Assembly (NCBI GenBank): GCA_964505005.1
Contig: CAZDFQ010000002.1
Location: 92,310 to 156,309 of the forward strand
Reading direction: 5' to 3'
Origin: an uncultured Candidatus Saccharibacteria bacterium
GTDB taxonomy: Bacteria; Patescibacteriota; Minisyncoccia; UBA6257; 2-01-FULL-56-20
Length of the DNA stretch: 64,000 nt
The notes under the pieces are model-generated. The model saw nothing but the letters and a program-made list of their open reading frames with translations. It searched no databases and was not told where the DNA came from. The position numbers and the translations under genes are program-made. Numbering within the stretch: the stretch's first letter is position 1; each line of letters begins with the position of its first letter. Positions 1 to 64,000 of this stretch are shown in pieces.

Positions 1-2400
1 TGCCAAGATTTCAATCCCTTTAGTTTTTGCTTCGTTCACGAGAAAAGCGATTCTTTCAATGTCTCCCAGTTCGGCGTTAAGAAGCGCGGCCATGAATTCT
101 TCCGGATAGTGGGCTTTGAGAAAAGCCGTGCGAAAGCCGATTAAGGCGTAGCAGACGCCGTGGCTGCGGTTGAAGCCGTAACGGGCAAACGGCTCGAACC
201 ACTTCCAAATTTCTTTCGCCTTTTTTTCTTCGACGCCATTTCTAACCATCCCTTTGACCATTTTGTCTTCCTGTTCAAGAAGGAGCGATTTTATTTTTTT
301 GCCCACGGCCTTTCTCAAAGTGTCAGCTTCGGAAAAAGTGAAACCAGCCAGCTCCCGGGCGATTTCCATCAATTGTTCCTGATAAAGCATTATTCCATAA
401 GTTCTTTTGAGAATCGGTTCGAGCTTCGGGTGGAGATAAGTTATTTTTTCCCTGCCGTGTTTGCGATTGATGTATTTTGGCACCATGCCGGTTTCCAAAG
501 TTCCCGGTCGGTAGAGCGAAATCATGGCCACGACGTCTTCGAATTCTGTGGGCACCAATTCTTTGAGATAATGCCGCATGCCTTCGCCTTCCAGCTGGAA
601 AACGCCGGTCGTGTCAGCTTTTTGGAGTAATTCGAAAGTCTTTTTGTCATCAAGGCTGAGCTCCGATACTTTTATTTCTTCGCCGCGCAGTTCTTTGATG
701 AGTCGAATCGTTTCTTCGATGATAGTCAGATTTTTCAAGCCCAAGAGGTCCATTTTAAGAAGCCCCAAGTCCTCGATGCTGTGCATTTCGAATTGAGTGA
801 TGACAATGTCTTTGCCCTGCGGGGCAAACTGGAGCGGCACATATTCGGTCAGCGGCTCTTTGGAAATCACCGTACCGCAGGCGTGGACCGAAGCGTGTCT
901 GGCCACGCCCTCTAAGTGTCTGGCTGCGTCAAGAAGTTTTTTGGCATCGTCGTTCGTCTCGTAAAACTCTTTCAATTCCGGCACCTTCTTCACGGCGTCT
1001 TCCAGTTTCAATTGAAAAGGAATGAGTTTGGCAATTTGGTCGCAAAAGCCGTAGCTCAAGCCCATGGCCCGGCCGGCGTCGCGCACCGCGGCCCGGGCCG
1101 CCATGGTTCCGAAAGTAATTATCTGAGCCACCCGATTTTCGCCATATTTTTCGCGGCTGTAAGCCAGCACCTCGTCGCGCCGGGTGTCCGCGAAGTCAAT
1201 GTCGATGTCCGGCATTTGCACCCTTTCCGGATTCAGGAATCGTTCAAAAAGAAGATTGTATTTGAGCGGGTCAACATCGGTGATGCCGAGAATATAGGAA
1301 ACCAAGCTGCCGGCTGAGGAGCCGCGGCCCGGGCCCACGGCAATGCCGTGCGTTTTCGCCCAGGACACCAAATCCTGCACAATGAGGAAATAATCGGCAA
1401 AACCGGTTTTGGTGATGACGCCCAGTTCGTATTCCAGCCGCTCCTTCAATTCCGGTGTTTGTTCATCCGGCGCAAAGCGCTGATTGATTTTTTGATTGAT
1501 TAATTCGCGGAGATATTCGTTGGCTGATTGATTGTTCGGCGTCGGGAAACTCGGCAGGTGGATTTTATTGAGTTCCAGTTCGACATTGCACTGGTCGGCA
1601 ATTTTCGCGGTATTGGCCGCGGCCTCGGGAATTTCTTTGAACACTTCAGCCATTTTCTCCGGGGAAGTCATCGAATAATCGTCGGCTTTCAGAGTCATTC
1701 GGTCATCGTCGCTCAGCCGGCTGCCGGTTTGGACTGCGAGGAGAATGTCATGGTATTCGGAGTCCTCGGCTTCAGCATAATGAATGTCCTGGGTCGCGAC
1801 CAAAGGAGTTTTTGTTGTCCGGCTTAATTCAATCAATCTCCTCCAAACCTTTTTGTGCCACTCCGGATTGAAATTCGGATGATGACCGATTTCCAGAAAG
1901 AAATTTTCCGGACCGAAAATTTCTTTGTATTCATCAATAATGGGTTCCGCTGGCTTGTCGTTCAAAATCGCCTGGACCAATTCGCCGGAATAGCACCCGG
2001 ACAGGGCGATGAGCCCGTCTTTGTACTGGCGCAAGAGGTCTTTATCAACCCGCGGCCGATAATAAAATCCTTCGAGATGCGCTTTGGTAACGAGCTGAAT
2101 CAGATTTTTCCAGCCCTCGTGATTTTTGGCGAGCAGTATCAGATGGTAATAACGTTCGTTCGGCTCGCGGCTGAACCGGTCGCGCGGCGCCACATAAGTT
2201 TCCACGCCTAAAATCGGCTTGAGGCCGGCCGCCTTGGCTTTTTTGTAAAATTCCACGGCACCGTAGAGCGCTCCGTGGTCAGTCAACGCCAGGGCCTCCA
2301 TCCCGAGCGCTTTGGCTTGGCTGATTAAATCGTCAATTTTAGCCAAGCCATCGAGCAGGGAATAGTGAGAATGAGTATGGAGATGAACGAATTTCGACAT
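1..2400 (-). CDS. dnaE: DNA polymerase III alpha subunit, N-terminal part (PHP domain onward). The gene runs off the window start; start codon at 2400-2398.
   Basis: Minus-strand translation begins MSKFVHLHTHSHYSLLDGLAKIDDLISQAKALGMEALALTDHGALYGAVEFYKKAKAAGLKPILGVE..., the classic PHP-domain N-terminus of DnaE. The + strand ORFs at 160-2211 are mirror-frame artefacts. Confidence 0.85.
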   Translation of the reverse strand, partial: MSKFVHLHTHSHYSLLDGLAKIDDLISQAKALGMEALALTDHGALYGAVEFYKKAKAAGLKPILGVETYVAPRDRFSREPNERYYHLILLAKNHEGWKNLIQLVTKAHLEGFYYRPRVDKDLLRQYKDGLIALSGCYSGELVQAILNDKPAEPIIDEYKEIFGPENFFLEIGHHPNFNPEWHKKVWRRLIELSRTTKTPLVATQDIHYAEAEDSEYHDILLAVQTGSRLSDDDRMTLKADDYSMTSPEKMAEVFKEIPEAAANTAKIADQCNVELELNKIHLPSFPTPNNQSANEYLRELINQKINQRFAPDEQTPELKERLEYELGVITKTGFADYFLIVQDLVSWAKTHGIAVGPGRGSSAGSLVSYILGITDVDPLKYNLLFERFLNPERVQMPDIDIDFADTRRDEVLAYSREKYGENRVAQIITFGTMAARAAVRDAGRAMGLSYGFCDQIAKLIPFQLKLEDAVKKVPELKEFYETNDDAKKLLDAARHLEGVARHASVHACGTVISKEPLTEYVPLQFAPQGKDIVITQFEMHSIEDLGLLKMDLLGLKNLTIIEETIRLIKELRGEEIKVSELSLDDKKTFELLQKADTTGVFQLEGEGMRHYLKELVPTEFEDVVAMISLYRPGTLETGMVPKYINRKHGREKITYLHPKLEPILKRTYGIMLYQEQLMEIARELAGFTFSEADTLRKAVGKKIKSLLLEQEDKMVKGMVRNGVEEKKAKEIWKWFEPFARYGFNRSHGVCYALIGFRTAFLKAHYPEEFMAALLNAELGDIERIAFLVNEAKTKGIEILA

Positions 2401-2501
2401 AGTAAAGAGAACGAAAATTCTTTTCAATTGTAATAGATTGTCCGCCGAAAAGGAAGCCTTTTTGCATTTTAGGCGGCTTTTAATAGAATAATAAAGCAAT
2501 T

Positions 2502-2574
2502 GCCACCTTAGCTCAGCTGGTAGAGCAGCACTTTTGTAAAGTGACGGTCCCCGGTTCGAGCCCGGGAGGTGGCT
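2502..2574 (+). tRNA. tRNA-Thr (anticodon TGT)
   Basis: Cloverleaf: acceptor gccacct/aggtggc, D-arm gctcagctggtagagc, anticodon loop tttgtaa, T-arm cccgg-ttcgagc-ccggg, short variable loop. No CCA encoded. Confidence 0.6.
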
Positions 2575-2583
2575 CAAAAAATT

Positions 2584-2994
2584 ATGCAGGACCAATTATT
2601 TTATGTCGGCCAAAAGGCCTTTATCGAGAAGAGTGGCGCAGTTTTGGTGATGTACGATAAAAGCGGTCGGCTTGATTTTCCCGGCGGCAAGATTCAAGAA
2701 AGCGAAGATGACCTCGTTGAATCGTTGAAACGTGAGGTTTTTGAAGAAACCGGTTTGGAGATTGAGGTCGGCGAGCCGTTTTATGTTTGGCATTTTACTT
2801 TACCGCCGGAGCATAAAAATGCCGGCAAAAAAGTTTTTCTCGTCGGGTTCAGGTGCCGTTATGTTGGCGGAGAGTTAAAAGAATCGGCCAGCCATCGCGA
2901 TTACGAGTGGGTGACTCGCGAAACATATGGTAAATTAAATTTCGGAAATTACATCCATTTCAAAGCGCTTGAAAAATATTTTGAGGCCAGGTAA
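2584..2994 (+). CDS. NUDIX hydrolase
   Basis: Nudix box GGKIQESEDDLVESLKREVFEETGLEI (GX5EX7REUXEEXGU). The start was moved to the ATG at 2584 to avoid overlapping the upstream tRNA. Confidence 0.75.
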   Translation: MQDQLFYVGQKAFIEKSGAVLVMYDKSGRLDFPGGKIQESEDDLVESLKREVFEETGLEIEVGEPFYVWHFTLPPEHKNAGKKVFLVGFRCRYVGGELKESASHRDYEWVTRETYGKLNFGNYIHFKALEKYFEAR

Positions 2995-3008
2995 GTTTAA
3001 TAGAGGCC

Positions 3009-3081
3009 GCCGATGTAGCTCAGCTGGTAGAGCAACTCCATGGTAAGGAGTAGGCCGCCGGTTCAAGTCCGGCCATCGGCT
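3009..3081 (+). tRNA. tRNA-Thr (anticodon GGT)
   Basis: Acceptor gccgatg/catcggc, anticodon stem actcc/ggagt with loop atggtaa, T-arm gccgg-ttcaagt-ccggc. Confidence 0.65.
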
Positions 3082-3122
3082 CAATTTACAAAATAGGCTT
3101 TATTTGTTAATATCCCGCCGCA

Positions 3123-3302
3123 ATGGCAAAATTGAAGTATTCAGAAAACTTAATCGCGCTCAAATGTTCGGCCTGCAACCGCCGGAATTATTACACGCGC
3201 AAAAACAAAAAAACTATTGAGCGGAAAATCGAGTTCAAGAAGTTTTGCAAATGGTGTCGAAAACATACATTACATAAAGAGGTTAAAATTACAGGGAAAT
3301 AG
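3123..3302 (+). CDS. rpmG: 50S ribosomal protein L33
   Basis: 59 aa: MAKLKYSENLIALKCSACNRRNYYTRKNKKTIERKIEFKKFCKWCRKHTLHKEVKITGK, with the L33 zinc-ribbon CxxC...CxxC. It is shorter than the ORF-track cutoff, so it was found by manual translation. Confidence 0.8.
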   Translation: MAKLKYSENLIALKCSACNRRNYYTRKNKKTIERKIEFKKFCKWCRKHTLHKEVKITGK

Positions 3303-3498
3303 TTTTCGCACCATTTGCGGGAAAGGGGTTCCGCCAGAGGCGGACAGGCGGGAAAACGGGAGTTTCCCCGTGGCGGAAGTCTTGAAACCGCTGGGTTTCA
3401 AAGAGCGCGAGCGAGTCCACCCAGTTGAGCGAGCGCGAGCAGATGGTGTCACGCACACTATTCACAAGGAGACGAAAATCAGCGGCAAATAGTTTTTT

Positions 3499-3574
3499 GG
3501 GGGCATAGTTTCAATCGGCAAAATATTTCTCTCCAAAAGAAAAGTTCCAGGTTCGAGCCCTGGTGCCCCCGCCA
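3499..3574 (+). tRNA. tRNA-Trp (anticodon CCA), with encoded 3' CCA
   Basis: Acceptor gggggca/tgccccc, anticodon stem tttct/agaaa with loop ctccaaa, T-arm ccagg-ttcgagc-cctgg, then gcca. rpmG followed by tRNA-Trp is a conserved gene order. Confidence 0.6.
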
Positions 3575-3576
3575 TA

Positions 3577-3822
3577 ATGAGGAAAATAACTTTCAACTCC
3601 GTAGCCCAGACTTGTCTCGTGGTTTTTACGATACTGGGATTTTTATTGACTTCGCTGAAATTGCCTCAATATGGTCTTATAGCGGCGCTGATTTCTCAAA
3701 TTTTTTGGCTCTATAGTTCTTACCGGGCCTGGCGTGAAGCCGATCAGATAGGCATATTTATAACGACTATTTTTATAATAATTACGATAGTGTACGGACT
3801 GATAAATTATTGGTTGTTGTAA
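3577..3822 (+). CDS. Small hypothetical membrane protein (81 aa, 2-3 TM). It sits where secE is usually found but does not look like SecE.
   Basis: ORF begins 2 nt after the tRNA-Trp CCA. Hydrophobic segments LVVFTILGFLLTSL, LIAALISQIFWLY and IFITTIFIIITIVYGLINYWLL. Confidence 0.35.
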   Translation: MRKITFNSVAQTCLVVFTILGFLLTSLKLPQYGLIAALISQIFWLYSSYRAWREADQIGIFITTIFIIITIVYGLINYWLL

Positions 3823-3869
3823 TTTGACAGATATTCTGATTTACTATCACCAGCGTTGATGTCTTTACA

Positions 3870-4598
3870 TTGCTTGATAAGGAGGATAAAGCCATGGACG
3901 AATGTCGCGAGGCGCCAGTCAGGCCCTGGAAGCGTCCTGAAACACTTTCCGCTTGGGTCGAAATGTTCGGCAGGATCTACGATGAGCACGACGAGGAGAC
4001 GTACCCCGCCGACAAGGAACTCCTAGCCCGCCTCTATGAAGAATGCCTTCGTCTCTTGGAGCCGCTGCGGAAGGAGCAGTTCGAGAAAATCCGAGCCAGG
4101 TTGCCATACCTCTTCGTATGGTTCGTTGCCTGTTTGAGCCGTGCGAAAGTCGGCCTCGCCCGGGCAGCCTGGCACAAGTATCCCGCGGTCTGCCCCTACA
4201 GGTTCGAAGAAGAGAACTGTACTTGCATCATCATTAGGGGCAGCACCTACCGGCCGGATGATCCGCGACTCATTTCGTATCGGGAGGATATCCGCAAGAT
4301 GCCGCAGTCGCTCTATGAGTGGCAGAGCATGTTCCGCCATCTTTTTGGGGCATGCAACGAGCGGGGGCAGACGACGATGGCGGTTCTCTGCCACTTGGGT
4401 GAAGAGGCACAGGAATTCGGCGAGCAATTCCGGTTCGGGAACAAGGGCAGGATGGAGGAGGCCGCCGATTTCTTCGCTTGGTGGTGCGGGGCCGCGACGA
4501 AACTCGGTATCCAAAATGCGGAGGATCTTCTCTGGCGGCATTACCCCGGAGTGTGCGATGTTTGCGCGCTCCCGCGATGCCGCTGTCCGAAGGTTTGA
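3870..4598 (+). CDS. Cys-rich hypothetical protein with a MazG-like NTP pyrophosphohydrolase-type helical motif, in a GC-rich foreign-looking patch
   Basis: LGEEAQEFGEQFRF...EEAADFFAWWCGAATKLGI resembles the MazG EExxE / EExxD motif pair. C-terminal CDVCALPRCRCP. Local GC is far above neighbouring genes, and overlapping shadow ORFs appear on both strands. Confidence 0.4.
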   Translation: MLDKEDKAMDECREAPVRPWKRPETLSAWVEMFGRIYDEHDEETYPADKELLARLYEECLRLLEPLRKEQFEKIRARLPYLFVWFVACLSRAKVGLARAAWHKYPAVCPYRFEEENCTCIIIRGSTYRPDDPRLISYREDIRKMPQSLYEWQSMFRHLFGACNERGQTTMAVLCHLGEEAQEFGEQFRFGNKGRMEEAADFFAWWCGAATKLGIQNAEDLLWRHYPGVCDVCALPRCRCPKV

Positions 4599-4726
4599 AT
4601 CGGAATGAACTAAGATTGCGGCCTGCTCGATTCTATCGGGTGGGCCGCAAATCATTTCAAAAGGATTTTCGGCAGACGAGCAGCAGTTATCTAACTAATA
4701 TGCTAAAAATGCTAATATAGTTCATT

Positions 4727-5968
4727 GTGTCCGCTTCACTTTCCAAAAAGCAGATTTTCCGGCTCTCCGCGGTTTTTGCTTTGATTTATTTTTTCTCGCC
4801 GAACGGCATGGCTTCTTTGCCCGGCCTGACCGTCAGTTTTCTTTTAAAAGATGTTTTGAAAATAACCGCCACAGCCGCTTCGTATTTCAGCGCGGTTACG
4901 ATTCTCGGCTGGGCAATCAAGCCGCTCTGGGGAATAATTTCCGACACTGTGCCGATTGCCGGTTATCGCCGCAAACCCTATCTCATCATTACGGCAATTT
5001 TGGCAGCCGTTATCTGGTTTTCCCTCGGCCAAATTGAGAATTACACTATCAAAATTTTACTGGTGCTTTTCACTTTATCGTCGTTCGCCTATGCGTTTAT
5101 GGATGTGATTGGTGACGGTTTGATGGTGGAAACCGGCAAGCCCCACAACCTCACTGGCCGGTTCCAGTCAATTCAGTGGACCGCGGTTTATACTGCCTCA
5201 ATCATCACCGGCGTTGCCGGCGGCTGGGTCGCCGAACATCTGAAACCCCAAATCGTCTTTTCTATCAATGCGATTTTCCCTCTTGTTGTTCTCTTAGGGG
5301 TCTTATTGCTTAAAGAAACAAAAGCGCTCGAATATAAAGAGCAGGTCAAAACGAGTTTACGGGCCTTGAAAGAATCATTCAGTAAGCCCACTCTCTGGCT
5401 CTTGGCGTTTTTCCTGTTTTTCTGGACTTTTAGCCCCTCGTTCGGTGCGCCGTTTTTTTATTACGCAGTTGATAATTTGAAATTCGGCAAATTATTTTTC
5501 GGCGTGGTCGGTTCAATCGGCGCGGCAGCGGCGGCTTTGGGTGCGGTGATTTACGGCAAATATCAGCCGAAATTCCGAACTCGTTCCTTGGTAAAATTCG
5601 CTATCATCATCGGCGTCATCGCCACGCTTTTCGATTTGGTTTACTTCACGCCGTTCATTACCCAGCATCTCGAGCGCGCGAGAATGATTTACATTTTGTC
5701 CGCGGCAATTCTCGGCGTCATCGGCAGCATCACTTTTTTGGTGATGCTCAATGCCGCGGCTTTGGCTTCGCCCAGATACAGCGAAGGCACGACTTTTGCC
5801 TTGCTGACCTCCTTCTGGAACATCGGTCTTATCGGTTCGGATATTTTAGGCGGCTATCTTTTCAGTAAAATCGGTTTGCAACCGTTAATCTGGATTTCCG
5901 CTGGGTTCACAGCCGCGGCCTGGCTGATTCTTCCTTATCTCAAATTCGGCGACGAGTCCCGCCCATAA
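4727..5968 (+). CDS. Folate-biopterin transporter (BT1) family MFS permease
   Basis: YFSAVTILGWAIKPLWGIISDTVPIAGYRRKPYLII matches the BT1 family signature. About 12 TM segments. GTG start at 4727; an alternative ATG lies near 4806. Confidence 0.7.
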   Translation: MSASLSKKQIFRLSAVFALIYFFSPNGMASLPGLTVSFLLKDVLKITATAASYFSAVTILGWAIKPLWGIISDTVPIAGYRRKPYLIITAILAAVIWFSLGQIENYTIKILLVLFTLSSFAYAFMDVIGDGLMVETGKPHNLTGRFQSIQWTAVYTASIITGVAGGWVAEHLKPQIVFSINAIFPLVVLLGVLLLKETKALEYKEQVKTSLRALKESFSKPTLWLLAFFLFFWTFSPSFGAPFFYYAVDNLKFGKLFFGVVGSIGAAAAALGAVIYGKYQPKFRTRSLVKFAIIIGVIATLFDLVYFTPFITQHLERARMIYILSAAILGVIGSITFLVMLNAAALASPRYSEGTTFALLTSFWNIGLIGSDILGGYLFSKIGLQPLIWISAGFTAAAWLILPYLKFGDESRP

Positions 5969-6073
5969 TAAAATTATGTGTCGATTTGCATTTTCTCAAT
6001 TATTTTTGTATAATTTAGCCGGTATTTCGGGAAAGTTAGCCGGCCTTACCCAGCCGGCAAGGAGGAGGAAATT

Positions 6074-6256
6074 ATGCGGATTGGGAGGTATTTGTTCAGC
6101 CGCCGGCGGATTTGTCCGTTCTGCGGCTCCGGCTCCGTCACCAAAGTCGGCGAGGAACGGCTGGTCGTCTGCTTGCAGCGGCTGTACTGTTGCAAGCGGT
6201 GCGACCGCACTTTCCGCGGCCGGCGATTTCTCCTCTTTCGGGCTTGCTGGGAATAA
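6074..6256 (+). pseudogene. Remnant of an IS1595-family-like transposase N-terminal zinc-ribbon (60 aa, standalone)
   Basis: Strong RBS aggaggagg 6 nt upstream of the ATG. RRRICPFCGSGSVTKVGEERLVVCLQRLYCCKRCDRTFR resembles the Zn_Tnp_IS1595 ribbon (CPxCG...YxCKxCxxxF). No DDE catalytic domain follows. The surrounding 5970-6410 is GC-rich. Confidence 0.4.
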
Positions 6257-6452
6257 GCCGGCCACAGGCAATCAGGCGTCTCGCCAGATGTTGTTTCAGA
6301 CGACTGGCGAGGCGCCATCTCTTTTATTGTTGCCAGAAAATAAAATTTGGTATAAGCTTCTAAACGCGATGCGAATGACGCGAATGCCATCCGAATGTCG
6401 CGAATAAAAATTTAATTCGTTCGCATTCGTAGTTATTTGTAGCATTTGTAGT

Positions 6453-6815
6453 ATGTTGACTATAAGATTACAGCGCATCGGCAAAAAACATCAGCCAAGC
6501 TACCGCCTGGTGGTGGCTGAAAAACGTTCCAAGCTCGGCGGTCCAGCCAAGGAAGATTTGGGTTTTTACAATCCTCTTCGGAAAGACGCCGGCTTTAAAG
6601 CCGAGCGGATTTTGTACTGGCTCGGCGTCGGCGCCAAGCCCTCGGCCATGGTCCACAATCTTTTGGTCAGACACAATATCCTTAAGGGACCGAAAATAAA
6701 AATTTCCATCAAGAAAAAATCGTCTTCAGAAGCAGCTCCGAAGCCGGCTGAAACCGCTGCCGAATCTTCGGTTGAAATGACGACCGAAATGTCGGCCGAC
6801 GCTTCAACTGCCTAA
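6453..6815 (+). CDS. rpsP: 30S ribosomal protein S16 with a C-terminal low-complexity extension
   Basis: MLTIRLQRIGKKHQPSYRLVVAEKRSKLGGPAKEDLGFYNP... Confidence 0.9.
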   Translation: MLTIRLQRIGKKHQPSYRLVVAEKRSKLGGPAKEDLGFYNPLRKDAGFKAERILYWLGVGAKPSAMVHNLLVRHNILKGPKIKISIKKKSSSEAAPKPAETAAESSVEMTTEMSADASTA

Positions 6816-7100
6816 TTCAATTTAATTTTTTGACAAATATTCTGCAATTTGTATAATCTTTTCATACTTTTCGGCTATTGATGCAAAGATATGCATAACT
6901 TAATTCGGATGGGCGCATTTGTAGTGCGCTATTTGGATGCATAGAAAGGTCGAAAGAAATTCAGCATCACTTGTACATTTGGCAGCGAGGCAACGCAAAA
7001 ATAACCAAACTTTTGTGATTGCCGAGCGAACCAAATGATGGAACGAAGTTCCATGATTTTTGTGGTGAGTTTGGACCACTAGAGTGAGCTTAGAGAATAA

Positions 7101-7397
7101 ATGGCACAAAGCGATCAGGAATTTCTGGAATTTCTCGTCAAGGCGTTGGTTGACCACCCGGACGATGTGAAAGTGGACAGGAAAGTGGACGAGATGGGCG
7201 TGCTTTTGTCTTTGAGGGTTAACCCTCAGGACATGGGACAGGTGGTTGGTCGGCAGGGAGCCACGGCTAAAGCCATCCGCTCGCTGCTTCGAATTGTGGG
7301 AGTGAAGAACAACGCCCGCGTCAATCTGAAAATTGAAGAGCCGGAAGGCAGCACTCGTTCGCCCCGGCCGGCGCCGACCGGAGAAAGCAGTTATTGA
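7101..7397 (+). CDS. KH-domain RNA-binding protein (YlqC/UPF0109 family)
   Basis: VGRQGATAKAIRSLLRIVGVKNNARVNLKI contains the KH GxxG core. Its position after rpsP is conserved. Confidence 0.8.
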   Translation: MAQSDQEFLEFLVKALVDHPDDVKVDRKVDEMGVLLSLRVNPQDMGQVVGRQGATAKAIRSLLRIVGVKNNARVNLKIEEPEGSTRSPRPAPTGESSY

Positions 7398-7458
7398 TTT
7401 TTAATTCGGATGGGCGCATTTGTAGTGCGCTATCCGGATGCCAATAATTGCCAATGCA

Positions 7459-7492
7459 AAAACCGCCCTGAGCTTGTCGAAGGGCGGTTTTT
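7459..7492 (+). terminator. Rho-independent terminator after the KH-protein gene
   Basis: aaaaccgccctgagcttgtcgaagggcggttttt: a GC stem followed by a U-run. Confidence 0.6.
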
Positions 7493-7700
7493 GTTGTGCC
7501 TAATTGACCCCGCACCTTTTGGTAAGAATTCACGCAGCACTTTCTTTCATCATAAAATATATGTAACTCGTGCGCCAAAAGGTGCGGGGTTGACTCTTTT
7601 CACTGTTCTGTGGTAGTTTGGCTTCAGCATAATCCAGCCGCACAGCAATGGGCTGTGAGGGCCGGCCGCTAATGACAATCGAATAGAGGAGGGAACTGCA

Positions 7701-8570
7701 ATGTCTAGAAACTTTCGTGAGTTACTCGAGGCGAAGTGGTCGGAAGGGAAGTTCGTTTGCGTCGGACTCGACAGCGAGTTCGGGAAGATTCCCGAATCTG
7801 CTCGCCGTCCCGGCAACGAGCGCGACATCGATGTCGCCAACACCATCGTCGAGTTCAACCGCGCCATCGTGGAAGCGACCAAGGACATCGTCTGCGCCTA
7901 CAAGCCGAACATCGCGTTTTACGAGGCGCACGGCAGCGAGGGGCTCGCGGCCTTGCACCGCACCATCGTGGACATCCACATTCTCGCGCCGGATGTGCCG
8001 GTGATTCTCGACGCCAAGCGCGCGGACATCGGCAACACCAACAATGGATATTGCCAGATGGCGTTCGAGTGGCTTGGGGCGGATGCGATCACGGTGCATC
8101 CGTACTTCGGAGCCGATGCGCTCCAGCCGTTCCTCGACCGAGCGGATAAGGGCGTTATCGTGCTCTGTCGCACGTCCAACCCGGGTGCAGGCGAGTTCCA
8201 GAATCTGTCCGTGGGCGGCGAGCCGCTCTATCGCTTCGTGGCTCGTTACGTCGCAAGCGAGTGGTGGAACAGGAACGGCAACTGCGCGGTGGTCGTCGGC
8301 GCGACTTATCCCGAGGAGCTTCGGGAAGTCCGCGGCATCGTCGGCGACCTGCCGATTCTCATTCCGGGGGTCGGCTTCCAGCAGAAGGATGTGCCTCTCG
8401 AAGAGCAGGTGCGGCAGGTCGTTTCCGCCGGCAAGGACAGCCGCGGCTGGGGGATGATTATCAATTCCTCGCGCGGCATCATCTTTGCCTCCAAGGGGCC
8501 GGACTTTGCCGAGGCAGCCCGGCGCGAGGCAGGCAAACTCCACGAGCTCATCATCCGCTGCCTTGGCTAG
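7701..8570 (+). CDS. pyrF: Orotidine 5'-phosphate decarboxylase, type 2 (long form)
   Basis: VCVGLDSEF... and DAKRADIGNT (the DxKxxDIxxT active-site motif). About 289 aa, as in type 2 ODCases. GC3 is very high compared with flanking genes. The minus-strand ORF 7722-8618 is a GC shadow ORF. Confidence 0.8.
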   Translation: MSRNFRELLEAKWSEGKFVCVGLDSEFGKIPESARRPGNERDIDVANTIVEFNRAIVEATKDIVCAYKPNIAFYEAHGSEGLAALHRTIVDIHILAPDVPVILDAKRADIGNTNNGYCQMAFEWLGADAITVHPYFGADALQPFLDRADKGVIVLCRTSNPGAGEFQNLSVGGEPLYRFVARYVASEWWNRNGNCAVVVGATYPEELREVRGIVGDLPILIPGVGFQQKDVPLEEQVRQVVSAGKDSRGWGMIINSSRGIIFASKGPDFAEAARREAGKLHELIIRCLG

Positions 8571-8603
8571 CCGGAGCCAAGGCATAGGATGGTAGAAAAG
8601 CGA

Positions 8604-8645
8604 GGGGTCGTTGCTCAAAAGGCAACGACCCCTTTGAAATTTTAT
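8604..8645 (+). terminator. Rho-independent terminator after pyrF
   Basis: ggggtcgttgc-tcaaaag-gcaacgacccc followed by tttgaaatttta. Confidence 0.5.
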
Positions 8646-8686
8646 TTACATTTATGTTATAAATCGTTCGTATTAGATATTCAAAT

Positions 8687-9259
8687 ATGTTGTCAATCAA
8701 CGACCTCAAAAATGGAATAATCGTCAAAATCGGCAGCGACCCCTTTGTCGTTTTGTCGGTTAAGCATCTTCATATGGGCCGGGGCGGTTCGAGCGTGCAA
8801 ACGCGAATCAAGAACCTTAAAACCGGCCAGGTTCTGGAGCGGAATTTCAAGCCCGCGGATGAATTTGAAGAAGCGGAAATCGAGAAAATATCGTGCGTTT
8901 TTATTTACGAGAGCCGCGGCGATTATTGGTTCAATGAAGCCGGGAATCCGAAAAACCGCTTCTCGCTTAAAGCCGACGATTTAGCCGAGTCGGCTCAATT
9001 CCTGAAGCCGAATTTAGAGGTTCAGGCGATAAAATACGATGACAAAATTATCAACATCGAGTTGCCGATAAAAGTTGACTATAAAGTCATTGAGGCGCCG
9101 CCTTCAGTGAAAGGAAATACTGCTCAAGGCGGCAGCAAAGTTGTCATTCTTGAAACCGGCGCCAAAATTTCCACACCCCTTTTTATAAATGCCGGCGACA
9201 TCATCCGGGTCAATACCCAGACCGGCGAATACACGGAACGGGTAGAGAAAGCCGCTTAA
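8687..9259 (+). CDS. efp: Elongation factor P
   Basis: MLSINDLKNGIIVKIGSDPFVVLSVKHLHMGRGGSSVQTRIKNLKTGQVLERNFK...; typical EF-P length. Confidence 0.9.
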   Translation: MLSINDLKNGIIVKIGSDPFVVLSVKHLHMGRGGSSVQTRIKNLKTGQVLERNFKPADEFEEAEIEKISCVFIYESRGDYWFNEAGNPKNRFSLKADDLAESAQFLKPNLEVQAIKYDDKIINIELPIKVDYKVIEAPPSVKGNTAQGGSKVVILETGAKISTPLFINAGDIIRVNTQTGEYTERVEKAA

Positions 9260-9354
9260 TATTCGCATGAGCGCATTCGCATTTTCCGCCAGAGGCGGAC
9301 CCGCCTCTGGCGGGCGCGTCACCTCTAAGGCGCGAGCGAGCGCTTTTCGCATGC

Positions 9355-9621
9355 CTAGAATTGGATTACATACAATCCTTTTTCTTCGATTTCTTTTTTC
9401 TGGCCGTAGTCGTCCAAATTGAATTTCATTACTAATTCAACTTTCTTTTCAAGCCGGCGACCAGTGTAATTTTTTATCTGCGGGTCCCATTCTTCAAGAA
9501 TCAGCATATCGCCTTCTTTGATGTCAAAGTCAGCCAGCCGCAGTTCAAATCTTTTTCGGCCGGAATTGACGGCTTCAAAATTGACCGGCCAGATTTTTTT
9601 CCTAACCCCTGTCATAATCAA
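9355..9621 (-). CDS. Hypothetical small protein (possible ASCH/PUA-like fold, DUF3850-like)
   Basis: 88 aa: MIMTGVRKKIWPVNFEAVNSGRKRFELRLADFDIKEGDMLILEEWD.... The family assignment is only by weak resemblance. Confidence 0.3.
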   Translation of the reverse strand: MIMTGVRKKIWPVNFEAVNSGRKRFELRLADFDIKEGDMLILEEWDPQIKNYTGRRLEKKVELVMKFNLDDYGQKKEIEEKGLYVIQF

Positions 9622-9865
9622 CGAAATTTTTATTTAACGCCTCTAAAATTCTCGCGCCCTTTTCCCCGTAGGAAATAAAGCGTAGGCCGTCAGAGGGTGC
9701 AGGAGTTGCAGAATAATTGCCGCCCCTCTTTATTTTCTCGGTTTATTATGGTTTCTGCTCGCATCACGCTTTTCCCCGTAGGAATTAATTCCTACGGGGT
9801 TTTCTGGCAATTTCCTACGGGGCTTGCGATTGAATTGCCTCTACTTACTGCTCACCACCTACTAC

Positions 9866-10213
9866 TTACTGAGTAGCAAATTTATTATATAGCCAGCCGA
9901 AGACCCAGCCGAGGATAAATCCGAGAATCAGATTTTCGATAACAACTATCACCAGCCCTGTCCAGGAATAACTGAAAAACGGGTGAAAGCCGCCGAGCGT
10001 AGAAATCGTAAGGTAACCGATGCCAGTCAGAAGCGAAAACCCCATCGCCAGTAGCCAGGAGCCGGCGGCCACAATCGCTGCCGTATAGCCCAGCGCCTTA
10101 GGATTGAATTGCATATAGTTTTCATTTTTTGCGACCTTTCTGCTTTGAATATTTAAAAAACTCAATCTACTTCCTGTTTCAGTCGTTTCTCGGCTTCTTC
10201 TTTGGTATCGCAT
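9866..10213 (-). CDS. Hypothetical membrane protein (3 TM). The true start may be the internal Met near 10114.
   Basis: MQFNPKALGYTAAIVAAGSWLLAMGFSLLTGIGYLTISTLGGFHPFFSYSWTGLVIVVIENLILGFILGWVFGWLY. Confidence 0.4.
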   Translation of the reverse strand: MRYQRRSRETTETGSRLSFLNIQSRKVAKNENYMQFNPKALGYTAAIVAAGSWLLAMGFSLLTGIGYLTISTLGGFHPFFSYSWTGLVIVVIENLILGFILGWVFGWLYNKFATQ

Positions 10214-10397
10214 CTTCCGAAAACCCGGCCGGTGGTTTCCGGAAGAATCACATACTTATCTTTGATTTTTTAATCATAACATTCCTGCAGGCTGGCAGAT
10301 AGACAAGGCGCCTGCCAATGTGAAGTCCGCCACGAATTCGTTATGCCTAAGTCGGCTGTTATGCTATAGCACAACACTCGGTTGTTTATTGCGCCCC

Positions 10398-11093
10398 TCA
10401 TAACTCCTCGAGTTTTTTGGCTTGCCCGATGTCAATGTTGCCGATTCTCGTCCGCCGCAATTCTTGAAGCATTGCCGGAACGCCGAGTCGCCGGCCGATT
10501 TCTTCAGCCACCGCCCGAGCATAAGTTCCTTTTTCCGCTTTCATTTCGATTCGGAGAATAATTTGCTTCGGCCACTGGATTATTTTTAGAAGTTTTAGAT
10601 AGAAAATTTTCGTTTGGCGGAATCTCTGTTCAATTGGCAGTCCTCGGCGCGCGTATTTATAAAGGGGAACACCTTTGTGTTTTACAGCTGAATAGTGGGG
10701 GATAGGCAATTCGAGTTCACCCTCCATCTCTTTAAGAATTTTTTTGAGAAACTGAATATCCACTTTTTTTGCCTTTTTGTTATTCTCTAATTCGTTCGAA
10801 TTAGAGAAGATAACTTTCTCTTCTTCGATAATTTTCCCTTCCGGGTCGCCAGTATCAGTGCATCTGCCGAGAAGAACAGCCAGCCGATAGGTTTTCGGCA
10901 AACTGGCATATTCTTTCAGTTTTTTCGTCCCCTTGCCGACGCCGATTATCAGAAGGCCGGTGGCGAACGGGTCCAGGGTGCCGCTGTGCCCCATTTTTTT
11001 GATGCCTAATTTCTTTCTCAATTGCCGGATGACATCAAAAGAGCTTAGGCCTTTCGGTTTATCAATGAAAATTATTTCCGGCGGCTGTTCCAT
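10398..11093 (-). CDS. truB: tRNA pseudouridine(55) synthase TruB. It contains a 26-bp palindrome in-frame.
   Basis: IDKPKGLSSFDVIRQLRKKLGIKKMGHSGTLDPFATGLLIIGVGKGTKKL (TruB catalytic Asp motif) and PHYSAVKHKGVPLYKYARRG. Confidence 0.85.
   Translation of the reverse strand: MEQPPEIIFIDKPKGLSSFDVIRQLRKKLGIKKMGHSGTLDPFATGLLIIGVGKGTKKLKEYASLPKTYRLAVLLGRCTDTGDPEGKIIEEEKVIFSNSNELENNKKAKKVDIQFLKKILKEMEGELELPIPHYSAVKHKGVPLYKYARRGLPIEQRFRQTKIFYLKLLKIIQWPKQIILRIEMKAEKGTYARAVAEEIGRRLGVPAMLQELRRTRIGNIDIGQAKKLEEL
10783..10808. repeat. 26-bp near-perfect palindrome ttctctaattcg-tt-cgaattagagaa lying inside the truB reading frame
   Basis: The left half is the reverse complement of the right half, separated by a 2-nt centre. 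It encodes part of the SNSNELENNK segment of TruB. Confidence 0.6.
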
Positions 11094-11489
11094 TTATCTT
11101 ACTCTGGTTTTCTTATCCAAACGTTTAGCTTGATGCCCCGCCGGCGCGTTATTCTCGTTTTGGTGGGCAGGCAGGGCCGCCAAGTCCGCTGGCGTTCGTA
11201 AATCGTTTTTTCGGCAATAAAACGCCTCGGCGTCCGGAAAGCAGTTTTGCCCCTTTTGGTTCGTCTGGAAGAATAGTTTTTCATCGTTAAAGTAATTTTA
11301 TCAATTCTTCAGGTGACTACAAAATTTAGGGGTAAATTATTTTACCTTTCTTTATTTTTAGAAAAGGCGTCGGTTTATCGAATGGGCGTTGCCGCAGTAG
11401 CGGCAACGCCCTTCTTGCTTTTCAAGTTGTCTAAATCCGCTTTTTTTGTTACATTACGAAAACAGAGTTTTTACAATCCGCCAGCTGAA

Positions 11490-12833
11490 ATGGTTCTCAG
11501 TAAAAGAAAAAATTTAGACAAAAAAGCTCGTGTATTCGTGGCAATGTCCGGCGGCGTGGATTCGTCGGTCGCGGCTTGGCTGTTGCAAAAGCAGGGTTAT
11601 GATGTTATCGGCGTTTTTATGAAATGTGTCGGCCCCTCGACGGGGTTCGGGGTAGACTGTGCCGAGAGCGATGCCGAGGATGCCCGCCGGGTTGCTGAAA
11701 AATTAAGTATTCCTTTTTATGTTTGGGATTTTGAAGAGGAATACAAGCGCCGGGTGATGGATTATATGATTGACGGCTACCGGCAAGGGCTGACGCCGAA
11801 TCCGGATGTGATGTGTAACCGCGAAATTAAATTTGGGCTTTTTTTGGAGAGAGCGCTCGAAATGGGGGCGGATTATGTGGCAACAGGGCACTATGTGCGG
11901 AAACTTTGTTTTGCGAGAACCGGCGTCGCTCCGACTCCGGCGGTCGGAGCGCGCCTGCATCTCGGTTCTGCGGCTCGCTTACGGCGAGACCAAGCCCGCA
12001 GAACCTCCGATAGCTTCTCGCAAAACAAAGTTTCCTTTGGATTGGGTATTGCAAGGGATTTGAATAAGGACCAATCCTACTTCCTCTGGACTCTGAATCA
12101 GGAGCAGTTGAAGCCCTGCCTTTTTCCAATTGGCGATTATCTTAAATCCGAAGTTCGGGAAATCGCCCGTCAAGCCGGTTTGCCGACCGCCGACAAAAAG
12201 GATTCCCAGGGTATTTGTTTTTTGGGTAAGGTAACGCTTGATGAGTTTCTGAAGCAATATATTCCGGCGCGGCGCGGGGCGGTTTTAACGACTACCGGCC
12301 AGGAAATCGGCGAACATCAGGGTGCCCAGTTTTATACAATCGGACAAAGGCATATTTCGATCGCGAATCGCCAAGGGCAAATCGCCAATAGTCAGCCGCT
12401 CTATGTTGCCGAAAAAGATGTTGCAGCTAATATGCTGGTAGTCGCCGAAGGCGAGGACAATCCGATGCTCTATAAAGAGGAAGTTGAATTAAAGGATGTC
12501 AATTTTATCAGCCCAGAACATTCTAACATTCTGCAGAATGTTAGAATGTCAGTATCGGCTCGAGTTCGTTATCGCCAACCGTTGGTACCGGCAATCCTCT
12601 ATAAGCTAAAAGCTAAAAGCTATAAACTCGTTTTTGACCAGCCGGTCAAATTCGTGGCCCCGGGTCAGTCCGCGGTGTTTTACAAAAAGGGACAAGGGAC
12701 AAGGGACCCCGCACCAAAGCCCCGAAGGAGAACAAGTTCCCTACGGGGCAGGCAAGCTTGGTACGGGGCAGGCAAGAGAGAGGGAGAGTTCGAGCTGCTG
12801 GGCGGCGGAATAATAAAAACTGTTATGCTATAG
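11490..12833 (+). CDS. mnmA: tRNA-specific 2-thiouridylase MnmA, enlarged by two in-frame repeat insertions
   Basis: VFVAMSGGVDSSVAAWLL (PP-loop), ATGHYVR, NKDQSYFLW, KKDSQGICFLG and ELLGGGII. About 447 aa from the ATG at 11490, versus about 360 aa for the canonical protein. Upstream hairpin gggcgttgccgc-agta-gcggcaacgccc plus a U-run at 11384-11420. Confidence 0.85.
   Translation: MVLSKRKNLDKKARVFVAMSGGVDSSVAAWLLQKQGYDVIGVFMKCVGPSTGFGVDCAESDAEDARRVAEKLSIPFYVWDFEEEYKRRVMDYMIDGYRQGLTPNPDVMCNREIKFGLFLERALEMGADYVATGHYVRKLCFARTGVAPTPAVGARLHLGSAARLRRDQARRTSDSFSQNKVSFGLGIARDLNKDQSYFLWTLNQEQLKPCLFPIGDYLKSEVREIARQAGLPTADKKDSQGICFLGKVTLDEFLKQYIPARRGAVLTTTGQEIGEHQGAQFYTIGQRHISIANRQGQIANSQPLYVAEKDVAANMLVVAEGEDNPMLYKEEVELKDVNFISPEHSNILQNVRMSVSARVRYRQPLVPAILYKLKAKSYKLVFDQPVKFVAPGQSAVFYKKGQGTRDPAPKPRRRTSSLRGRQAWYGAGKREGEFELLGGGIIKTVML
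11899..12035. repeat. 137-bp palindromic element with perfect 21-bp terminal inverted repeats, inserted in-frame in mnmA
   Basis: Left IR ggaaactttgttttgcgagaa (11899-11919) is the exact reverse complement of the right IR ttctcgcaaaacaaagtttcc (12015-12035). The interior carries nested palindromes such as cgctccgac...gtcggagcg. It encodes a ~45-aa extra block between ATGHYVRK and GLGIARDLNKDQSYFL. Confidence 0.7.
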
Positions 12834-12912
12834 CATAACACCTGCACTTCTTGTTTATACGATTGCCATTTTTCACCAATGGTACAGATTCAGTAATCTT
12901 AGCTTTACAACT

Positions 12913-13482
12913 ATGATTTTATTATTTACTGGGAACGGTAAAGGTAAGACGACCGCTTCGCTTGGGCAGATGGTCCGTGTTCTTGGCCGCGGCAAAAACG
13001 CTTTGATGATTCAATTTATCAAAGGGCTGTGGAAATCAGGAGAAGACGAGTTCGCCAATATGTTTAATGAGACAAGAGACAAGAAACAAGGTAAAAAATC
13101 CGTGTCCCGTGTCCCGTGTCCCATGTTTCAGATTCGCAAAATGGGGCTCGGTTTTGTCGGCATTCTCGGTGATAAACTGCCGCGGAAAGAGCATCAGAAA
13201 GCCGCGGAAAAAGCCCTGGAGTATTTCAAAGACCAGGTAAGAACCGGCCAATGGTATTTAATTGTCCTGGATGAGATTAATGTGGCTGTTTCCTTGGGGC
13301 TGCTTACTGTCAAAGCGGTTAGGGAAGCCATCGAAGATTTTCCCAAAGACCGGCTTTTGATTTTAACCGGCCGCCAGGCCGCGCCGGAACTTATTGAAAT
13401 TGCTGACCTGGTTACGGAAATGAAGGAAATAAAACATCCGTTTAAAGAAGGCAAGCTGGCAGAATACGGCATAGAATTCTGA
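12913..13482 (+). CDS. Cob(I)alamin / corrinoid adenosyltransferase family protein (CobO/BtuR-like P-loop)
   Basis: FTGNGKGKTTASLG P-loop, IQFIKG, LIVLDEI and LILTGRQAAPELIEIADLVTEMKEIKH. It contains an inserted heptamer-repeat block at 13069-13122. Confidence 0.65.
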   Translation: MILLFTGNGKGKTTASLGQMVRVLGRGKNALMIQFIKGLWKSGEDEFANMFNETRDKKQGKKSVSRVPCPMFQIRKMGLGFVGILGDKLPRKEHQKAAEKALEYFKDQVRTGQWYLIVLDEINVAVSLGLLTVKAVREAIEDFPKDRLLILTGRQAAPELIEIADLVTEMKEIKHPFKEGKLAEYGIEF

Positions 13483-13575
13483 ACTTTACATTTGTTTGCC
13501 TCTCTTTTATAATTGCCAATCGAGGGAGAAGTAAAGAATCCCTGTTTTTGTTTCGAAAAGAAAATAATTTTTTCT

Positions 13576-14418
13576 ATGCCTGAAACAACCAATAATAAAA
13601 TTAGTAGTCCTGACAATAATGTTGCAGCCGTTGACTTGTATCCTGATGAACGGTTCAAAGAATTGATTGAGGCCGGCGTCTTTTACGGCCGGAAAAAGAC
13701 CAAGACCAATCCACGGATGAGGCCGTTTATTTTGGCAACCAGAAATAACATTGAAATCATCAATCTCCAGAAAACTTTGGAAGGCCTGGAAAAAGCCCTG
13801 GTTTTTTTGAAAGAAAAATTCAGAAACAAAGAGACAATTCTTTTGGTTGGCACCCAGCCCCAGGCGAGCGACGACACAGCCAAACTCGCCGAAGAATTTA
13901 ATTTGCCTTTAGTGAACACCAGATGGCCCGGTGGACTCCTGACCAATTTCAAAATAATTTCCAAGCGCGTCGATTATTATAAAAAGTTGAAGAGCGAACT
14001 TCAGAGCGGCGCCCTGGAAAAATACACCAAAAAAGAGCGACTGGGCTTTGAGCGGGAAATCCGGCGCTTGAAAGAACTTTTTGCCGGCTTGGAGAATCTC
14101 GTTTCTTTGCCCGGGGCAGTCGTTGTCATTGACTCCAATGTCCATTCAACCGCGATTCGCGAGGCCCGACGCCTGAAAATTCCTATAGTTGCTTATGTTA
14201 ATACTGACGTTGACCCGGAATCAGTTGATTATCCGGTTATTGGCAACACCAAGGCGCGGAAGAGCATCGATTGGTTTTTAAGCAAAGTGGCTGAAGCTCT
14301 TAAAGAAGCAGCAGTAGCGCCAGTTCCAGTAGTCGAAGCTGAAGCGTCGGTCGGGTCAGCCAGCGAAAGTGAAAAAAACCGGCTGACCAAAATATCTGAG
14401 CATCAAGTCAATGGCTGA
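13576..14418 (+). CDS. rpsB: 30S ribosomal protein S2
   Basis: LIEAGVFYGRKKTKTNPRMRPFI...LLVGTQPQA...WPGGLLTNF...AVVVIDSNVHSTAIREARRLKIPIVAYVNTDVDP. Start moved to the ATG at 13576. Confidence 0.9.
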   Translation: MPETTNNKISSPDNNVAAVDLYPDERFKELIEAGVFYGRKKTKTNPRMRPFILATRNNIEIINLQKTLEGLEKALVFLKEKFRNKETILLVGTQPQASDDTAKLAEEFNLPLVNTRWPGGLLTNFKIISKRVDYYKKLKSELQSGALEKYTKKERLGFEREIRRLKELFAGLENLVSLPGAVVVIDSNVHSTAIREARRLKIPIVAYVNTDVDPESVDYPVIGNTKARKSIDWFLSKVAEALKEAAVAPVPVVEAEASVGSASESEKNRLTKISEHQVNG

Positions 14419-14860
14419 CGACGTTCAAATCATAAAAAAATTAAGAGAGATTACTGGCGCCGGCGTAATGGAATGCAAGGAAGCGCTTCGTGAAGCAGCA
14501 GGTGATTTTGACAAGGCAATTAAAATTATTCATGAACGCGGCTTGGCCAAAGTGGAGAAGCGGGCTGGCCGAGAAGCCGGGGCTGGCCTTATTGAATCCT
14601 ACATTCATAATGAGAGAATCGGCGTGTTGGTGGATGTCCGGGCCGAGACGGATTTCGTAGTGCGGAGCGAACCATTCCGCCAATTAGCCCATGAAATTGC
14701 CATGCAGATTGCCGCCCTGGCGCCAGTCGATGTTGAAGAACTTTTGAAACAACCATATATTAAAGATGAGTCGAAAACAATCGGCGATTTGATAAAAGAA
14801 ACCATTGCCAAAGTCGGCGAGAATATAAAAATCAGGGCCTTTTCGCGAATGGAAATATAG
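14411..14860 (+). CDS. tsf: Elongation factor Ts (short ~150 aa form)
   Basis: IKKLREITGAGVMECKEALREAAGDFDKAIKII (UBA-like N-terminus) plus the dimerisation core. An rpsB-tsf operon is the conserved arrangement. Confidence 0.85.
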   Translation: MADDVQIIKKLREITGAGVMECKEALREAAGDFDKAIKIIHERGLAKVEKRAGREAGAGLIESYIHNERIGVLVDVRAETDFVVRSEPFRQLAHEIAMQIAALAPVDVEELLKQPYIKDESKTIGDLIKETIAKVGENIKIRAFSRMEI

Positions 14861-14865
14861 TAGAA

Positions 14866-15012
14866 AAATCAAATATCAAATATCAAAATGCAAAATGACA
14901 GATAAAAATTCAAAAATTATTTACTTTAACCAATTTTAAATTTTACCTTGTCATTTTTCCGCCAAAGGCGGATCAGCCTCGGGCTTGAGATTTTTGAATT
15001 TTGCATTTTTAA
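14866..15012. repeat. Composite element: AT-rich inverted arms (caaaatgcaaaatg...cattttgcattttt) around a GC hairpin ccgccaaaggcgg-atcagcctcgggct. A second copy lies inverted at 38497-38575.
   Basis: The reverse complement of 38505-38575 matches 14951-15010 nearly base for base. Confidence 0.55.
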
Positions 15013-15015
15013 TTT

Positions 15016-15396
15016 ATGATACAGTTCATTCTCACCACCGTTTTAATGGTTTCGCTCGGCACGATTCTTTATCTCGTGGCGCGTTCTTTGCCGCGGATTG
15101 AAGAAGAGCAGCCGGCTGACGGCACGCTTCTTGAACGTTGGGCCGCTTCCGAGATACCGGAAAAAGTTGACGCGGCCTTCAACGGTTTTTTGATGAAATT
15201 CCTCCGTAAGCTTAAAGTGGTTCTTTTGAAAATTGACAACTATTTGACCGACCATCTCAAAAAAATCTCCTCATCCGCCAATGGCGGAGGCAACGACAAG
15301 CCGAAAATTGATTTCAAAGACATCAACGGTTCTGAACCAAACGTTGCCGACATCCCTGTCGGAGTTGAAAAAACGCCGGAATCGGGCGATAATTGA
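15016..15396 (+). CDS. Hypothetical membrane-anchored protein
   Basis: N-terminal TM FILTTVLMVSLGTILYLVA; no recognisable domain. Confidence 0.35.
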   Translation: MIQFILTTVLMVSLGTILYLVARSLPRIEEEQPADGTLLERWAASEIPEKVDAAFNGFLMKFLRKLKVVLLKIDNYLTDHLKKISSSANGGGNDKPKIDFKDINGSEPNVADIPVGVEKTPESGDN

Positions 15397-15513
15397 TTTA
15401 GAAAACTCCTTATCTGCTGAATATTATTGATAGTTGTTGCCTTTTCGTGCAGCGCGCAGGTGGCAGCCAGCCCAAGGCTGGTCGGCCTCGGGCCGAAGCG
15501 GTCAATCTTTTTC

Positions 15514-15765
15514 ATGTATTTTGTTTACATCTTGAAAAGCAATAGGAGCGGTAAGCTTTACAAAGGCTCAACTTCAGATTTAAGACGTCGCCTCAAAGAG
15601 CATAATAACAGAGAAGAATATTCTACAAAAAGTGGCATCCCATGGAAATTGGTCTATTATGAATGTTTTTTGAATAAATCAGACGCGCTTCGAGAAGAGA
15701 AATTTCTTAAATCCGGGAAGGGTAGAGAACGAATTAAATTTTTGTTAAAATATACTTTGAAATAA
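15514..15765 (+). CDS. GIY-YIG nuclease-domain protein (YhbQ/UPF0213-like), ending 3 nt before tRNA-Tyr
   Basis: MYFVYILKSNRSGKLYKGSTSDLRRRLKEHNN (GIY...YIG motifs). Start placed at the ATG 15514 by homology. Confidence 0.7.
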   Translation: MYFVYILKSNRSGKLYKGSTSDLRRRLKEHNNREEYSTKSGIPWKLVYYECFLNKSDALREEKFLKSGKGRERIKFLLKYTLK

Positions 15766-15768
15766 TTT

Positions 15769-15856
15769 GCGCAGGTGGCAGAGCGGTCAATTGCACTTGA
15801 CTGTAAATCAAGCGCCCTTTCGGGCTACGGGGGTTCGAATCCCTCCCTGCGCACCA
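15769..15856 (+). tRNA. tRNA-Tyr (anticodon GTA), long variable arm, encoded CCA
   Basis: Acceptor gcgcagg/cctgcgc, anticodon stem cttga/tcaag with loop ctgtaaa, long variable arm cgccctttcgggctac, T-arm ggggg-ttcgaat-ccctc. Confidence 0.7.
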
Positions 15857-16050
15857 ATCAGGAAAAGTCAATGCCTCGCGGCGGCTGTGCCGCCGCTCGG
15901 CTACCAAATCGTACGGATTTTTTGGGCTCAAAACGGAACTGGCGGTTTTCGGTGGGAAAAGAAAATTTTTTCATAAGGATGTTAAAGTATGAGCTTAGCT
16001 TTGAAAGGTCGACCTTTTTATAAATTATTATAAAAAAATAAAAGATAATT

Positions 16051-16551
16051 ATGGGATTTGAAACTCCTAAGATGCCGTCGCCGGAAGAAATGGCGAAACT
16101 GGAAAAAAGTAGGACATTATCTGATGCGGAATTATTAAAAAATGAGTCAGGATTTCCTGGCGAGGAAACGGCAGAATACAAGTTCGATAAACAAGGCAAT
16201 AAACAACTTGAGGTTCCAGAGGAGGACATAGAAGTTGCGAGGAGAGAAATGAATTCAGAAATAGCCATAAAGAATGCTGATTCTTTTGAAGAGTTAGGGA
16301 CCGCGCTCCTTAAAGATAAAAAATTCACTAGCGAATTAATCGGCCCTTTAGATCAATATGGGATAGAGGGTGTGGTTCGCCAAATCGAACGTTTAAGAAC
16401 AATAAAAAGAAATGGCTCATCAGAATATTTCTATAAAGATTGGATACCAGAAGGTGGAGGCTTAAGAGCAAAAGTTTTTGAATTGATGGAGAGAGAGTTT
16501 GGTAAAGATTGGTTCACAGATATTTCCTGGGGAAAGAAAAAAGAGAAATAG
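16051..16551 (+). CDS. Hypothetical protein (166 aa) in the AT-rich island
   Basis: No recognisable motif; acidic N-terminus. The local GC is well below the window average. Confidence 0.4.
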   Translation: MGFETPKMPSPEEMAKLEKSRTLSDAELLKNESGFPGEETAEYKFDKQGNKQLEVPEEDIEVARREMNSEIAIKNADSFEELGTALLKDKKFTSELIGPLDQYGIEGVVRQIERLRTIKRNGSSEYFYKDWIPEGGGLRAKVFELMEREFGKDWFTDISWGKKKEK

Positions 16552-16770
16552 AATAATCTTTGGTAAATCTTTTTAAGGTATTCTCTCCACAGACTCATTT
16601 TTATTTTCCGCCAAAGAAAAACTTGAAATTGTCAACGGTGTGGCTCCGCCGCAATTCGGATTTTTCGCGGGGGGCTTTCCTCGCCGCCGCAGGCGGCGAA
16701 ATGCGTTCGAACTATTTTAAGTATTCTGCACACTTCGATTTGCTACCGCTCGCTCAGTGTTACGCTAAAA

Positions 16771-17028
16771 ATGATAATTTTTACTAGACATGCTAGAAAT
16801 AAATTTGAAATTCTAAAAAGACATAAATTTTTAGTTCCTGAAAAACAAATTTTTAAAACTATAGAAGAACCAGATTTAATTGATAAATCCCGCTTGCCTA
16901 TTTTGATTGCTCAGCGAAAAATTGACAAAACTTATGTTTTAAGAGTAGTGTATAAAAAGGAAAATGGGATTATAAAAGTAATCACCTTCTACCCGGGGGG
17001 GCGGAAACAATATGAAAAACAAAAATAA
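16771..17028 (+). CDS. DUF4258 (BrnT-like, RelE/ParE superfamily) putative ribonuclease toxin
   Basis: RHARNKFEIL...YVLRVVYKKENGIIKVITFYPGG, the typical DUF4258 C-terminus. It overlaps the next ORF by 17 nt. Confidence 0.55.
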   Translation: MIIFTRHARNKFEILKRHKFLVPEKQIFKTIEEPDLIDKSRLPILIAQRKIDKTYVLRVVYKKENGIIKVITFYPGGRKQYEKQK

Positions 17029-17254
17029 AGCAAAAATTTCATACGAACCAGAGGCCGATGTTTTAATGTGGGAAATTACTGACAAGCCGATTGACTATGC
17101 CAGGGAAATTGGCAATGTTGTTGTTCACTTTACTAAAAACAATACACCGGTCTTAATTGAAATTTTAGAAGCCAGCAAATTTTTAGCCAGAACAAGACAT
17201 CTTGTAAAAGAAAGCAAAATTCCACTTAGAAAATCTGTTTTAGCGACTAGATAA
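17012..17254 (+). CDS. DUF2283 family protein, the usual partner (antitoxin-like) of DUF4258
   Basis: ISYEPEADVLMWEITDKPIDYAREIGNVVVHF matches DUF2283 (YDxExDxL). It is translationally coupled to the upstream ORF. Confidence 0.55.
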   Translation: MKNKNKAKISYEPEADVLMWEITDKPIDYAREIGNVVVHFTKNNTPVLIEILEASKFLARTRHLVKESKIPLRKSVLATR

Positions 17255-17345
17255 AAGCCGCCAAACCTGCCTGCGGCAGGCAGGGGGCCGGGAAAACATC
17301 GGCTCGCTTGCCCGCCGAAGCTTCAGCGGAGGAGGGAACCATATT

Positions 17346-17972
17346 TTGATTTTGGAGGAAAGAAAATTTTTAATCCTTATGATAACGGTTATTTTTGATA
17401 CCGATGGGATGGTTATCCGTCGGGAAATGTATTTTAGCCAGCGTTTTTCACAAGAATTCGGCGTACCAATGGAGAAGATACTTCCATTTTTCGAAAATGA
17501 GTTCCAATCGTGTCTTATTGGCAAAGCCGACTTAAAACAAGAGCTGGCGAAATACCTCAATCAATGGGGATGGAAGAAATTAGTTGACGACTTACTCTCA
17601 TATTGGTTTGCCAATGAAAGCGACATAAATAAAAAGATACTCGGAAGCATAAAATCTTTAAGAGATAGAGGCATACATTGTTATCTGGGCACTAATAATG
17701 AAAAATATAGAGTTCAATATCTTTTTGATAATCTCAGCTTGAAGAATTTTTTTGATGGCGTATTTTCTTCTGCTGAACTCGGATTTTTGAAATCGCAACC
17801 GGAATTTTGGCAGGCAGTTTACGACCGCCTGGGTAAACCGGCTAAATCCGAGGTATTGGTCTGGGACGACGATGAAAAGAATGTCGAGTCGGCAAAAAAT
17901 TTCGGTTTTCGCTCCGAGCTTTATTCCAGTTATAATTCCTATGAGAATCGTATGAAATCATTGGTTAGTTAA
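17346..17972 (+). CDS. HAD-superfamily hydrolase
   Basis: VIFDTDGMV (the DxDG motif I) and C-terminal LVWDDDEKNVESAKNFG (motif IV). The true start is probably the internal Met at about 17376. Confidence 0.65.
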   Translation: MILEERKFLILMITVIFDTDGMVIRREMYFSQRFSQEFGVPMEKILPFFENEFQSCLIGKADLKQELAKYLNQWGWKKLVDDLLSYWFANESDINKKILGSIKSLRDRGIHCYLGTNNEKYRVQYLFDNLSLKNFFDGVFSSAELGFLKSQPEFWQAVYDRLGKPAKSEVLVWDDDEKNVESAKNFGFRSELYSSYNSYENRMKSLVS

Positions 17973-18014
17973 TTATTTTTTACTAACGGAGAAATAAAAT
18001 AATTTCTTAATCAT

Positions 18015-18572
18015 ATGAAATTGAAATCTTTTAATGTCGCCATTTATCCTTCGCTGAGAATTTCTAAAAAAGCAATAAATATTAGTAAAAAATTGAAAAA
18101 GAAAGGCGGATTGTTTGTTTTGGATGGCAGAAATTATTTTCCGCACATAACGCTTTATATGACGGAATTTCCGCTAAAGAATGTGCCGAAAATTAGGAAG
18201 TTACTTCGCGAAATTGCTGGTAAAACAAAACCATTCCGCCTGAATTCTTTGAAATATCAGCAGAGCAGAGACGGTTATATTGAAGTTGCATATCGTAAAT
18301 CTAAACCAATCAGAGAATTTCAAAAGAAAATTATCGCTCTTCTGAATCCTTTGCGTGAAGGCCTGTTGCTCCCGAAAGACAAAGCGCAAATAAATAAATT
18401 AAGCAGAATCCGGCAACATAACATCAAGCGCTACGGCTATCGTAGCGTTGGAGCAGAATTTCCCCCTCATTTAACATTTACCAAGTTAGAAAAATTTAAT
18501 AAATCGGCTCTCACAAATATTCCCAAATCGATTTTTTCATTTAAAGTTGATAGAATCGGTCTTTTCTATTGA
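18015..18572 (+). CDS. 2H phosphoesterase superfamily protein (LigT-like 2'-5' RNA ligase / cyclic phosphodiesterase)
   Basis: Two H-x-T/S-x motifs: FPHITLYM and PPHLTFTKL. Confidence 0.6.
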   Translation: MKLKSFNVAIYPSLRISKKAINISKKLKKKGGLFVLDGRNYFPHITLYMTEFPLKNVPKIRKLLREIAGKTKPFRLNSLKYQQSRDGYIEVAYRKSKPIREFQKKIIALLNPLREGLLLPKDKAQINKLSRIRQHNIKRYGYRSVGAEFPPHLTFTKLEKFNKSALTNIPKSIFSFKVDRIGLFY

Positions 18573-18622
18573 GGCGATTATGGTACTTGCCGTAAATTGA
18601 TAGAAATTTTTGATTTGTCATA

Positions 18623-19126
18623 ATGGACATCCTCTCCCATTCTTTGCTCGGCGCCGCGGTGGTGGCTGACAAAAATCTTCTGTTGCCAGCTTTGGTTTTT
18701 GGCGCCGGGCCGGATTTGCTGAACGGCCTCCCGACTCATCTTTATATGATTCGGAAATTGCGCGCTGAAGGAAAGGAGTGGCCGGAGGTTTTTCGTTCTC
18801 TGGTTACGCCTTATGAGTGGCAAAAAGCGCCTTCTTGGACTCACACGCTTTATCTTAACTTGCATAGTTTGTTTTTCGCCTTTTTGCTGGCCGGCGCTCT
18901 TTATTTTTTCTATCCGGCCTGGCTCATTTTGATGAAGGCCTGGTTTCTTCACATCGGCCTCGATTTCTTTCTTCATCGCGGTTGGTTCGGCATCAAGCCC
19001 TTCTATCCCTTGAGCAACTATCAGTTCAATTTGGTCAACTGGTTCGAGACGCCGCTGAAATATCTGGCCCTGCCGCTTTCTTTAATTGTTTTCATAGCGG
19101 TCTATTTCAGCGGTTGGTTTCGATAG
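18623..19126 (+). CDS. Membrane-bound metal-dependent hydrolase-like protein (DUF457/YdjM family)
   Basis: MDILSHSLLGAAVV N-terminus and a multi-TM body. The antisense ORF 18578-18976 is rejected. Confidence 0.5.
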   Translation: MDILSHSLLGAAVVADKNLLLPALVFGAGPDLLNGLPTHLYMIRKLRAEGKEWPEVFRSLVTPYEWQKAPSWTHTLYLNLHSLFFAFLLAGALYFFYPAWLILMKAWFLHIGLDFFLHRGWFGIKPFYPLSNYQFNLVNWFETPLKYLALPLSLIVFIAVYFSGWFR

Positions 19127-19179
19127 CCCAATGTTCAGGACGATTGAGCGTTTTGTTCTAATTTGGTAGATTAGCCGTA

Positions 19180-19701
19180 ATGCAGGAATACTTTACCGAA
19201 GCCCTGGTTTTGGATAAAGAACCCAACGGCGATTTGGACAGCCGAATAATTATTTTAACCAAGAATTTCGGCAAGTTGATTGCCAAAGCCAAGAGCGCCA
19301 GGAGAATAACTTCTAAGTTGGCCGGGCATCTCGAACCGACTAATTTCATCAAAGTGCGTTTGGTTGAAAAAAACGGGCTTCAGATCGTCGATGCCCTGAA
19401 AACATCGCGGTCAAAAATTCCGCTGGCTGATTTATATTTTTTAAGCCAGCTTTTAGCCGAAGGGGAGCCGGAACCGGCAATCTGGGATTTGCTTTTCAAA
19501 AAAGAGTTTTCTTGGCCAAAAGCCCTGAAAATTTTGGGCTGGGACCCGGATTCGGCTTCTTGCGCGAGCTGTCCGGCTAAAGCCGCATCTTTTCATTTAA
19601 AAACTCAGGAATTTTTTTGCCAGAAGTGCCTGCCTGGCGTCTTCCGGCAGACAGGCTCTTCTAAAATTCCGGCAGCCGAGGTAATATATCTTAATAAATA
19701 A
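19180..19701 (+). CDS. recO: DNA repair protein RecO (short form with C4 zinc motif)
   Basis: TEALVLDKEPNGDLDSRIIILTKNFGKLIAKAKSARR (OB-fold N-terminus) plus CASCP...CQKC. Confidence 0.65.
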   Translation: MQEYFTEALVLDKEPNGDLDSRIIILTKNFGKLIAKAKSARRITSKLAGHLEPTNFIKVRLVEKNGLQIVDALKTSRSKIPLADLYFLSQLLAEGEPEPAIWDLLFKKEFSWPKALKILGWDPDSASCASCPAKAASFHLKTQEFFCQKCLPGVFRQTGSSKIPAAEVIYLNK

Positions 19702-19932
19702 GAGATGTGAACGTTGCTCATGTTTTCCCGCCAGCAGTTTGTCCGAAAATACGCTATCAATTTCCCCGGCGAGGAATTTGCGTTCGCTTCCCGCCCGCCT
19801 GAGTTGCTCTCCCTGCCCGCCCCGCGTTGCGGAGCAAGGCAGGCGGGAGGCAAGTCGGGCGCGGTCGGCCCGCGCGAGGGTTTTCTTAACAAGCCGTTGG
19901 CGACCGAGATAAAATCTATTAGGACTTCAAAA

Positions 19933-21648
19933 ATGAAGAGATTTCTCAAGGCTTTCATTCTGATTGTCTTAATCGCTGGCGCGGGCTGGGCTTATTATTA
20001 CTTTTTTATCAGAGTGCCCCGGCCGAATGTCGGTTTGGAATTTTCCAAACCAAGCCAAGTGCTGGTCGGTCAACCGTTCACCATCGGCGTTTCTTTTTCC
20101 AATTATTCCGACCAGATTCTCAAAAACGCCAGATTGTCGGTTATTCTGCCGGACGGTATTTCTTTTTTGAACGGCACGGCCGGCCAGCGGATTATGGAGC
20201 AGGCCATCGGCGACATCGGGCCGGGCAGCATTAATCAGCAGAGCTTTAACTTAATCGTTTTGAGCGGCAGTCAGACCCTTAAACATCTTGACGCCAAACT
20301 CAGCTACGAAACTGCCGGTTCCTCAGCCGAATTCGAAAGCCAGAGCGGCCTTGACATTCCGGTGGGTCAGTCGGCAATAACGCTCAGCTTCGACATTCCC
20401 CAAAATGTGTTTAGCGGCGCGGATTTCGACCTGACAGTCCGTTACGAAAATAATTCATCCCAGGATTTTAAGAACCTTCGTTTGCGGCTCGATTATCCGC
20501 CTCTTTTCAAATTCAAGAAAGCCGCTCCCGAGGTTTCAACCGCCAATAATCAATGGGATTTTGGAGGTGTTCCTGGGGGAGCGAGCAGCAGCGTCACCAT
20601 CAGCGGCAGCTTAACCGGCCCTGAAGGTTCCTATTACAATTTTCGCGGCATCGTAACCGCTGATTTTTTGGGGCAAAGCTATACGATTTCCGAACAAACC
20701 GCCAATATCTCTCTCTCGGCTTCACCGCTGTCAATAACACCCTCGGTCAATAATTCTTCTGATTATATTTCTCGTTTTGCCGATGATTTGAACTACAAAT
20801 TGCGCTACAGAAACAATTCCAACGCTGTTTTTGAAAATGTCACCATTAAAGCCACTCTTAGCGGAGAACTTTTCGATTTTTCGACGCTCAGGACCAATGG
20901 TTCGTTCGATCCAGCAACAAAAACTCTTACCTGGTTTACGGCTAACACGCCAGCGCTCGCGGCTCTACTGCCCGGCCAGGAAGGCGACGTAACTTTTGAA
21001 ATAAAGCTGAAAAATAATTTCCCCCTTCGGCGGTTGAGCGACAAAAATTATGTTCTGAAACTTCATAATGAGATTAATTCACCAACCGTCCCCCAAGGTA
21101 CGAAAGCCCAACAGACCATCTCCATTGCCGATTTGGAGACAAAAGTGGCTGGTCAACTGGGGCTGAATGCCAAAGCTTTTTGGCGCGACGCTTCTTCGGG
21201 CATTTTGAACAAAGGCCCTTATCCGCCGGTGGTTAATCAGCCGACCCAATACACGATTCACTGGCAGGTCGCCAATTACGCAACCGATGTCAGCGGCGCC
21301 GAGGTGAGCGCTTATCTTCAGTCCGGCAGCCGCTGGACCGGAGTGGTGAAATCGAACACTGACAGCCAGCCGACCTACAACCCTTCCAGCGGCAAGGTCA
21401 TCTGGAACATCGGGAACATTATGGCCACCAAGGGCGTTATCAATGCGCCCCTGGAAGCGATTTTCCAGATTGAATTGACGCCGGCGGCCAATCAAATCAA
21501 TCAGCTGATTACTTTTTTGGGCGAGACGGCGATTCAAGCCCAGGACACTTTTACCGGTTTGACTCTGAACGTTTCGACGCCGGCATTGACTACGGCTCTG
21601 CCTGATGATACAACGATTACCACGCAGAACCGGGGAGTAAAGCAGTAA
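19933..21648 (+). CDS. Large N-terminally anchored surface protein with repeated beta-sandwich-like segments (571 aa)
   Basis: The true start is probably MKRFLKAFILIVLIAGAGWAYYYFF (a TM anchor). The upstream part of the track ORF 19714-19932 overlaps a repeat element. Ser/Thr/Asn-rich extracellular body with recurring SGS/SxS motifs. Confidence 0.5.
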   Translation: MKRFLKAFILIVLIAGAGWAYYYFFIRVPRPNVGLEFSKPSQVLVGQPFTIGVSFSNYSDQILKNARLSVILPDGISFLNGTAGQRIMEQAIGDIGPGSINQQSFNLIVLSGSQTLKHLDAKLSYETAGSSAEFESQSGLDIPVGQSAITLSFDIPQNVFSGADFDLTVRYENNSSQDFKNLRLRLDYPPLFKFKKAAPEVSTANNQWDFGGVPGGASSSVTISGSLTGPEGSYYNFRGIVTADFLGQSYTISEQTANISLSASPLSITPSVNNSSDYISRFADDLNYKLRYRNNSNAVFENVTIKATLSGELFDFSTLRTNGSFDPATKTLTWFTANTPALAALLPGQEGDVTFEIKLKNNFPLRRLSDKNYVLKLHNEINSPTVPQGTKAQQTISIADLETKVAGQLGLNAKAFWRDASSGILNKGPYPPVVNQPTQYTIHWQVANYATDVSGAEVSAYLQSGSRWTGVVKSNTDSQPTYNPSSGKVIWNIGNIMATKGVINAPLEAIFQIELTPAANQINQLITFLGETAIQAQDTFTGLTLNVSTPALTTALPDDTTITTQNRGVKQ

Positions 21649-21687
21649 TATTAGAATGTAGAAAATAGAAAGTAGAATGTAGTGAAT

Positions 21688-23025
21688 ATGGCAGAGAAAT
21701 CAATGGAGAAAATAGTATCACTGGCGAAACGGCGGGGCTTTATTTTCCCAGGCTCAGAAATATACGGCGGCTTGGCCGGCACCTGGGACTACGGCCCTCT
21801 GGGGGTGGAATTGAAAAACAACATCAAAGCCGCCTGGTGGAAACATTTTGTTCAAAGCCGCGACGATATGTACGGCCTTGATTCGGCTATTTTGATGAAT
21901 CCCAAAGTTTGGGAATCTTCCGGCCATGTCGAAGGTTTTGTTGACCCGATGATTGATTGTAAGTCCTGCAAGTCGCGGTTTCGAGCCGACCATTTGGCCG
22001 AGGGGAAGTACGGTGAGGTAAAAACAATCAATGGCCAGCCGGCTTGCCCGGTCTGCGGTCAAACCGAACTGACCGAGGCGCGGAAATTCAACATGATGTT
22101 TAAAACCTTTATCGGGCCGATGGAAGAAACCGCCAGCCAGATTTATCTAAGGCCGGAAAACGCCCAGGGCATGTTCGTTGATTTCAAAAGCGTTTTAGAC
22201 ACGATGCATCCGAAACTGCCCTTTGGCATTGCCCAAATCGGCCGGGCTTTCCGGAACGAAATCACGCCCGGCGATTTCGTTTTCCGGGTGCGCGAATTCG
22301 ATTTGATGGAATTCGAATATTTCATCCATCCCCAAGATTGGGAGAAATTGTTTGAAATGTGGCTTGAAGAAATCAGAAAATGGGGGGATTTTTTGGGGCT
22401 GGACCGGAAAAAATTTTATTACCATGAGATTCCGGACAACGAGCGCGCTCACTATTCCAAACGGACCATTGACATTGAATATGAGTTTCCTTTTGGAATG
22501 AAAGAAGTGTGGGCCATTGCCTACCGGACGGATTACGACCTGAAGCGGCACGAAGAATATTCAGGCAAGGATTTGAGCTATTACGACGAAAAAACCGGCG
22601 AGAAATTCGTGCCGCATGTTCTGGAGCCGACTTTCGGCTTGGACCGCACGGTCCTGGCCGTCATAAGCGAGGGCTATACCGAGGAAAAAGACCGAATCGT
22701 TTTGAAATTATCGCCGAAAATCGCGCCTTACAAAGCAGCGGTTTTCCCGTTATTGGCCAATAAACCGGAACTGGTGAAACTGGCGCGGAAAATTTACGAC
22801 GAATTGCGCAAAGATCCGCCAGCCGGCGGAATGGTGGCCTGGGACGACCGCGGCAACATCGGCAAAAGATATTATTCCCAGGATGAAATCGGCACGCCAT
22901 TCTGTATCACCGTTGATTTTAAAAGTTTGGAGAAAGATGGTGTGACAGTCCGCGACCGCGACACTATGAAACAAGAAAGGATAAAAATCGAAAATATTAT
23001 TGAGTATCTTTCCGAAAAAATTTAG
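21688..23025 (+). CDS. glyQS: Glycyl-tRNA synthetase (dimeric class II GlyQS type)
   Basis: RRGFIFPGSEIYGGLAGTWDYGPLGVELKNNIKAAWWK and FRNEITPGDFVFRVREFDLMEFEYF. Confidence 0.9.
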   Translation: MAEKSMEKIVSLAKRRGFIFPGSEIYGGLAGTWDYGPLGVELKNNIKAAWWKHFVQSRDDMYGLDSAILMNPKVWESSGHVEGFVDPMIDCKSCKSRFRADHLAEGKYGEVKTINGQPACPVCGQTELTEARKFNMMFKTFIGPMEETASQIYLRPENAQGMFVDFKSVLDTMHPKLPFGIAQIGRAFRNEITPGDFVFRVREFDLMEFEYFIHPQDWEKLFEMWLEEIRKWGDFLGLDRKKFYYHEIPDNERAHYSKRTIDIEYEFPFGMKEVWAIAYRTDYDLKRHEEYSGKDLSYYDEKTGEKFVPHVLEPTFGLDRTVLAVISEGYTEEKDRIVLKLSPKIAPYKAAVFPLLANKPELVKLARKIYDELRKDPPAGGMVAWDDRGNIGKRYYSQDEIGTPFCITVDFKSLEKDGVTVRDRDTMKQERIKIENIIEYLSEKI

Positions 23026-23060
23026 ATGTCTAACGTGAACAAGTCGGTCTAGCGCGGATT

Positions 23061-24137
23061 TTGCCACCTCGGATTTACATGAAGAACACGATAGGAATAA
23101 AAAACCCCTTTGGCGCGCTAAGACGTGCAATCGTTGGGATTGTCGATGGCGCCGCCGTACCGACTCTTCATAAAGCGATGATTCCGACTTTACCCCAGAA
23201 ATATCTGTATTTTTTTAAGCAGAATGCAGGCAAGCCATTCCCCGAAAAATATGTTGAAGAAGCAAAAAAAGAACTCGAAAATTTTGTCGGGATTTTAGAG
23301 GGAGAGGACGTGATCGTAGATAGGCCTGACAAGATTGATTTCTCGAAACCCTTTATAACTCCGCATTGGTCGGAGCCAAGCGGGCTGTATGCCGCTATGC
23401 CTCGGGATATACTGCTTGTTGTAAAGAATAAAATTATCGTTGCGCCTATGTCTTGGAGGTGTCGCTACAGAGAAATCGAAGCATATCTCGATTTACTGAC
23501 GCGGTATAAAGAATTCGGGTACGAAATTGTTATCGCCCCCAGACCGGAATTAAAAGACGATTTATATGAACCGGTTGCGGGCGACATCGGAGATACATTT
23601 GAGCCGGTACTCAACGGAAGCGAACCGGTATTTGATGCGGCGGATTTTATTGTGTTAGATAAAATAATAATAGGCCAGAAAAGTCTTGTTACTAACGATG
23701 CTGGGATTAACTGGTTAAAGAGAGAAGTCAGCAATGATTTCAAAATATATATACTGAAATTTAACGACCCCCATCCAATGCATATCGATGCCACATTTCT
23801 GCCGTTGCGGGAAGGCCTTATTCTTATAAATCCTGAGCGAGTGGACGCCGAAACAGTACGTGCTCAACTGCCAACAGAAATAAAATCGTGGGAATTTGTA
23901 GAGGCTCCTTTTCCTGTCATGAAGAGTGATTCCCCGCCGAGGTTTTTTAGCAGCGACTGGTTAAATATGAACATTCTAATGCTGAATTTAAGCATGGCCA
24001 TAGTTGAGGAGAATCAAACGCCCCTGATTACGTTACTCGGGGAGCGCGGTATCAAAGCGATTAGTTGTCCTTTTCAATACTTTCAATGCTTTGGGGGGTC
24101 GTTTCACTGTGCTGTGGTTGAAACTAGCCGGCTATGA
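23061..24137 (+). CDS. Amidinotransferase/DDAH/arginine-deiminase superfamily enzyme (C-terminal GGxxHC catalytic motif)
   Basis: The C-terminus ...CFGGSFHCAVVETSR matches the GGGxHC catalytic-Cys motif of the GME/pentein fold. Confidence 0.45.
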   Translation: MPPRIYMKNTIGIKNPFGALRRAIVGIVDGAAVPTLHKAMIPTLPQKYLYFFKQNAGKPFPEKYVEEAKKELENFVGILEGEDVIVDRPDKIDFSKPFITPHWSEPSGLYAAMPRDILLVVKNKIIVAPMSWRCRYREIEAYLDLLTRYKEFGYEIVIAPRPELKDDLYEPVAGDIGDTFEPVLNGSEPVFDAADFIVLDKIIIGQKSLVTNDAGINWLKREVSNDFKIYILKFNDPHPMHIDATFLPLREGLILINPERVDAETVRAQLPTEIKSWEFVEAPFPVMKSDSPPRFFSSDWLNMNILMLNLSMAIVEENQTPLITLLGERGIKAISCPFQYFQCFGGSFHCAVVETSRL

Positions 24138-25468
24138 AGTTTCTAATCCGCGGCGGCCAGAAATTGAGCGGCGAAATCAACGTCAGCGGCGCCAAAAATT
24201 CCGTGCTCAAAGGAATGGCTGCCTCGGTTTTGTCAGCCAAGCCGGTTATCCTGGACAATGTGCCCTTAATTGAGGACGTTTTCCGGATGCGGGAATTACT
24301 GGAGCATCTCGGCGCTGAAGTGGCCATACCTGCCGGTAGACAGGGAGAAGGCGGCCCGCTTCGCCCGCCCGCTCCGACTCGGAATCGAGGCGAGCGAAGC
24401 GAGGCGAGCCGAACGCTTCGAATCAATCCCTCTTCAATCAAAAAAACCGAACTTAAAAACGAGATTGCTGAACGGCTCCGGGCTTCGATTGTTCTGGCTG
24501 GCCCGGTGCTCGCCCGTTTGGGAAAAGTAAGTTTTCCTCACCCGGGCGGCTGCGTTATCGGCAAAAGACCAATTGATGTTTTTTTGGCTGGCTGGCAGGC
24601 CATGGGCGCTAAGGTCCGGGAAAGCCAAGCTGGTTTTCTGGTTTCGGCCCGAAAATTAAAAGGCAAGGATTTTACTTTCCGCCTGGTCAGCGTTACCGGC
24701 ACGGAAACTTTGATGTTGACCGCGGCTTTGGCCTATGGCAAAACTGTTTTGCGGAATGCCGCGATGGAGCCCGAAATCCCTCACTTGGCGGAATTTCTTA
24801 ACGACTCCGGCGTGAAAATCTCCGGGGCCGGCACCCCGACCATTGAAATTATCGGCAGTAATGGCCGCCTGCTCCATCCCAAAAGTCCTTTTCAAGTCCT
24901 TAGTGACCGGATTGAAGCCGGCAGTTTTCTGATTCTGGGCGCGGCTTTGGGAAGAAAACTGAAAGTAGTTAACTGCATCCCGGAACATCTGACGGCTTTA
25001 ATCGCCGCGCTGCAGGAAGCTGGTGTCGGACTGGAGATTGGTCAGGACTGGATTTCTGTCAGTCAGCCGCGAAAATTAAAAGCCGTGGATGTCCGGACTC
25101 ATGAATACCCCGGCTTCCCAACTGACCTTCAGGCGCCTTGGGCGGTGCTGATGACTCAAGCCCAGGGAGACAGCTTGATTTTCGAAACGATTTTTGAAGG
25201 CCGATTTTCTTACATCGAAGAACTAAAGAGAATGGGCGCGAAAATTTTGACGCTTGACGAGCACCGCATTTTGGTCAAAGGCCCGGCTCATCTTCGCGGC
25301 CGGGAAATTGAAAGCCCGGACTTGCGGGCTGGCTTGGCTTTTGTCATTGCGGCTTTGCTCGCCAAAGGAGAATCAGTAATCAACAACATTTATCAAATCG
25401 ACCGCGGCTACGAAAAAATCGACGAGCGGCTGAAAAATTTAGGCGCGGACATTTCTCGTCTCAGCTGA
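24134..25468 (+). CDS. murA: UDP-N-acetylglucosamine 1-carboxyvinyltransferase MurA, carrying an in-frame ~28-aa repeat-derived insertion
   Basis: MKFLIRGGQKLSGEINVSGAKNSVLK...FPHPGGCVIGKRPIDVFL (catalytic Cys loop) ...LRAGLAFVIAAL. Confidence 0.85.
   Translation: MKFLIRGGQKLSGEINVSGAKNSVLKGMAASVLSAKPVILDNVPLIEDVFRMRELLEHLGAEVAIPAGRQGEGGPLRPPAPTRNRGERSEASRTLRINPSSIKKTELKNEIAERLRASIVLAGPVLARLGKVSFPHPGGCVIGKRPIDVFLAGWQAMGAKVRESQAGFLVSARKLKGKDFTFRLVSVTGTETLMLTAALAYGKTVLRNAAMEPEIPHLAEFLNDSGVKISGAGTPTIEIIGSNGRLLHPKSPFQVLSDRIEAGSFLILGAALGRKLKVVNCIPEHLTALIAALQEAGVGLEIGQDWISVSQPRKLKAVDVRTHEYPGFPTDLQAPWAVLMTQAQGDSLIFETIFEGRFSYIEELKRMGAKILTLDEHRILVKGPAHLRGREIESPDLRAGLAFVIAALLAKGESVINNIYQIDRGYEKIDERLKNLGADISRLS
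24341..24425. repeat. GC-rich palindromic insertion inside murA, encoding QGEGGPLRPPAPTRNRGERSEASRTLRI
   Basis: cgcttcgcccgcccgctccgactcggaatcgaggcgagcgaagcg forms a stem (cgcttcgc/gcgaagcg). It shares cgcccgcccgc with the 50613 element family and cgctccgactc with the mnmA insert. MurA homologs have about 20 residues here; this one has about 50. Confidence 0.55.
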
Positions 25469-25631
25469 AGTTTTTCTTTGCCTCTATTTTAGGTTTATAA
25501 GCGATTTTATTTACTATTATTATATCACATATGTGATTTAGTAATAGTAACTATTTTTAAGCAAACCCTTCCCCTTTTCAAAAATAAATTCAAACATTGT
25601 TTTTTAAAGGTGAGTCGTATTATACTTATTT

Positions 25632-26642
25632 TTGATGTTCACCAGACAAATCGGCATTGATTTAGGTACGGCTAATACCGTGGTTTTTGTGCCTGGCAAA
25701 GGGTTCATTATCAACGAGCCGACCATCGTGGCCTTGCGCAAGCCGGACAATTCTGTTCTGGCGGTCGGCGTTGAAGCCAAAGAGATGCTCGGTCGCACGC
25801 CCGAAGAAATTACGGCTTACAAACCTCTCAAAGACGGCGTCATTGCTGATTATTACATCACTAAGGCGCTCCTTACTTATTTCATTTCCAAAGCCATTGG
25901 TCGGCTGAATTTTTTCAAACCTGATGTGATTGTTTCTGTCCCAGCAGGTGTGACCCAAACTGAGCGCCGAGCCGTCATCAATGCGACTTTGGAAGCCGGC
26001 GCCCGGAATGCTTTCATTGTTCGCGAACCAGTTTTGGCGGCTTTGGGCGCGGGTATCCCCATCAATGCCCGGTCCGGCCATATGGTGGTCAACATCGGCG
26101 GCGGCACTTCTGAAGTAACGGTCATTGCCCTCGGCAGCATCGTTGCCTGGACCAGTTTGCGAGTGGCTGGCAATAAATTCGACCAGGCCATCGCCGATTA
26201 TGTAAAGAAAAAATATTCTTTAGCTATCGGCGAACAGACCGCCGAACAGATAAAAATCGAAATCGGCGCCGCCTTGCCGACCAAGGAAAGGATGGAATAT
26301 CAATTCCGCGGTCGCAACTTAATTACCGGCCTGCCCAAAGACATGATTATTAATGGCAATGAAATCGCCGAAGCCCTTAATCCTTTCTTAACGGAAATCG
26401 TCGGTTCAGTGCAGACGGTTTTTAATGTCACTCCGCCGGAACTGGTGGCTGACATTATGGAAAAGGGGATTATTCTTTCCGGCGGCAGCGCCCAACTCCA
26501 TTATTTGCCGGAATTTTTCGAAAGATACTTGGGGGTTTCCACCTATGTTGCCGAAGACCCGCTCTTCTGCGTGGCCAAAGGTACTGGCCTGATTCTCGAG
26601 CATCTGGATAAGTATAAGCAGACGCTTTTAAATAAAAGATAA
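25632..26642 (+). CDS. mreB: Rod shape-determining protein MreB
   Basis: IGIDLGTANTVVFVPGKGFIINEPTIVAL; actin-like ATPase. Confidence 0.9.
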   Translation: MMFTRQIGIDLGTANTVVFVPGKGFIINEPTIVALRKPDNSVLAVGVEAKEMLGRTPEEITAYKPLKDGVIADYYITKALLTYFISKAIGRLNFFKPDVIVSVPAGVTQTERRAVINATLEAGARNAFIVREPVLAALGAGIPINARSGHMVVNIGGGTSEVTVIALGSIVAWTSLRVAGNKFDQAIADYVKKKYSLAIGEQTAEQIKIEIGAALPTKERMEYQFRGRNLITGLPKDMIINGNEIAEALNPFLTEIVGSVQTVFNVTPPELVADIMEKGIILSGGSAQLHYLPEFFERYLGVSTYVAEDPLFCVAKGTGLILEHLDKYKQTLLNKR

Positions 26643-26757
26643 AATCTTAAATCCAAAGCTTAAATGTCAAATCAAATCCAAAATCCCAATGACAAAAAAT
26701 TTGGATTTTGGGCTTGAGGCTTGATTTGAAATTTGGATTTTGATATTCGGATTTTCA
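26643..26757. repeat. AT-rich nested-palindrome MITE-like element (aaatccaaa / tttggattt family), copy 1
   Basis: About 85% identical to 34322-34435. Internal dyads ccaaaatcccaa...tttggattttggg. Confidence 0.6.
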
Positions 26758-26773
26758 TTAGAAATTTAGTTTT

Positions 26774-27613
26774 ATGATTATTGGCCACCAAGAACTTATC
26801 GACGATTTCAAACGGCTCGCCAGCCAAAACGAGCTTTCTCATAGCTACTTATTTTACGGTTCGCCGCGGGTCGGCAAAAAACTTTTTGCGCTCTGTCTGG
26901 CGAATTTTCTGGAAACCGGAAATTTTTCCGACGAGCCAAGAGTATTGCAGGATGCCTTGCTTATATCGCCAAATGAAAGAGGGATTATCGGCATCGATGA
27001 AATCCGACGAATCAAGAATTTTCTTTCCCAAAAGCCAATCATCAGCCCGAAAAGGACTATGGTTGTCGATGAAGCCGAAAATATGACCGACGAGGCCCAA
27101 AATGCGCTTTTGAAAATTGCCGAAGAACCGCCAGCTTCATCGCTTTTAGTTATAATTAGCAGCGACTCAGAAAAGCTCTGGTTGACCTTGCGGTCTCGGC
27201 TCCAAAGAATATATTTCCCAGCGGTCCCCTTGGCGCTTGTCGAAAAATGGCTCAATCGGAATTTTAGTTTGGAAGAGGCCGAAGCTCATTCTTTAGCGCA
27301 TTTTTCGCGGGGGCAGCCGGGTTTGGCTTGGCGATTCCTTAAAGACGAAAAATTCCGGTCGCTCTATCAAATCGTTGGAACATTTCTGAAGTCGAATTTC
27401 TGGGCCAGACGCAATGTTATAAGAATGCTCTTGGAAGATGACAAGTTTAACATCAATGAATTTTTGGAAGTTCTTTCAATAGCGTTGGCTAACGGCAAAT
27501 TAACGCCTGATAAATTTAATCTTTGGCATGCTTTGCTCCGCTTGCGGTTACAAACTGACTACTTAAATCTTAACCCGCGGCTCCAACTGGAGAATTTAAT
27601 AACTAATAACTGA
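26774..27613 (+). CDS. holB: DNA polymerase III delta-prime subunit (AAA+ clamp-loader)
   Basis: HSYLFYGSPRVGKKLFALCLANFL (Walker A-like) and MVVDEAENMTDEAQNALLKIAEEPP. Confidence 0.7.
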   Translation: MIIGHQELIDDFKRLASQNELSHSYLFYGSPRVGKKLFALCLANFLETGNFSDEPRVLQDALLISPNERGIIGIDEIRRIKNFLSQKPIISPKRTMVVDEAENMTDEAQNALLKIAEEPPASSLLVIISSDSEKLWLTLRSRLQRIYFPAVPLALVEKWLNRNFSLEEAEAHSLAHFSRGQPGLAWRFLKDEKFRSLYQIVGTFLKSNFWARRNVIRMLLEDDKFNINEFLEVLSIALANGKLTPDKFNLWHALLRLRLQTDYLNLNPRLQLENLITNN

Positions 27614-28176
27614 TGACTATGAGTATTGACGCTATCATAAAAGAATTAGACATCTCATTAAATAATCTCTTCAAGCTCCTGAAAGACGAGTTGGCAGCAA
27701 TTAGAGGCAGTCGACCATCCGTCGCCTTGCTGGAAAATGTAAAAGTGAACTATTATGACCAAGTGGTTTCTCTCAAACAACTCGGTTCATTCGGCCTCAA
27801 GCCGCCCCGCGAAATTGAAATCCATGTTTGGGATAAAAACTCTGTCCAGCCGGTTATGAAAGCCGTTGAAGAAGCCAAAATCGGAATGACTATAACCAAT
27901 GATGGCAATGTCATCCGCGCCATCTTACCGGCACTTACCGAGGAACGCCGCCAGGAGTTAATCAAGCTTTCCAAAAAAACCACTGAAGAAATTCGCATCC
28001 AGCTCCGGGCCCATCGCGATGAAGCAGTCAAAAAACTGAAAACCTTAGAAGAAAAAAAAGAAATTACCCAAGATTATTTTTTTCAGGCCAAGGAAAAAAT
28101 CCAGAAAATAATCGATGAAACGAACAAAGGGATAGAGACCGCCCTTAATGATAAAATAAGGGAAATAGAAGGATAA
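27613..28176 (+). CDS. frr: Ribosome recycling factor
   Basis: Full-length RRF: KVNYYDQVVSLKQLGSFGL...RAILPALTEERRQELIKLSKKTTEEIRIQLR. Confidence 0.9.
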   Translation: MTMSIDAIIKELDISLNNLFKLLKDELAAIRGSRPSVALLENVKVNYYDQVVSLKQLGSFGLKPPREIEIHVWDKNSVQPVMKAVEEAKIGMTITNDGNVIRAILPALTEERRQELIKLSKKTTEEIRIQLRAHRDEAVKKLKTLEEKKEITQDYFFQAKEKIQKIIDETNKGIETALNDKIREIEG

Positions 28177-28180
28177 TGTT

Positions 28181-28297
28181 GAATCTCTAATTTCTAAATC
28201 CTAATTTCTAAACAATTTCAAATATCAAAATTCAAAATGGTTTGAGATTTGATATTTGGATTTGTTTAGGATTTAGAGATTAGGATTTAGGATTTTT
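28181..28297. repeat. AT-rich nested palindrome (taggattt/aaatccta family): outer arms aatctctaatttctaaatcctaatttctaaacaa / ttgtttaggatttagagattaggatttaggatt and an inner dyad caaatatcaaa/tttgatatttg
   Basis: Reverse complementarity of the arms seen directly. Related shorter copies at 32095-32160, 32525-32610 and 43715-43745. Confidence 0.55.
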
Positions 28298-28302
28298 AAA
28301 GT

Positions 28303-29358
28303 ATGGCTATCCTAACAATTATTCTCGTCATCATCGGACTTTCGCTTTTGATTTTGGGTCATGAAGCCGGGCATTTTCTCCTGGCCAGAATCTTTGGCTT
28401 GAAAGTCGATGAATTCGGTTTTGGTTTTCCGCCGCGAATCACGGCCAGAAAAAAGGGCGAGACCGAGTATAGTATCAATTGGCTGCCGTTCGGCGGCTTT
28501 GTAAAAATCGCCGGCGAAGAAGAAATTGCCAGCGGCGGACTGGAAGAACTGGAATCATTGCCTTTGGAAGAAAAAAGGCGTTATTTCTTTTTTCAGCCCA
28601 TTTGGAAACGATTTTCGGTTATTGCGAGCGGCGTCTTGGTTAATTTTCTCATCGGCTGGCTTTTGATTTCTTTCATATTTATGGTCGGCACCCCGCCTTT
28701 GTTGGTTGTCAGCAGCGTCCAAAAAAACTCGCCAGCTGAAAAAGCGGGGATAATGACCGGGGATGTGATAAAGAATTTCATTTTGGCAAGAGATTTCATT
28801 GATTTCGTTAATCAGCGCCGCGGCCAGCTCACCGCCATTGAAATCAGGCGAGGCAGCCAGGAATTGAGTTTTAAGGTAACGCCGCGGCTGAATACCGGGC
28901 CGACCGAGGGCCCGCTGGGCGTGTTTTTGGCCGAAGCCGGTGTGTCGCCTCGTGGTGTCTTCAGCGCCCTTCAAGAAGGGCTCAAACAGTCATTTTTTAT
29001 TGCCGGAATGACGGCGGTTGCCTTTTATAAGCTCCTCAAAAACTTGTTTCTTCATGGCTCGCTTTTGGAAGGAGTGGTTGGCCCGCTTGGAATTTTCGCG
29101 GTGGCCACCGAAACCGGCCGAGTCGGAACGCTTTATCTTCTTCAGCTTATCGGTGTTATTTCACTCAATCTGGCAGTTATTAATCTGATTCCTTTTCCAG
29201 CTTTGGATGGCGGCCGATTGTTTCTGCTCTTAGTCGAAAAAATCAAGGGTTCGCCGATTTCTTTAAAGTTTCAGATGTGGGTCAATCGTTTTGGGTTCAT
29301 CTTACTTATTCTTTTAATGGTCTTAATTACCATCCGCGACATCAGCCAGTGGTTCTAA
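28303..29358 (+). CDS. rseP: RIP zinc metalloprotease RseP (site-2 protease, M50) with PDZ domain
   Basis: HEAGHFLLAR (HExxH) and the C-terminal NLIPFPALDGGRLF (LDG motif). Confidence 0.85.
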   Translation: MAILTIILVIIGLSLLILGHEAGHFLLARIFGLKVDEFGFGFPPRITARKKGETEYSINWLPFGGFVKIAGEEEIASGGLEELESLPLEEKRRYFFFQPIWKRFSVIASGVLVNFLIGWLLISFIFMVGTPPLLVVSSVQKNSPAEKAGIMTGDVIKNFILARDFIDFVNQRRGQLTAIEIRRGSQELSFKVTPRLNTGPTEGPLGVFLAEAGVSPRGVFSALQEGLKQSFFIAGMTAVAFYKLLKNLFLHGSLLEGVVGPLGIFAVATETGRVGTLYLLQLIGVISLNLAVINLIPFPALDGGRLFLLLVEKIKGSPISLKFQMWVNRFGFILLILLMVLITIRDISQWF

Positions 29359-29477
29359 AGATATAATATGAATACTACGAATCTTTTTATGAATACTACG
29401 AATCTTTTAACGAATGATACTAATTAAACTTATTTGTAGCATTCGTATGTCATTCGCAGCATTCGCATTATGTTTTT

Positions 29478-30230
29478 ATGATTGAAGAGCCGAGAATTAT
29501 TTATGAAGACAAGAATTTCGTGGCCGCGGCCAAGCCGGCTGGCCTGCTTACCCACCCGCTAAAAGATAAAAACTATAAGCTAAAAGCCGAGGAGTACACC
29601 TTGACCGATTGGCTTGTTCGAAAATATCCGGAGATGAAGACCGTCGGCGATGCTCCGGAAACCTGCCCGACTTCGCATGGACGAAGTCCAGGCGGGCGGG
29701 TCCGCCCCGGCATTGTTCACCGCTTGGATAAAGATACTTCAGGTATTTTACTGGCCGCGAGAAACCAAAAATATTTTAAATATCTGAAGTCGCTTTTTAA
29801 GAATCGCCAGATTAAAAAAACTTATCTGGCGGTTGTTTTCGGCCGATTAAGAGATAAAGAGGGAACAATCGCCAAAGCAGTTAAAATCAAGAAAGGCACC
29901 GTCAAAAGAACGGTTTTCAGGGGCAAAATGGCCAAAGAAGCCCTGACGCATTACCGAGTGAAAAAGGTTTTCAAGATAGGAGGCGAAGAATTTTCTTTTT
30001 TGGAAATCGTTCCGGAAACCGGCCGGACGCATCAAATAAGAGTCCATCTTGCTTCAATCGGGCACCCGATTGTGGGCGACCGAATTTACGGCTTCAAAAA
30101 AACAGCCGCTACCCGATACCCGCTACCCGATACCCGATTGATGCTCCACGCCTATTCGCTGGAATTTTCCACCGAAGAGGGAAAGAGGATTAAACTGGAA
30201 GCCGAACCGCCTGACACAATGATGATATAA
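29478..30230 (+). CDS. RluA-family pseudouridine synthase, with a short tandem-repeat-encoded insertion
   Basis: GIVHRLDKDTSGILLAAR (the HRLD catalytic motif). Confidence 0.8.
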   Translation: MIEEPRIIYEDKNFVAAAKPAGLLTHPLKDKNYKLKAEEYTLTDWLVRKYPEMKTVGDAPETCPTSHGRSPGGRVRPGIVHRLDKDTSGILLAARNQKYFKYLKSLFKNRQIKKTYLAVVFGRLRDKEGTIAKAVKIKKGTVKRTVFRGKMAKEALTHYRVKKVFKIGGEEFSFLEIVPETGRTHQIRVHLASIGHPIVGDRIYGFKKTAATRYPLPDTRLMLHAYSLEFSTEEGKRIKLEAEPPDTMMI

Positions 30231-30293
30231 TGCGGATTGTGCGGATAGTGATGCGGATGATGCTGAAATATTATATTTTAGTGAATACTGATT

Positions 30294-30686
30294 ATGACAA
30301 AACATAAACTTATTTATTCTGAACTCACCTATAAAATCAACGGTATTCTATTTCGCGTTGCCAAAAAATTAGGCAGATATAGAAACGAAAAACAATATGG
30401 CGATGCAATAGAAGAAAGTCTCAAAGAAGAAAGAATCAGCTATGAGCGAGAAAAGTTTTTACCCGAGTCTTTTGCCGGCGAAGTTAAACATAGAAATAAA
30501 GTAGATTTTCTTATAGAAGACAGGGTTATCTTGGAAGTGAAAGCCAAACCGTTTATTACCAAAAGTGATTATTATCAGACAATGAGATACTTAAAATCTT
30601 TGAATAAAAAACTGGCAATCCTGGTTAATATGCGGCGCTATGTTATAGCACCTAAACGCATATTAAATAAGGATGCTAATGAGTGA
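30294..30686 (+). CDS. GxxExxY family protein
   Basis: YKINGILFRVAKKLGRYRNEKQYGDAIEESLKE...VDFLIEDRVILEVKAK; the GxxExxY-type (TIGR04256-like) architecture. Confidence 0.65.
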   Translation: MTKHKLIYSELTYKINGILFRVAKKLGRYRNEKQYGDAIEESLKEERISYEREKFLPESFAGEVKHRNKVDFLIEDRVILEVKAKPFITKSDYYQTMRYLKSLNKKLAILVNMRRYVIAPKRILNKDANE

Positions 30687-30891
30687 TAAATATAATATCG
30701 CCGGTAATAGGACTAGAGAATACCTTTCCGCATAATCCGCAAGTTATTTCGCGCCATCCGCATTATGTCGAAGTTATCCACAGCCCCCTATTTACCCCCC
30801 CCGCATTTGCTATTATTTATATTAAGCGGTGCTATTTAATACTTCCATTTTATTTAAGGTCGAAATTTAAAGGCAAAACAGACATTTTATT

Positions 30892-31482
30892 ATGCCTCAG
30901 GAACCAAAGGGCTTTACCCTTATTGAGCTTTTAATCGTGGTCGCCATTATCGCCATTTTGGCCGTGGTCGTGATTCTAACCTTGAACCCGGCGCAGCTGC
31001 TCGCTCAGGCCCGGGATGCCCAGAGAATATCTGATATGTCCACCTTAAAAAGCGCCATCTCCTTCTACTTAGCTGATGTGAGTTCGCCGGGCGGCAATGG
31101 TTCGAGCTGGACATCCAGCAAATGTTATAGTTCCAATAGCACCTCAACGCCATCAACTGCGGGCTGCGGAGGCCGAATGGCTGGCACTGACACTACCACC
31201 ACCAGCACCACGCCGACAAAAACCGACGGCACTGGCTGGATACCCATAAATTTCGGCGCCATCAGTTCTGGCTCGCCGTTGGGCACCGAACCGGTTGACC
31301 CCATTAACAACGCCACCTATTTTTACAGCTTTGCCACCAATGGTTCGTCCAACTGGCAGTTTGAGATTGACGCGGCTATGGAAAGTTCCAAGTACGGAGC
31401 CAGCGGCTCCAGCGATGTGGTGACCACTGATGGCGGCAACAGCAGTAGTACTTATGAAGTGGGGACTAAATTGGATTTGTAA
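30892..31482 (+). CDS. Type IV pilin (major pilin candidate) with class III signal peptide and Thr/Ser-rich C-terminal region
   Basis: MPQEPKG|FTLIELLIVVAIIAILAVVVIL: a G-F cleavage site with E at +5. C-terminal TTTTSTTPTKTDGTG. Confidence 0.8.
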   Translation: MPQEPKGFTLIELLIVVAIIAILAVVVILTLNPAQLLAQARDAQRISDMSTLKSAISFYLADVSSPGGNGSSWTSSKCYSSNSTSTPSTAGCGGRMAGTDTTTTSTTPTKTDGTGWIPINFGAISSGSPLGTEPVDPINNATYFYSFATNGSSNWQFEIDAAMESSKYGASGSSDVVTTDGGNSSSTYEVGTKLDL

Positions 31483-31510
31483 ATAAGCATCTTTTTACTA
31501 TTATCTTAGG

Positions 31511-32089
31511 ATGGCCGGGCTCTCTTTGACCGACAGATTCGGCGTGGTAATTTTGATTTTGGCGGAAGTCGCTCTTATCTTTCGGCGCCCGGTGCTCATC
31601 GGTTATCTTAAATCAGTTTGGTTGTTCAGCTTAATCGCTGTTTTCGGCTCTTCTTTTTACCTGGCTTGGCTCCAGTATCAGGCCTGGGCCAGCAGCGGCT
31701 CTTTCGGGAAATTTCTTCTGCCGCCCTATCAGAAGATTTATTTTTTTTATTATGTGGGCTGGCGGATTTTTACTCCTTGGTTAGTCGCTCTGGCCGCGGC
31801 TATTATCATCAGCCAGTTGGCTGGTTTTTTAAATAAACGATTTGGCGAAAAATTTTTAGAGCCGGAGGAAATTAAGCTATTAGCTCTTGGTATTTTTTTG
31901 ACCGGCTGGCCCGGTCTTCTCTTTTTTATTGCCGTCGCGTTATTCAGCGGTTTACTGTGGTCAGTCACTTATCATTTTCTGGGCAAAGGCCGGGCGCCGC
32001 TTTTTTATTTATGGCTGCCGGCGGCAATTTTTGCTATACTGATAGAAAGCATGTTGCCATCGGAGATATTAAATGTATTTATCCTTTAA
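31511..32089 (+). CDS. Polytopic membrane protein with a divergent prepilin-peptidase-like motif
   Basis: PEEIKLLALGIFLTGW aligns to the A24 peptidase GGDVKLLAALGAWLGW block, but with Glu where the catalytic Asp is expected. Only 192 aa and no N-terminal Cys cluster. Confidence 0.35.
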   Translation: MAGLSLTDRFGVVILILAEVALIFRRPVLIGYLKSVWLFSLIAVFGSSFYLAWLQYQAWASSGSFGKFLLPPYQKIYFFYYVGWRIFTPWLVALAAAIIISQLAGFLNKRFGEKFLEPEEIKLLALGIFLTGWPGLLFFIAVALFSGLLWSVTYHFLGKGRAPLFYLWLPAAIFAILIESMLPSEILNVFIL

Positions 32090-32160
32090 TTCGTTGCCGT
32101 TCTTATTCAATTTTCTTTTAAAATCCTAAATTCTAAATCCTAAACTCTAAATAAATTCCA

Positions 32161-32523
32161 ATGGCCGAAATTCAAAATTCTAAACAATACGACTTAGAAA
32201 AACGGACCTTAGAATTTGCAAGAAATGTAAGATTGTTTATTAAAAAATTACCGCGGACGTTATCAAATACAAAAGACACAAAACAAGCCATCAGGTCATC
32301 CGGTTCCATCGGCGCAAATTATATTGAAGCCAACGAATCTTTAAGCAAAAAAGATTTCTCTATGAGAATTAAGATTTGTCGTAAAGAGGCAAAAGAGACA
32401 GAATACTGGTTGCAGCTTTTGGATACCGGAGGAGAAGTCGGATTAGAAAACGAAAAGGAGAATCTTATAAAAGAGGCTATTGAACTAAGAAAGATTTTCG
32501 GCTCTATCTTGAAAAAATCATAA
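32161..32523 (+). CDS. Four-helix-bundle protein (23S rRNA intervening-sequence protein family)
   Basis: LEFARNVRLFIKKLP...SIGANYIEANESLSKKDF...EYWLQLL matches TIGR02436. It is flanked by AT-rich inverted repeats. Confidence 0.75.
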   Translation: MAEIQNSKQYDLEKRTLEFARNVRLFIKKLPRTLSNTKDTKQAIRSSGSIGANYIEANESLSKKDFSMRIKICRKEAKETEYWLQLLDTGGEVGLENEKENLIKEAIELRKIFGSILKKS

Positions 32524-32608
32524 TAGGTTTGCTAAAAGTTTTGGTCATTTGAATTTAGGATTTTGAATTTATTTAGGATTTAGATATTAGGATTTAGGAT
32601 TTATTTTT

Positions 32609-34321
32609 ATGCGCCTCCCCGTACCTATCCCCCAGCTTAAAGACAAATTGCTTCAGGAGAATCTTATTTCTCCAGAACGTTTCGACGCCCTGCTCGCCGA
32701 AGTTGAAAGGAAGAAAGAAAACATTCTCGATGTTTTGGTTTCAGAAAACATCGTTGAAAGAAATTACATAAATGAATTCGTCGCTTCCGCGCTGGGAGTT
32801 GAGCTGGCTAATTTGTCAGCAAAAAAAATTGATGAAAATGTCGTCAAGCTGTTGCCCGAAGACCTGGCCCGGCAACGCCGCGTTATTTTATTCGGCAAAG
32901 AGCCGGATGGCGCGCTTGAGGTGGCGATGGCTGAGCCGAGCGACCTTGAAACCATTGAATTTTTGGAAGAACGCCTGAAAGCAAAAGTTAAACCGTATTT
33001 AGCAACCCCAGAAGATTTAAACCGCAGCTTTTCGATTTACGGCTTGGAATTAACTCAAAATTTCAAAAAAATTATTGAAGAGAATATCCAGGAATCGCTC
33101 CGCAGCCGCACTAAGACCATTGAAGAAGCGGCGGCCCAGTTGCCGATTGTTGCTATCGTTGACAATCTTTTATCTTACGCTACTTCCTTGCGCGCTTCTG
33201 ACATTCATCTGGAAATTTTGGAAGAAGATACGCTCGTCAGATACCGCATTGATGGCATCCTTTATGAGATTTTAAGAATTCCCAAAGAAGTTCATCCGGC
33301 TTTGGTAGCGCGGATTAAAATTTTAAGCGGTCTTAAAATCGACGAACATTATAAACCTCAGGACGGTCGATTCCGTCACAGTGTTGCTAATCAGGTTGTC
33401 GATGTCCGGGTCTCGGTGATGCCGACTTTTTACGGCGAGAAAATAGAGATGCGGCTGCTGGAATCAACCGAGAGACCTTTGTCGCTTGAAGAATTGGGGA
33501 TGCTTGAGGAAGTTGAAAAAATTGTTTCGGAAAATTTGAAAAAGGCCTATGGGATGATTTTAGTTTGCGGGCCGACCGGTTCCGGAAAGACAACGACTCT
33601 TTACGCTATGATGAATATTTTGAATAAACCGACGGTGAACATCGTGACCATCGAAGACCCGATTGAGTACAACATCCGCTATGTCAATCAGACGCAGATT
33701 AATCCGGCGGCCGGCATTACTTTTGCTTCGGGGTTGCGCTCTATTTTACGACAAGACCCCAATATAATTATGGTCGGTGAAGTCAGGGACAGCGAGACGG
33801 CCGGCATAGCGGTGCAGTCGGCACTGACCGGGCACCTGATTCTTTCTTCGCTCCATACTAATGACGCGCCAACGGCCGTACCTCGGCTTTTTGACTTGGA
33901 GGTGCCGCCGTTTTTGGTGGCGGCCACTCTTAACTTAGTGGTGGCTCAGCGTTTGGTCAGAAAAATCTGCACTCAATGCATTTACTCATACAAGATAACG
34001 CCGGCCATCAAAGAGTCAGTCGAAGAACAGCTTGGAGTTTTAGGCATAAAAGGCGGAGAAACCATCCCCACCATTCTTTTTAAAGGTAAAGGATGTCCGG
34101 CTTGCAATTTTGCCGGCTATCGGGGCCGACTCGGCATCTTCGAAATTTTAGAGATTAATGAATCAATCAAAAAAACGATAATTGACCCGCGCTTTAGCTT
34201 AGAAACCGTCCGCCAGGCCGTCAGAGAAAACAGCTTCAAAACGATGTTCGAAGACGGTTTATTGAAGGTTCAACTGGGATTGACTACAATTGAAGAAGTA
34301 CTGAGAGTGATAAGAGAATAA
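32609..34321 (+). CDS. pilB: Type IV pilus assembly ATPase PilB (GspE family)
   Basis: N-terminal T2SSE_N domain. LVCGPTGSGKTTTLYAMM Walker A; Asp/His boxes; C-terminal tetracysteine CPACNFAGYRGRLG. Confidence 0.9.
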   Translation: MRLPVPIPQLKDKLLQENLISPERFDALLAEVERKKENILDVLVSENIVERNYINEFVASALGVELANLSAKKIDENVVKLLPEDLARQRRVILFGKEPDGALEVAMAEPSDLETIEFLEERLKAKVKPYLATPEDLNRSFSIYGLELTQNFKKIIEENIQESLRSRTKTIEEAAAQLPIVAIVDNLLSYATSLRASDIHLEILEEDTLVRYRIDGILYEILRIPKEVHPALVARIKILSGLKIDEHYKPQDGRFRHSVANQVVDVRVSVMPTFYGEKIEMRLLESTERPLSLEELGMLEEVEKIVSENLKKAYGMILVCGPTGSGKTTTLYAMMNILNKPTVNIVTIEDPIEYNIRYVNQTQINPAAGITFASGLRSILRQDPNIIMVGEVRDSETAGIAVQSALTGHLILSSLHTNDAPTAVPRLFDLEVPPFLVAATLNLVVAQRLVRKICTQCIYSYKITPAIKESVEEQLGVLGIKGGETIPTILFKGKGCPACNFAGYRGRLGIFEILEINESIKKTIIDPRFSLETVRQAVRENSFKTMFEDGLLKVQLGLTTIEEVLRVIRE

Positions 34322-34435
34322 AAATCCAAATGTCAAAATCCAAATTCCAAATCAAATCCAAAATCCCAATGGCAAAAATTTGGATTTTGAACTTCGAGCT
34401 TGATTTGACATTTGAGTTTTAGATTTAGGATTTTA
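34322..34435. repeat. AT-rich nested-palindrome MITE-like element, copy 2
   Basis: See 26643-26757. Confidence 0.6.
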
Positions 34436-34443
34436 ATATATTC

Positions 34444-35649
34444 ATGCTTTATCGCTACACCGCTTCGGATAAAACAGGCAAAATCGTCGAAGATGAATTG
34501 GAAGCCGATGATTTAAACCAGGCGCTTCACTACCTGGCCTCCAGAGAGCTTCGGCCGATTTCCGTCAAGCCGTTGCGCACTGAACGCGCCGGCTTATTAG
34601 GAGCGTTCCGCGGCATCACCACCGCTGATAAAATTTTCCTGACGAAATATTTAGCTTTGATGCTTAAAGTCGGAACCGACCTTCTTTCCGCCATTAATAT
34701 TTTAATCGCCGATTTCGACAAACCCGCAATGAGGAATTTTCTTCTTGAAATTCGGGAGAATCTCAGCCGGGGGAGACCGTTCTATCAGGCCTTTGCCGAA
34801 CATCCCAAAGATTTTTCCGTTGTTTTTATAAATCTTATCAAAGCTTCTGAAGTTTCCGGCAATCTCCAGCAGACCTTTGAAAGCTTGAGTGTTTCTTTGC
34901 AGCGGGAAGCCGAGCTCAGGTCGAACATCCGTTCGGCCTTCGTCTATCCGATTATTCTTTCGATTATGGCCATTGTCATCATCGCTTTTCTAGTTACTTT
35001 CGCTCTGCCGAGAATTGCCACCGCTTTTTCTCAAACCGGAATAAGACCGCCATTTTTTTCAAGAATCGTTTTTGGCGTCGGTCTTTTCATTGGTCAGAAT
35101 ATTTATCTTCTGACAATTATTTTTTTGGCAATTGTCATTCCGGCTGTTTATTTCTTTTGGCAAAATCCAGTAGGCCGAAAAATCATGAGTCAATTATTGA
35201 TGCGCTTACCGGTTATCAGAGGGATTTACCGGGACCTGGCCATTCAAAGATTCGCTTCAACTTTCAGCGCCTTGATGGAAGCCGGTCTGCCGATAATTCA
35301 GGCGACTACTGTTACGGCCGAAGTCGTTGGTCATGAAGATTTCCGATTCAGCTTGATGAGAATCGCCGACGAAGGACTGACCAAGGGACTGACCATTGGA
35401 GAGGCGTTCCGGCGCGAAGAAGTCTTTCCTAAAGTTGTTACCAACCTCGTTGCTATTTCGGAGAAGGCGGGTCACCTTGGAGAAGTCCTGAAGACCTTGG
35501 CTGATTTTTATCAATCGAATGTCGAAGCCGGCATCCGCACGCTGGTTTCTTTTCTTGAACCGGCCCTGCTCCTCATTATGGGACTATTGGTGGCCACCAT
35601 TGCTTTGGCTATTATCGTGCCAATTTATCAGTTAACCGCCCAATTCTAA
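34444..35649 (+). CDS. pilC: Type IV pilus platform protein PilC (GspF family)
   Basis: Two T2SSF repeats: LSRGRPFYQAFAEHPKDFSVVFINLIKASEVSGNL and the second GxxL repeat. Confidence 0.9.
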   Translation: MLYRYTASDKTGKIVEDELEADDLNQALHYLASRELRPISVKPLRTERAGLLGAFRGITTADKIFLTKYLALMLKVGTDLLSAINILIADFDKPAMRNFLLEIRENLSRGRPFYQAFAEHPKDFSVVFINLIKASEVSGNLQQTFESLSVSLQREAELRSNIRSAFVYPIILSIMAIVIIAFLVTFALPRIATAFSQTGIRPPFFSRIVFGVGLFIGQNIYLLTIIFLAIVIPAVYFFWQNPVGRKIMSQLLMRLPVIRGIYRDLAIQRFASTFSALMEAGLPIIQATTVTAEVVGHEDFRFSLMRIADEGLTKGLTIGEAFRREEVFPKVVTNLVAISEKAGHLGEVLKTLADFYQSNVEAGIRTLVSFLEPALLLIMGLLVATIALAIIVPIYQLTAQF

Positions 35650-35698
35650 GACCTATAGGGCCATAAGTCCTATAGGTCCTATAAGTCCTATATGTTTA

Positions 35699-36166
35699 AT
35701 GTTTAATAAAGGCACAACTTTAGTCGAGCTTATCATCGTCGTTGCCTTAATCAGCATTCTCGCGGTTTTCTCTTTTTTTACTCTTCTGCAGAGAAAAGGT
35801 CAGAATGATTTTGATAATGCGGGCCAGAGTATGGCGGCAATGCTTCGCGAAGCGAGAAGCCGCTCGGTCAGCCAAAGCTCGAGCACCAGCTGGGGCGTCC
35901 ATTTCGAAAATAGTACAACCACAACTCCTTTCTACGCTCTTTTCCCCGGAAGCTATGCGACCGCCACTATCATCGGTTATTATCGTCTGCCGACAACCGT
36001 CGGCTATGTTACTTCAAGCCTTGCTTCAGGCGCCTCTAAAGAAATAACTTTTTCTCAGATAACCGGCTTGGCCTCTCAATCAACCTCGATTGCCATTTAC
36101 AGCTTAAGCAATTCGGCAAATTCTTCGACTATCAATGTGGCTTCTTCAGGCGCCGTCAGCTACTAA
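35699..36166 (+). CDS. Pilin-like protein with prepilin N-terminal cleavage/methylation domain
   Basis: MFNKG|TTLVELIIVVALISILAVF, with E at +5. Confidence 0.7.
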   Translation: MFNKGTTLVELIIVVALISILAVFSFFTLLQRKGQNDFDNAGQSMAAMLREARSRSVSQSSSTSWGVHFENSTTTTPFYALFPGSYATATIIGYYRLPTTVGYVTSSLASGASKEITFSQITGLASQSTSIAIYSLSNSANSSTINVASSGAVSY

Positions 36167-36336
36167 CCGAAGAATCTAGAATCTAGAATTTAGAAAATAT
36201 GAAACTTCGTTTCATCAATTGGTTCGCTCGGCGAAAATAAATGTATAATTCATTTACTTTCTCCTCGCTGCCAATTGTAGAATCTAGAATTTGAAAATTG
36301 GTAAAATATGTAAGACGGTAGCAGTGGCGATAAAAA

Positions 36337-36984
<648 letters not shown>

Positions 36985-37118
36985 ATGATTCGTATTTAAA
37001 GACCACATAATCCGAATATACGAATGCACCCGAATAACCCGAATTATAATCGCTTTATTCGGAACATTCGGATATATTCGGGTATTCGGATTATGCGATA
37101 CATCCTAATTTAACATAA

Positions 37119-37994
37119 ATGCCTAAAACTTTCTCAAAAAATTTTTTCGGCCTACTTGTTTTCTTAGCGCTCATTTTTTTAAACATTTTTATTCTTTCAA
37201 ACATTGCCGAATCAGCCACTAACATCAGCGCCTCAACTACTGCTCACTGGGCCTGGAATGATATTATCGGCTGGATAGATTTTTACAATACGAATACGAT
37301 AACCGTCAGCTCCTACAATTTGACTGGCTATGCCAGTTCTTCGGCCGGCGACATTTCTCTTGACTGCCATACGACGAGAAACGGGAACATTTGTTCTCAA
37401 AGCAATTATCAGGTGACGAACGACGGCAGCGGTAATCTTTCCGGTTTCGGCTGGAACGACCAGTACGGCTGGGTAAGTTTTGACTGCAATAATAACGGCG
37501 GCTGTGGCCAGTCCAATTATCGGGTTTATATTGATGGCAGCGGCAATTTCTGGAATTACGCCTGGAATGACACCATCGGCTGGATAAGCTTCAATTGCGC
37601 CGACCCCGGCGTTTGCGGAACATCCAATTACAAAGTAGTAACGAGCTGGGCGGCTACTTCGGCCATCGGTTATCTTGATTCCAGTACCTACGACACCGGC
37701 TCGGCAAGCGGCGCCCAGTTGAATTCTGTTTTGTGGCATGGCAATCTGCCATCTGGCACGGCCGTGCGCTTCCAGTTTGCGGTAAGTAATTCCTCGAGCG
37801 GGCCCTGGACTTTTGTCGGCACGGATGGCACGAGCAATACTTATTACAACACCGGCCCAGATGCCTCGCTGAAGCTCGATTATACTTTTTTCAACAATTT
37901 CCGTTATTTCCGCTACCGGGGGTATCTGGTCTCGGATTTGGCGCAGCGCTTGACCCCCCGCGTGGACGAAGTGCTTGTGAACTGGAGCCCTTAG
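37119..37994 (+). CDS. Secreted protein with three internal ~45-aa Cys-containing repeats (W-N-D-x-x-G-W-[IV]-[DS]-F-x-C...C-[GS]-x-S-N-Y); candidate pilus-associated adhesin
   Basis: Signal peptide MPKTFSKNFFGLLVFLALIFLNIFILSNIAES. Repeats AWNDIIGWIDF...C...ICSQSNYQV, GWNDQYGWVSFDCNNNGGCGQSNYRV and AWNDTIGWISFNCADPGVCGTSNYKV. Confidence 0.5.
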   Translation: MPKTFSKNFFGLLVFLALIFLNIFILSNIAESATNISASTTAHWAWNDIIGWIDFYNTNTITVSSYNLTGYASSSAGDISLDCHTTRNGNICSQSNYQVTNDGSGNLSGFGWNDQYGWVSFDCNNNGGCGQSNYRVYIDGSGNFWNYAWNDTIGWISFNCADPGVCGTSNYKVVTSWAATSAIGYLDSSTYDTGSASGAQLNSVLWHGNLPSGTAVRFQFAVSNSSSGPWTFVGTDGTSNTYYNTGPDASLKLDYTFFNNFRYFRYRGYLVSDLAQRLTPRVDEVLVNWSP

Positions 37995-38057
37995 TTTAGA
38001 ATCTAGAATTTAGAAAGTAGAATTTAGGAGCAATTTTGTTATTATTTAGGATAGGGT

Positions 38058-38495
38058 ATGAATATTCTACTTTCTACTTTCTATTTTCTACCTTCTCGTA
38101 AGGGGCAGACCGCTCTTTCCCTGGTTTTCCTGATAGGCATAGTTATAGTTTCTATAGGAGCGACAATCGCATTTTTATCCTCGAGTTTTTTGAGTTCGGG
38201 CTACGGATTTCAGGCGGCCAACCGGGCCTTAGCCATTGCGACCGCCGGAGTCGAGGACGGCTTGGTAAAATTAATTCGGAACAAAGATTTTTCAGCCGGA
38301 ACGCCTTATTCCGTTCCCGTTGACAATGATTCAGCGACCGTTACAGTCACTCAGAACTCTCCCGTTGCCGGCCAAGCAACCATTATTTCTTCCGGGACAG
38401 CCCTCTTCCGTCAGAGAAAAATTCAGGTTATTGTGGCGATAAACAGCACCACCAGCGAAGTCAGCGTTATTTCCTGGCAGCTTCTGACCCTATAA
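38058..38495 (+). CDS. Pseudopilin-like protein; its 5' end carries the same heptamer repeat as 36337
   Basis: MNILLSTFYFLPSRKG|QTALSLVFLIGIVIVSIGATIAF. Confidence 0.45.
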   Translation: MNILLSTFYFLPSRKGQTALSLVFLIGIVIVSIGATIAFLSSSFLSSGYGFQAANRALAIATAGVEDGLVKLIRNKDFSAGTPYSVPVDNDSATVTVTQNSPVAGQATIISSGTALFRQRKIQVIVAINSTTSEVSVISWQLLTL

Positions 38496-38586
38496 TAAAA
38501 ATGCAAAATGCAAGGTTCAAAAATCTCAGCCCGAGGCTGATCCGCCTTGGGCGGAGAGATTTGATTTTTGAATTCATATAGAATAT

Positions 38587-40185
38587 ATGGACATGAATGA
38601 TTTAGCCAACAATCTCGACTCCATAAAAAGTGAGCGGGCCGCGACAACTGGAAAAAGCGCGGCAGTTCTTCCGTTCCTGTTGGACAAATTTTTGTCGTTT
38701 TTGCGGGCGAAAGCCAGGGTTGCTGGTCTAGAAATTTCCGACACGGCCTTACGCTTTGTTTATTTTAAGGATGGTCTGCCGGAAGCAATTAGCTTGCGTC
38801 TGCCGCCAGGAATCATTGAAAACGGAGAAATAAAAAATCCAGGAGATTTTGTTGATGCCTTGAAGGAGCTGCGCCAGCGAATTCCAAGTGAATTCGTTGG
38901 CGGCCCATTATCGTCCAGAAAAAATCCCGTTAACGTCGTTGTGACTTTGAGCTCAGTTCGTATCTACATTCAAGTTTTTAGCCTGCCTTTAGTAAAAGAA
39001 GAAAATTTGGAAGAAGCGATTCAGCTTAACATTCGGATGATTTCTCCGGTGGACCTTTCTCAAGCTTATGCTGGCTGGCAACTTGTAAATCAGAATCAGA
39101 ATGAGCTTCGGATAGAAATTTTGACGGCTTTTGCCAGCAAGTCGTTCATCGACCAGTTAAGCGCCTTTTTGAAAGAGGGAGGATTTTCTCCATTAGCTAT
39201 AGAATCCGGCGCTCTATCTTTGACTCGCTTGGTTCGCGAGAAAGGCGCGGGCTTTGAGAGAAACAAATTCTATCTTATTTTGAATATCGATAACCAAGGT
39301 CTTCAATTTTTGATTATAAAGCGAGGCCAGCTTAATTTTGAATATTTTACCTCTTGGGAAGACATTCGAGGTGAAGCCAAGGAAATTTCTTGGCGCGATT
39401 TCGAAGCCGCTATTAAAAAAAATCTTCACCAAGTGCTCAATTTTTACAGCAGTCATTGGTCTGAGCCGCTTACCGACATCTTCTTTGTCACCCCAAGTTT
39501 TGTCGAAGAAATAGAAAAAATCATCAGAGAAAATTTTTCTTTGAATGTCAACCAATTAAAATTGAGATTTGGAGAACCAGTCCCGAAAGAGTGGTTTGGA
39601 GCAATCGGTGCCGCCCTTCGCGGTGAGCTATCCCGTTTTCAAGACCACGACATAAATCTTTTGGGGATACCAGTTCAGGAAGAATTCCGCCGGCAGGAAA
39701 TAATCTATTTCTTGCGATTCTGGGAACTTTTGATACCCGCGTCTCTCGGTTTGCTTCTGGTGGCCTTCAGTTTGGCTTACTATTTTACCGCTAATCTTAG
39801 TCGTTCTCTTGAATCGCAAGCGGCTTTTCTGACTGTTGGCGAGCAAGTTAAAGAAATCAATTCTCTTCAATCTCAGATTAATGATTTTAATCAATCCGTT
39901 TCCTTAATTGCTTCTTTACAGAATTCCTTGAAGCCAAAAATGACTATTTTAAATAAGATTGATTCTTTGGTGGTTGCCAAAGGATTGATTCTCGACCGCC
40001 TGTATCTTCAGCCCGGCGGCTTGCCGGCGGTCCTGAGCGGTGAAGCGCCGTCGCAGGACCAGATTCTTGACTTCAAAAATTCTTTAGCAGCGGATCAGGC
40101 ATTTCAAAATATCAACCTGCCGCTCGCTGATATTCAGCCAAGAGGGGACGGATTTTCGTTCACCATAAACTTCACTTTGAAATAG
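38587..40185 (+). CDS. pilM: Type IV pilus assembly protein PilM (actin-like) fused to a PilN/PilO-like TM plus coiled-coil C-terminal region
   Basis: N-terminal actin-like fold (ALRFVYFKDG...NVVVTLSSVRIYIQVFSLP...). A TM segment follows (LIPASLGLLLVAFSLAYYF), then a coiled coil (LESQAAFLTVGEQVKEINSLQSQINDFN) and a periplasmic domain. Confidence 0.7.
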   Translation: MDMNDLANNLDSIKSERAATTGKSAAVLPFLLDKFLSFLRAKARVAGLEISDTALRFVYFKDGLPEAISLRLPPGIIENGEIKNPGDFVDALKELRQRIPSEFVGGPLSSRKNPVNVVVTLSSVRIYIQVFSLPLVKEENLEEAIQLNIRMISPVDLSQAYAGWQLVNQNQNELRIEILTAFASKSFIDQLSAFLKEGGFSPLAIESGALSLTRLVREKGAGFERNKFYLILNIDNQGLQFLIIKRGQLNFEYFTSWEDIRGEAKEISWRDFEAAIKKNLHQVLNFYSSHWSEPLTDIFFVTPSFVEEIEKIIRENFSLNVNQLKLRFGEPVPKEWFGAIGAALRGELSRFQDHDINLLGIPVQEEFRRQEIIYFLRFWELLIPASLGLLLVAFSLAYYFTANLSRSLESQAAFLTVGEQVKEINSLQSQINDFNQSVSLIASLQNSLKPKMTILNKIDSLVVAKGLILDRLYLQPGGLPAVLSGEAPSQDQILDFKNSLAADQAFQNINLPLADIQPRGDGFSFTINFTLK

Positions 40186-40277
40186 CAATTCGAATCTACG
40201 AATGCATCAGAATGCCCTGAATAAATCCAGAAAAAATATTAAATTTATCTGGCTGAATTCGGAATATTCGGATGAAA

Positions 40278-40970
40278 TTAGGATTGTTTGGGTTGCTTAT
40301 AAAATTTCTTCCCAATCTCTTCAAACGCCTGAGCAAGAGTCTTTTTATCCCGACTGTTGATTTTTTTAAGCACAAATTCGCCCGCTTTCATTCTGAAAGC
40401 CGCTGATTCACGCAGATTTTTACGCTGATTTATGCTGATATTATCCGCGTTTATCTGCGTTTCTAATCCGCGTTTATCGGCGTTCCGGCGGATACCTATC
40501 CGCAGTCGCCAGAAATTTTTCGTTTTAAGTTTCCGAATGACCGATTCTACTCCTTGATGTCCTGCCGAGCTCCGGCCGAAGGAAATCTTATATTTGCCTA
40601 ATTCGATATCTGAGTCGTCATGAACTATTAAAACTTCTTGCGGCTGGAGGTGATATTTTTTTAAAGTTTTGTCAACAAAATTTCCCGATTCATTCATATG
40701 GGTTCCGGCTTTTAGCAGTTTAAATTTATGAAATTTCGTTTCCTCAATTAGTTCGCCCCGCCCGCCTGAGTTGCTCAGGCAAGTCGGGCGGGTCGTCGAA
40801 AACAAACTGGTGTTTGCTTTCTTCTCGCTGCCGATTGGAAAATTTAAGAGAGGATTTTTACTTAGATAATCGACAGCCAAAAACCCAACATTATGGTAGG
40901 TGCCTTCGTACCTTTTTCCAGGATTGCCCAGGCCAATGATGATTTTAATTTTAGAAAGCTCCTTAAACAT
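40278..40970 (-). CDS. pth: Peptidyl-tRNA hydrolase, carrying an in-frame repeat-element insertion
   Basis: IIIGLGNPGKRYEGTYHNVGFLAVDYL...KFKLLKAGTHMNESGNFV...LIVHDDSDIELGKYKISFGRSSAGHQGVESVI. 230 aa versus about 190 aa for the canonical protein. Confidence 0.8.
   Translation of the reverse strand: MFKELSKIKIIIGLGNPGKRYEGTYHNVGFLAVDYLSKNPLLNFPIGSEKKANTSLFSTTRPTCLSNSGGRGELIEETKFHKFKLLKAGTHMNESGNFVDKTLKKYHLQPQEVLIVHDDSDIELGKYKISFGRSSAGHQGVESVIRKLKTKNFWRLRIGIRRNADKRGLETQINADNISINQRKNLRESAAFRMKAGEFVLKKINSRDKKTLAQAFEEIGKKFYKQPKQS
40745..40840. repeat. Copy of the cccgcccgcctgagttgctcaggcaagtcgggcggg-core element, inserted in-frame in pth
   Basis: About 85% identical over ~95 bp to the intergenic copy at 50613-50730, including the ...tttgctttcttctcgctgccgattgg right arm. 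Confidence 0.7.
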
Positions 40971-41189
40971 GATGTCAATCTGCGGATGAAATGCGAATTA
41001 GGCGAATCAGGAGGCTAAGTGAACATAATTTACATTCGCAGTATTCGCACAAAGATTCGCATCATTCGCATTATGTCAAGCGGCTCGACCGATGCGAATG
41101 ACCCGAATTATACACGAATGACACGAATAGATTAAAAATGTGATACAGCCCTTGAATTCTCTATTTCTATACTATACAATACCCCATTA

Positions 41190-41738
41190 ATGAAGCAATT
41201 CTTAGCGTCGTTTCTTGAAGTTGTTGAGATAGTCATTGTTGCCTTTGGGGCAGTTTTTTTAATCCGGAGTTTTCTTGTTCAGCCGTTTTTAGTGAGCGGT
41301 TCGAGTATGGTCCCCAACTTTTCAAATGGCGACTATCTTTTGGTGGATGAAGTTACCTATCGTTTTCGGCCGCCCGAACGGGGCGAGGTGGTTGTTTTTC
41401 GCTACCCCAAAGATGACTCGGTTTATTTCATTAAAAGAATAATCGGACTTCCCGGCGAGCGAGTCCAAATTAAAGACGGTCAATTGATTGTCTTCAATAA
41501 GGAGTATCCTTCAGGACTAAGATTAAATGAAAAATATCTTCCGCTCGGCCTGACAACAGCAGGAAATCTAATCTTTCAGGTTCCGGAAAATGATTATTTT
41601 GTTTTGGGGGATAATCGGTCTTACAGTCTTGATTCGAGAACTTGGGGGATGTTGCCAGTCAATGATATTGTCGGCTTGGTCCAGTTGCGACTGTGGCCCC
41701 CGACTTCTTTCAAGGTTTTTGCGGCGCCGCCATATTAA
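41190..41738 (+). CDS. lepB: Signal peptidase I (S26)
   Basis: VSGSSMVPNF (catalytic Ser box), FIKRIIGLPGERV (Lys box) and GDNRSYSLDSRTWG. Confidence 0.85.
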   Translation: MKQFLASFLEVVEIVIVAFGAVFLIRSFLVQPFLVSGSSMVPNFSNGDYLLVDEVTYRFRPPERGEVVVFRYPKDDSVYFIKRIIGLPGERVQIKDGQLIVFNKEYPSGLRLNEKYLPLGLTTAGNLIFQVPENDYFVLGDNRSYSLDSRTWGMLPVNDIVGLVQLRLWPPTSFKVFAAPPY

Positions 41739-41781
41739 TAATAAGTCCTATTAGTCCTATAAGTCCTATTGGTCCTATATT

Positions 41782-43110
41782 ATGAGAATAAAGAAAACAA
41801 GCGAGAAAAAAAATAAAAAAAATGTAGAAGTTATTTTGCGGGCGCCGCGAGGTATGCACGATGTACTGCCGGCTGAAATGGGTTGGTGGGATAAAATTTG
41901 GAAAGCCGTCGATAAACTGGCTGATTTTTATAATTTTCAACAAATTGAGACCCCGATTTTAGAATATGCCGCCCTGTTCCAAAGGGGCGTCGGCGAGGAA
42001 ACCGACCTGGTTGCTAAAGAAATGTATTATGTAAAAACAAAAGGCGAAGATGCTTTAGTGCTTCGACCGGAGGGCACGGCGCCAATGGCCCGAGCTTATC
42101 TTGAACACCACCTCGGCCGAACCTCTTCTCTTCAGAAATTGTTCTATAAAGGGCCGATGTTCCGTCACGAACGTCCCCAAGCCGGCCGTTTCCGCCAGAG
42201 CACCCAGGCCGGTTTTGAGATAATCGGCGGCCCCAATGATTCAATCTACGATGCCCAGATTATTTTGGTATTCGAACGACTATTAGAAGAACTCAAAATT
42301 AAAAATCCGGTTCTTAAAATAAATTCCATCGGTTGCCGGGTCTGCCGGCCGCTGTACAAACGCCAGCTCCAGAGTTATTACAAGGACAAAGAAAAGAAGC
42401 TTTGTCTTGATTGTCAGCGCCGGCTTAAAACCAATCCGCTGCGACTTCTCGATTGCAAAAACGAATCCTGCCAGCCGTTTAAAAGCAGCGCGCCCAATCT
42501 TCTTGATAAACTCTGCACGGCTTGCAACTCTCATTTCAAAAGCGTTCTCGAATATCTTGAGGAATTGAATTTGCCGTATCTGGTGGATAACACTCTGGTT
42601 CGCGGCCTTGATTATTACAATCGGACGGTTTTCGAATTTTTCGTTGAGGGTTCGGGTTCGGAAGTCGGCGCTTTGGCCGGCGGCGGCCGGTATGATTACC
42701 TTGTCGAGATGCTCGGCGGCCGGCTGACGCCGGCGGTCGGCGGCGCTGTGGGCATCGAGCGTCTAATTGCGGTTATGAAAGCCCGGGGGATTGAAGCGTC
42801 GAAACAACCAGCCAAAAAAGTTTTCATCATCCATGTCGGAGAGCTGGCTAAGAAAAAATCGTTGAATCTTTTGGAAGCTTTGCGGAACGCCGGAATTTCG
42901 GCCAGCGAAGCCCTGAGCCGCGATTCGCTCAAAACCCAGTTACGGCTGGCTGACCGCGAAGGCGTCAAGATCGCTTTGATTTTCGGCCAAAAGGAAATTT
43001 TTGAAAATAGCATTATCATTCGAGATTTTGAAACCCACTTGCAGGAAACGGTGCCAATGGATAAAATCGTCGAGGAAGTAAAAGTCCGGCTGAAGAATAA
43101 AAAAGATTAG
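41782..43110 (+). CDS. hisS: Histidyl-tRNA synthetase
   Basis: LRAPRGMHDVLP, class II motifs (...LRPEGTAPMARAY..., FRHERPQAGRFRQSTQAGFEIIG, GGGRYD) and a C-terminal anticodon-binding domain. Confidence 0.9.
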   Translation: MRIKKTSEKKNKKNVEVILRAPRGMHDVLPAEMGWWDKIWKAVDKLADFYNFQQIETPILEYAALFQRGVGEETDLVAKEMYYVKTKGEDALVLRPEGTAPMARAYLEHHLGRTSSLQKLFYKGPMFRHERPQAGRFRQSTQAGFEIIGGPNDSIYDAQIILVFERLLEELKIKNPVLKINSIGCRVCRPLYKRQLQSYYKDKEKKLCLDCQRRLKTNPLRLLDCKNESCQPFKSSAPNLLDKLCTACNSHFKSVLEYLEELNLPYLVDNTLVRGLDYYNRTVFEFFVEGSGSEVGALAGGGRYDYLVEMLGGRLTPAVGGAVGIERLIAVMKARGIEASKQPAKKVFIIHVGELAKKKSLNLLEALRNAGISASEALSRDSLKTQLRLADREGVKIALIFGQKEIFENSIIIRDFETHLQETVPMDKIVEEVKVRLKNKKD

Positions 43111-43289
43111 AAATAGCCCCCTAAATCAATTTATATTCGCAGCATTCGCATCTATTCGCCCGCCCGCCTGAGTTGCTCAGGCAAGTCGGGCAGGTAGATT
43201 CGCATTATATTCAAGCCGCTTGACATAATGCGAATGATGCGAATCATATGCGAATGTCGCGAAAAACCGGATTATGATAGATTAAAATT

Positions 43290-43709
43290 ATGGACTGCCT
43301 TTTTTGTAAAATCGGGGGAAAGGAAATTCCTTCGGAAATGATTTATGAAGATGAGGCCACTTTCGCGGTACTCGACATCCACCCGCGGGCGCCAGGACAT
43401 ACGATGGTGATGCCGAAAGTTCACCGCGAGACAATCCTTGATTTGAAAGAAAATGAATTCCAGCCGCTTTTTTCAGCCGTCAAGAATACCGCTGAGCTTC
43501 TCAAAAAGGCATTGGCGCCAGCTGGTTTCACCATCGGCATAAATCAGGGTAAAGCCAGCGGCCAAACCATCGACCATCTTCACATTCACATTATTCCCCG
43601 TTTTAATAATGACGGCGGTGGTTCAATCCATTCAGTAGTGGATAATCCGCCGGATAAAGATATTGCTGAAATCGCCAAAATGATAATGATAAAGAAAGGT
43701 CAAAATTAA
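43290..43709 (+). CDS. HIT-family (histidine triad) hydrolase
   Basis: HLHIHIIPR, the HxHxHxx triad. Confidence 0.85.
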   Translation: MDCLFCKIGGKEIPSEMIYEDEATFAVLDIHPRAPGHTMVMPKVHRETILDLKENEFQPLFSAVKNTAELLKKALAPAGFTIGINQGKASGQTIDHLHIHIIPRFNNDGGGSIHSVVDNPPDKDIAEIAKMIMIKKGQN

Positions 43710-43747
43710 GGGGAGGATTTGTTTAGGATTTAGGATTTTATTTTAAT

Positions 43748-43966
43748 ATGCCAACCATTGAAACAAAAAAACGCCAAGGAGAATCAACCAGTTCGTTTCT
43801 TCACCGGTTCTCTAAAAGAGTTAAACAAAGCGGCCTAATTAAGGAGTTCAGAAAGCGAAAATTCCGGGAGCGACCAATAAGTCGACAGAAAAGAAAACTC
43901 TCGGCACTTCATCGTGAAAATAAAAAAGCGGAACTGAAAAGGCTCAAAAAATTAGGCCTCCTCTAA
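43748..43966 (+). CDS. rpsU: 30S ribosomal protein S21
   Basis: MPTIETKKRQGESTSSFLHRFSKRVKQSGLIKEFRKRKFRERPISRQKRK. Confidence 0.8.
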   Translation: MPTIETKKRQGESTSSFLHRFSKRVKQSGLIKEFRKRKFRERPISRQKRKLSALHRENKKAELKRLKKLGLL

Positions 43967-44132
43967 GCATCCGAATAGCGCGCCTCCGCCCCTGGCTTCA
44001 GCAATCCGAATGTGCCCACCCGGATGAAATAAGCATAATGCGAAAATTGCGAATAATATTATATACAAATATTGCGAAATTTTCCGCATCATTCGCATAA
44101 TTAATTCGTAGATCTGCATTATGTTCAATTAA

Positions 44133-44585
44133 ATGGAAAACCTCAAAGACAAAATAGAAAACGACCTGAAGAACGCCCTGAAGAGCGGCCGGACAGATAA
44201 TGCTAATATTTTGCGTTTTTTACTGGCCCAGCTTCATAATCGCGAAATTGAAAAAAGAAGCACTGGTCAGGCGCCGACTCTGGCCGACGAAGAAGTTACC
44301 GAAGTTCTTCAAAAAGAAGTGAAAAAAAGAAAGGAAGCCATCGAGCTTTTTCAGAAAGGCGGCCGCTTAGAACTTGCCGGCAAAGAAGAAAAAGAACTCG
44401 CCTTGATAAACGAATATCTGCCGGCTCAGCTGAGCCGCGAAGAGCTGGAAAAAATTATTGATGAGCTGAAAAACAGCGGCTTGACCGACTTTAATTCTTT
44501 GATGAAGGAAGCAATGAAAAAAGTTAAGGGCCGGGCCAACGGCAAACTGGTGAGCGAAGTCGTGAAAGAAAAACTGAGGGGTTGA
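44133..44585 (+). CDS. GatB/YqeY domain protein
   Basis: LKNALKSGRTDNANILRFLLAQL...EIEL...; conserved rpsU-yqeY linkage. Confidence 0.8.
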   Translation: MENLKDKIENDLKNALKSGRTDNANILRFLLAQLHNREIEKRSTGQAPTLADEEVTEVLQKEVKKRKEAIELFQKGGRLELAGKEEKELALINEYLPAQLSREELEKIIDELKNSGLTDFNSLMKEAMKKVKGRANGKLVSEVVKEKLRG

Positions 44586-44586
44586 G

Positions 44587-45003
44587 ATGACAAAGAAATT
44601 CGGGGTCCGCGCAAAAAATATCCATTTGGAGCGCAAATTAAAGATAATTTCCAAGAATCTATTGAAAACTATCGGCAAAAATGGCTCCAAACAAGTGGAT
44701 ATTTTTTTATTAAGCCACCGGGAAATGACGATTTTAAAGAAGAAATTCCTGCCCAAAGAGAGGGGATCGGCCAATGTTTTGTCTTTTGCCGAGCCGAAAA
44801 ACTGGCCGGTTTTGAACAAAAAGACGAGGAAGCTCGGCGAGGTTTATCTCAACCGGGATTTGGCAAAAGGGGATGCCAAAGAACTGAGCCGGCTCCTTAT
44901 CCACGGAGTTCTCCATCTTTTGGGCTATGACCACCAGAAAAAAAATGATAGGATAAAAATGGAACGAATGGAAAAGAAAGTAATTGAGCAATTGGATAAT
45001 TAA
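44587..45003 (+). CDS. ybeY: Endoribonuclease YbeY (rRNA maturation factor)
   Basis: LLIHGVLHLLGYDH (H3xH5xH zinc motif). Confidence 0.8.
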   Translation: MTKKFGVRAKNIHLERKLKIISKNLLKTIGKNGSKQVDIFLLSHREMTILKKKFLPKERGSANVLSFAEPKNWPVLNKKTRKLGEVYLNRDLAKGDAKELSRLLIHGVLHLLGYDHQKKNDRIKMERMEKKVIEQLDN

Positions 45004-45057
45004 GTAATTTTTCGGTTAACCCAATAACTCACTTACTCAATAACTTATTATCATATT

Positions 45058-46275
45058 ATGAATTATATCGTCGGCCTTGACATCGGCACCTCCATGCTCA
45101 AAGCGGCCGTGGCCGAAATTAAAAACAACCGGCCGGTCCTCCGGGCCGTTTTTAAAGAACCGGCCGTCGGCTTAAGGCACGGCGCGGTCATTGAAATCGG
45201 TGAAGTTTCGCCGGCCGTGGGCCGGCTTTTCAGCGAGGTGAAAAAAAATTACAAGCCGGCCCTGAAAAATGTCTATATCAACATCGGCACCCCGCAGATA
45301 AAAGTTCAGGCCTCCCGCGGGATTGTGCCGGTCTCCCGGGCCGACAGCGAGATTTACCGCGACGACATCGAAAAAGCCGTCAAAGCCAGCCAGGCGATAA
45401 ACCTCCCCCAGAACCGGCTGATTATCCACAATGTCACCCGGGAATTCATCGTTGACGGCGTGGGAGACATCATCGACCCCCTGGGATTGAGCGGCAGCCG
45501 TTTGGAGGTCAATTGTTTCGTCATCGATGCTTTCAGTCCTCATGTGAAAAATTTGATGAGGGCCGTGGAAATCGCCGGCGCCAGAATTTCCGGACTGGTT
45601 TTCAATTCTTTAATATCGAGCCGGGCGGCTTTAAGTAAATCTCAGAAAGATTTGGGGACGGTTCTAATTGACATCGGTTCCGGCGTGACGAGCTTCGCCG
45701 TTTTTGAAGAAAATAAATTGGTCGGCGCCGGCATCATTCCTTTGGGTGCCGGCAATATAACCAACGATTTGGCCGTCGGCCTGAAGATTCCGGTGGCTGC
45801 CGCGGAAAATCTGAAGCTCCACTACGGTTATGCTTTGGCGAAAGAAGTAAGTTCAAAAGAAACGATTGAGCTTAAAAAATTTTCTCCGAATGATAAGGGT
45901 ATGGCTTCGCGGCGTTTTATGGCCGAGATAATCGAGTCGCGGCTTGCCGAAATTCTGGAATTCGTCGATAATGAACTGAAATCGTTCGGGAAATCGGGCA
46001 AGCTGGCTGGCGGTGTGGTCCTGGTCGGCGGCGGCGCGAAAATGCCCGGCCTGACCGAACTCGCCAAACAAGAGCTGAAACTTTCCGCTCAAATCGGCCT
46101 GACCCTGCGCGAGGAATGGGGAAACGAAGGCAATGACTTCCTCGATGTTTTCGAGGACCCGGAATTCGTCAATGCCTTGGGCTTGGTTCTCTGGGCTTTT
46201 GACAACGAACGCCGCCAGTCGTCAGCAGTTTCCATTTCCAAATTCAAGGATTTCTGGAAATATTTTATGCCCTAA
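45058..46275 (+). CDS. ftsA: Cell division protein FtsA
   Basis: MNYIVGLDIGTSMLKAAVAE; actin-like with the SHS2 insert. Confidence 0.85.
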   Translation: MNYIVGLDIGTSMLKAAVAEIKNNRPVLRAVFKEPAVGLRHGAVIEIGEVSPAVGRLFSEVKKNYKPALKNVYINIGTPQIKVQASRGIVPVSRADSEIYRDDIEKAVKASQAINLPQNRLIIHNVTREFIVDGVGDIIDPLGLSGSRLEVNCFVIDAFSPHVKNLMRAVEIAGARISGLVFNSLISSRAALSKSQKDLGTVLIDIGSGVTSFAVFEENKLVGAGIIPLGAGNITNDLAVGLKIPVAAAENLKLHYGYALAKEVSSKETIELKKFSPNDKGMASRRFMAEIIESRLAEILEFVDNELKSFGKSGKLAGGVVLVGGGAKMPGLTELAKQELKLSAQIGLTLREEWGNEGNDFLDVFEDPEFVNALGLVLWAFDNERRQSSAVSISKFKDFWKYFMP

Positions 46276-46417
46276 ATGAAATCCTGAAATGGGGTATATA
46301 AATTCGTAGCATTCGCATCCATTCGCAGATTAGCATTATATTCAAGCCGCTTAACCATAATGCGAATGACCCGAATTATATATGCGAATGATGCGAAAAA
46401 TAATTAAGATTAAGATT

Positions 46418-47635
46418 ATGAAGATGAAAAGGGTCCATCCGAGAATCAAAAAGGAGAAAACGAGCAATGCTTCGATAAACATCAAGGTTGTCGGCATTGG
46501 CGGCGGTGGCGGCAATGCGGTATCCCGAATGAGCAGGAATTTCATCCGCGGCGTGGAATTCATCGCCATTAACACCGACCATCAGGATTTGGACCACACC
46601 TCGGTCCGCCGGAAAATTTACATCGGCCGAAATCTGACCAGGGGCCTGGGCACGGGCATGAACCCCGAGCTCGGCCGCCAGGCCGCTGAAGAGAACCGGA
46701 GTGAAATCGCCGAGACCCTGAAAGGCGCGGATTTGATTTTTATCGCCGCGGGCCTGGGCGGCGGCACCGGCAGTGGGGCCGCGCCAGTGGTCGCGGAGAT
46801 CGCCAAACAATCCGGCGCCCTGACCCTGGCTTTCGTGACCAGACCATTTGCTTTCGAAGGCGTGCAGCGCGAGCGCATTGCTCAGGAAGGCATTGTCAAG
46901 CTCCGCGACAAAGTGGACGCTTTAGTTGTCGTGCCCAATGACCGAATCTTCAGCATTATCTCCAAAGACACGCCGCTTCTGAAGGCCTTTGAAGCCATCG
47001 ACGATGTTCTGCGGAACGCGCTTCAGGGCATTGTCGAGCTGATTGTGGTGCCGGGCATTATCAATCTCGATTTCGCCGATGTGAAATCGATTATGGAAGG
47101 CACCGGCGCGGCGATTGTGGGCTTGGGCGTGGCGGCCGGACCGGAGCGGGCCGTGGAAGCGGTGCGCCAGGCGATAAATTCGCCGCTTCTCGAAATCAGC
47201 GCCGAAGGCGCCAAGGGCATTTTGCTCGGCGTGGCCGGCGGCCGGGACTTGAAAATGAATGAAGTTAACGAAGCAGCGCGGCTGGTGGCCCAGGCCGCGG
47301 ACCCGGCAGCGAGAATCATTTTCGGCGCCTACCGCGACCGGAACATCAGGCCGAACCAGCTGAAAATAATTCTCATTGCCACCGGTCTCAACGGCCTGAC
47401 GCACGCCAATTCTCTTTTCGGGACTTTTCAGGCCAAGCGGGAAAATTTGCTCAAAGAGGAAAAAGAGCCACCGTCGAGGTTAGACGAATCGCCGATTGCC
47501 GGCTCCAAAGAAAAAATTTCTCCCTTAGCTGCTGATAAAACTGCTTACCCCGAATCAAAAAAGAAACCTCCTAAAGCCGACAAGGACAGCGAAATCTGGG
47601 ACATTCCTACTTTCCTGCGTAAAAAGAGAAAGTAG
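46418..47635 (+). CDS. ftsZ: Cell division protein FtsZ. Start chosen at the ATG 46418; the track ORF begins at 46382, inside the promoter repeat.
   Basis: IKVVGIGGGGGNAVSRM...GGGTGSGAAPVVAEIAK (tubulin signature) and a C-terminal DIPTFLRKKR tail. Confidence 0.9.
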   Translation: MKMKRVHPRIKKEKTSNASINIKVVGIGGGGGNAVSRMSRNFIRGVEFIAINTDHQDLDHTSVRRKIYIGRNLTRGLGTGMNPELGRQAAEENRSEIAETLKGADLIFIAAGLGGGTGSGAAPVVAEIAKQSGALTLAFVTRPFAFEGVQRERIAQEGIVKLRDKVDALVVVPNDRIFSIISKDTPLLKAFEAIDDVLRNALQGIVELIVVPGIINLDFADVKSIMEGTGAAIVGLGVAAGPERAVEAVRQAINSPLLEISAEGAKGILLGVAGGRDLKMNEVNEAARLVAQAADPAARIIFGAYRDRNIRPNQLKIILIATGLNGLTHANSLFGTFQAKRENLLKEEKEPPSRLDESPIAGSKEKISPLAADKTAYPESKKKPPKADKDSEIWDIPTFLRKKRK

Positions 47636-47699
47636 GAATGTCCCAAGGGAAGGGGGTCGGTCAATCCACTCACCCCGACCCCCGGCTTAAGAAACCTCC

Positions 47700-48000
47700 G
47701 GTTTCTTACGTCGCTCGCTACGCTTGCTCCTATTTTTCCACCACGGGGTGAGCGGTGCGCTTCTCCCGCATCGGAAGGCAAGGAGCGAAGCGACTGTCGG
47801 AAACCGAGGGTGTCCGAGATAGTGGGGGCGGGAGAAGCGCGAAGAACGGCAGTTTCCCGTGTAGGAAATTACTCAAAACCGAGAGGTTGTGAGGGAGCTC
47901 CGACGAATGTCGGAGCGACGGGGAATTCCCGACCTTTTTGAGAAGGAAGAAAAGGTAGAGTAAATTCCATACCCCTTTAACATAAAATAGAGGCTCTCTC
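47700..48000 (+). ncRNA. Candidate structured non-coding RNA of unknown class. Strand uncertain.
   Basis: About 300 bp without a credible ORF, GC-rich. It has long-range complementarity gcgcttctcccgc (47757-47769) / gcgggagaagcgc (47833-47845) and local hairpins (gctccgac-gaat-gtcggagc). A promoter-like ttgaaa...tataat lies at 48035-48075, just before the next gene. Confidence 0.25.
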
Positions 48001-48091
48001 CACTCGATGCTCTATCGTCTACCCCAAAATGACTTGAAATTGCTTGCGTTCCATAAGTATAATAGTATAATTTACTCGAAGAATTAAAAAT

Positions 48092-48478
48092 ATGGCAGCA
48101 CGAGAAAACGAAGTGGTCAAAAAAGTAATCACATTTATTCAGAAACAACAATCGGAACGCTTCCGCGTGCTTAACAATACTGCTGGGTCGGATAAAAAGA
48201 TTATAAACGGACAGTTTCCAGACATTATCTTCTTACAGAAAGAACCGCCTCCGAACAATAACATATTGTTTGTGATGAGGGTGGAGAATGGAGGTAATAT
48301 GGTTGATAGCATCCCGGTATGGAGAGCGCTTGGAAGTGCGCCGAGTGCTTTTTATATCGTTGTCCCCAAAAATAAGGTGGATGAAGCGAAAAAACTTGCT
48401 ATTGCTACGGGTGTTCGAGCGCGATTTGCATGGTTCGAAATGGAGGGAGATAAAGTAAAACAAGTTAACTATGAGTAA
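48092..48478 (+). CDS. Hypothetical protein (128 aa), first gene of an overlapping pair
   Basis: No recognised motif. GC is lower than in flanking housekeeping genes. Its stop overlaps the next ATG by 8 nt (atgagtaa). Confidence 0.4.
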   Translation: MAARENEVVKKVITFIQKQQSERFRVLNNTAGSDKKIINGQFPDIIFLQKEPPPNNNILFVMRVENGGNMVDSIPVWRALGSAPSAFYIVVPKNKVDEAKKLAIATGVRARFAWFEMEGDKVKQVNYE

Positions 48479-48923
48479 TCTTATTATCGGTGCGTTACTT
48501 GCAGTTTTCGGCGGCTACATCGGCGACGAGATTCGTTCTTGGCGACAACGTTGCAACGAACGAAAGGCAATTAAGATTTCTCTTTGCGACGAACTTAGTA
48601 TAATAGAATCAACGATAAACAATATGCATCAAGTTTGGGAAAATGCCAAAGTTTTTCCACAAAACTTCGTTGCCGATTTATTATCCAATACCATTGCTTA
48701 CGACGGCCTTCGGACAAGGCTGTTTCTTATAAAGGATGCTACACTTCGGAAGAAAATAGTTGCTTTTTACAAGAAACTTAGGGACACAGTAAAGAAAACC
48801 GAAGGGAAAATTGGTACCCTTGCTCAAACACCAGAAGCGGCTGCGGAACAAAATGCTTTTGACACTTCATTTCAAACGCTCGGAACAGAAGCCAAAGATA
48901 TTAAAGAGGCTCTCGAAAAATAA
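48471..48923 (+). CDS. Hypothetical N-terminally membrane-anchored protein (150 aa), translationally coupled to 48092
   Basis: MSNLIIGALLAVFGGYIGDEI (TM), then a helical soluble domain. Confidence 0.4.
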   Translation: MSNLIIGALLAVFGGYIGDEIRSWRQRCNERKAIKISLCDELSIIESTINNMHQVWENAKVFPQNFVADLLSNTIAYDGLRTRLFLIKDATLRKKIVAFYKKLRDTVKKTEGKIGTLAQTPEAAAEQNAFDTSFQTLGTEAKDIKEALEK

Positions 48924-49059
48924 TTGTTTTAGAATGTCCTATTCTGTAAATTATGTTTCTACGAGATAGATTCGAAGTTGTTCATAATTTGTCTATCCTT
49001 CTATCGATTTATTGAGTGTCAGCGGTTCCGTTTCCATTGACTCGCCGGTGATTTTTGAT

Positions 49060-49187
49060 TAACCGGCCGCCGATAATTGCCCGATTTGTTTTTTAATACG
49101 GACAGGTCTTCCTTCTGTATATTTTTCAATCTTGGCAATGGAGTCCGCTATATCCTTGATGTAGAGCTCGGGTTTTCTTTTAGACAT
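49060..49187 (-). pseudogene. Truncated HepT (DUF86) toxin remnant overlapping the MNT stop (42 codons, then a stop)
   Basis: Minus-strand translation MSKRKPELYIKDIADSIAKIEKYTEGRPVRIKKQIGQLSAAG*. The N-terminus matches HepT (LxDIxxxIxxIExY). Its ATG overlaps the MNT stop in the atgtctaa arrangement. It is far shorter than the ~110-140 aa of intact HepT. Confidence 0.45.
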
Positions 49188-49512
49188 AAATTGTTTCCTG
49201 AAGAATATCTGCCTTAATGGCGTCTTTCAGCGCTTTTTTGGAAATCAAATCAACCTTTCTCCCCAGAACCTCGCTTAAAAAATTTTCCAAGCGTATAAAA
49301 TCGAAGAATCCGATGGGCGCGTCGAATTCAACGAGAATATCGACGTCACTCCCGTTTTTTTGTTCTTCGCGGGCGAAAGAGCCGAAAATACCCAGTTTTT
49401 TTATATGAAATCTGGACTTCAATAACGGCAGCTGGGCGCTTATTTTCTTTCTTATCTCTTCTTTTTCCGTTTCCATAAATTCAACTATAGGTGATATTTT
49501 GCGGCCCCGCAA
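49180..49512 (-). CDS. Nucleotidyltransferase-domain protein (MNT/MntA-type antitoxin)
   Basis: GIFGSFAREEQKNGSDVDILVEF, the GSxxRGxxxxxSDxD polymerase-beta-like NTase motif. Confidence 0.75.
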   Translation of the reverse strand: MRGRKISPIVEFMETEKEEIRKKISAQLPLLKSRFHIKKLGIFGSFAREEQKNGSDVDILVEFDAPIGFFDFIRLENFLSEVLGRKVDLISKKALKDAIKADILQETIYV

Positions 49513-49544
49513 GACGGCAGACGATTATGCGACCGCTAAAATTT

Positions 49545-50594
49545 TTATTCCTCGTTTTCCTGCGGCCGCTCCAGCGTTAGCGGCTCCGCGCCGATGGCTT
49601 CGCCGGTGATTTTCAAAATGTCCTTATCGATTTTGGAAAATTCTTTGTAGGCCGTGTTGTAGCTGGAAACGGTTTGACCGAGATTTTTGCCGACTTTGAG
49701 CAGAAAGTCGTCGAATTTCGAAAGATGGGTGGTCAGTTTTTCGATTTCTTTTTTTATCTCTTCGGTTGATTCCTGAATTTTGAACGCTCGCAAGGCCTGG
49801 AAAAGAACCTGTAGGTAAGCGGCAAAGGTCGTCGGCGAAACGATAATCACATGTTTTTCATTATAGGCGTAATCAACTAGGTCGCGGGTACTGGATTTGA
49901 CCGCGCCGACTTGATTGACGAGTAGGTCGTAATAAATCGCTTCCGAGGGAATGAACATAAAAGCGAGGTTCACGGTCCCTTCCTCGGGCTTGATGTATTT
50001 GGCGGTTTCGTCGATTCTTGATTTTAAGTCAGCCACGAATTGTTTTTCCAACCGCTCGCGGACTCCGGCATCTGCTTCGTTTATCAAGCGGTTGTAATTT
50101 TCCAAACTGAATTTGGAGTCAATCGGCACGATTTGGTTGCCGATGAAAATCACCGCATCCACCACCGTGCCGTCTTTGAAAGGATATTGCATTTGATAAC
50201 TCGATGGCGGGAGAACATTTCGGAGAATCGTTTCCAGATAATATTCGCCAAGTACACCTCGCTGTTTCGGGTTTTTCAGAATGTCCTGAAGCGTACGCAA
50301 CTGCTCGGTGATGTTCATTACCTGTTTCTGACCTTCGCCGACCTTAGTCAACTCCTGGGTAATTTCTTTGATGATTTTCGCACTCTCGCCGAATTGCTCG
50401 CGGAAAGCCCGGGTCGATTCGCCGAGTTTATTATCCATCGTGCGGGCCAATTCATTCAACTGGTTTTGAATGAGAAGAAGCGACTGGTCGGCCTCTTTTC
50501 TTCTGCTTTGGCTCTGGAGAATATAGAAAAGAATGCCGAAACCGGCCAAAAGTAAGAAAATTAGGATGAAAAGAAGCGTTGATTCCATATTCAT
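49545..50594 (-). CDS. rmuC: DNA recombination protein RmuC
   Basis: N-terminal TM and coiled coil, then RGVLGEYYLETIL...PIDSKFSLENY...FIPSEAIYYDL. Confidence 0.85.
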   Translation of the reverse strand: MNMESTLLFILIFLLLAGFGILFYILQSQSRRKEADQSLLLIQNQLNELARTMDNKLGESTRAFREQFGESAKIIKEITQELTKVGEGQKQVMNITEQLRTLQDILKNPKQRGVLGEYYLETILRNVLPPSSYQMQYPFKDGTVVDAVIFIGNQIVPIDSKFSLENYNRLINEADAGVRERLEKQFVADLKSRIDETAKYIKPEEGTVNLAFMFIPSEAIYYDLLVNQVGAVKSSTRDLVDYAYNEKHVIIVSPTTFAAYLQVLFQALRAFKIQESTEEIKKEIEKLTTHLSKFDDFLLKVGKNLGQTVSSYNTAYKEFSKIDKDILKITGEAIGAEPLTLERPQENEE

Positions 50595-50612
50595 TCGGAT
50601 GTGCCTATTCGT

Positions 50613-50730
50613 ATGAAGCTCCGCTTCATCAATCGGTTCGGCCCGCCCGCCTGAGTTGTTCAGGCAAGTCGGGCGGGTCGGCGAAAATAAATGCTTCGCA
50701 TTTACTTTCTCCTCGCTGCCGATTGTAAGG
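50613..50730. repeat. Full-length intergenic copy of the GC-core palindromic element (left arm atgaagctccgcttcat hairpin, core cccgcccgcctgagttgttcaggcaagtcgggcggg, right arm ...tttactttctcctcgctgccgattgtag)
   Basis: Related copies: 40745-40840 (in pth), 43160-43200 (core only), 19787-19870 (core with a nested insertion), 36199-36290 and 56233-56314 (arms without the core). Confidence 0.7.
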
Positions 50731-50942
50731 CCTTTCGGATACTTAATTTTAACACAATTCTTGACAAATTAGAATCAGAGCCTCTCAAAATCCTGAGATG
50801 GGGATAACTCCGTTTTCCCTAAATCACTTTATCTGTTAATATTGAAAATTATTCTTGTTGCGTTCCGGCGCAGAGACTATTTGCATACTAAACTCGTAAT
50901 TTATAATTCGCATATGCCGATTCGCTAAGGCATTCGCATACT

Positions 50943-51092
50943 ATGAAAAGCCATTATTACTGCAAAAAGTGCGACATTTATTTTTACGAAGAAGATAAAT
51001 TTCCGAACATCAACCGGATTCATTTTGAATGCGGTTCCCGGGCAAAACTTCTTAAATATTTCCCGGAACTTGAGAAAAAAGAGGAGGAGTAA
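50943..51092 (+). CDS. Small zinc-ribbon protein candidate (49 aa)
   Basis: MKSHYYCKKCDIYFYEEDKFPNINRIHFECGSRAKLLKYFPELEKKEEE (CxxC...C). Below the ORF-track size cutoff; no clear RBS. Confidence 0.25.
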   Translation: MKSHYYCKKCDIYFYEEDKFPNINRIHFECGSRAKLLKYFPELEKKEEE

Positions 51093-51186
51093 TCACTAAT
51101 AATGCGAATAACAGCAAATAACGCTAATACATTTTATTCGCGTTATTGAAAATAAATTAGCGTTATTCGCGATTACTACTTATTAG

Positions 51187-51786
51187 ATGGAATCGTTCAT
51201 CTCTCATTATCTTCTGGCTTGGCAGCCGCTCGGCTATCTGCTCGCTTTTTTGGGAATGATTTTGGAAGGCGAAGTTCTCCTGATACTGGCCGGTTTTTTG
51301 ACCAGCCAGGGTTATTTTAATTTTTTTTATATGTTTGCCGCTCTTTTACTGGGAGCGCTGTTTGGCGATTTTTTCTGGTATCGGTTCGGCCACTATCTTT
51401 TCAACACCTCCGGCCTGAAATTTCCAGAATGGCTTCACCGGCTGTCCCATCCTCTGGACATTCATTTGCGGGACCGGCCGAGAAAAACAATTTTCATTTC
51501 CAAATTCGTTTATGGCGCAAACCGCGCGACCTTGATGCGGGCCGGCGCCTCGGGTGTCAGCTTAAAAGATTTTTTTGAAAGCAATGTCTATGCCAATATC
51601 GTCTGGATTATCGTGATCGGCGGCCTGGGCTATTTATTCGGTGCTTCCTTAGCGCTCCTTAAAAAATACATCCGCTTAGCCGAGCTGGTGATTTTGATAA
51701 GCGTAATTATATTTTTGTTCGCCAGCCATTTCCTTGTCCTCAGATACAAGGATAAGCACGAAGAAGATGAATTAGAAAATGGTTAA
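51187..51786 (+). CDS. DedA-family (SNARE-associated/TVP38) membrane protein
   Basis: ISKFVYGANRATLMRAGASGVSLKDFF core motif; 4-5 TM. Confidence 0.75.
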   Translation: MESFISHYLLAWQPLGYLLAFLGMILEGEVLLILAGFLTSQGYFNFFYMFAALLLGALFGDFFWYRFGHYLFNTSGLKFPEWLHRLSHPLDIHLRDRPRKTIFISKFVYGANRATLMRAGASGVSLKDFFESNVYANIVWIIVIGGLGYLFGASLALLKKYIRLAELVILISVIIFLFASHFLVLRYKDKHEEDELENG

Positions 51787-53050
51787 AACGAAGCATCCTG
51801 GGAACTTTTGGCGAGCACTCGGCCCGGGCCTGATTACCGGCGCTTCGGATGACGACCCCTCGGGGATTCTGACCTATCTTCAGGGAGGCGCGGTGCTCGG
51901 CTTCGGCGCGCTCTGGACCGCTTTGGTTACTTTGCCGATGATGTACGCGGTTCAGGAAATGGCTGGCCGCATCGGTTTGGTGACTCAAAAAGGCCTGCTC
52001 AGAATCATTAAAGAAAATTATTCGAGAAAAATTCTTTTCCTCATCGCTTTTATTTCGATTGTTGTCATCACCATCAACATCGGCGCGGACCTCTTGGCTA
52101 TCGGCGTGGCGGTCCAGGGGCTGGCGCCGGTCAGCAATTTAATCCTTTTGCCGCTGGCCGCTACCATCATTCTTCTCGCGGTGATATTTTTTTCCTATCA
52201 GCGTTTTGCCGGCATTCTCAAATGGCTGACTTTAACTCTTTTTTTCTATGTTTTAGCAGTTATTTACTTGAAAATCGATTGGTCGGTGGCTCTTAAAGCC
52301 ACGCTTATTCCGAGAGTGTCGTTTTCTTTGGAGAATGCTTTTCTGCTCGCGGCGATTTTCGGCACCACTGTTTCCCCCTATCTTTTTTTCTGGCAGGCCA
52401 ACGAGGAGATAGAAGAGAAAGAGGAAAAAAGGCGCGACAAGCCAATTCGCCGGCTGCTCATCACCAAGAATGAACTTAAAAATTTAAAGGAAGACACTTT
52501 TATCGGCATGCTTTTTTCCAATGTTGTTACCTGGTTTATCTTTGCCGGCGCGACCAAGCTTTTTCAAACAACTAACTCAACTGCCGGCCTGGCGACTTTC
52601 CAACAGGCCTCGCTGGTTTTGAAACCGCTTCTCGGCGATTTCGCCTATCTGGCTTTTACTTTGGGAATAATCGGCACTGGATTTCTCGCGATTCCGGTGT
52701 TAGCCGGCAATATCGGCTATATGTTCGCCGAAATTTTCGATTGGCCCGAGGGCATAAATAAAAAATTCCACGAAGCCAGAGGATTTTACATCGCCATCGT
52801 CTCAGCCACGATTTTGGGAATGTTCATTAACTTCTTCCGCTTTGACCCGATAACCCTTCTCATTTACACCGCGGTCCTTTATACTTTCATAACTCCGCCG
52901 ATAATTTACATAATTCTTAAAATTTCCAATAACAACGAACTTATGAGGGGCCGCATCAATTCGGCCGCTTCCAACATTTTGGGAGCGATAACCCTGGCGA
53001 TTTCTTTATTGCTGGCCGTATTTTATCTGATACTCGCTTTTCGGAAGTAA
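51779..53050 (+). CDS. NRAMP-family divalent metal (Mn2+/Fe2+) transporter
   Basis: ALGPGLITGASDDDPSGILTYLQGGAVLGFGALWTALVTLPMMYAVQEMAGRIGLVTQKGL matches the Nramp consensus (GPG...DPGN...Q.GA..GY.LLW...MxxxxQxxxxRLG.VTG). Confidence 0.8.
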   Translation: MVKTKHPGNFWRALGPGLITGASDDDPSGILTYLQGGAVLGFGALWTALVTLPMMYAVQEMAGRIGLVTQKGLLRIIKENYSRKILFLIAFISIVVITINIGADLLAIGVAVQGLAPVSNLILLPLAATIILLAVIFFSYQRFAGILKWLTLTLFFYVLAVIYLKIDWSVALKATLIPRVSFSLENAFLLAAIFGTTVSPYLFFWQANEEIEEKEEKRRDKPIRRLLITKNELKNLKEDTFIGMLFSNVVTWFIFAGATKLFQTTNSTAGLATFQQASLVLKPLLGDFAYLAFTLGIIGTGFLAIPVLAGNIGYMFAEIFDWPEGINKKFHEARGFYIAIVSATILGMFINFFRFDPITLLIYTAVLYTFITPPIIYIILKISNNNELMRGRINSAASNILGAITLAISLLLAVFYLILAFRK

Positions 53051-53129
53051 CCCCGGCTTTTCCTCTTAAATTTAAGTATGTTAGAATTAAAGGCAATATT
53101 AAAGGTCGTTAAGACAATAAATTGAACGA

Positions 53130-53438
53130 ATGGATAAAAAAATTTTGTGGGCGTTGATTGCAATAGTGATTATTGCTGCAGCCGTTTATTATTTGACGCT
53201 TGGCCGCCGAGGCGCCGTTCCTAATCAAGCACAAGCTCCCTCGGTTGTGCCGCCGACAGCAGGAGAAACGGCTACGCAGATGCAGCCGACCAGCGACCCC
53301 GATGCCATTGTTTCCGGTCTTCTTCAGGATACCTCGGCGCTGCCGTCAACTCCGGCTGAGTCAGACCCGACGCTCTTGAACGCTAATGACCAGACAATAA
53401 GTAACTTCGATCAATCCCTGAATACTAGCCAGTTTTAG
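53130..53438 (+). CDS. Hypothetical membrane-anchored Pro/Thr/Ser-rich protein
   Basis: TM ILWALIAIVIIAAAVYYL, then a low-complexity tail. Confidence 0.3.
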   Translation: MDKKILWALIAIVIIAAAVYYLTLGRRGAVPNQAQAPSVVPPTAGETATQMQPTSDPDAIVSGLLQDTSALPSTPAESDPTLLNANDQTISNFDQSLNTSQF

Positions 53439-53449
53439 AGATTAGAAAC

Positions 53450-54250
53450 ATGAAAAAATCAATAAACATTATATTTGCTCTAACTGTAATCACCGGTCTT
53501 GTTCCAGTATTAGTTTCAGCTCAAGTTGCGACAACCTCTGCTCCGGCTAATCGGTCTGGAGCAGCTAAAGGCGGATTTTGCGAAAGATTATCGTCGCAGT
53601 TTCCCGGCTTGTCCCAGCGATTGACGAATGAGGCCTCGAACTTCCAGAATAGAAATAACAGTCGCCAGCAGGACATTGATAACCGCTGGATCGGATTTTT
53701 GTCGAGCGAAAAGGAGCGGCGCCAGGCGCGGAATAATGTGCTTTCAGAGAGTTTTTCGCGGCTTGAAGCTCAAGAAAAAAATGACGCCCAGAAACAGGCA
53801 ATCGCCGTTTTTGAAGCAGCAGTCCGTTCAGCCATCGAAACGAGAAACAAGGCCTTTGACGCGGCGCTCGAAGTTTTCCATCAGGGCGTAAAAGACGCGC
53901 TTCAGAAAAGAGAGCAGTCAACGGAAAACGCCTTGAAAGCAATGGCCGAATCGGTAAAAGCCAGCCAACAGAAAGCGGAACAGGATTGCAGCGCCGGCGT
54001 CAGCCCCCAGACCGTGCGTCAAACTTTCGTGGCGGCCGTCACCGCAGCCAGAAAAAATTTGCAGCCGGCGCGTTCTTCGAACGACGCTTTCAGGACGACA
54101 ATGCAGAATTTGACGCAGATCAAGAATGCGGCTTTGAAAAAAGCTCAGGATGATTTCCGAACAGCCCTGGAAGCCGCCCGTTCGGTTTTGAAAGCGGCCC
54201 TGGGAACTGCTACTTCTACGCCGGCAGCTTCAACATCAAGCGGGCAATAA
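53450..54250 (+). CDS. Secreted alpha-helical hypothetical protein (signal peptide, Ala/Gln/Lys-rich)
   Basis: Signal peptide MKKSINIIFALTVITGLVPVLVSAQVA. Terminator ccgtctg-attctaatcgga-gacgg plus a T-run at 54278-54318. Confidence 0.4.
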   Translation: MKKSINIIFALTVITGLVPVLVSAQVATTSAPANRSGAAKGGFCERLSSQFPGLSQRLTNEASNFQNRNNSRQQDIDNRWIGFLSSEKERRQARNNVLSESFSRLEAQEKNDAQKQAIAVFEAAVRSAIETRNKAFDAALEVFHQGVKDALQKREQSTENALKAMAESVKASQQKAEQDCSAGVSPQTVRQTFVAAVTAARKNLQPARSSNDAFRTTMQNLTQIKNAALKKAQDDFRTALEAARSVLKAALGTATSTPAASTSSGQ

Positions 54251-54376
54251 GGTCAGTCAGATTTCAATTTTTTAAGCTGCTTAAAACCGTCTGATTCTAA
54301 TCGGAGACGGCAGATTTTTTGTTGATAAATAGAATTTGCCTGTAAAAATTCAACTTGATATACTTTTATACAATAT

Positions 54377-54778
54377 ATGGTTAAATCCTGGACATCAATC
54401 ATTTTATTTATAAGTTTTGCGGGAATCGCGGTACTTGGCGCTCTGGCTATGAATCATGTGGGGAATGCCTATCATGGCTGCCTGGCGGCCACGGCTGGCG
54501 TGACCTCCTGCGCCAATGAAAACAATCCCTTCGCCTCCGCTATTTTTCACCTCGATGTCTTTAAAAGTTTTTCCACGGCAGCCGTTGTCAGTTCAATTAC
54601 GCTTCTTCTGGCAGCCGCTCTTCTGTTTGCTTTCTGGTTGATTTTTGACGTAAATCTTCCGGTGGCCGCCGGACAATCTTTTTCGCTGCTCCTAAAACCC
54701 GAGCCGGACAATCCTCCTTTCAAGAAACATTTCATCCAGTGGCTGGCTTTCCACGAGAACAGTCCGACGACTAAATAG
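54377..54778 (+). CDS. Hypothetical membrane protein (2 TM, Cys/His-containing loop)
   Basis: SIILFISFAGIAVLGALAMNHVGNAYHGCLAATAGVTSC... Confidence 0.35.
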   Translation: MVKSWTSIILFISFAGIAVLGALAMNHVGNAYHGCLAATAGVTSCANENNPFASAIFHLDVFKSFSTAAVVSSITLLLAAALLFAFWLIFDVNLPVAAGQSFSLLLKPEPDNPPFKKHFIQWLAFHENSPTTK

Positions 54779-54936
54779 GGGCGCCTTACTTCAGAGCGAC
54801 ATTCGTCGAGTTCTCTCTTGGAGGCGCCTTTCCATCCCCATTGAAAGGGGATTTTTGTTGTTTCAAATCAAGTCAACTTAAAATAATTAATTCGGATGGG
54901 CGTATCCGTAGCGCGCTATTCGAATGCCAATCAATC

Positions 54937-55440
54937 ATGAAAAACAATATAATTATACTTATACTTGTCATCACGGCAGCCGTTGTCGGATTCATTCTCT
55001 GGAATGGAAAGTCGTCTAGACCGGCAGAAACCGTCAACCTTATAACCGGCCTTACTTCGGCTAATTTAAACGAAGCGATTCCGGTTTATGATTTCGGTTC
55101 GGTGTCAATGTTCAAAGGCAATGTCGAACACGACTTCGCCGTCAAAAACACGACCGACAGCGAGCTTCTCGTAACCGGCGCGGAAACATCCTGCATGTGC
55201 ACGCGGGCGGTCTTGAAACTGCCGGACGGTCGGGAGATGGGCCCCTTCGGGATGCCGGGCCACGGCTTCAATCCCTCGCTCAATGTTAACATCAAGCCAG
55301 GAGAGTCATTAGTAGTCAGAGCTATTTTCGACCCGGCGGCTCACGGCCCGGCCGGCGTCGGCTTAGTGGAACGGCAGATTCTTCTTTCGACTAACAAAGG
55401 TCAGCTCATGATGCAATTCCGCGCCCAAGTAACACCATGA
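54937..55440 (+). CDS. DUF1573 domain protein (membrane-anchored beta-sandwich with SCxCT motif)
   Basis: YDFGSVSMFKGNVEHDFAVKNTTDSELLVTGAETSCMCTRAVLKLPDG...IKPGESLVVRAIFD matches DUF1573 (FDFG...SCGCT...PGE). Start at the ATG 54937. Confidence 0.6.
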   Translation: MKNNIIILILVITAAVVGFILWNGKSSRPAETVNLITGLTSANLNEAIPVYDFGSVSMFKGNVEHDFAVKNTTDSELLVTGAETSCMCTRAVLKLPDGREMGPFGMPGHGFNPSLNVNIKPGESLVVRAIFDPAAHGPAGVGLVERQILLSTNKGQLMMQFRAQVTP

Positions 55441-56231
55441 CGAACAATCTATTTCGAAGCAAGCTTTTTTGGCTTGGCTTGGCAGTAGTCCTTTTAATCG
55501 GCGCCGGCTTGTTTTTGGGCTCAATGGCCAGCGCGCCGCTCCTCTATAAATTCTCCAATTCCGGTACCTGGTTTATACCGCTTTTAGTGGCCGCGGCGGT
55601 TACTGACAGCATTAACATCTGCGCTTTCTCGGTCTTGCTGCTGACCGTGGCTTTCCTCATCAGTCTCGGCCGAGTCCGGACCAGCATTATGAAAATCGGC
55701 TTCAGCTACATCGCCGGCATCTTCATTGTCTATCTGCTTATCGGCTTAGGCATTCTCCAGGCGCTTCACCTCTTCAACACCCCGCACTTTATGGCTAAAG
55801 TCGGCGCGACGCTTCTTATCGTTCTGGGAGCCATTAACATCATCAATGAATTTTTCCCGGCCTTTCCTCTAAAATTGCGCCTTCCCCAGGCGGCCCACGG
55901 CAAAATGGCCGAGCTCATGGAAAAAGGGTCAATGCCAACGGCCTTTCTTTTGGGAGGTCTGGTCGGTCTTTGCGAGTTTCCTTGCACCGGCGGTCCTTAT
56001 CTGATGGTCTTAGGGCTTCTTCACGATAAAGCCACCTACTTCAAGGGAGTTGCTTATCTCTTCCTTTATAATCTCATCTTCATTCTGCCGTTAGTGGCCA
56101 TCCTGATTCTGGCGAGCAACAAGGATTTGCTCGGCAAGGTGCAGGAATGGAGAAAGGTCGAAGCCAAAAATATGCGGTTCTGGATAGGCATCGCAATGAT
56201 TGTCTTGGGCCTGCTTATTTTTGCGCTGTGA
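55437..56231 (+). CDS. ccdA: Cytochrome c biogenesis protein CcdA-like (DsbD-family transmembrane thiol-disulfide transporter)
   Basis: DSINICAFSVLL and GLCEFPCTGGPYL (the two conserved Cys in TM segments); 6+ TM. Confidence 0.75.
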   Translation: MTNNLFRSKLFWLGLAVVLLIGAGLFLGSMASAPLLYKFSNSGTWFIPLLVAAAVTDSINICAFSVLLLTVAFLISLGRVRTSIMKIGFSYIAGIFIVYLLIGLGILQALHLFNTPHFMAKVGATLLIVLGAINIINEFFPAFPLKLRLPQAAHGKMAELMEKGSMPTAFLLGGLVGLCEFPCTGGPYLMVLGLLHDKATYFKGVAYLFLYNLIFILPLVAILILASNKDLLGKVQEWRKVEAKNMRFWIGIAMIVLGLLIFAL

Positions 56232-56423
56232 TATGAAGCTTCGCTTCATCATTTGGTTCACCCGGCAATCACAAGAATCTTTTTGTTCTTGAGTTGCCTC
56301 GTTGCCAAATGTAGAATTAAATATAATGCGAATGGCGCGAATTCTTATGCGAATGTTGCGAATATTTTAATAAACCCCTCTGCGGTTATTCGTATCATTC
56401 GCACACATTCGTAAATTGGCATT

Positions 56424-56945
56424 ATGTTAATTATGGACGCCAATTCACAAAAATACCAAGAGCTGATTAAAAAAATCGAGGCGCTTAAAAAATCGGACAA
56501 GGTCGATTTGTCCACGGACGAGGACTTGAGCTTGGCGGTGATGAACCTGATTAGCCTGGAAGAACATTTTTTCTTCACCGCCGAAAAGACCGGTAAAGGA
56601 GAGTATCTTGATTTGCTCAATGAGGTACGGGCGCTGCGGAAATCATTGCTGGCTCGTTTGATTGACAAGCACGAAGGCGAAACCTGGTGCGCGAGCAAAC
56701 ATTTGCTGGCCGCGACCATGCGGTTGCTCGAAGTCGGCACCAAACTGCATTCGGACAATAAAAAGAAAGAAGCTAAAGAAATATTCGATTATGCCCATCG
56801 TTTGTATTCCATTTTCTGGGGGTTGCGCTTGAAACTTCTTGATACCAAAGGATTAAGAGAAGCAGCTGCCGAATCGGCGAAGGCGGACAAACCCTGGACT
56901 CTCGAAGATATCGTCAATAAACTGGTTGACTGTTGCGATGAGTGA
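56424..56945 (+). CDS. Hypothetical cytoplasmic helical protein
   Basis: No motif recognised. Confidence 0.35.
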   Translation: MLIMDANSQKYQELIKKIEALKKSDKVDLSTDEDLSLAVMNLISLEEHFFFTAEKTGKGEYLDLLNEVRALRKSLLARLIDKHEGETWCASKHLLAATMRLLEVGTKLHSDNKKKEAKEIFDYAHRLYSIFWGLRLKLLDTKGLREAAAESAKADKPWTLEDIVNKLVDCCDE

Positions 56946-57034
56946 TAAAAAATCAAAAATCCCCGCCTGCGCCGACCCGCACTTCGCCGTTGACTTCAGC
57001 AGGGAGAGGGCTTCGGCGGGCAGGAAAAATCAAA

Positions 57035-57412
57035 ATGCAAAATTACAATTCAAAATTTAAAATTTTAATATTTTTAATTGTCATTTTAATCTTTGCATTT
57101 TTATTTTTGATTTGGCAGCGAGGTAGCGGCACGGCACCGCAGAATTTACTCGACTCTCTTGCTAAATGTCTGGCCTCGAAGGGTATAACAATGTACGGCG
57201 CCTATTGGTGCCCGCATTGCCAGAACGAGAAAGCAGCTTTCGGCAGTTCGTTCAGATATATTCCCTATGTGGAGTGCGCGGAAAATCCGCAAAAATGTCT
57301 GGAGGTCGGCATCAAGGGTTATCCAACCTGGATTTTCTCGGATGGCCGGCGCTTTGAAGGCGAGCAAGGGCTTCAGCGGCTGGCGCAGGAAAGCGGCTGC
57401 CCATTGCCGTAA
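57035..57412 (+). CDS. Membrane-anchored thioredoxin-fold protein (WCPHC active site)
   Basis: TM ILIFLIVILIFAFLFLIW, then MYGAYWCPHCQNEKAAFG (CxxC). Confidence 0.7.
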   Translation: MQNYNSKFKILIFLIVILIFAFLFLIWQRGSGTAPQNLLDSLAKCLASKGITMYGAYWCPHCQNEKAAFGSSFRYIPYVECAENPQKCLEVGIKGYPTWIFSDGRRFEGEQGLQRLAQESGCPLP

Positions 57413-57442
57413 AATCACGAATCACAAATCATAAATCACGAA

Positions 57443-58447
57443 TTGAGAATTATGGAAAACGATATTCAAAAACCTGAAGAAAAGAGAAAAAATGGCTTCT
57501 TGCTGCCGCTAAGCATTCTGCTTTCAACGTTTATCCTTGCCGGTGCCTGGATTTACACGACTGGTTTGAAAACAGCCAAAGTCGGGCAGCGGCCTTTGGC
57601 GGCGGCCAATGTCCAGCAATCTCTGCTGGAAGGGAAATTATTGCCTTCTCAAGGAATTGTTCTACCGGTTCGCTGGGGCGATTCGGGTGCGAAGCTCGTA
57701 AAAGCCGGCGTAATTGATGGTGGGAAATTCGAATCGCTCTACAATCGGCAGGGAGAAGAAAGCAAACGAAGTTTGTTTTCGGCGAGCGAACCGATTGATG
57801 AAGCGGAAGCTTCATACGCGAATCGTTCGGTTTCTCTCAATGAGCTCAGGCGATTGCTCTACGGAGAGGATAATGGCAATTTAAAAATTACCCGGGAAAA
57901 TTCCGGAATCATCGTCAATCTTCTGTGGGCTTTAGGTCTGGGTAACAAAAACGCGATTTTGGAGAGGGGGCCGATGGCTGACCCGCGTTATATTACTGCT
58001 AATTTCGCTTCCACCGGCGGCTGGACAATTGCCAAAGGCAGCGCGATGGAACATTACAGCAAACATGAGTTTGTTACTTTAACGCCAGAACAGCAGGCAT
58101 TGGTAGAAAGAGTCAGTCAAAATATCTATCGGCCGTGTTGCGACAATGCCACTTATTTTCCGGACTGCAACCACGGGATGGCCATGCTCGGCCTGCTCGA
58201 GCTGATGGCTTCGCAAGGCGTTTCCGAGGAGGAAATGTACCGGGCAGCGCTTAAAGTAAATTCGTTTTGGTTTCCGGATGTTTACCTGACGATTGCCAAA
58301 TATTTTGAGTCAAAGGGGATTGATTGGAGCCAGACGGATTCCAAAGAGGTCTTGAGCTATAATTTTTCGAGTGCCAGCGGCTACCAGCGGATTTTGAGCC
58401 AGGTCGCGCCGCCGGAAATCAATTCTAGCAGCGGTTGCGGCGTCTAA
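57443..58447 (+). CDS. Membrane-anchored Cys-rich extracytoplasmic protein of unknown family, paralog A (YRPCCDN...DCNHG...C-terminal GCGV)
   Basis: TM LLPLSILLSTFILAGAWIY. Homologous over about 250 aa to the C-terminal half of 60946-62436. Confidence 0.5.
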   Translation: MRIMENDIQKPEEKRKNGFLLPLSILLSTFILAGAWIYTTGLKTAKVGQRPLAAANVQQSLLEGKLLPSQGIVLPVRWGDSGAKLVKAGVIDGGKFESLYNRQGEESKRSLFSASEPIDEAEASYANRSVSLNELRRLLYGEDNGNLKITRENSGIIVNLLWALGLGNKNAILERGPMADPRYITANFASTGGWTIAKGSAMEHYSKHEFVTLTPEQQALVERVSQNIYRPCCDNATYFPDCNHGMAMLGLLELMASQGVSEEEMYRAALKVNSFWFPDVYLTIAKYFESKGIDWSQTDSKEVLSYNFSSASGYQRILSQVAPPEINSSSGCGV

Positions 58448-58528
58448 GCGGTTTCTAAATTATCCCCACCTCTCTTGCATAAATACCCCGTAGGGGTATA
58501 ATTAGAATTATAGGCGAGCGATAATAAA

Positions 58529-58912
58529 ATGGATTTCGATTATACAGTTAAAACTTCAAAAGCTTTTGATTCAGTCGTGAAAGCGGTGGAAGAAGAAACC
58601 GCCAAAGCCGGCTTCCGGGTTTTGTATATCCACGATGTCCAGAATGCTTTGGCGGAAAAGGGTTTTGAAATCGAGCCGTTCAAAATCATCGAAATCTGCA
58701 ACGCCAAATCCGCTTATGCCGTTTTGAAAGCCGATATTAAAATCGGGCTCTGCCTGCCCTGCAAAATCAATGTCTATGTCAAAAACGGCGAAACTTACAT
58801 TTCCGGAATGCGGCCGCTTGTCCTCAAGCAGTTTTTCCCGGCTGCCGATTTGGGTGACCTGCCGGAAGAAGTGGACCGCCTTATCAGGTCAATAGTAGAT
58901 AATTCAAAATAA
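58529..58912 (+). CDS. DUF302 domain protein
   Basis: FDSVVKAVEEETAKAGFRVLYIHDVQNALAEKGFEIEPFKIIEICN matches DUF302. Confidence 0.7.
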   Translation: MDFDYTVKTSKAFDSVVKAVEEETAKAGFRVLYIHDVQNALAEKGFEIEPFKIIEICNAKSAYAVLKADIKIGLCLPCKINVYVKNGETYISGMRPLVLKQFFPAADLGDLPEEVDRLIRSIVDNSK

Positions 58913-58975
58913 TATATACTATGAAAAATACCTGCGGCATTTTTAAAGGTCGAATCAAAAACATTCGATTGTCTT

Positions 58976-59251
58976 ATGGAGCTTGACAAGAATAAATTCG
59001 CCTTGGCAGCCAGCGCAGCGCTGGGAATAGTCTATGTCGTCTGCGCCGTGTTCGTGACGCTCTGGCCGGATTTTTCTTTGAAGCTTTTCGGCTGGCTGGT
59101 TCATCTGGTCAATGTCGACAAGTTCGCCGGTGGCGTGGCGGTAACCGCTTCCGGATTGATTATCGGCTTGGTTCAGGTGTTGGTTTACTCCTATATTATC
59201 GGTTATCTTTTCGCCTGGCTGCATAACCGGTTTCTGAAACCGCGCCCCTAA
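58976..59251 (+). CDS. Small 2-TM membrane protein (hypothetical)
   Basis: LAASAALGIVYVVCAVFVTLW and ASGLIIGLVQVLVYSYIIGYLF. Confidence 0.4.
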   Translation: MELDKNKFALAASAALGIVYVVCAVFVTLWPDFSLKLFGWLVHLVNVDKFAGGVAVTASGLIIGLVQVLVYSYIIGYLFAWLHNRFLKPRP

Positions 59252-59267
59252 GCAGAAAACAACTTAG

Positions 59268-60131
59268 ATGGAACTACTTTTAAGCGCATCGCTCGTGGCG
59301 GCTTTCGTGGCGGGGGTGGCGGCTCTTTTCGCGCCCTGCTGCATCACGGTTCTTCTGCCAGCTTATCTCGCTTCCATTTTCCGGGAACGGTACAAAGTGT
59401 TTTTGATGACCTTTATATTTTCTCTCGGGATACTGGCGGTGTTCCTGCCGATCGGCCTGGGAGCAGCGGCGCTGGGACAATTCTTCAGTCAATATCACAA
59501 CGTCATTTTCGGTGCTGGCGCGGTTTTCCTGATTTTGCTGGGGTTTATTCTCCTAACCGGCAGTCACTTTTCACTGCCGTTCCGGGCCAACCCCTCTCTT
59601 AAAAAGCACAATGCCCTTTCTGTTTTTGTTCTGGGCGCCTTTTCCGGAGTGGCGACCGCTTGTTGCGCTCCGGTTTTGGCAGGGGTGTTGGCTCTGGCGG
59701 TTTTGCCCGGCTCTATATTGTGGGGCGGGCTTTACACTTTGAGTTATGTTTTCGGTCTGGTCGCGCCCCTCTTCTTCCTGTCTCTTGTTCTGGATAAGAC
59801 AAATTTTACCCAGAAGTTCAGCAGCGTCTTCCGGAAGCCGCTGGAATATTCGGTTGGTGGAAGGAAGTTCAGTATCGCAGTTTCCGAAGCAATCTCTGGT
59901 ATCACTTTTTTGGGAATGGGGACATTGATTCTTTATCTGGCCTTGACAAACAAACTTTTCGTTCATTCTGAATATCAGGTAAGCATCAATATATTTCTTA
60001 CAAAAATTTTGAATTCGGTGAATGGTTTTATAAAGGTCGTACCCGAATTTGTTTGGGCGGTTCTCTTGGTCGCAGCAATCGCCCTCCTCATCAGCCGCGT
60101 CAGGTCCCTGCTTCGGAAGGAAAAACTTTAA
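59268..60131 (+). CDS. DsbD_2/CcdA-like transmembrane protein with paired Cys motifs (second paralog in the island)
   Basis: LFAPCCITVLLPAYL and GVATACCAPVLAGVLALA. Confidence 0.6.
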   Translation: MELLLSASLVAAFVAGVAALFAPCCITVLLPAYLASIFRERYKVFLMTFIFSLGILAVFLPIGLGAAALGQFFSQYHNVIFGAGAVFLILLGFILLTGSHFSLPFRANPSLKKHNALSVFVLGAFSGVATACCAPVLAGVLALAVLPGSILWGGLYTLSYVFGLVAPLFFLSLVLDKTNFTQKFSSVFRKPLEYSVGGRKFSIAVSEAISGITFLGMGTLILYLALTNKLFVHSEYQVSINIFLTKILNSVNGFIKVVPEFVWAVLLVAAIALLISRVRSLLRKEKL

Positions 60132-60266
60132 TTTAATCTCAATGACTTCTGCTCTTTATTCCTGCGCCTTTAAATTGTTGATATTGCCGATCTGATGTGG
60201 TAAAATTAATCATAAATCAATTAAAATCCTCCTCAACCCAAGAGTTTCGGGGGATAAAGAACAATT

Positions 60267-60893
60267 ATGAAAAAGAACGCAACAACAATAGCCTCCGTCA
60301 TAGTAGTCATTCTGGTTGCGGGAGCGTTGCTTTATATTGGTGGCGGAAATAAATCATCCACCACTGCCCAGCCCTCCGCCCTCGACTCCAGGTATAGCGG
60401 AACAGCGAATGTTCCCTACGCGTCATTGAATAACCTCGTTGGGAAACCGGTGCCGGCCTTCTCGCTGGCGGACGGCAGCGGTAAGATTTACTTGTCAGAC
60501 AGCTTGCGCGGTAAGAAGACCGTTCTTTTTTTCACGGAAGGGCTGATGTGTTACCCGGCCTGCTGGAATCAGATTGTCGCCTTTACCAAGGACGTGCGCT
60601 TCAGGGATAGCAACACCCTGGTGCTTTCAGTGGTCGTTGAGTCAAAAGAAGATTGGCAGAAAGCAATCAACCAGATGCCGGAGCTGGCTCAGGCGGCGGT
60701 ACTCTTTGATAGCGACTCGACCGTATCAAAGCAGTTAGGTATGCTCACGGCGCCCTCTTCAATGCACCCGGGATCGCTGCCGGGCCACACCTATCTGCTC
60801 GTGGATAAAAACGGAATCATCAGATACGTCTTGGACGATCCAACGATGAGTATCCGCAATGATCAGCTGATATCAGAGATAGCGAAATTATAG
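60267..60893 (+). CDS. SCO1/SenC-like copper chaperone (thioredoxin fold, CxxxC + His)
   Basis: TM anchor, then KTVLFFTEGLMCYPACWNQ (CxxxC as in Sco CPDVCP) and ...GHTYLLVDKNGIIRYV (the conserved His / LxDxxG block). Confidence 0.55.
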   Translation: MKKNATTIASVIVVILVAGALLYIGGGNKSSTTAQPSALDSRYSGTANVPYASLNNLVGKPVPAFSLADGSGKIYLSDSLRGKKTVLFFTEGLMCYPACWNQIVAFTKDVRFRDSNTLVLSVVVESKEDWQKAINQMPELAQAAVLFDSDSTVSKQLGMLTAPSSMHPGSLPGHTYLLVDKNGIIRYVLDDPTMSIRNDQLISEIAKL

Positions 60894-60945
60894 AGATGAT
60901 AAAAGTAAAAGCTGGACGCTCTCTTTAATTGGACGCCGGTCAAGC

Positions 60946-62436
60946 CTATACTCCGCAGCCGGCGCCGCCCTGCTTTTGCGGCAAAAGACCGGGGTTTTTG
61001 GCAATAATCTCTTGAAACGGCTGGCCGATATTTTTTGCCCAGCCGGGGCCACTCGAATAGTTAAAGCCCATAATTTCTTTGGAATTGATATCTTCCCAGG
61101 CGGTGTTTTTGGCGAGTTTGTAGTAAAGCGCGGTCTCAAGGTAGATTTGCGGAAACCAGAAGGAATTGAACCGCAATGCGACTCGGTAGAGTTCTTCTTT
61201 GGAAAGCCCTTGCGAGGCGCCGAGTTCGATTAAACCTAAAAGAGCTGAGCCGTGGTTGCAGTCTTGAAAGAAAGTTGAGTTGCCGCAGCAGGGTCGGTAA
61301 GTGTTTTGCGCGACCTCTAAGGCAAGCGCTTCCTCGCTCGGCGTGAGCTTTACGATATTGAATTTGTTGAAATATTTGCCGCCGTTGTCTTCTTTGCCGA
61401 GCGTCCAGCCGCCGGTGGAGGCGAAATTGAAAAGGGAGTCGCCGTTGACCGGACTTTTTTCGTTAAATTGGGTTTTATTGGCAAGCCCCATGGGCCAGAG
61501 GAGGTTGACCAAAAGGCCGGCATTGGCGGCATCTATTTTTAGCGGTTCGCCTGAGGGTTGGCTGAGAATCAGAAGTTCCTTTTCGTTTATACCGCGGCCG
61601 GCGTAAATCTTCCGGAATTTTTCAGGGTCAATGACGCCGTTTTCTACCAGTTTGACGATGGCGTCGCCGAAAACAATTCTCGTCTGAAATCCAGCCGGCG
61701 GCAGCACCTTGGCGACGACTTCGTCGTAGAGAGTGCTGCCGGTTTTGGCGTTTTGAGTATTCTGGATTCGGTTCATAAGAAGCGTGCCGTTTTTTGCCGC
61801 TGCGCTGGCTGCAACCTGTTCTTGATTCCAAAGCGGCATTGCCAAAAAAAGAATCAAAAATAGAACCGCCAGAAGCGTCGGATAAGATAACAATGAGTCG
61901 GCTTTCGCGGGAGCAGTCGCTGCCGCCTCAGGTTTTACTTCGCAGGTTTCGCAATTTGCCGCGCCAGACAATTTTTTTGCGGATAGTGCCAGTGCGACTC
62001 CGAAAAATGCCGCGCTCAAAAATTTCAGCTCCAGTCCTTTGAGAGGCAGAATGGCAACGCCGCCGGCAATACCGATTACCGAAAAAAGAAACGAACCGCA
62101 AATAGGGCAAGCCGCGGCAAAGGCTCCGAAGGTAGCGCCAAAGACATTGCCTCCCTGGGCTTTAATGCTCTTAAGTTTGGAATGTTGCCACGAATACACC
62201 GCGATCGCCAGGCTCATTCCGAAGAGCGCCACACTCAAAAGCGTTAAGATAACATACGGCCAGAAGTAGAGCGGAACGCCTCTATACATTGAATAGAAAT
62301 TCACCCAGGTGGTGGTTTTGGAGAGCAGCCACCAGTAAAGAAGGCCGAGACCAAACGCTCCGTCAATCGCAACCAGTAGATAGAGCGGCTTCCGGAAGAT
62401 GATTTTTACAACTGACGAAAATGTTTCATGCGCCAT
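60946..62436 (-). CDS. Polytopic membrane domain (CPICG motif) fused to a Cys-rich extracytoplasmic domain, paralog B of 57443
   Basis: N-terminal ~200 aa with multiple TM segments and CPICGSF. The C-terminal half carries YRPCCGNSTFFQDCNHGSALLGLIELGASQG...GCGV, aligning with paralog A. Confidence 0.5.
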   Translation of the reverse strand: MAHETFSSVVKIIFRKPLYLLVAIDGAFGLGLLYWWLLSKTTTWVNFYSMYRGVPLYFWPYVILTLLSVALFGMSLAIAVYSWQHSKLKSIKAQGGNVFGATFGAFAAACPICGSFLFSVIGIAGGVAILPLKGLELKFLSAAFFGVALALSAKKLSGAANCETCEVKPEAAATAPAKADSLLSYPTLLAVLFLILFLAMPLWNQEQVAASAAAKNGTLLMNRIQNTQNAKTGSTLYDEVVAKVLPPAGFQTRIVFGDAIVKLVENGVIDPEKFRKIYAGRGINEKELLILSQPSGEPLKIDAANAGLLVNLLWPMGLANKTQFNEKSPVNGDSLFNFASTGGWTLGKEDNGGKYFNKFNIVKLTPSEEALALEVAQNTYRPCCGNSTFFQDCNHGSALLGLIELGASQGLSKEELYRVALRFNSFWFPQIYLETALYYKLAKNTAWEDINSKEIMGFNYSSGPGWAKNIGQPFQEIIAKNPGLLPQKQGGAGCGV

Positions 62437-62577
62437 TTGTTTCTATTATATTATAGCAAGAAAAAGCTTTCCATCAACCCCCAGTCAGTTTGATGGTCTG
62501 TTGGTTTTTGAAATCAGGGAAACTTATCCACAGCAGGAATAATTGACAAGTAGGAGGTAGGGGTATAAGGTATAAAT

Positions 62578-62850
62578 ATGCTGGACAAGAAATTGAAGAA
62601 AAGGTCTATTCACCGCGCGAAAATCATTCGTGGCCAGGTGGACGGCCTCATTAAGGCCGTCGAAAAAGAAGTGTACTGCCCCGAGCTTTTGGCCCAGTCG
62701 CTGGCCATTCAAAGGTCGCTCAAAAGTCTTGACGCCTTTCTTCTGGAGAATCATCTCCGAACCCATGTGAAGCGCCAATTGGGCCGCCGCGGCGGAGAAG
62801 AAAAGGCCGTCAGAGAATTAATCAGGATTTATACGTTGTCAAACAAATAA
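62578..62850 (+). CDS. csoR: CsoR/RcnR/FrmR-family metal-sensing transcriptional repressor
   Basis: RAKIIRGQVDGLIKAVEKEVYCPELLAQSLAIQRSLKSLDAFLLENHLRTHV: the conserved Cys in the alpha2 helix and His in the alpha3 helix, typical of CsoR. Confidence 0.7.
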   Translation: MLDKKLKKRSIHRAKIIRGQVDGLIKAVEKEVYCPELLAQSLAIQRSLKSLDAFLLENHLRTHVKRQLGRRGGEEKAVRELIRIYTLSNK

Positions 62851-63008
62851 TCAAAATCAAGATGTTAAATTTCAACTTACTGGCCGAATTATAATCTCAT
62901 TGGATTCCCCAAAGAATACGGCGATGCTTATAAAATCTGGCGCCTGGAAAAGGTAGAAATAACCAAGGCCCAAACAAAAGAAACTACTATCAGCTTAGTT
63001 CAAAGCCA

Positions 63009-63899
63009 GTGAAAAAAATTATTGTAGTCATTTTGGCCATCGGCGTTTTAATCGCAGGTTTTTTGTTTGTTAAAAATGTATTTTTCAATCACCCCTATTA
63101 TAAAGTTGATTTTTCAAAACAATATCTCGCGGCTGCATCGGACGTTCCCGGTTTTGAGATTAAAAAAAGCAGTTCGGTTTTTATCGCCTATTATCATCCG
63201 AGGAGCGAAACAAGAGCCAATAGCGCCTTAGCGACATTAGAACAGGCCGGCTTGCCTTTGTATAAAAAATATTTGGGGATTGTTCCAAAAGAAATTTCTA
63301 TTTATTTAGCGGATAAAGTTGATGAATATATTAGAATTTCCGACTTCCCGGGCGGTAAAGAAGGCGTTAAAGTTGGCGACGGCTCATCGCCTAACGGCCG
63401 AATTTACTTGTACAAACCATTTGATTTTTTGACCTTAGCCCAGGAAGCGATGGTCATTCACGAAGGAACGCATGCGGTGATATATCAATTTTTAGGCAAT
63501 ATGCGCTACTTGCCGAGTTTTTTAAATGAGGGCTTGGCTCATTTTATTGAATACATTTTTAAATCCGGACCGGATTTTGAGCCTCTCCGCGAAATTAATC
63601 CGATTTTGATAAAAGCAGCAAAAACCGGTGGTCCCAAGATTCTGACTATTTCCGAGCTTGACCAAAAATGCGAGGGGTTTATCAGCGACGAAACTCAGAG
63701 CGGCCTCTGTCGCGCAGAAGGAACTTTTATTGTTTGGTATATCAACAAAAATTACGGCGACGGTGTTTGGGGGAAATTTTTAACCGAGCTCAAACAAACC
63801 CAAAATTGGCAGAAATCTTTGCGCGCTGTAACCGGTAGAACAACCGAAGAATTAGAACGGGAAGCCAGAGAGCAATTAAAATTAATGGCCAGCAAATGA
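63009..63899 (+). CDS. Membrane-anchored gluzincin-type zinc metallopeptidase-like protein (HExxH-x18-E)
   Basis: HEGTHAVIYQFLGNMRYLPSFLNEGLAHF: HExxH followed 18 residues later by the Glu of an LNEG block, as in M1-type gluzincins. N-terminal TM. Confidence 0.5.
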   Translation: MKKIIVVILAIGVLIAGFLFVKNVFFNHPYYKVDFSKQYLAAASDVPGFEIKKSSSVFIAYYHPRSETRANSALATLEQAGLPLYKKYLGIVPKEISIYLADKVDEYIRISDFPGGKEGVKVGDGSSPNGRIYLYKPFDFLTLAQEAMVIHEGTHAVIYQFLGNMRYLPSFLNEGLAHFIEYIFKSGPDFEPLREINPILIKAAKTGGPKILTISELDQKCEGFISDETQSGLCRAEGTFIVWYINKNYGDGVWGKFLTELKQTQNWQKSLRAVTGRTTEELEREAREQLKLMASK

Positions 63900-63910
63900 A
63901 TTTTAAAATA

Positions 63911-64000
63911 TGACCTTTCTGGAAAAACCCGAGCTTATCATTGCGGTGGGCGCGATAGCGGTTATCTCATTTCTTTTAGTTATAATTCTTTCACTGATTA
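63911..64000 (+). CDS. 5' end of a membrane-protein ORF continuing beyond the window
   Basis: MTFLEKPELIIAVGAIAVISFLLVIILSL... Confidence 0.2.

Follow-up and report, generated by a model that had tools for sequence, protein, structure and literature searches.

The murA gene of an uncultured Candidatus Saccharibacteria bacterium, located within the 64,000-nt stretch of DNA analyzed here (the window), contains a GC-rich block that raises the question of where additional sequence in an essential gene comes from and how the encoded enzyme accommodates it. An initial annotation, made from the sequence alone, described a foreign, hairpin-forming insertion lying in frame in murA and placed it in the same class of element as other inserts in the window. 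The evidence below indicates that the block is probably a copy of a horizontally spreading palindromic repeat with a 54-nt core, similar in kind to the Rickettsia palindromic elements (RPEs), that the cell tolerates by translating it.

A GC-rich hairpin within an otherwise intact MurA

Comparison of MurA with its homologs bore out the presence of a foreign block. In a MAFFT alignment of the best 120 database proteins, 118 of the 120 lacked any insert at this position, one (P0011) had a 10-aa insert at the same turn, and the 25-aa block was found in the window MurA alone, with none of its 119 nearest homologs carrying an equivalent loop of 25 codons. The nearest homologs are 419–421 aa in length compared to 444 aa for the window protein. 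The block was likewise absent from MurAs in the PDB, the phmmer alignments to which (E about 1e-95) were interrupted between residues 65 and 94 of the query, a stretch matched by ~4 residues in the solved chains, and from MurAs at syntenic loci (RecO-DUF11-GlyRS-x-MurA-MreB-HolB-RRF). Codon comparison with three syntenic orthologs (L052, L053, and L054) indicated a net gain of 25 codons (75 nt), so that the extra block first reported is real, but its size of ~28 residues was an overestimate. The residues TLRI, originally quoted as part of the insert, are native MurA, as is everything past 24409, which the alignment pairs with ortholog residues R-M-L-Q-I-N-P. The actual repeat unit is the 54-nt core (Table 1), which MurA reads in frame +2 as PLRPPAPTRNRGERSEA.

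Table 1. Coordinates of murA, its insert, and the parts of the insert, numbered from the first letter of the window
Feature	Position	Strand	Basis
murA (UDP-N-acetylglucosamine 1-carboxyvinyltransferase), host gene, intact	24134..25468	+	ORF, 444 aa; Pfam EPSP_synthase E=5.7e-76
Insert segment, 27 codons (P66-S90), 81 nt; 2 codons (G-D) in orthologs	24329..24409	+	Protein alignment; codon comparison with L052, L053, L054
5' junction segment CCTGCCGGTAGACAGGGAGAAGGCGG, 26 nt, ~21 nt longer than orthologous codons	24329..24354	+	Codon comparison
Core repeat CCCGCTTCGCCCGCCCGCTCCGACTCGGAATCGAGGCGAGCGAAGCGAGGCGAG, 54 nt	24355..24408	+	Identical or near-identical copies in other contigs
5' arm of hairpin, core positions 1-22	24355..24376	+	MFE structure of 54-mer; inverted repeat
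Hairpin loop	24377-24379	+	MFE structure of 54-mer
3' arm of hairpin, core positions 26-50	24380..24404	+	MFE structure of 54-mer; inverted repeat
Unpaired 4-nt tail of hairpin	24405-24408	+	MFE structure of 54-mer

The insert is 71–74% GC (74% for the core), and local GC reaches 0.69–0.71 compared to a window mean of 0.46. Folding predicted a long imperfect hairpin, and an inverted-repeat search placed the arms at 24352–24369 and 24389–24406. The z-scores of the folded core were -3.0 to -4.2 for RNA and -3.2 to -3.6 for DNA; the 111-nt context around it reached only z = -1.7. Stop codons are absent from all six frames of the core; 22% of same-composition shuffles were also stop-free in six frames, implying that the open frames follow largely from the 74% GC. 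The peptides encoded by the core are rich in Arg, Ser, Ala, Gly, Pro, and Glu, with few hydrophobic residues. An Rfam scan of 24280–24480 returned only generic hairpin (miRNA-like) matches (E of at least 0.16, with scores far under the gathering thresholds), and identification as a self-splicing intron, ribozyme, or known structured RNA was rejected for lack of a curated-family match. A scan of 24329–24409 found no intrinsic terminator; the insert has no GC-rich stem followed by a T-run, and the stem is followed by CCGAACGCTTCG.

The net gain of 75 nt exceeds the 54-nt core, leaving ~21 nt over at the 5' side. Within the 5' junction segment, GGTAGACAGG is similar to GGGGACAGG (G-D-R) in the orthologs but has one additional base, and BLAST with the 26-nt segment gave chance matches only and no repeat source.

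The remainder of the enzyme appears unperturbed. The catalytic residues K21, C140, R145, D331, and R424 are kept in invariant alignment columns, and an AF2 model (pLDDT 92, pTM 0.90) matched solved MurAs with a TM of 0.94–0.96 in Foldseek. Values of pLDDT below 50 were confined to residues 69–89 and 141–143, and the low-confidence insert sits between strands 62–64 and 94–98. Mapping the insertion onto a structure, as initially suggested, therefore predicts an intact MurA fold in which the insert forms a disordered surface loop at a β-hairpin turn. This loop-compatible site was modeled for a single host, MurA.

Near-identical copies of the core in other genomes

The 54-nt core recurs in public metagenome-assembled genomes (MAGs) and metagenome contigs at 94–100% identity, including all 54 positions in three loci (L010, L040, and L051), 53 of 54 in L027, L028/L034, L030, L036, and L041, and 51 of 54 in L026; one copy of the same 54-mer lies within a P-type ATPase gene of a Saccharibacteria MAG. 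Scanning metagenomes with the central 22-mer of the core yielded 25 loci, 19 of which are true copies. Since every metagenome match was selected by containing this 22-mer, the apparent conservation of the core center is partly built in. The other six loci (L032, L033, L038, L045, L048, and L049) lie in ABC-transporter genes of high GC, where the 22-mer codes for the conserved LDSESE motif and the flanks are unrelated, and these were excluded from the family. A further 24 genome-contig matches were set aside as hairpins of other, typically GC-rich, phyla, as judged by description only. Neither a central 22-mer scan nor a scan for the arms with a variable loop produced any match in viral contigs. 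A 104-aa join of the six frame peptides, a short and biased query, was compared with a set of 5.8 billion proteins; one of 103 word-sharing candidates was scored (P0121, E=1.5).

Approximately 13 independent sites carry the element at 94–100% identity (the window, L010, L026–L031, L035, L036, L039–L043, and L051). Pfam assigned the host genes to P-type ATPase, an ATP-synthase β-barrel protein (AtpD-like), NadE, LeuRS, ArgRS, LysRS, RpoD, and L3, and the gene for ribosomal protein L21 is a further host. All of these genes, like murA, stay open across the element, giving ~11 in-frame copies that add 54, 75, 81, or 120 nt. The MurA insert therefore belongs to a multi-genome family that resides in frame in many housekeeping genes and is absent from MurA orthologs. 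The hosts include Saccharibacteria and Curtissbacteria. The core is used in five of its six frames and in both orientations with respect to transcription of the host gene, at about 7 to 4, indicating that the conserved unit is DNA or RNA rather than a peptide.

Not all copies are intragenic. Intergenic copies are nested in a repeat of ~165 nt (L029/L031/L035), and Pfam searches of 10 ORFs beside such copies detected no transposase, only housekeeping domains or no match. L031 also has a 48-nt variant, arranged in tandem within a PriA-like ORF, that shares the arms of the core but differs in the center; this tandem is flanked by C[A/G]ATTCAA 8-mers.

Insertion sites

The clearest insertion site was found in the LysRS gene of a Curtissbacteria-like genome, where the insert is exactly 27 aa, corresponding to the 54-nt unit plus an internal 27-nt tandem duplication. 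It is flanked by QLS|TVN, and the flanking 7-mers on both sides are ancestral codons, implying that the insertion took place without target-site duplication. A LysRS with 81% identity retains a 30-nt in-frame remnant at the same site (L055), and the site is empty in another with 76% identity. Neither a fixed target motif nor a shared tetranucleotide was found among 12 independent left and right flanks; C lies directly 3' of the core at 9 of the 12 sites, and two sites fall exactly at tandem 7-mer junctions. The lack of both a target-site duplication and a conserved flank motif at the resolved site argues against a classical cut-and-paste MITE. A trans-acting, single-strand hairpin-recognizing enzyme (HUH/Y1-type) is one candidate route, and recombination or a template switch between short direct repeats is another.

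A proposed tolerated repeat and the alternatives to it

Based on the data presented above, we propose that a GC-rich palindromic repeat colonizes coding and intergenic DNA of Patescibacteria, and that one copy landed in the murA DNA encoding a surface β-hairpin turn and would be translated into a disordered loop that leaves the rest of the enzyme intact. Its persistence may be explained by its doing little harm, given that the core amounts to 18 codons with stop-free frames and few hydrophobic residues; these same features are consistent with plain translation of the insert and suggest that it is selectively near-neutral. The presence of near-identical copies in hosts with strongly diverged housekeeping proteins points to horizontal spread of the family.

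An unlikely alternative is that the hairpin is kept for a role in cis, as an mRNA stability or processing signal, a cause of ribosome pausing between folding units, or a DNA site for protein binding or supercoiling, as proposed for REP/BIME, with the peptide as a passenger. Consistent with such a role, the core is 94–100% identical over very different hosts and intergenic copies exist. Moreover, the complementary strand folds markedly better (-37.5 compared to -30.6 kcal/mol, z = -4.2), with mismatches turning into G·U pairs on that strand, a strand-specific structural signature. However, the element occurs in both orientations to host transcription, in unrelated genes and at unrelated positions, orthologs do without it, and a decayed remnant is tolerated. 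Furthermore, no compensatory changes were seen among the few variable core positions, and Rfam gave no match to a known RNA family.

It is quite improbable that the insert is an assembly or binning artefact in which a community-shared repeat was spliced into murA. While the source is a metagenome-assembled contig (NCBI, 173,629 bp) and assemblers can be misled by short repeats, a 54-nt repeat is shorter than a typical read, and murA continues on both sides in the correct register, with the insert in frame and at a loop. In addition, independent assemblies from NCBI, JGI, ENA, and Logan carry the element in frame in other genes, and the copies recovered include ones with SNPs, one with an internal duplication, and a decayed form.

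We regard as highly improbable the removal of the block before the finished protein, whether by intron-like RNA excision, translational bypassing in the style of mitochondrial byp elements, or removal at the protein level. In its favor, Patescibacteria are unusually intron-rich (PMC13011429), and the hairpin formed by the block is compact and stable. However, excision would make an open frame needless, and the ~11 in-gene copies are all stop-free despite their different added lengths. Rfam gave no ribozyme or intron match, 18–27 aa is far below intein size, and the in-frame L055 remnant would escape splicing. Finally, a local origin by slippage or duplication in murA, an ordinary lineage-specific expansion hinted at by short internal direct repeats (GAATCGAGGCGAGC/GAAGCGAGGCGAGC and GCCCGCTTCG/GCCCGCTCCG) and by the P0011 insert, which marks this turn as a permissive site, is refuted in practice by identical 54-mers in unrelated genes of other genomes, and by 74% GC compared to 46%.

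Comparison with known palindromic elements

The closest parallel to the proposed tolerated, translated repeat is provided by RPEs (Ogata et al. 2000 Science 290:347; Ogata et al. 2002 Genome Res 12:808; reviewed in PMC10969869). In both cases a repeated palindrome lies in frame in numerous unrelated housekeeping genes of a bacterium with a reduced genome, is compatible with host fold and function, has non-coding copies, decays over time, and has no known transposase. The MurA-insert family shares with the RPE functional class a multi-copy palindrome at unrelated loci, in-frame residence in genes, and, for MurA, a fold-compatible site. RPEs are ~100–150 bp, restricted to Rickettsia, and use one conserved peptide frame per family (PMC10969869), whereas the core described here is 54 nt long and very GC-rich within a lower-GC genome; it occurs in both orientations, with five of six frames in use, and is near-identical across classes of Patescibacteria. 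Membership in the Rickettsia families proper was therefore rejected on the basis of length, frame use, and host, rather than consensus sequence.

Bacterial MITEs with in-frame fusions, such as ERIC, Coxiella QMITE, and Correia (PMC10969869, PMC5896051), are likewise small, non-autonomous, hairpin-forming, multi-copy, and at times intragenic with open frames. By definition, a MITE has terminal inverted repeats, target-site duplications, and a parent IS (PMC10969869, PMC5896051). In contrast, the resolved LysRS site lacks a target-site duplication and no parent element was found, although the 8-mers flanking the L031 tandem indicate that the picture is not uniform. REP/REPIN sequences with RAYT transposases lie outside genes and are marked by a conserved GTAG or CGTC tag (PMC3733652). 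They resemble the present family as GC-rich imperfect palindromes of 20–60 nt with many copies, some in tandem or inverted doublets, but the MurA-insert copies are mostly intragenic and the flanks of 12 sites have no such tag, so membership was rejected.

IS200/IS605-type palindrome-associated elements are hairpin-based, generate no target-site duplication, and target the position 3' to a fixed sequence of four or five nucleotides. The hairpin and the undup­licated LysRS site may fit this type; the 12 independent flanks show no fixed target on either side, although 9 of the 12 sites have C directly 3' of the core. Palindromes also invade protein-coding genes in compact mitochondrial genomes: yeast GC clusters and byp elements are GC-rich, and ribosomes skip over byp elements. 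PMC6649704 cites Lang et al. 2014 for byp elements, and the coding palindromes of Nematomorpha mitochondria are long and perfect, with no dispersed repeat family (PMC6649704). These systems differ from the MurA-insert family in being organellar and, for byp, in being skipped rather than translated.

Implications for Patescibacteria

A more tentative proposal, which may well prove wrong, is that Patescibacteria carry an undescribed, horizontally spreading guild of frame-neutral hairpins with lengths of 3n (54 and 48 nt), six stop-free frames, no target-site duplication, disordered peptides, and modular arms and centers that could be swapped between variants. Such features would suit survival inside coding sequence in genomes of the Candidate Phyla Radiation (CPR), which have almost no intergenic space. 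The guild might be moved by a single-strand hairpin-specific enzyme or, as the two sites at tandem 7-mer junctions suggest, by template switches between short direct repeats, and a possible by-product would be a steady supply of new loops on the surface of essential CPR proteins. Our literature search brought up RPE and MITE work and found no report of such elements in CPR/Patescibacteria, although its coverage is incomplete and does not prove their absence.

If confirmed, these elements would represent a second, independent case of the Rickettsia phenomenon, selfish palindromes in essential genes of a reduced genome, within a very large and almost uncultured share of bacterial diversity. They would account for many unusual stretches of low complexity rich in Arg/Ser/Pro, and for many proteins of outlying length, in CPR annotations and, given near-identical copies across classes, would mark recent exchange of DNA among CPR lineages. 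They would also constitute a natural experiment on where essential enzymes accept insertions of 18–27 residues, and a 54-nt hairpin that inserts without target-site duplication would be a concrete substrate for finding the mobilizing activity, a question shared with RPEs.

Other GC-rich inserts in the same genome

Other GC-rich palindromic in-frame inserts are present in this genome, adding ~20 aa to Pth, ~38 aa to MnmA (with 16-nt terminal inverted repeats), and ~24 aa to an RluD-like protein. To that extent the initial view of one class of element in several genes holds, but these inserts do not share one sequence family. The 11-mers on which kinship had been based occur at close to chance frequency: CGCCCGCCCGC had 4 matches at ≤1 mismatch compared to 2.2 expected, with 16 of 100 shuffles equal, and CGCTCCGACTC had 3 compared to 0.8 expected, with 5 of 100 shuffles equal. 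No further copy turned up within the window: word-7 BLAST, nhmmer, and a profile HMM built for the family detected the one copy in murA, and exact and 3-mismatch searches recovered the self-match alone. The same three methods gave no match within the window between the MurA-insert family and mnmA, D2, RluD, or the 40727, 43129, and 50612 elements. By sequence comparison, the mnmA and 40727/43129/50612 elements are thus families separate from the MurA insert, whose true relatives are the copies in other genomes.

A GC-rich block interrupts MurA in frame

The initial annotation proposed that MurA in the window carries a GC-rich insertion related to other elements nearby; the insertion was confirmed, and its interpretation was upheld in part. 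All PDB alignments to the window MurA (phmmer) break in two, covering up to approximately residue 65 and from approximately residue 94, a gap spanned by about 4 residues in the solved chains. The closest non-self homologs in a set of 5.8 billion proteins do not exceed 72% identity, and nearly all have a length of 419–421 aa; where named, they derive from Patescibacteria, Candidatus Liptonbacteria or Giovannonibacteria. Orthologs do not generally contain such a loop: among 120 aligned MurA proteins, the block PAGRQGEGGPLRPPAPTRNRGERSE/AS is present solely in the window protein, and one other protein (P0011) tolerates an insert in the same turn, of 10 residues. Two loci with an insert-free MurA, L052 and L054, match the window gene order RecO – DUF11 protein – GlyRS – (x) – MurA – MreB – HolB – RRF – RseP, indicating that these are true orthologs. 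The GC content at the insert is 0.69–0.71 compared to 0.46 for the window.

The borders of the insert were set by codon comparison with three orthologs. Native MurA resumes directly 3' of the core, where CGA ACG CTT CGA ATC AAT CCC corresponds to AGG ATG CTT CAG ATC AAT CCC in the orthologs, so that the residues TLRI, initially counted as inserted, are in fact native. On the 5' side, 26 nt (24329–24354) are found compared to 6 nt in the orthologs. Overall, 81 nt replace 6 and lengthen the gene by 75 nt (25 codons); the repeat unit accounts for 54 nt of this, leaving about 21 nt of other sequence. Part of this 5' stretch (GGTAGACAGG) resembles the orthologs' GGGGACAGG plus one base, and BLAST detected no repeat of it elsewhere.

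The catalytic and substrate-binding residues K21, C140, R145, D331 and R424 (E. coli K22, C115, R120, D305 and R397) are retained. An AlphaFold2 model from a 90-sequence alignment (mean pLDDT 92, pTM 0.90) matched solved MurAs with a target-normalised TM of 0.94–0.96, and pLDDT fell below 50 only at residues 141–143 and 69–89, the latter a coil between strands 62–64 and 94–98. The model predicts that the insert forms a disordered loop at the turn of a beta-hairpin. Another Patescibacteria (CPR) MurA with the same synteny (P0038; L057 3501–4820) contains, in frame at another position, a GC-rich double hairpin of 57 nt (SASPPRFAWRGRGGSALGG) that is unrelated in sequence, implying that MurA has been struck repeatedly by this class of element.

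Coordinates of the MurA element, its composite form and other repeats (window unless a locus is named)
Feature	Coordinates	Strand	Description
murA	24134..25468	+	ORF, 444 aa; Pfam EPSP_synthase E=5.7e-76; many PDB MurA matches ~1e-95 (phmmer)
Inverted-repeat arms, MurA insert	24352-24369, 24389-24406		
Composite repeat, ~165-190 nt	L029 1751-1804, L030 11465-11518, L031 4531-4584, L035 1993-2046, L043 2226-2279		
MnmA insert	11904-12030 in mnmA 11313..12833		127-nt palindrome, perfect 16-nt terminal inverted repeats (CTTTGTTTTGCGAGAA...TTCTCGCAAAACAAAG); ~38 extra residues vs solved structures
RluD-like insert	29662-29708 in ORF 29478..30230		In-frame GC-rich hairpin (CCTGCCCGACTTCGCATGGACGAAGTCCAGGCGGGCGGG...); ~24 extra residues ahead of conserved RPGIVHRLDKDTSG motif
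Pth in-frame insert	gene 40278..40970	-	~20 extra residues incl. copy of 40727 family
Second GC-rich hairpin family	40727-40806, 43129-43208, 50612-50691, 19787-19854		TTCGCCCGCCCGCCTGAGTTGCTCAGGCAAGTCGGGCGGG
AT-rich periodic hairpins	28187-28290, 57025-57108, 26649-26740, 37998-38096, 6354-6456, 41028-41130, 43129-43266, 46296-46403, 56322-56403		

The same element occurs in unrelated genes of other Patescibacteria

One genome per species (GTDB) was scanned for the pair of arms separated by any loop, which returned 25 loci, 24 of which are known by record label alone and are labelled as other, typically GC-rich, phyla. The other locus, L010 from a Candidatus Saccharibacteria MAG, shares an uninterrupted stretch of 55 bases with the MurA insert, in the opposite orientation and in frame within a P-type ATPase gene. 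Scanning JGI metagenome contigs with the central 22-mer also returned 25 loci. The element is carried by 19, and six (L032, L033, L038, L045, L048 and L049) were rejected as ABC-transporter genes of high GC content with no relation to the element. The 22-mer is identical to the stretch that encodes the conserved (A)LDSESE(R) motif of ABC transporters in several high-GC bacteria; the identity is probably a coincidence, or the centre of the element may derive from such a gene.

Merging same-locus contigs from different samples left approximately 13 independent sites. The family consensus is the 54-mer CCCGCTTCGCCCGCCCGCTCCGACTCGGAATCGAGGCGAGCGAAGCGAGGCGAG, to which the window, L010, L040 and L051 are identical at 54/54 positions, L027, L028/L034, L030, L036 and L041 at 53/54, and L026 at 51/54. 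Pfam analysis of the element-bearing ORFs identified P-type ATPase, ATP synthase alpha/beta N-terminal beta-barrel, NAD synthase, LeuRS, ArgRS, LysRS, RpoD and ribosomal protein L3, and a Logan assembly supplied ribosomal protein L21 as a further host. All host frames stay open, and different hosts translate the element in frames +1, +2, +3, -1 and -2, implying that the nucleic acid is conserved, not a peptide. GC content of the element loci is 38–44%, and some contigs hold three copies within 36 kb.

Best named matches place the LysRS host with Candidatus Curtissbacteria, the MurA protein search places the window with Liptonbacteria-like Parcubacteria, and L010 is labelled Saccharibacteria. 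The element spans at least two Patescibacteria classes and, judging from these sequence affiliations, probably three. Near-identity across such diverged hosts indicates horizontal spread.

Insertion sites, decay and modularity

The LysRS insertion was resolved to the base, with 16 homologs reading ...QLS TVN... and the host reading ...QLS[27 aa]TVN.... This insert (L039 1775–1855) comprises 81 bases, the 54-mer plus an internal 27-nt tandem duplication, and lacks a target-site duplication, since the CAACTGT 7-mer on either side consists of ancestral codons. A LysRS with 81% identity (P0123, L055 ~1501–2982) has a 30-nt block CCCGTCAAAGACGAGGCTCGCCAAAGGCGG in place of the full element, retaining the CCCG...GGCGG ends, which probably represents a copy that has decayed by internal deletion, and the site is empty in a LysRS with 76% identity (P0124, L056). 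This series of full, remnant and empty sites implies that copies decay via in-frame deletion.

The added length is about 54 nt in the ATPase (Pfam coordinates), 75 in MurA, 81 in LysRS and 120 in a tandem pair, in each case a multiple of three. Such variation in length makes selection against frameshifts a better explanation for this rule than the mechanism alone. The tandem pair (L031 1546–1655), in frame in a 606-aa ORF that is PriA-like by eye, consists of two 48-nt units with the MurA-element arms and another centre (GACTTGCGTCGACGCGGGCG), separated and flanked by C[A/G]ATTCAA 8-mers, indicating that the element family is modular. Additionally, core positions 13–54 are nested within an outer palindrome GTCATTGCGA...TCGCAATGAC to form the composite repeat, found at no fewer than four loci with 91–95% identity between them; it is probably intergenic, given that only short ORFs span it.

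No flank motif is common to the sites, except that at 9 of 12 the core is followed by C. In LysRS (L039) and LeuRS (L028 5142–5195) the element falls precisely on a tandem 7-mer junction, CAACTGT/CAACTGT and TCAAAAG x2/TCAAAAG x2 respectively, which may point to preferred targets or to a mechanism of the slippage type.

Origin of the MurA insert

The MurA insert is likely one copy of a palindromic repeat that is selfish and non-autonomous and whose translation is tolerated. Movement could be catalyzed by a hairpin-recognising single-strand transposase, or copies could alternatively arise by template switching at short direct repeats. Pfam analysis of 10 ORFs beside intergenic copies revealed no transposase, and neither the central 22-mer scan nor the arms with a free loop found copies in viral contigs.

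The 54-mer folds as a long imperfect hairpin, with values of -30.6 kcal/mol (z = -3.0) as RNA and -37.5 kcal/mol (z = -4.2) for the complement; as DNA, z is -3.2 and -3.6. The complement folds clearly better than the murA mRNA strand because mismatches turn into G.U pairs, which hints at a preferred 'sense' strand. While this asymmetry favours a cis-acting RNA or DNA function of the hairpin, copies occur in both orientations and at arbitrary positions, and orthologs do without the element, making such a function unlikely. The 54-mer also contains no stop codon in any frame, its six peptides being Arg-rich and 0–24% hydrophobic. Six open frames are found in 22% of same-composition shuffles compared to 0.2% of 46%-GC 54-mers, so this property follows from the unusual GC content and is not independent evidence.

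An assembly artefact is very improbable, given that the flanks are in register and that the element appears in independent assemblies. Removal of the block before translation is hardly credible in light of the multiple-of-three rule and stop-free frames in all in-gene copies, as well as the lack of an Rfam match. Local slippage in murA is refuted by the identical copies elsewhere.

Comparison with known repeat classes

The closest functional match to the MurA element is with the Rickettsia palindromic elements (RPEs), for which in-frame insertion into many unrelated genes and compatibility with the folds of the proteins are reported (PMC10969869; PMC6649704). Decay by in-frame deletion has been reported for RPEs as well. 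Membership in the RPE families was rejected on length, phylum, frame use and GC: the MurA element is a third as long, its hosts belong to another phylum, its peptide frame varies between copies, and its GC content exceeds that of its surroundings. A standard MITE is disfavoured, as the element lacks a target motif and, at the resolved LysRS site, the target-site duplication by which MITEs are defined. REP elements were rejected on the tests for extragenic location and GTAG/CGTC tags, and known RNA families and terminators on their defining tests. No description of such elements in CPR/Patescibacteria was found in the full-text literature, coverage of which was incomplete. We describe the MurA element as an RPE-like coding palindrome in Patescibacteria that forms a multi-genome family.

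Other repeats and inserts in the window

The suggested kinship of the MurA insert with other window elements was based on two shared 11-mers, both of which occur at chance-level frequency. Searches of the window with a 26-nt probe allowing 3 mismatches, word-7 BLAST, single-sequence nhmmer and a profile HMM based on ten members of the family revealed no second copy, 24355–24408 being the sole match, and none touched the mnmA insert or the 40727/43129/50612 family. The proposal that murA is the third essential gene struck by one class of element is correct as regards the class and wrong as regards sequence kinship. The Pth (peptidyl-tRNA hydrolase), MnmA and RluD-like inserts are real and of the same general kind as that in MurA.

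After residue 395, MnmA also contains an approximately 48-residue GC-rich, Arg-rich stretch that is unalignable to solved MnmA. Copies of the second hairpin family were observed in frame within Pth, directly upstream of rmuC (49545..50594, -), and in the intergenic region after HisRS, where the copy adjoins AT-rich ATTCGCA/TGCGAAT periodic repeats with inverted pairs of these nearby; a partial copy is located either upstream of the DUF11 ORF or within its N-terminus. Long AT-rich intergenic hairpins of 7–9-nt periodic motifs (TTTAGGA, ATTCGCA/TGCGAAT, TAGAATC, CTACTTT), often directly after genes, may be terminators or another repeat class. Finally, a 298-aa ORF (7722–8618, -) amid mostly plus-strand genes has a GC content of 0.67–0.71 over most of its length, compared to the window mean of 46%, and may have been horizontally acquired.

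Follow-up and report, generated by a model that had tools for sequence, protein, structure and literature searches.

The secreted protein analysed here is probably a Sec-exported, non-pilin component of the type IV pilus (T4P) of Patescibacteria which works with the PilV-like minor pilin encoded upstream of it. On the sequence evidence, that it acts together with this pilin is likely, because the two genes are linked and repeatedly fused. The protein family and the repeat-built barrel predicted for it are undescribed in the libraries searched, and the literature on type IV pili and minor pilins in Patescibacteria/CPR that was searched contained no description of the family. An accessory module on a minor pilin is, as such, an already known kind of thing.

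Architecture of the secreted protein

The gene is present as a single copy in the window, by which we mean the whole 64-kb stretch of DNA analysed (Table 1). A minus-strand reading frame of 168 codons (37233-37739) was dismissed as spurious since thousands of homologues are found in the plus frame. A preliminary description of this DNA had proposed a secreted protein with a signal peptide. The reading frame is present, and an alignment of 46 homologues points to a Sec-type N-terminus. The first ~30 residues are hydrophobic and unconserved, end in A/V-x-A/G/S and are directly followed by a near-invariant TNI(S). This variable N-terminus ending in AxA, together with the near-invariant TNI(S), indicates a Sec/signal peptidase I signal and not a prepilin leader. 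The protein matches neither N_methyl (PF07963) nor TIGR02532 in Pfam and NCBIfam, and no lipobox was found, the alignment having no cysteine at the cleavage site. In view of the variable, Sec-type N-terminus, we likewise rejected a degenerate PilW/GspJ pilin. The mature protein has ~259 residues (28 kDa, pI 4.5, net charge -8), of which 16% are W, Y or F.

The sequence following the signal peptide is repetitive. WND..GW motifs begin at residues 46, 112 and 149, SNY[QRK]V motifs at 95, 132 and 169, and the six cysteines fall into the pairs 83/92, 123/129 and 160/166. Among 200,000 composition-preserving shuffles of the mature sequence, only 77 produced even one WND..GW, so three copies lie far beyond chance. 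The period, taken from the spacing of the SNY motifs (95-132-169), is 37 residues, and four tandem units of about this length cover residues ~43-177 only. An HMM trained exclusively on units 3 and 4 (residues 106-140 and 143-177, from the 46 homologues) detected units 1 and 2, which were outside its training set. The model strands of unit 1 are residues 43-47 and 51-54. Unit 2 has lost its tryptophans and retained its cysteine pair, C83 and C92 being invariant in the 46-homologue alignment. The motifs of the three ~45-residue repeats originally proposed are thereby upheld, whereas their number and length are revised to four units of 37 residues. The former first repeat was a composite in which the WND-GW of unit 1 had been joined to the cysteine pair and SNY of unit 2. 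Two cysteines per repeat were also proposed; this applies to units 2-4 and not to unit 1, which is without a Cys loop. Cysteine pairs occur at the matching alignment columns in 248/270, 170/270 and 237/270 family sequences, and disulfides within the pairs are plausible from the sequence.

In the structure model, residues 179-291 form a separate, non-repetitive beta-sandwich. We read the protein as two domains because natural variants duplicate, insert or separate them. The barrel block is duplicated, or inserted in a loop of the sandwich, in P0121, P0077, P0081, P0180 and P0201. P0267 carries tandem copies of the sandwich without the barrel.

Table 1. Features of the pilus operon in the window (positions in nucleotides of the window; aa, residues of the secreted protein)
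Feature	Position	Strand	Basis
PilB ATPase (32609-34321) and PilC platform protein (34444-35649)	32609..35649	+	T2SSE/T2SSF Pfam domains of orthologues, tblastn synteny
GspH/FimU-like minor prepilin	35699..36166	+	TIGR02532 above cut-off; GspH matches weak
PilV-like minor prepilin, putative partner; C-terminal tail QTDWSGGPGQ...FATSSQIDYSTTTGSIYIKLQ	36337..36984	+	
Hexamer-repeat hairpin in the 134-nt gap before the ATG of the secreted-protein gene	37006..37095	+	RNA fold -39.2 kcal/mol, z -5.25 versus shuffles; inverted repeat I3
Secreted barrel-plus-sandwich protein (predicted fold), 291 aa + stop	37119..37994	+	Open reading frame, motifs, homologues
Sec-type signal peptide, aa 1-32, predicted cleavage AES|ATNIS	37119..37214	+	
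Hairpin unit 1, aa 43-66, HWAWNDIIGWIDF, without Cys loop	37245..37316	+	HMM of units 3 and 4, E 1.2e-9
Hairpin unit 2, aa 68-102, degenerate GYASSSAGDISLDC-x8-C-SQSNYQV	37320..37424	+	HMM of units 3 and 4, E 4.6e-7
Hairpin unit 3, aa 106-140, NLSGFGWNDQYGWVSFDC-x5-C-GQSNYRV	37434..37538	+	HMM, alignments
Hairpin unit 4, aa 143-177, NFWNYAWNDTIGWISFNC-x5-C-GTSNYKVVTSW	37545..37649	+	HMM, alignments
C-terminal jelly-roll beta-sandwich (predicted), aa 179-291, motifs FQFA.SN...GPW and RYFRYR...PRVD.V.VNWSP	37653..37991	+	
Putative PilX/GspK-like minor prepilin	38058..38495	+	Pattern only: RKG|QTALS and hydrophobic stretch
PilM-PilN(-O)-like fusion protein	38587..40185	+	TIGR01175 pilM weak; orthologues carry PilM_2 or PilN
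TAGAATCTAGAATTTAGAAA-type and complement repeat sites	36171-36197, 36279-36297, 36347-36379, 37997-38027, 38064-38096		

Predicted fold and database searches

The four hairpins are predicted to close into an eight-stranded beta-barrel with three Cys-Cys loops, followed by the jelly-roll sandwich. A prediction of the barrel alone reached a pLDDT of only 67 and gave fold matches consistent with those obtained for the full-length model. Foldseek returned nothing from the PDB at E<=1e-3, and a sequence-profile search of the PDB gave no match at E<=10. Neither the protein nor the 46 homologues matched any Pfam or NCBIfam family. The initial view that the repeat contains no known domain thus agrees with these searches (Pfam, NCBIfam and PDB profiles), and the match to a characterised, pilus-unrelated family that could have spoken against a pilus-associated module was looked for and not found.

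In the models, the likeness to Slam-type barrels and to discoidin/CBM32 sandwiches appears at the level of the fold only. The eight-stranded barrels of hemophilin, HpuA, TbpB, fHbp and the OmpA/OprF type have 4-15% sequence identity to the protein and, unlike it, none is built of four sequence repeats with Cys-stapled loops. Their biology also differs: they are lipoproteins that depend on Slam, or else proteins of the diderm outer membrane. Profiles of galactose-binding-domain-like, discoidin and CBM32 families (PF00754, PF22633 and similar) did not match the protein.

Distribution of the family

A word-indexed search returned at least 1000 homologues, all unnamed or ‘hypothetical’; the named sources among the matches listed are Liptonbacteria, Parcubacteria, Paceibacterota and Patescibacteria. 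An exhaustive profile search over 1.84 billion cluster representatives yielded 6763 matches at E<=1e-3, of which 2949 reached E<=1e-10 and 359 reached E<=1e-30. Relatives were found in 267 genomes in a scan of one genome per GTDB species, which placed the family in Paceibacteria-type lineages (Liptonbacteria, Wolfebacteria, Jorgensenbacteria). All 80 GTDB loci listed come from Patescibacteria or from unclassified-bacterium MAGs, and no relative was found in the IMG/VR viral contigs searched.

The pilus operon

In the window, the major pilin gene (starting at 30892) is followed by a 192-codon membrane ORF, an ORF for a 23S-IVS protein, and the genes for PilB and PilC. The GspH/FimU-like, PilV-like, secreted-protein and PilX-like genes and the PilM-N(-O) fusion come next, and then Pth, signal peptidase I and HisRS. 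The genes from PilB to PilMNO are all on the plus strand, and Pth (40278..40970) is on the minus strand. The gene of interest had been described as lying between two pseudopilin genes. Upstream this is supported: the PilV-like ORF matches PF07963 with 22.2 bits (cut-off 21.2) and, falling short of the cut-off of that model, pilV TIGR02523 (E 6.9e-10). Downstream, the ORF at 38058-38495 has the pattern of a prepilin and occupies a position conserved in 47/66 loci; as a pilin it is unconfirmed, with no HMM or PDB match.

Two small ORFs of the operon deserve mention. The 192-residue product of 31511-32089, a polytopic membrane protein encoded directly after the major pilin, has no Pfam match and is kept at its position in a subset of the related loci; a short prepilin-peptidase-like protein, or some other membrane protein of the pilus, is a possibility. 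The ORF at 32161-32523, which separates pilB from the pilin genes, encodes 120 residues that match the 23S rRNA-intervening-sequence protein family (PF05635, E 1.3e-14), and similar small ORFs adjoin the homologue of the secreted protein in L067, L068 and L062.

Repeated DNA elements are also found around the minor-pilin genes. The hairpin in front of the secreted-protein gene is imperfect, consists of CCGAAT/ATTCGG hexamers and ends 23 nt before the ATG. TAGAATCTAGAATTTAGAAA repeats occur upstream of both the PilV-like and the PilX-like genes. The complementary sequence, TTCTACTTTCTACTTTCTA, falls within both ORFs at their 5′ ends, where it encodes LLSTFYFL(L/P)SR, a leader common to the two prepilins and situated just before the G|Q cleavage site. 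At the PilX-like gene, the arms 37998-38027 and 38067-38096 (I6/I7) would enclose the start codon at 38058; at the PilV-like gene, the repeat scan found the shared motifs only and no pairing that encloses the start codon. A similar leader, LFSIFYFLFSRKWGQ, is present in the PilX-like protein of L039, and LLSTFYFL recurs in the signal peptide of the homologue P0103. We rejected the view that these leaders are an artefact of the DNA repeats, since the L039 leader suggests real coding. Elsewhere in the window (26649-26740, 28187-28290 and 57025-57108), further long hairpins with arms of 42-50 nt and short AT-rich tandem repeats resemble those of the pilus cluster, and the repeat hairpins may be a genome-wide family.

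Conservation of the locus

Relatives at 44-78% identity show the same gene order. Among the GTDB loci with sufficient flanking sequence, the secreted-protein gene directly follows a PilV-like gene in 51/61, PilC is present upstream in 35/45 and PilMNO downstream in 48/66. The distance between the PilV-like stop codon and the next start has a median of 15 nt and is 134 nt in the window. The pair stays unbroken where genes for large secreted proteins lie between the GspH-like and PilV-like genes (L008, L021, L033, L039), where genes of 1100-1470 codons are inserted elsewhere in the operon, and where extra genes follow the pair (L042, L056, L059). In L049 the two genes are adjacent with no PilB or PilC in the ~6 kb of upstream sequence examined, and in L056 an 878-residue multidomain version fills the slot of the secreted protein within a complete pilus operon, again beside the PilV-like gene.

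The proteins encoded by the additional genes are probably further variable pilus-associated or surface proteins. Those between the GspH-like and PilV-like genes have 800-1500 residues (L008, L021, L033, L039 and L015, at about 5200-9400), and those after the pair (L042, L056, L059, at about 10900-16300) comprise an extra prepilin of 266-268 residues and large secreted proteins.

A second genomic context was found in 7 of the 43 loci with both flanks. Here, cysS-dnaB-recR adjoins the homologue, and the nearest 10 kb contain no T4P gene. These loci are mostly of Jorgensenbacteria type and encode, before cysS-dnaB-recR, a stand-alone homologue of ~310 residues with 44-53% identity. In one of them (L084, 6544-7856), a thioredoxin-like CPHC protein and a polytopic membrane protein are neighbours, possibly disulfide-forming machinery near a cysteine-containing homologue.

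Fusions to PilV-like pilins

About 40 of the 149 cluster representatives among the matches listed combine a prepilin N-terminus (G|QSLIE) with a C-terminal module that corresponds to the mature secreted protein. Inspection of P0122, P0138, P0139, P0143 and P0147 revealed a common layout: a PilV-like pilin, an optional LamG or other domain, a tail (…QTDWSGGPG…FATSTGIDY.TTGSI…), a short Gly-rich linker, and ATNIS with the full module. Residues 12-210 of the PilV-like protein of the window align with residues 7-207 of P0139 (40% identity, E 9e-36), and the module profile matches residues 222-486 of the same fusion. The PilV-like protein of the window ends in precisely this tail (…QTDWSGGPGQNSSVTSTNNMFATSSQIDYSTTTGSIYIKLQ), and the mature secreted protein starts with ATNIS. 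The two genes thus correspond to the halves of what is elsewhere one polypeptide, cut at the linker. The tail motif, QTDWSGGPGQ.GP..T.N..FSTS..I.Y..TTGSI.I, is found in 53/64 PilV-like orthologues (36850-36984 in the window). It also opens P0267, a non-pilin surface protein of 1076 residues, which suggests that the tail is an independent mini-module.

Four of the 80 GTDB loci listed (L034, L054, L065, L082) encode a fusion at the same operon position, flanked by GspH-like (undetected in L054) and PilX-like genes. Taken together, the fusions tie the module to the pilus more firmly than neighbourhood alone and are the strongest evidence for the link. The earlier proposal of a pilus-tip adhesin or pilus-associated binding module is therefore strongly supported as regards pilus association (51/61 loci and PilV-like::module fusions), whereas a tip adhesin is what we infer from it.

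The fusions also bear on a reading without any pilus link, in which the protein is a generic secreted surface or adhesion protein and its place in the operon reflects conserved gene order with neither functional nor physical meaning. Its own Sec signal and the homologues that adjoin housekeeping genes agree with this, and gene order is weak evidence in small genomes that are syntenic across a region including Pth, signal peptidase I and HisRS. The in-frame PilV-like fusions, however, are repeated, sequence-diverse and found at the same operon position, and the pair persists in rearranged or reduced operons (L049, L056). We consider this reading very improbable.

Other relatives are not pilins. 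They carry a Sec signal and variable N-terminal domains (DUF2341+fn3, F5/8C, NHL, TIG, LamG x3) before the module, so that a pilin partner is not obligatory. The 878-residue version of L056 belongs to this group. Throughout, the module is C-terminal and conserved and the N-terminal additions vary. A module of this kind could be an envelope anchor: much as GW, SLH and choline-binding modules act in Gram-positives, the conserved barrel-plus-sandwich would bind the wall or S-layer of the cell that produces it and would hold the variable N-terminal domains, or the pilus base, at the cell surface. The fixed C-terminal position of the module beside changing partners (LamG, DUF2341, fn3, TIG, F5/8C, NHL), the Trp-rich hairpins of the repeats and the stand-alone copies outside T4P loci (7/43) all agree with an anchor. 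Against it, extraction into a moving filament, as would happen to the ~40/149 listed representatives fused to a prepilin, fits a static anchor poorly, and the very tight adjacency is to the PilV-like gene specifically. Wall-binding repeats (choline-binding CW_binding_1, GW, SLH, LysM, ChW) were not matched by the protein or the 46 homologues in Pfam and NCBIfam. An anchor is unlikely in our view.

Proposed role at the pilus

A pilus component working with the PilV-like pilin remains our preferred reading. Beyond genomic linkage and fusion, its localisation, interaction and ligand binding are inferred. The simplest model places the module on the pilus, because pilins move out of the membrane into the filament, and the tip is thought to accommodate bulky modules at a pilin's C-terminus (PMC8179133). 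In fused forms, the module would ride on the pilus covalently. In split forms, the secreted module would dock non-covalently on the PilV-like pilin, probably via the conserved QTDWSGG...TTGSI tail, would be lifted out with the minor-pilin priming complex and would end at the pilus tip. There, it may itself bind a conserved ligand, most likely a glycan or protein on the host cell surface, or it may be a conserved carrier for added lectin-like domains that vary.

We favour a glycan or protein ligand over DNA, considering the lectin-like jelly roll of the model, the aromatic-rich, acidic composition and the precedent of the lectin-like PilX proteins of Saccharibacteria. A role as DNA receptor was rejected because of the pI and net charge of the mature protein. 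It is equally possible that the module serves for docking or as a carrier and is not the adhesive part, since constant C-terminal position and conservation combined with variable N-terminal domains is the pattern of a carrier, like the C-terminal domain of PilY1. Conservation speaks against a host-specific adhesin in particular: the median identity of the module is 58.6%, compared with 45-54% for the pilins and 62-65% for PilC and PilB, which would be unusual for such an adhesin, in a comparison biased by the choice of loci by similarity to the module.

Alternatively, the protein could serve assembly. Its part would be that of PilY1 in Myxococcus, namely to complete the minor-pilin complex and prime the pilus, ligand binding being secondary or absent, and it could stand in for a missing PilW/GspJ-type subunit. 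It occupies the PilW slot of the FimU-PilV-PilW-PilX order and no PilW/GspJ-like gene was recognised; its conservation is near that of PilB and PilC in the same biased sample. For priming, PilY1 is a precedent (cited in PMC8179133 and PMC11623550). Lacking a pilin fold and an N-terminal pilin helix, the protein cannot fill the position of a filament subunit, however, and the fusions put the module distal to the globular domain of the pilin, as for an accessory. A priming factor in this strict sense seems improbable; the idea overlaps with our preferred reading of a PilV-associated pilus component and does not exclude it.

Comparison with known pilus-associated proteins

The protein appears analogous, and not homologous, to PilY1 and to the modules of modular pilins. 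Like PilY1/PilC, it is a non-pilin with a Sec signal encoded inside a minor-pilin gene cluster, and its relatives join a conserved C-terminal part to variable N-terminal ‘effector’ domains, the carrier/effector logic of PilY1 (PMC8179133). In contrast to PilY1/PilC, the beta-propeller PF05567/IPR008707 is absent from it and an eight-stranded barrel plus jelly roll is predicted instead. It is also much smaller (259 residues when mature), and its family occurs fused to pilin as well. We know of no PilY1-pilin fusion.

Modular type IV pilins are exemplified by Streptococcus sanguinis PilB with its vWA module and PilC with its lectin module (PMC8179133, PMC9934059). Similarly, in about one quarter of the listed cluster representatives, a short Gly-rich linker attaches the present module to the C-terminal end of a minor pilin, often in the company of a concanavalin-like LamG domain. 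In the window, by contrast, the module has a gene and a Sec signal to itself, an arrangement that could be called a ‘split modular pilin’. The class III signal peptide G|(F/M/Q)xxxE and alpha1-N helix that define modular pilins are absent from the secreted protein and present in the PilV-like half of its fused relatives. Since the module has no InterPro/Pfam signature, the published survey of modular pilins would have missed it.

Two further systems invite comparison. In ETEC, CofB combines a pilin with a beta-repeat and a beta-sandwich, and CofJ is its secreted partner. According to the summary in PMC8179133, an operon-encoded, Sec-secreted protein associates there with the tip pilin; for the present protein such an association would be the counterpart. 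The lectin-like T4P accessory proteins PilX1 and PilX2 of Saccharibacteria (TM7x) have no predicted PilD signal, and their C-terminal domain is a beta-jelly-roll or a beta-propeller; binding to the host is efficient only with PilX2, and host-wall glycans have been implicated (PMC11623550). Compared by description only, they differ from the present protein in being described with pilin-like lollipop architectures. They also come from Saccharibacteria, whereas the present family was found in Paceibacteria-type lineages.

A bolder reading, which we offer as a tentative possibility, is that the family is the Paceibacteria-type counterpart of PilY1. It would then be a new class of T4P tip protein, a pseudo-fourfold beta-barrel of four Cys-stapled hairpin repeats plus jelly roll in the model, docked on the PilV-like tail and acting as a universal carrier and recognition head for host attachment.

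Biological significance

Few surface machines are conserved across Patescibacteria, and type IV pili are one of them. Attachment to the host is their presumed function and has been demonstrated experimentally in Saccharibacteria (PMC11623550). The literature consulted includes no study on a member of the Paceibacteria-type lineages (Liptonbacteria, Wolfebacteria, Jorgensenbacteria). The family described here is a widespread, well-conserved and wholly unannotated extracellular part of their pilus operon, of a type invisible to domain-database surveys of modular pilins. Its fused and split forms point to its partner, the PilV-like pilin, and a small protein of 28 kDa is suited to expression, structure solution and use as bait for the host ligand. 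If the family is indeed the counterpart of PilY1, it would be the recognition head by which uncultivated episymbionts attach to their hosts.

Follow-up and report, generated by a model that had tools for sequence, protein, structure and literature searches.

Nested palindromic repeats lie in frame in the peptidyl-tRNA hydrolase gene and between genes of a Patescibacteria genome

Peptidyl-tRNA hydrolase (Pth) is normally essential, and the presence of a palindromic repeat within its reading frame raises the question of where the additional sequence comes from and how the protein accommodates it. A first-pass annotation of a 64,000-nucleotide stretch of a Patescibacteria genome, hereafter the window, described a single ~95-bp palindromic block at 40745, adding about 29 residues to a Pth some 40 residues longer than canonical. 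The palindromic block is indeed present and in frame, but it starts at 40727 and comprises two nested elements, a 36-nt GC hairpin (H) within a three-helix backbone (X). The host gene is as follows:

40278..40970, minus strand: pth (peptidyl-tRNA hydrolase), 230 aa, identified from its open reading frame and Pfam PF01195

The encoded protein belongs to Pth1, combining a PF01195 match (E 1.9e-40) with the family-invariant residues. All columns invariant among 64 Pth homologs are kept, including N16, H26, N93, and D119, which we take to be the equivalents of the E. coli catalytic residues, and PDB Pth chains match the protein down to E 2e-24. Residues 10-215 span profile positions 1-159 only, so that about 47 residues are surplus; the excess length first reported is therefore real, but it derives from two inserts, at aa 45-81 and aa 162-194. 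The first insert, encoding PIGSEKKANTSLFSTTRPTCLSNSGGRGELIEETKFH at about aa 45-81, measures 111 nt and is stop-free in the host frame, amounting to exactly 37 codons rather than ~29. It is absent from all 21 Pth homologs aligned from Patescibacteria, which share 51-63% identity with the window protein and many of which lack any residue at this site, where length is variable; the segment accordingly does not look ancestral. Both flanks are pth sequence, in frame and homolog-collinear, and taking out the 37 residues joins KNPLLNF directly to KFKLLKAG, collinear with homologs such as KNPLISNFQFPISKLLKSD. AlphaFold assigns the insert low confidence (pLDDT 43-54, against 88-97 for the core), with aa 77-80 predicted as a beta-strand paired with a native strand. 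Judging from the conserved residues and the predicted structure, the gene looks functional with the insert present. The second insert (aa 162-194) is a repeat of a different kind from X and H, with 83% third-codon-position identity in a comparison of two genomes; elsewhere in their pth genes these positions are saturated (33-37%).

Copies of X were located with blastn-short and nhmmer. The 64 kb contain six copies of X (four intergenic, two coding) and four of H (three intact, one interrupted), listed here with the gene neighboring the second composite:

40727..40839, plus strand (the gene sense strand is the reverse complement): X+H composite in pth, from alignment and an intergenic-only HMM
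40757..40792, plus strand: H nested in the pth X, an exact 36-mer of 12 codons (about RPTCLSNSGGRG), 35/36 identical to the other two intact copies
50612..50728, plus strand: X+H composite upstream of rmuC, RNA fold -56.6 kcal/mol, z -6.5, lying 18 nt upstream of the rmuC start codon
50642..50677, plus strand: H inside the X copy upstream of rmuC, where its internal position matches that in pth
49545..50594, minus strand: rmuC, with an RmuC Pfam match
36198..36281, plus strand: X without H, between two pilin-like genes, nhmmer E 3.8e-24
57737..57816, minus strand: X without H, in frame in ORF 57443..58447, encoding about RQGEESKRSLFSASEPIDEAEASYAN, intergenic-only HMM E 5.2e-14
56232..56316, plus strand: diverged X of sub-family b, nhmmer E 6.7e-23, beginning directly after the stop codon of gene 55437..56231
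6971..7055, minus strand: diverged X of sub-family b, between rpsP and a KH-domain gene, nhmmer E 3.6e-24
43159..43194, plus strand: solo H, 49 nt past the hisS stop codon, forming the center of an ATTCGCA-type inverted array
19790..19863, plus strand: H interrupted in its loop by another, related GC hairpin (about 19810-19847), both H arms present but split, between recO and a DUF11-type surface protein (likely true start 19933)

The X backbone measures 77-83 nt and the composite 113-117 nt. X begins with a 7-bp terminal hairpin, followed by a 7-bp closing stem (CAATCGG/CCGATTG) around a second hairpin; its ends (TATGAAGC... and ...CCGATTGTAGA) are not mutually inverted, the inverted repeats being internal. 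In six of six copies the similarity stops abruptly, the left boundary lying at TATGAA and the right one at about TTGTAGA, and no adjoining pth sequence is carried along. The 36-mer H core, CCCGCCCGCCTGAGTTGCTCAGGCAAGTCGGGCGGG, is found at 40757-40792 (0 mismatches), 43159-43194 (1), and 50642-50677 (1), the intact copies being 34-35/36 identical, with none expected in 100 dinucleotide-preserving shuffles. This hairpin, not the whole block, is what pth has in common with the sites previously noted at 43160 and 19787. TTCG lies 0-3 nt before H at all four sites, and the two H-bearing backbones are 82% alike, each being nearer to H-less copies. Occurring alone, nested, and conserved across diverged backbones, H behaves as an element distinct from X.

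The pth and rmuC-upstream blocks (~40727-40840 and 50612-50728) align over ~114 positions with 18 mismatches and one 3-nt gap, or ~84% identity, in agreement with the ~85% originally given for an element at 50613-50730. The DNA similarity between pth and the intergenic copies is significant even without the GC core, as an HMM built from the four intergenic X copies only recovers the pth X with the GC hairpin deleted, over its full length, at E 2.4e-12. Conversely, the Pth segment might be an ancestral or locally evolved loop, with the intergenic copies representing decayed fragments of pth. Such an origin would suit the predicted beta-strand pairing of aa 77-80, as well as the interval 50612-50726, which is open in the same frame as the pth copy and encodes a similar peptide; this copy has no in-frame ATG/GTG/TTG upstream and is therefore non-coding. 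However, none of the 21 aligned homologs has the segment, the copies end abruptly without pth flanks, H-less X and solo H copies exist, and the X backbone also lies inside two further unrelated proteins. An ancestral loop is thus largely refuted and highly improbable as an origin of the segment, and insertion of a repeat is the reading pursued below.

The first of these additional proteins is encoded within the window:

57443..58447, plus strand: the other host gene in the window, for a protein conserved in Patescibacteria, of unassigned function and CxxC-rich in its C-terminal half

The ORF yields no Pfam match. In an alignment of 16 sequences, 25 columns are filled by the window protein alone and empty in the 15 homologs, and AlphaFold pLDDT is 52-59 in the insert against 83-93 in the flanks. 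Homolog alignments therefore identify both coding X copies of the window as insertions. The second protein, archease P0364, lies on another NCBI contig of the same genome and contains the X-encoded peptide TIGSEKKVNAKHLFSASEPIDETKFH, in the same frame as pth. Pth and archease maintain a common frame throughout, (P/T)IGSEKK(A/V)N..LFS..E(L/P)I(E/D)ETKFH, and the ORF 57443 insert has its C-terminal half in common with this peptide (LFSASEPIDEAE), whereas a loop indel puts its N-terminal half into a different frame. Across the 64 kb and one off-window protein, X is consequently in frame in three unrelated genes: pth, ORF 57443, and archease P0364. An example peptide from the element-encoded inserts is LFSTTRPTCLSNSGGR.

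Assembly support bears on whether the pth insert could be a chimeric join at a repeat in a metagenome-assembled genome. Logan contigs do break at the elements, with two independent contigs beginning in the rmuC-upstream composite right after H (~50681) and one ending inside the solo H (43159..43194), although breaks at H copies are expected of a genuine repeat. The pth junctions come from a single NCBI assembly, which is the only source of the exact Pth protein; the Logan contig with lepB-hisS stops short of pth, and a contig index look-up recorded no exact Pth or PilM protein in independent contigs. Against a chimeric join, both flanks of the insert are homolog-collinear pth sequence in frame. 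The pth copy also differs from every other X copy (74-88% backbone identity) and is therefore not a collapsed or borrowed one, and two independent Logan assemblies recover the comparable ORF 57443 insert, encoding an identical protein. We regard an assembly artefact as exceedingly improbable, and the pth insertion as genuine.

A stable fold in the mRNA raises a further alternative, namely removal or bypass of the 111 nt, whether through an intron-like element, translational hopping over the hairpin, or post-translational excision. The pth segment folds at -43.6 kcal/mol (z -4.5) on the mRNA sense strand, and unusual introns are known from Patescibacteria rRNA and tRNA genes (PMC13011429). The uninterrupted 37-codon frame speaks against this, as do the recurrence of the same peptide frame in archease, the lack of any match to a group I or group II intron or ribozyme family, and a length too short for an intein. 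Removal or bypass thus retains a very slim chance, and translation of the insert as part of Pth is favored. The insert site itself is permissive, as unrelated palindromes occupy the same loop in other CPR Pth genes, namely in L008 (150 nt, -73 kcal/mol, z -7.6) and L013. The loop inserts of P0003 (L009) and P0016 (L014) show no palindrome (z about 0), so some length variants of the Pth loop are not elements.

The structure of X is conserved beyond its sequence. Element copies fold at -39.9 to -56.6 kcal/mol (z -2.9 to -6.5), and in the alignment of copies 91.8% of helix cells are paired, compared with 31-47% once the partners have been slid 1-3 columns. Both sides have changed in 8 of 25 base pairs, compared with 0-3 in the slid controls, and the covariation score is reached by none of 500 shuffles. 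Compensatory changes thus maintain each of the three X helices from copy to copy. No significant palindrome was detected in the C-terminal insert of mnmA (12687-12791; z -0.2 to -1.8).

Covariation of this strength is also compatible with a functional RNA. X or X+H could be a structured RNA, such as a leader regulating in cis, a module controlling mRNA stability, or a small RNA, perhaps with a link to GA-cis, and the coding copies would then be incidental or dual-use. The strong folds, the highest significance belonging to the rmuC-upstream copy, and the position of that copy in sense orientation just upstream of the rmuC start would fit such a role, and its minus strand aligns over the entire 88-nt model of Rfam GA-cis (RF02987), sharing an unpaired GAGGAG, a hairpin closed by the GCGAAGC loop, a second GC-rich hairpin, and CGCCGACC. 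H-less X, however, cannot match the second hairpin, and the scores of 22.8 bits (rmuC-upstream) and 13.9 bits (pth) lie below the 34.7-bit gathering threshold, which tRNAs alone pass across the whole window; membership in GA-cis was accordingly rejected. Moreover, the orientation of X relative to local transcription is mixed (4 vs 2 copies, read from the gene map), the neighboring genes are functionally unrelated, G-U evidence favors neither strand, three copies lie in frame within unrelated proteins, and stem decay is most advanced in the pth copy, which accounts for all four imperfect helix 1-2 cells of the alignment. A promoter scan around the rmuC-upstream copy returned nothing above shuffled expectation, and the main text of Weinberg 2017 contains no description of GA-cis. 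A functional RNA is improbable as the principal explanation, and a structured repeat that spreads remains the preferred one.

Searches of other genomes, metagenomes, and viral, phage, and plasmid records turned up no copy outside this genome. Across 185,579 representative genomes, exact-core scanning gave no further copies; a single match, inside Acidimicrobiales coding sequence and without the outer stem, was dismissed as chance, as were six JGI metagenome matches without the hairpin. Viral contigs gave zero H matches and, for the left hairpin of X, only a trivial 17-nt palindrome, while BLAST against phage and plasmid records gave no match. The 38 scanned window ORFs include no transposase or RAYT domain; positions 1-2400 encode DnaE. 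No consistent target-site duplication accompanies the X copies. Flanking direct repeats of 7 nt occur at spacing 118 (pth), 89 (ORF 57443), and 140 (rmuC-upstream copy), none occurs at the 56232 copy, and the 36198 copy, situated within a tandem array, has a 12-nt direct repeat at spacing 101. Since 118 and 89 are not multiples of three, these repeats fit poorly with clean in-frame events. No empty-site allele was seen, so the mobility of X and H is deduced from the distribution of copies alone. Among the papers covered, literature searches found none relevant to MITEs or palindromic elements in CPR or Patescibacteria coding sequences, and only unrelated primer matches for the CATTGCGAG motif.

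Taken together, X and H are probably lineage-specific, non-autonomous palindromic repeats, selfish or neutral, whose intragenic copies survive only in frame and in indel-tolerant loops. Under this explanation, both would have spread in this Patescibacteria genome by a process dependent on hairpin structure. X presumably entered pth at an edge loop that is missing from many CPR Pth proteins, and H may have entered the pth X copy afterwards, beside the TTCG motif; being 36 nt long, H never shifts the reading frame. The nesting of a hairpin in H, of H in X, and of X in genes, along with the fixed TTCG flank, points to a possible structure-directed insertion mechanism. Survival of an intragenic copy would require a length that is a multiple of three, no stop in the host frame, and a tolerant loop, and the insert would be translated as a floppy surface loop on an enzyme that still works.

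A broader reading is that repeat DNA of the intergenic type, comprising palindromic elements (such as X, H, the mnmA element, and the CATTGCGAG family) and helically phased 7-mer arrays, may repeatedly serve as a major supplier of the lineage-specific insertions found at a few hot-spot loops of Patescibacteria proteins, at least some inserts perhaps being under nucleotide-level selection as DNA or RNA signals in coding sequence. The hint of such selection comes from the third-position identity of the second Pth insert in otherwise saturated genes, and we offer this reading only tentatively, as rather unlikely. Beside it stands the observation that unrelated palindromes have invaded the Pth loop in other CPR lineages.

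The implications extend beyond this locus. For 25 years, "selfish DNA in proteins" inserted in frame has been regarded as a curiosity of Rickettsia, and the same behavior is now seen in a remote lineage with reduced genomes, which suggests that in-frame repeats are a general outcome of small genomes under weak purifying selection. The X/H host offers a second natural system in which to study how random peptide insertions are accommodated by proteins. For work on CPR genomes, the practical consequence is that short-read assemblies break at such repeats and protein lengths come out inflated, and the spurious "conserved" peptides derived from them can mislead homology clustering and annotation.

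Comparison with known repeats places X and H beside several systems. Like REP/BIME sequences (Di Nocera et al. 2013, PMC3733652), H is a GC-rich imperfect palindrome, its 36 nt falling within the 20-40 nt of REPs, multi-copy, mostly extragenic and sometimes in ORFs, with a fixed short motif on one side. The motif differs, however: the flank is TTCG, and none of the four copies has a conserved GTAG or CGTC, the tags by which the two REP super-families are defined; the 38 scanned window ORFs likewise yielded no RAYT gene. Bacterial MITEs (ERIC, Coxiella QMITE1, Anabaena MITEs, BOX; PMC10969869) are likewise small structured non-coding repeats that form in-frame ORF fusions. X differs from these in having neither terminal inverted repeats at its ends nor a fixed-length target-site duplication, and no related insertion sequence was identified among the 38 scanned ORFs.

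IS200/IS605-type elements and their miniature derivatives are hairpin-ended, with a hairpin lying sub-terminally at one end and no duplication of the target. X, with its sub-terminal hairpin, and H, beside a fixed tetranucleotide and nesting into hairpins, appear to recall them. The window has no TnpA or TnpB gene, and the resemblance is only suggestive.

The closest behavioral parallel is provided by the Rickettsia palindromic elements (RPEs; Ogata et al. 2000), palindromic repeats of ~100-150 bp found between genes and in frame in housekeeping genes, with 44 insertions reported in R. conorii (PMC10969869, PMC3733652). The first-pass annotation had limited such behavior to a few lineages, whereas in-frame palindromic repeats are known more widely, including REPs in several species, intragenic ERIC, Coxiella QMITE1, and Anabaena MITEs (PMC3733652, PMC10969869). 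Its proposal of RPE-like behavior itself holds, the likeness to published RPE descriptions being one of behavior and not of demonstrated descent from RPE families. X and H differ from RPEs in their host, which its nearest homologs place in the Patescibacteria (CPR), in their composite form, a 36-nt hairpin in a roughly 78-nt backbone with each also occurring solo, and in the three in-frame cases here against the 44 of R. conorii. In common with RPEs, they occupy intergenic DNA as well as the reading frames of unrelated genes, X+H at 113-117 nt has the size and stable hairpin fold of an RPE (X alone being shorter), and a recurrent frame yields a conserved peptide in Pth and archease and in the C-terminal half of the ORF 57443 insert. 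Their inserts, with low pLDDT between high-pLDDT flanks and, in Pth, at a site of variable length, may lie at the surface, where the protein seems tolerant, and their host has a small reduced genome; by behavior, X and H can thus be regarded as RPE-like.

The 230-aa peptidyl-tRNA hydrolase (Pth) is encoded by ORF 40278..40970 on the minus strand. Pfam PF01195 matches it with an E-value of 1.9e-40, and residues 10-215 cover just 159 profile positions, therefore leaving about 47 extra residues. The first-pass annotation had attributed additional Pth residues to a palindromic element resembling intergenic DNA, and local alignment confirms the resemblance, the pth block (~40727-40840) sharing ~84% identity, with one 3-nt gap, with ~50612-50728. 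The palindromic block does lie inside pth, with its left edge at 40727 rather than 40745, and the extra residues it encodes are present and number 37, at about aa 45-81. The 36-mer named as its core is exact at 40757-40792, while 43159-43194 and 50642-50677 each differ from it at one base, with 0 occurrences expected by chance (100 dinucleotide-preserving shuffles). The supposed copies at 43160 and 19787 have this hairpin in common with pth; the rest of the block is absent from them.

Short-word BLAST and nhmmer located further copies without the GC hairpin, and the block is therefore composite: a palindromic backbone repeat (X) in which a 36-nt GC-rich hairpin (H) is nested. The pth finding is real and its likening to Rickettsia palindromic elements (RPEs) essentially right, the single element being refined into two nested families that affect more genes. 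X is 77-83 nt long, invariably begins with TATGAAGCTTCGCTTCATCAAT and ends in ..CTCGCTGCCGATTGTAGA, and occurs six times in the window.

Copies of X in the window
6971-7055, minus strand, without H, between rpsP and a KH-domain gene
36198-36281, plus strand, without H, intergenic, flanked by pilin-like genes
40727-40839, plus strand, with H, within pth
50612-50728, plus strand, with H, 18 nt upstream of the rmuC ATG
56232-56316, plus strand, without H, immediately past a stop codon
57737-57816, minus strand, without H, within ORF 57443..58447

Within X, H occupies an identical internal site in pth and upstream of rmuC, a solo H lies downstream of hisS, and in the H near 19800 both 36-mer arms are kept (19790-19863), with another GC hairpin lying between them, nested in the loop. 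Trained on the four intergenic X backbones only, with coding copies left out, an HMM finds at full length the ORF 57443 copy (E 5.2e-14) and the pth copy with H deleted (E 2.4e-12); the similarity is therefore independent of the GC core. A separate family of 41-nt repeats (TTAATTCGGATGGGCGCATTTGTAGTGCGCTATTTGGATGC; copies 85-95% identical) occurs at 6900-6940, 7401-7441 and 54887-54927, the first two copies flanking both the KH-domain gene and X at 6971-7055.

None of 21 Patescibacteria Pth homologs (51-63% identical) carries the segment, and many have zero residues between '..DYLxKNP' and 'KLLKS..MNESG'. With aa 45-81 removed, KNPLLNF directly precedes KFKLLKAG, collinear with KNPLISNFQFPISKLLKSD of the homolog P0006, and L009, the nearest relative with conserved gene order (pilM-pth-lepB-hisS), has unrelated non-palindromic sequence at the insert site. 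In ORF 57443..58447, 25 columns (QGEESKRSLFSASEPIDEAEASYAN..) are filled by the window protein only, among 16 sequences. When 1.84 billion representative proteins were searched with an X+H peptide profile, the true matches were Pth and one further protein, an archease (P0364, PF01951); the four remaining matches were unrelated Cys-rich repeat proteins. This archease is encoded on a 222,204-nt NCBI contig. It places 170 matched residues on 136 PF01951 profile positions and contains TIGSEKKVNAKHLFSASEPIDETKFH, the translation of an H-less X whose frame matches that in Pth. X is therefore found in frame in three unrelated proteins. Its reading frame is identical throughout in Pth and archease, and ORF 57443 shares it only in the C-terminal half, a loop indel having put the N-terminal half in another frame.

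X folds into a terminal hairpin of 7 bp and then a closing stem, also of 7 bp, around a second hairpin, with H, where present, as third arm. Across the six-copy alignment, standard pairs fill 91.8% of cells, versus 31-47% with 3' partners slid 1-3 columns, and both-sided changes occur in 8/25 pairs versus 0-3 in these controls; the observed covariation score was reached by 0/500 shuffles. Variants include ATGAAAC/GTTTCAT, ATGAAGC/GCTTCAT and ATGGAAC/GTTCCAT in hairpin 1, and CAATTGG/CCAATTG, CAATCGG/CCGATTG and CATTTGG/CCAAATG in the closing stem. As read from the alignment, only the pth copy has imperfect cells in hairpin 1 and the closing stem, four in all, which fits decay or codon selection following its insertion. 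Counts of G-U pairs in the helices favour neither strand. The sole Rfam lead for X and H is a sub-threshold match to GA-cis (RF02987), full length on the minus strand at 50631-50716 (22.8 bits against a gathering score of 34.7 bits) and scoring 13.9 bits for the pth copy, likewise under threshold. Unpaired GAGGAG, GCGAAGC and CGCCGACC are common to GA-cis and 50631-50716, and a distant relationship between this RNA motif and the repeat family is possible.

Intact H copies, three in number, match one another at 34-35/36 positions. The two backbones that carry H are only 82% alike, each nearer to H-less copies (86-91%), and TTCG stands 0-3 nt before H at 4/4 sites. These comparisons are most simply explained by two independent entries of H, into distinct X copies at one shared preferred site; alternatively, H may have undergone gene conversion or be under the stronger constraint. 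Being 36 nt long, H cannot shift the reading frame, and four of its six frames are stop-free. The pth genes of the window and L009 are saturated at third codon positions (33-37% identity) and copies of X and H inside the genome are 74-97% identical, so the insertions are younger than the window/L009 split.

Every column invariant in 64 Pth homologs is kept, including N16, H26, N93 and D119, which we take to be the counterparts of E. coli catalytic residues. AlphaFold2 gives Pth a pLDDT of 88-97 in the core versus 43-54 over residues 41-70. Residues 77-80, the last that the element encodes, form a predicted strand paired with native strand 83-87. In ORF 57443, the insert scores 52-59 and its flanks 83-93. 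The models fit placement of both inserts in surface loops but do not prove function.

The ORF 57443 protein, insert included, is identical in two independent Logan assemblies (SRR5161805 and SRR5161795). The pth insert junctions come from one assembly only, yet pth reads in frame on either side and no other copy has the same sequence. Two Logan contigs (L010 and L011) start at ~50681 inside the rmuC-upstream X+H, just past H, and a third (L012) ends (~43188) inside the solo H downstream of hisS, as expected for a genuine repeat; the breaks show that the repeat limits short-read assembly of the source genome.

Representative genomes and JGI metagenomes scanned for the exact core, and viral contigs scanned for exact patterns, yielded no further copy, and BLAST of the element found none among phage and plasmid records; within the limits of these searches, the family appears lineage-specific. 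The 38 ORFs scanned in the window contain no transposase domain and no consistent target-site duplication surrounds the X copies, so we can only infer the mechanism of spread. Positions 1-2400 encode DnaE. Small stand-alone ORFs at 15427-15765, 30294-30686 and 32161-32523 encode a GIY-YIG nuclease, a PD-(D/E)XK protein (PDDEXK_3) and a 23S-rRNA-intervening-sequence protein.

Other inserts accompany this family. In mnmA (~11520..12833, plus strand), a different in-frame palindrome at 11902-12032 (-87.3 kcal/mol, z -8.2), single-copy in the window, has an 18-bp perfect terminal inverted repeat (AACTTTGTTTTGCGAGAA / TTCTCGCAAAACAAAGTT) closing two GC hairpins. Its ~40 extra residues are absent from many MnmA homologs and E. 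coli MnmA and near-verbatim in a Liptonbacteria protein (P0242). Pth holds a second insert at aa 162-194 (40389-40487, RNADKRGLETQINADNISINQRKNLRESAAFRM), common to homologs P0002 and P0003 and older than X+H, with 11-nt-phased 7-mers (CGCNGAT x3, then ATCNGCG x4) in an inverted array (DNA fold z -4.0). Within this insert, 30/36 third codon positions (83%) agree with the L009 ortholog, versus 33-37% elsewhere in pth, which implies nucleotide-level constraint or recent exchange. In other Patescibacteria, the same Pth loop carries unrelated CATTGCGAG...CTCGCAATG-type palindromes, at 10103-10252 of locus L008 (150 nt, -73 kcal/mol, z -7.6) and about 10095-10183 of L013. The motif has more copies at the 3' end of pth and in other parts of such loci, and encodes recurrent 'HCEERSDEAI / SLRGAKRGSNP / IASEAKQS' peptides. 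The mnmA palindrome, the second Pth insert and these Pth palindromes together suggest that repeat-derived insertions are common in Patescibacteria.

The mnmA C-terminal region (12687-12791) has a further ~35-aa insert with tandem TACGGGGCAGGCAAG x2 and no significant palindrome (z -0.2 to -1.8); its ACGGGGCAGGCAAG motif (peptide YGAGK) recurs in a Pth insert from an unrelated MAG (P0016, L014). Many intergenic spacers, including 26649-26740, 28187-28290, 35654-35700, 37006-37095, 40990-41072, 41732-41787, 57025-57108 and others, hold inverted arrays of short motifs (ATTCGCA/TGCGAAT, ATTCGGA, TAGGATT, CTACTTT, AGTCCTAT) at ~9-11 nt spacing, making long imperfect palindromes. An isolated GC-rich palindrome follows efp (9285-9325, TCCGCCAGAGGCGGACCCGCCTCTGGCGGGCG; 17-nt partial copy at 3329-3345), and a perfect 18-bp inverted repeat follows ftsZ (47597-47645).

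Tests for the defining MITE features of terminal inverted repeats and target duplication, and for the GTAG or CGTC tag of REPs, were negative. The limited literature corpus searched contained no Patescibacteria report of palindromic elements in coding sequence. REPs and MITEs inside ORFs have been reported in several other bacteria (PMC10969869, PMC3733652), a looser likeness in behaviour; the match to RPEs likewise rests on behaviour, not descent. X and H are best read as RPE/REP-like selfish palindromes in coding sequence, a known behaviour in a new lineage.
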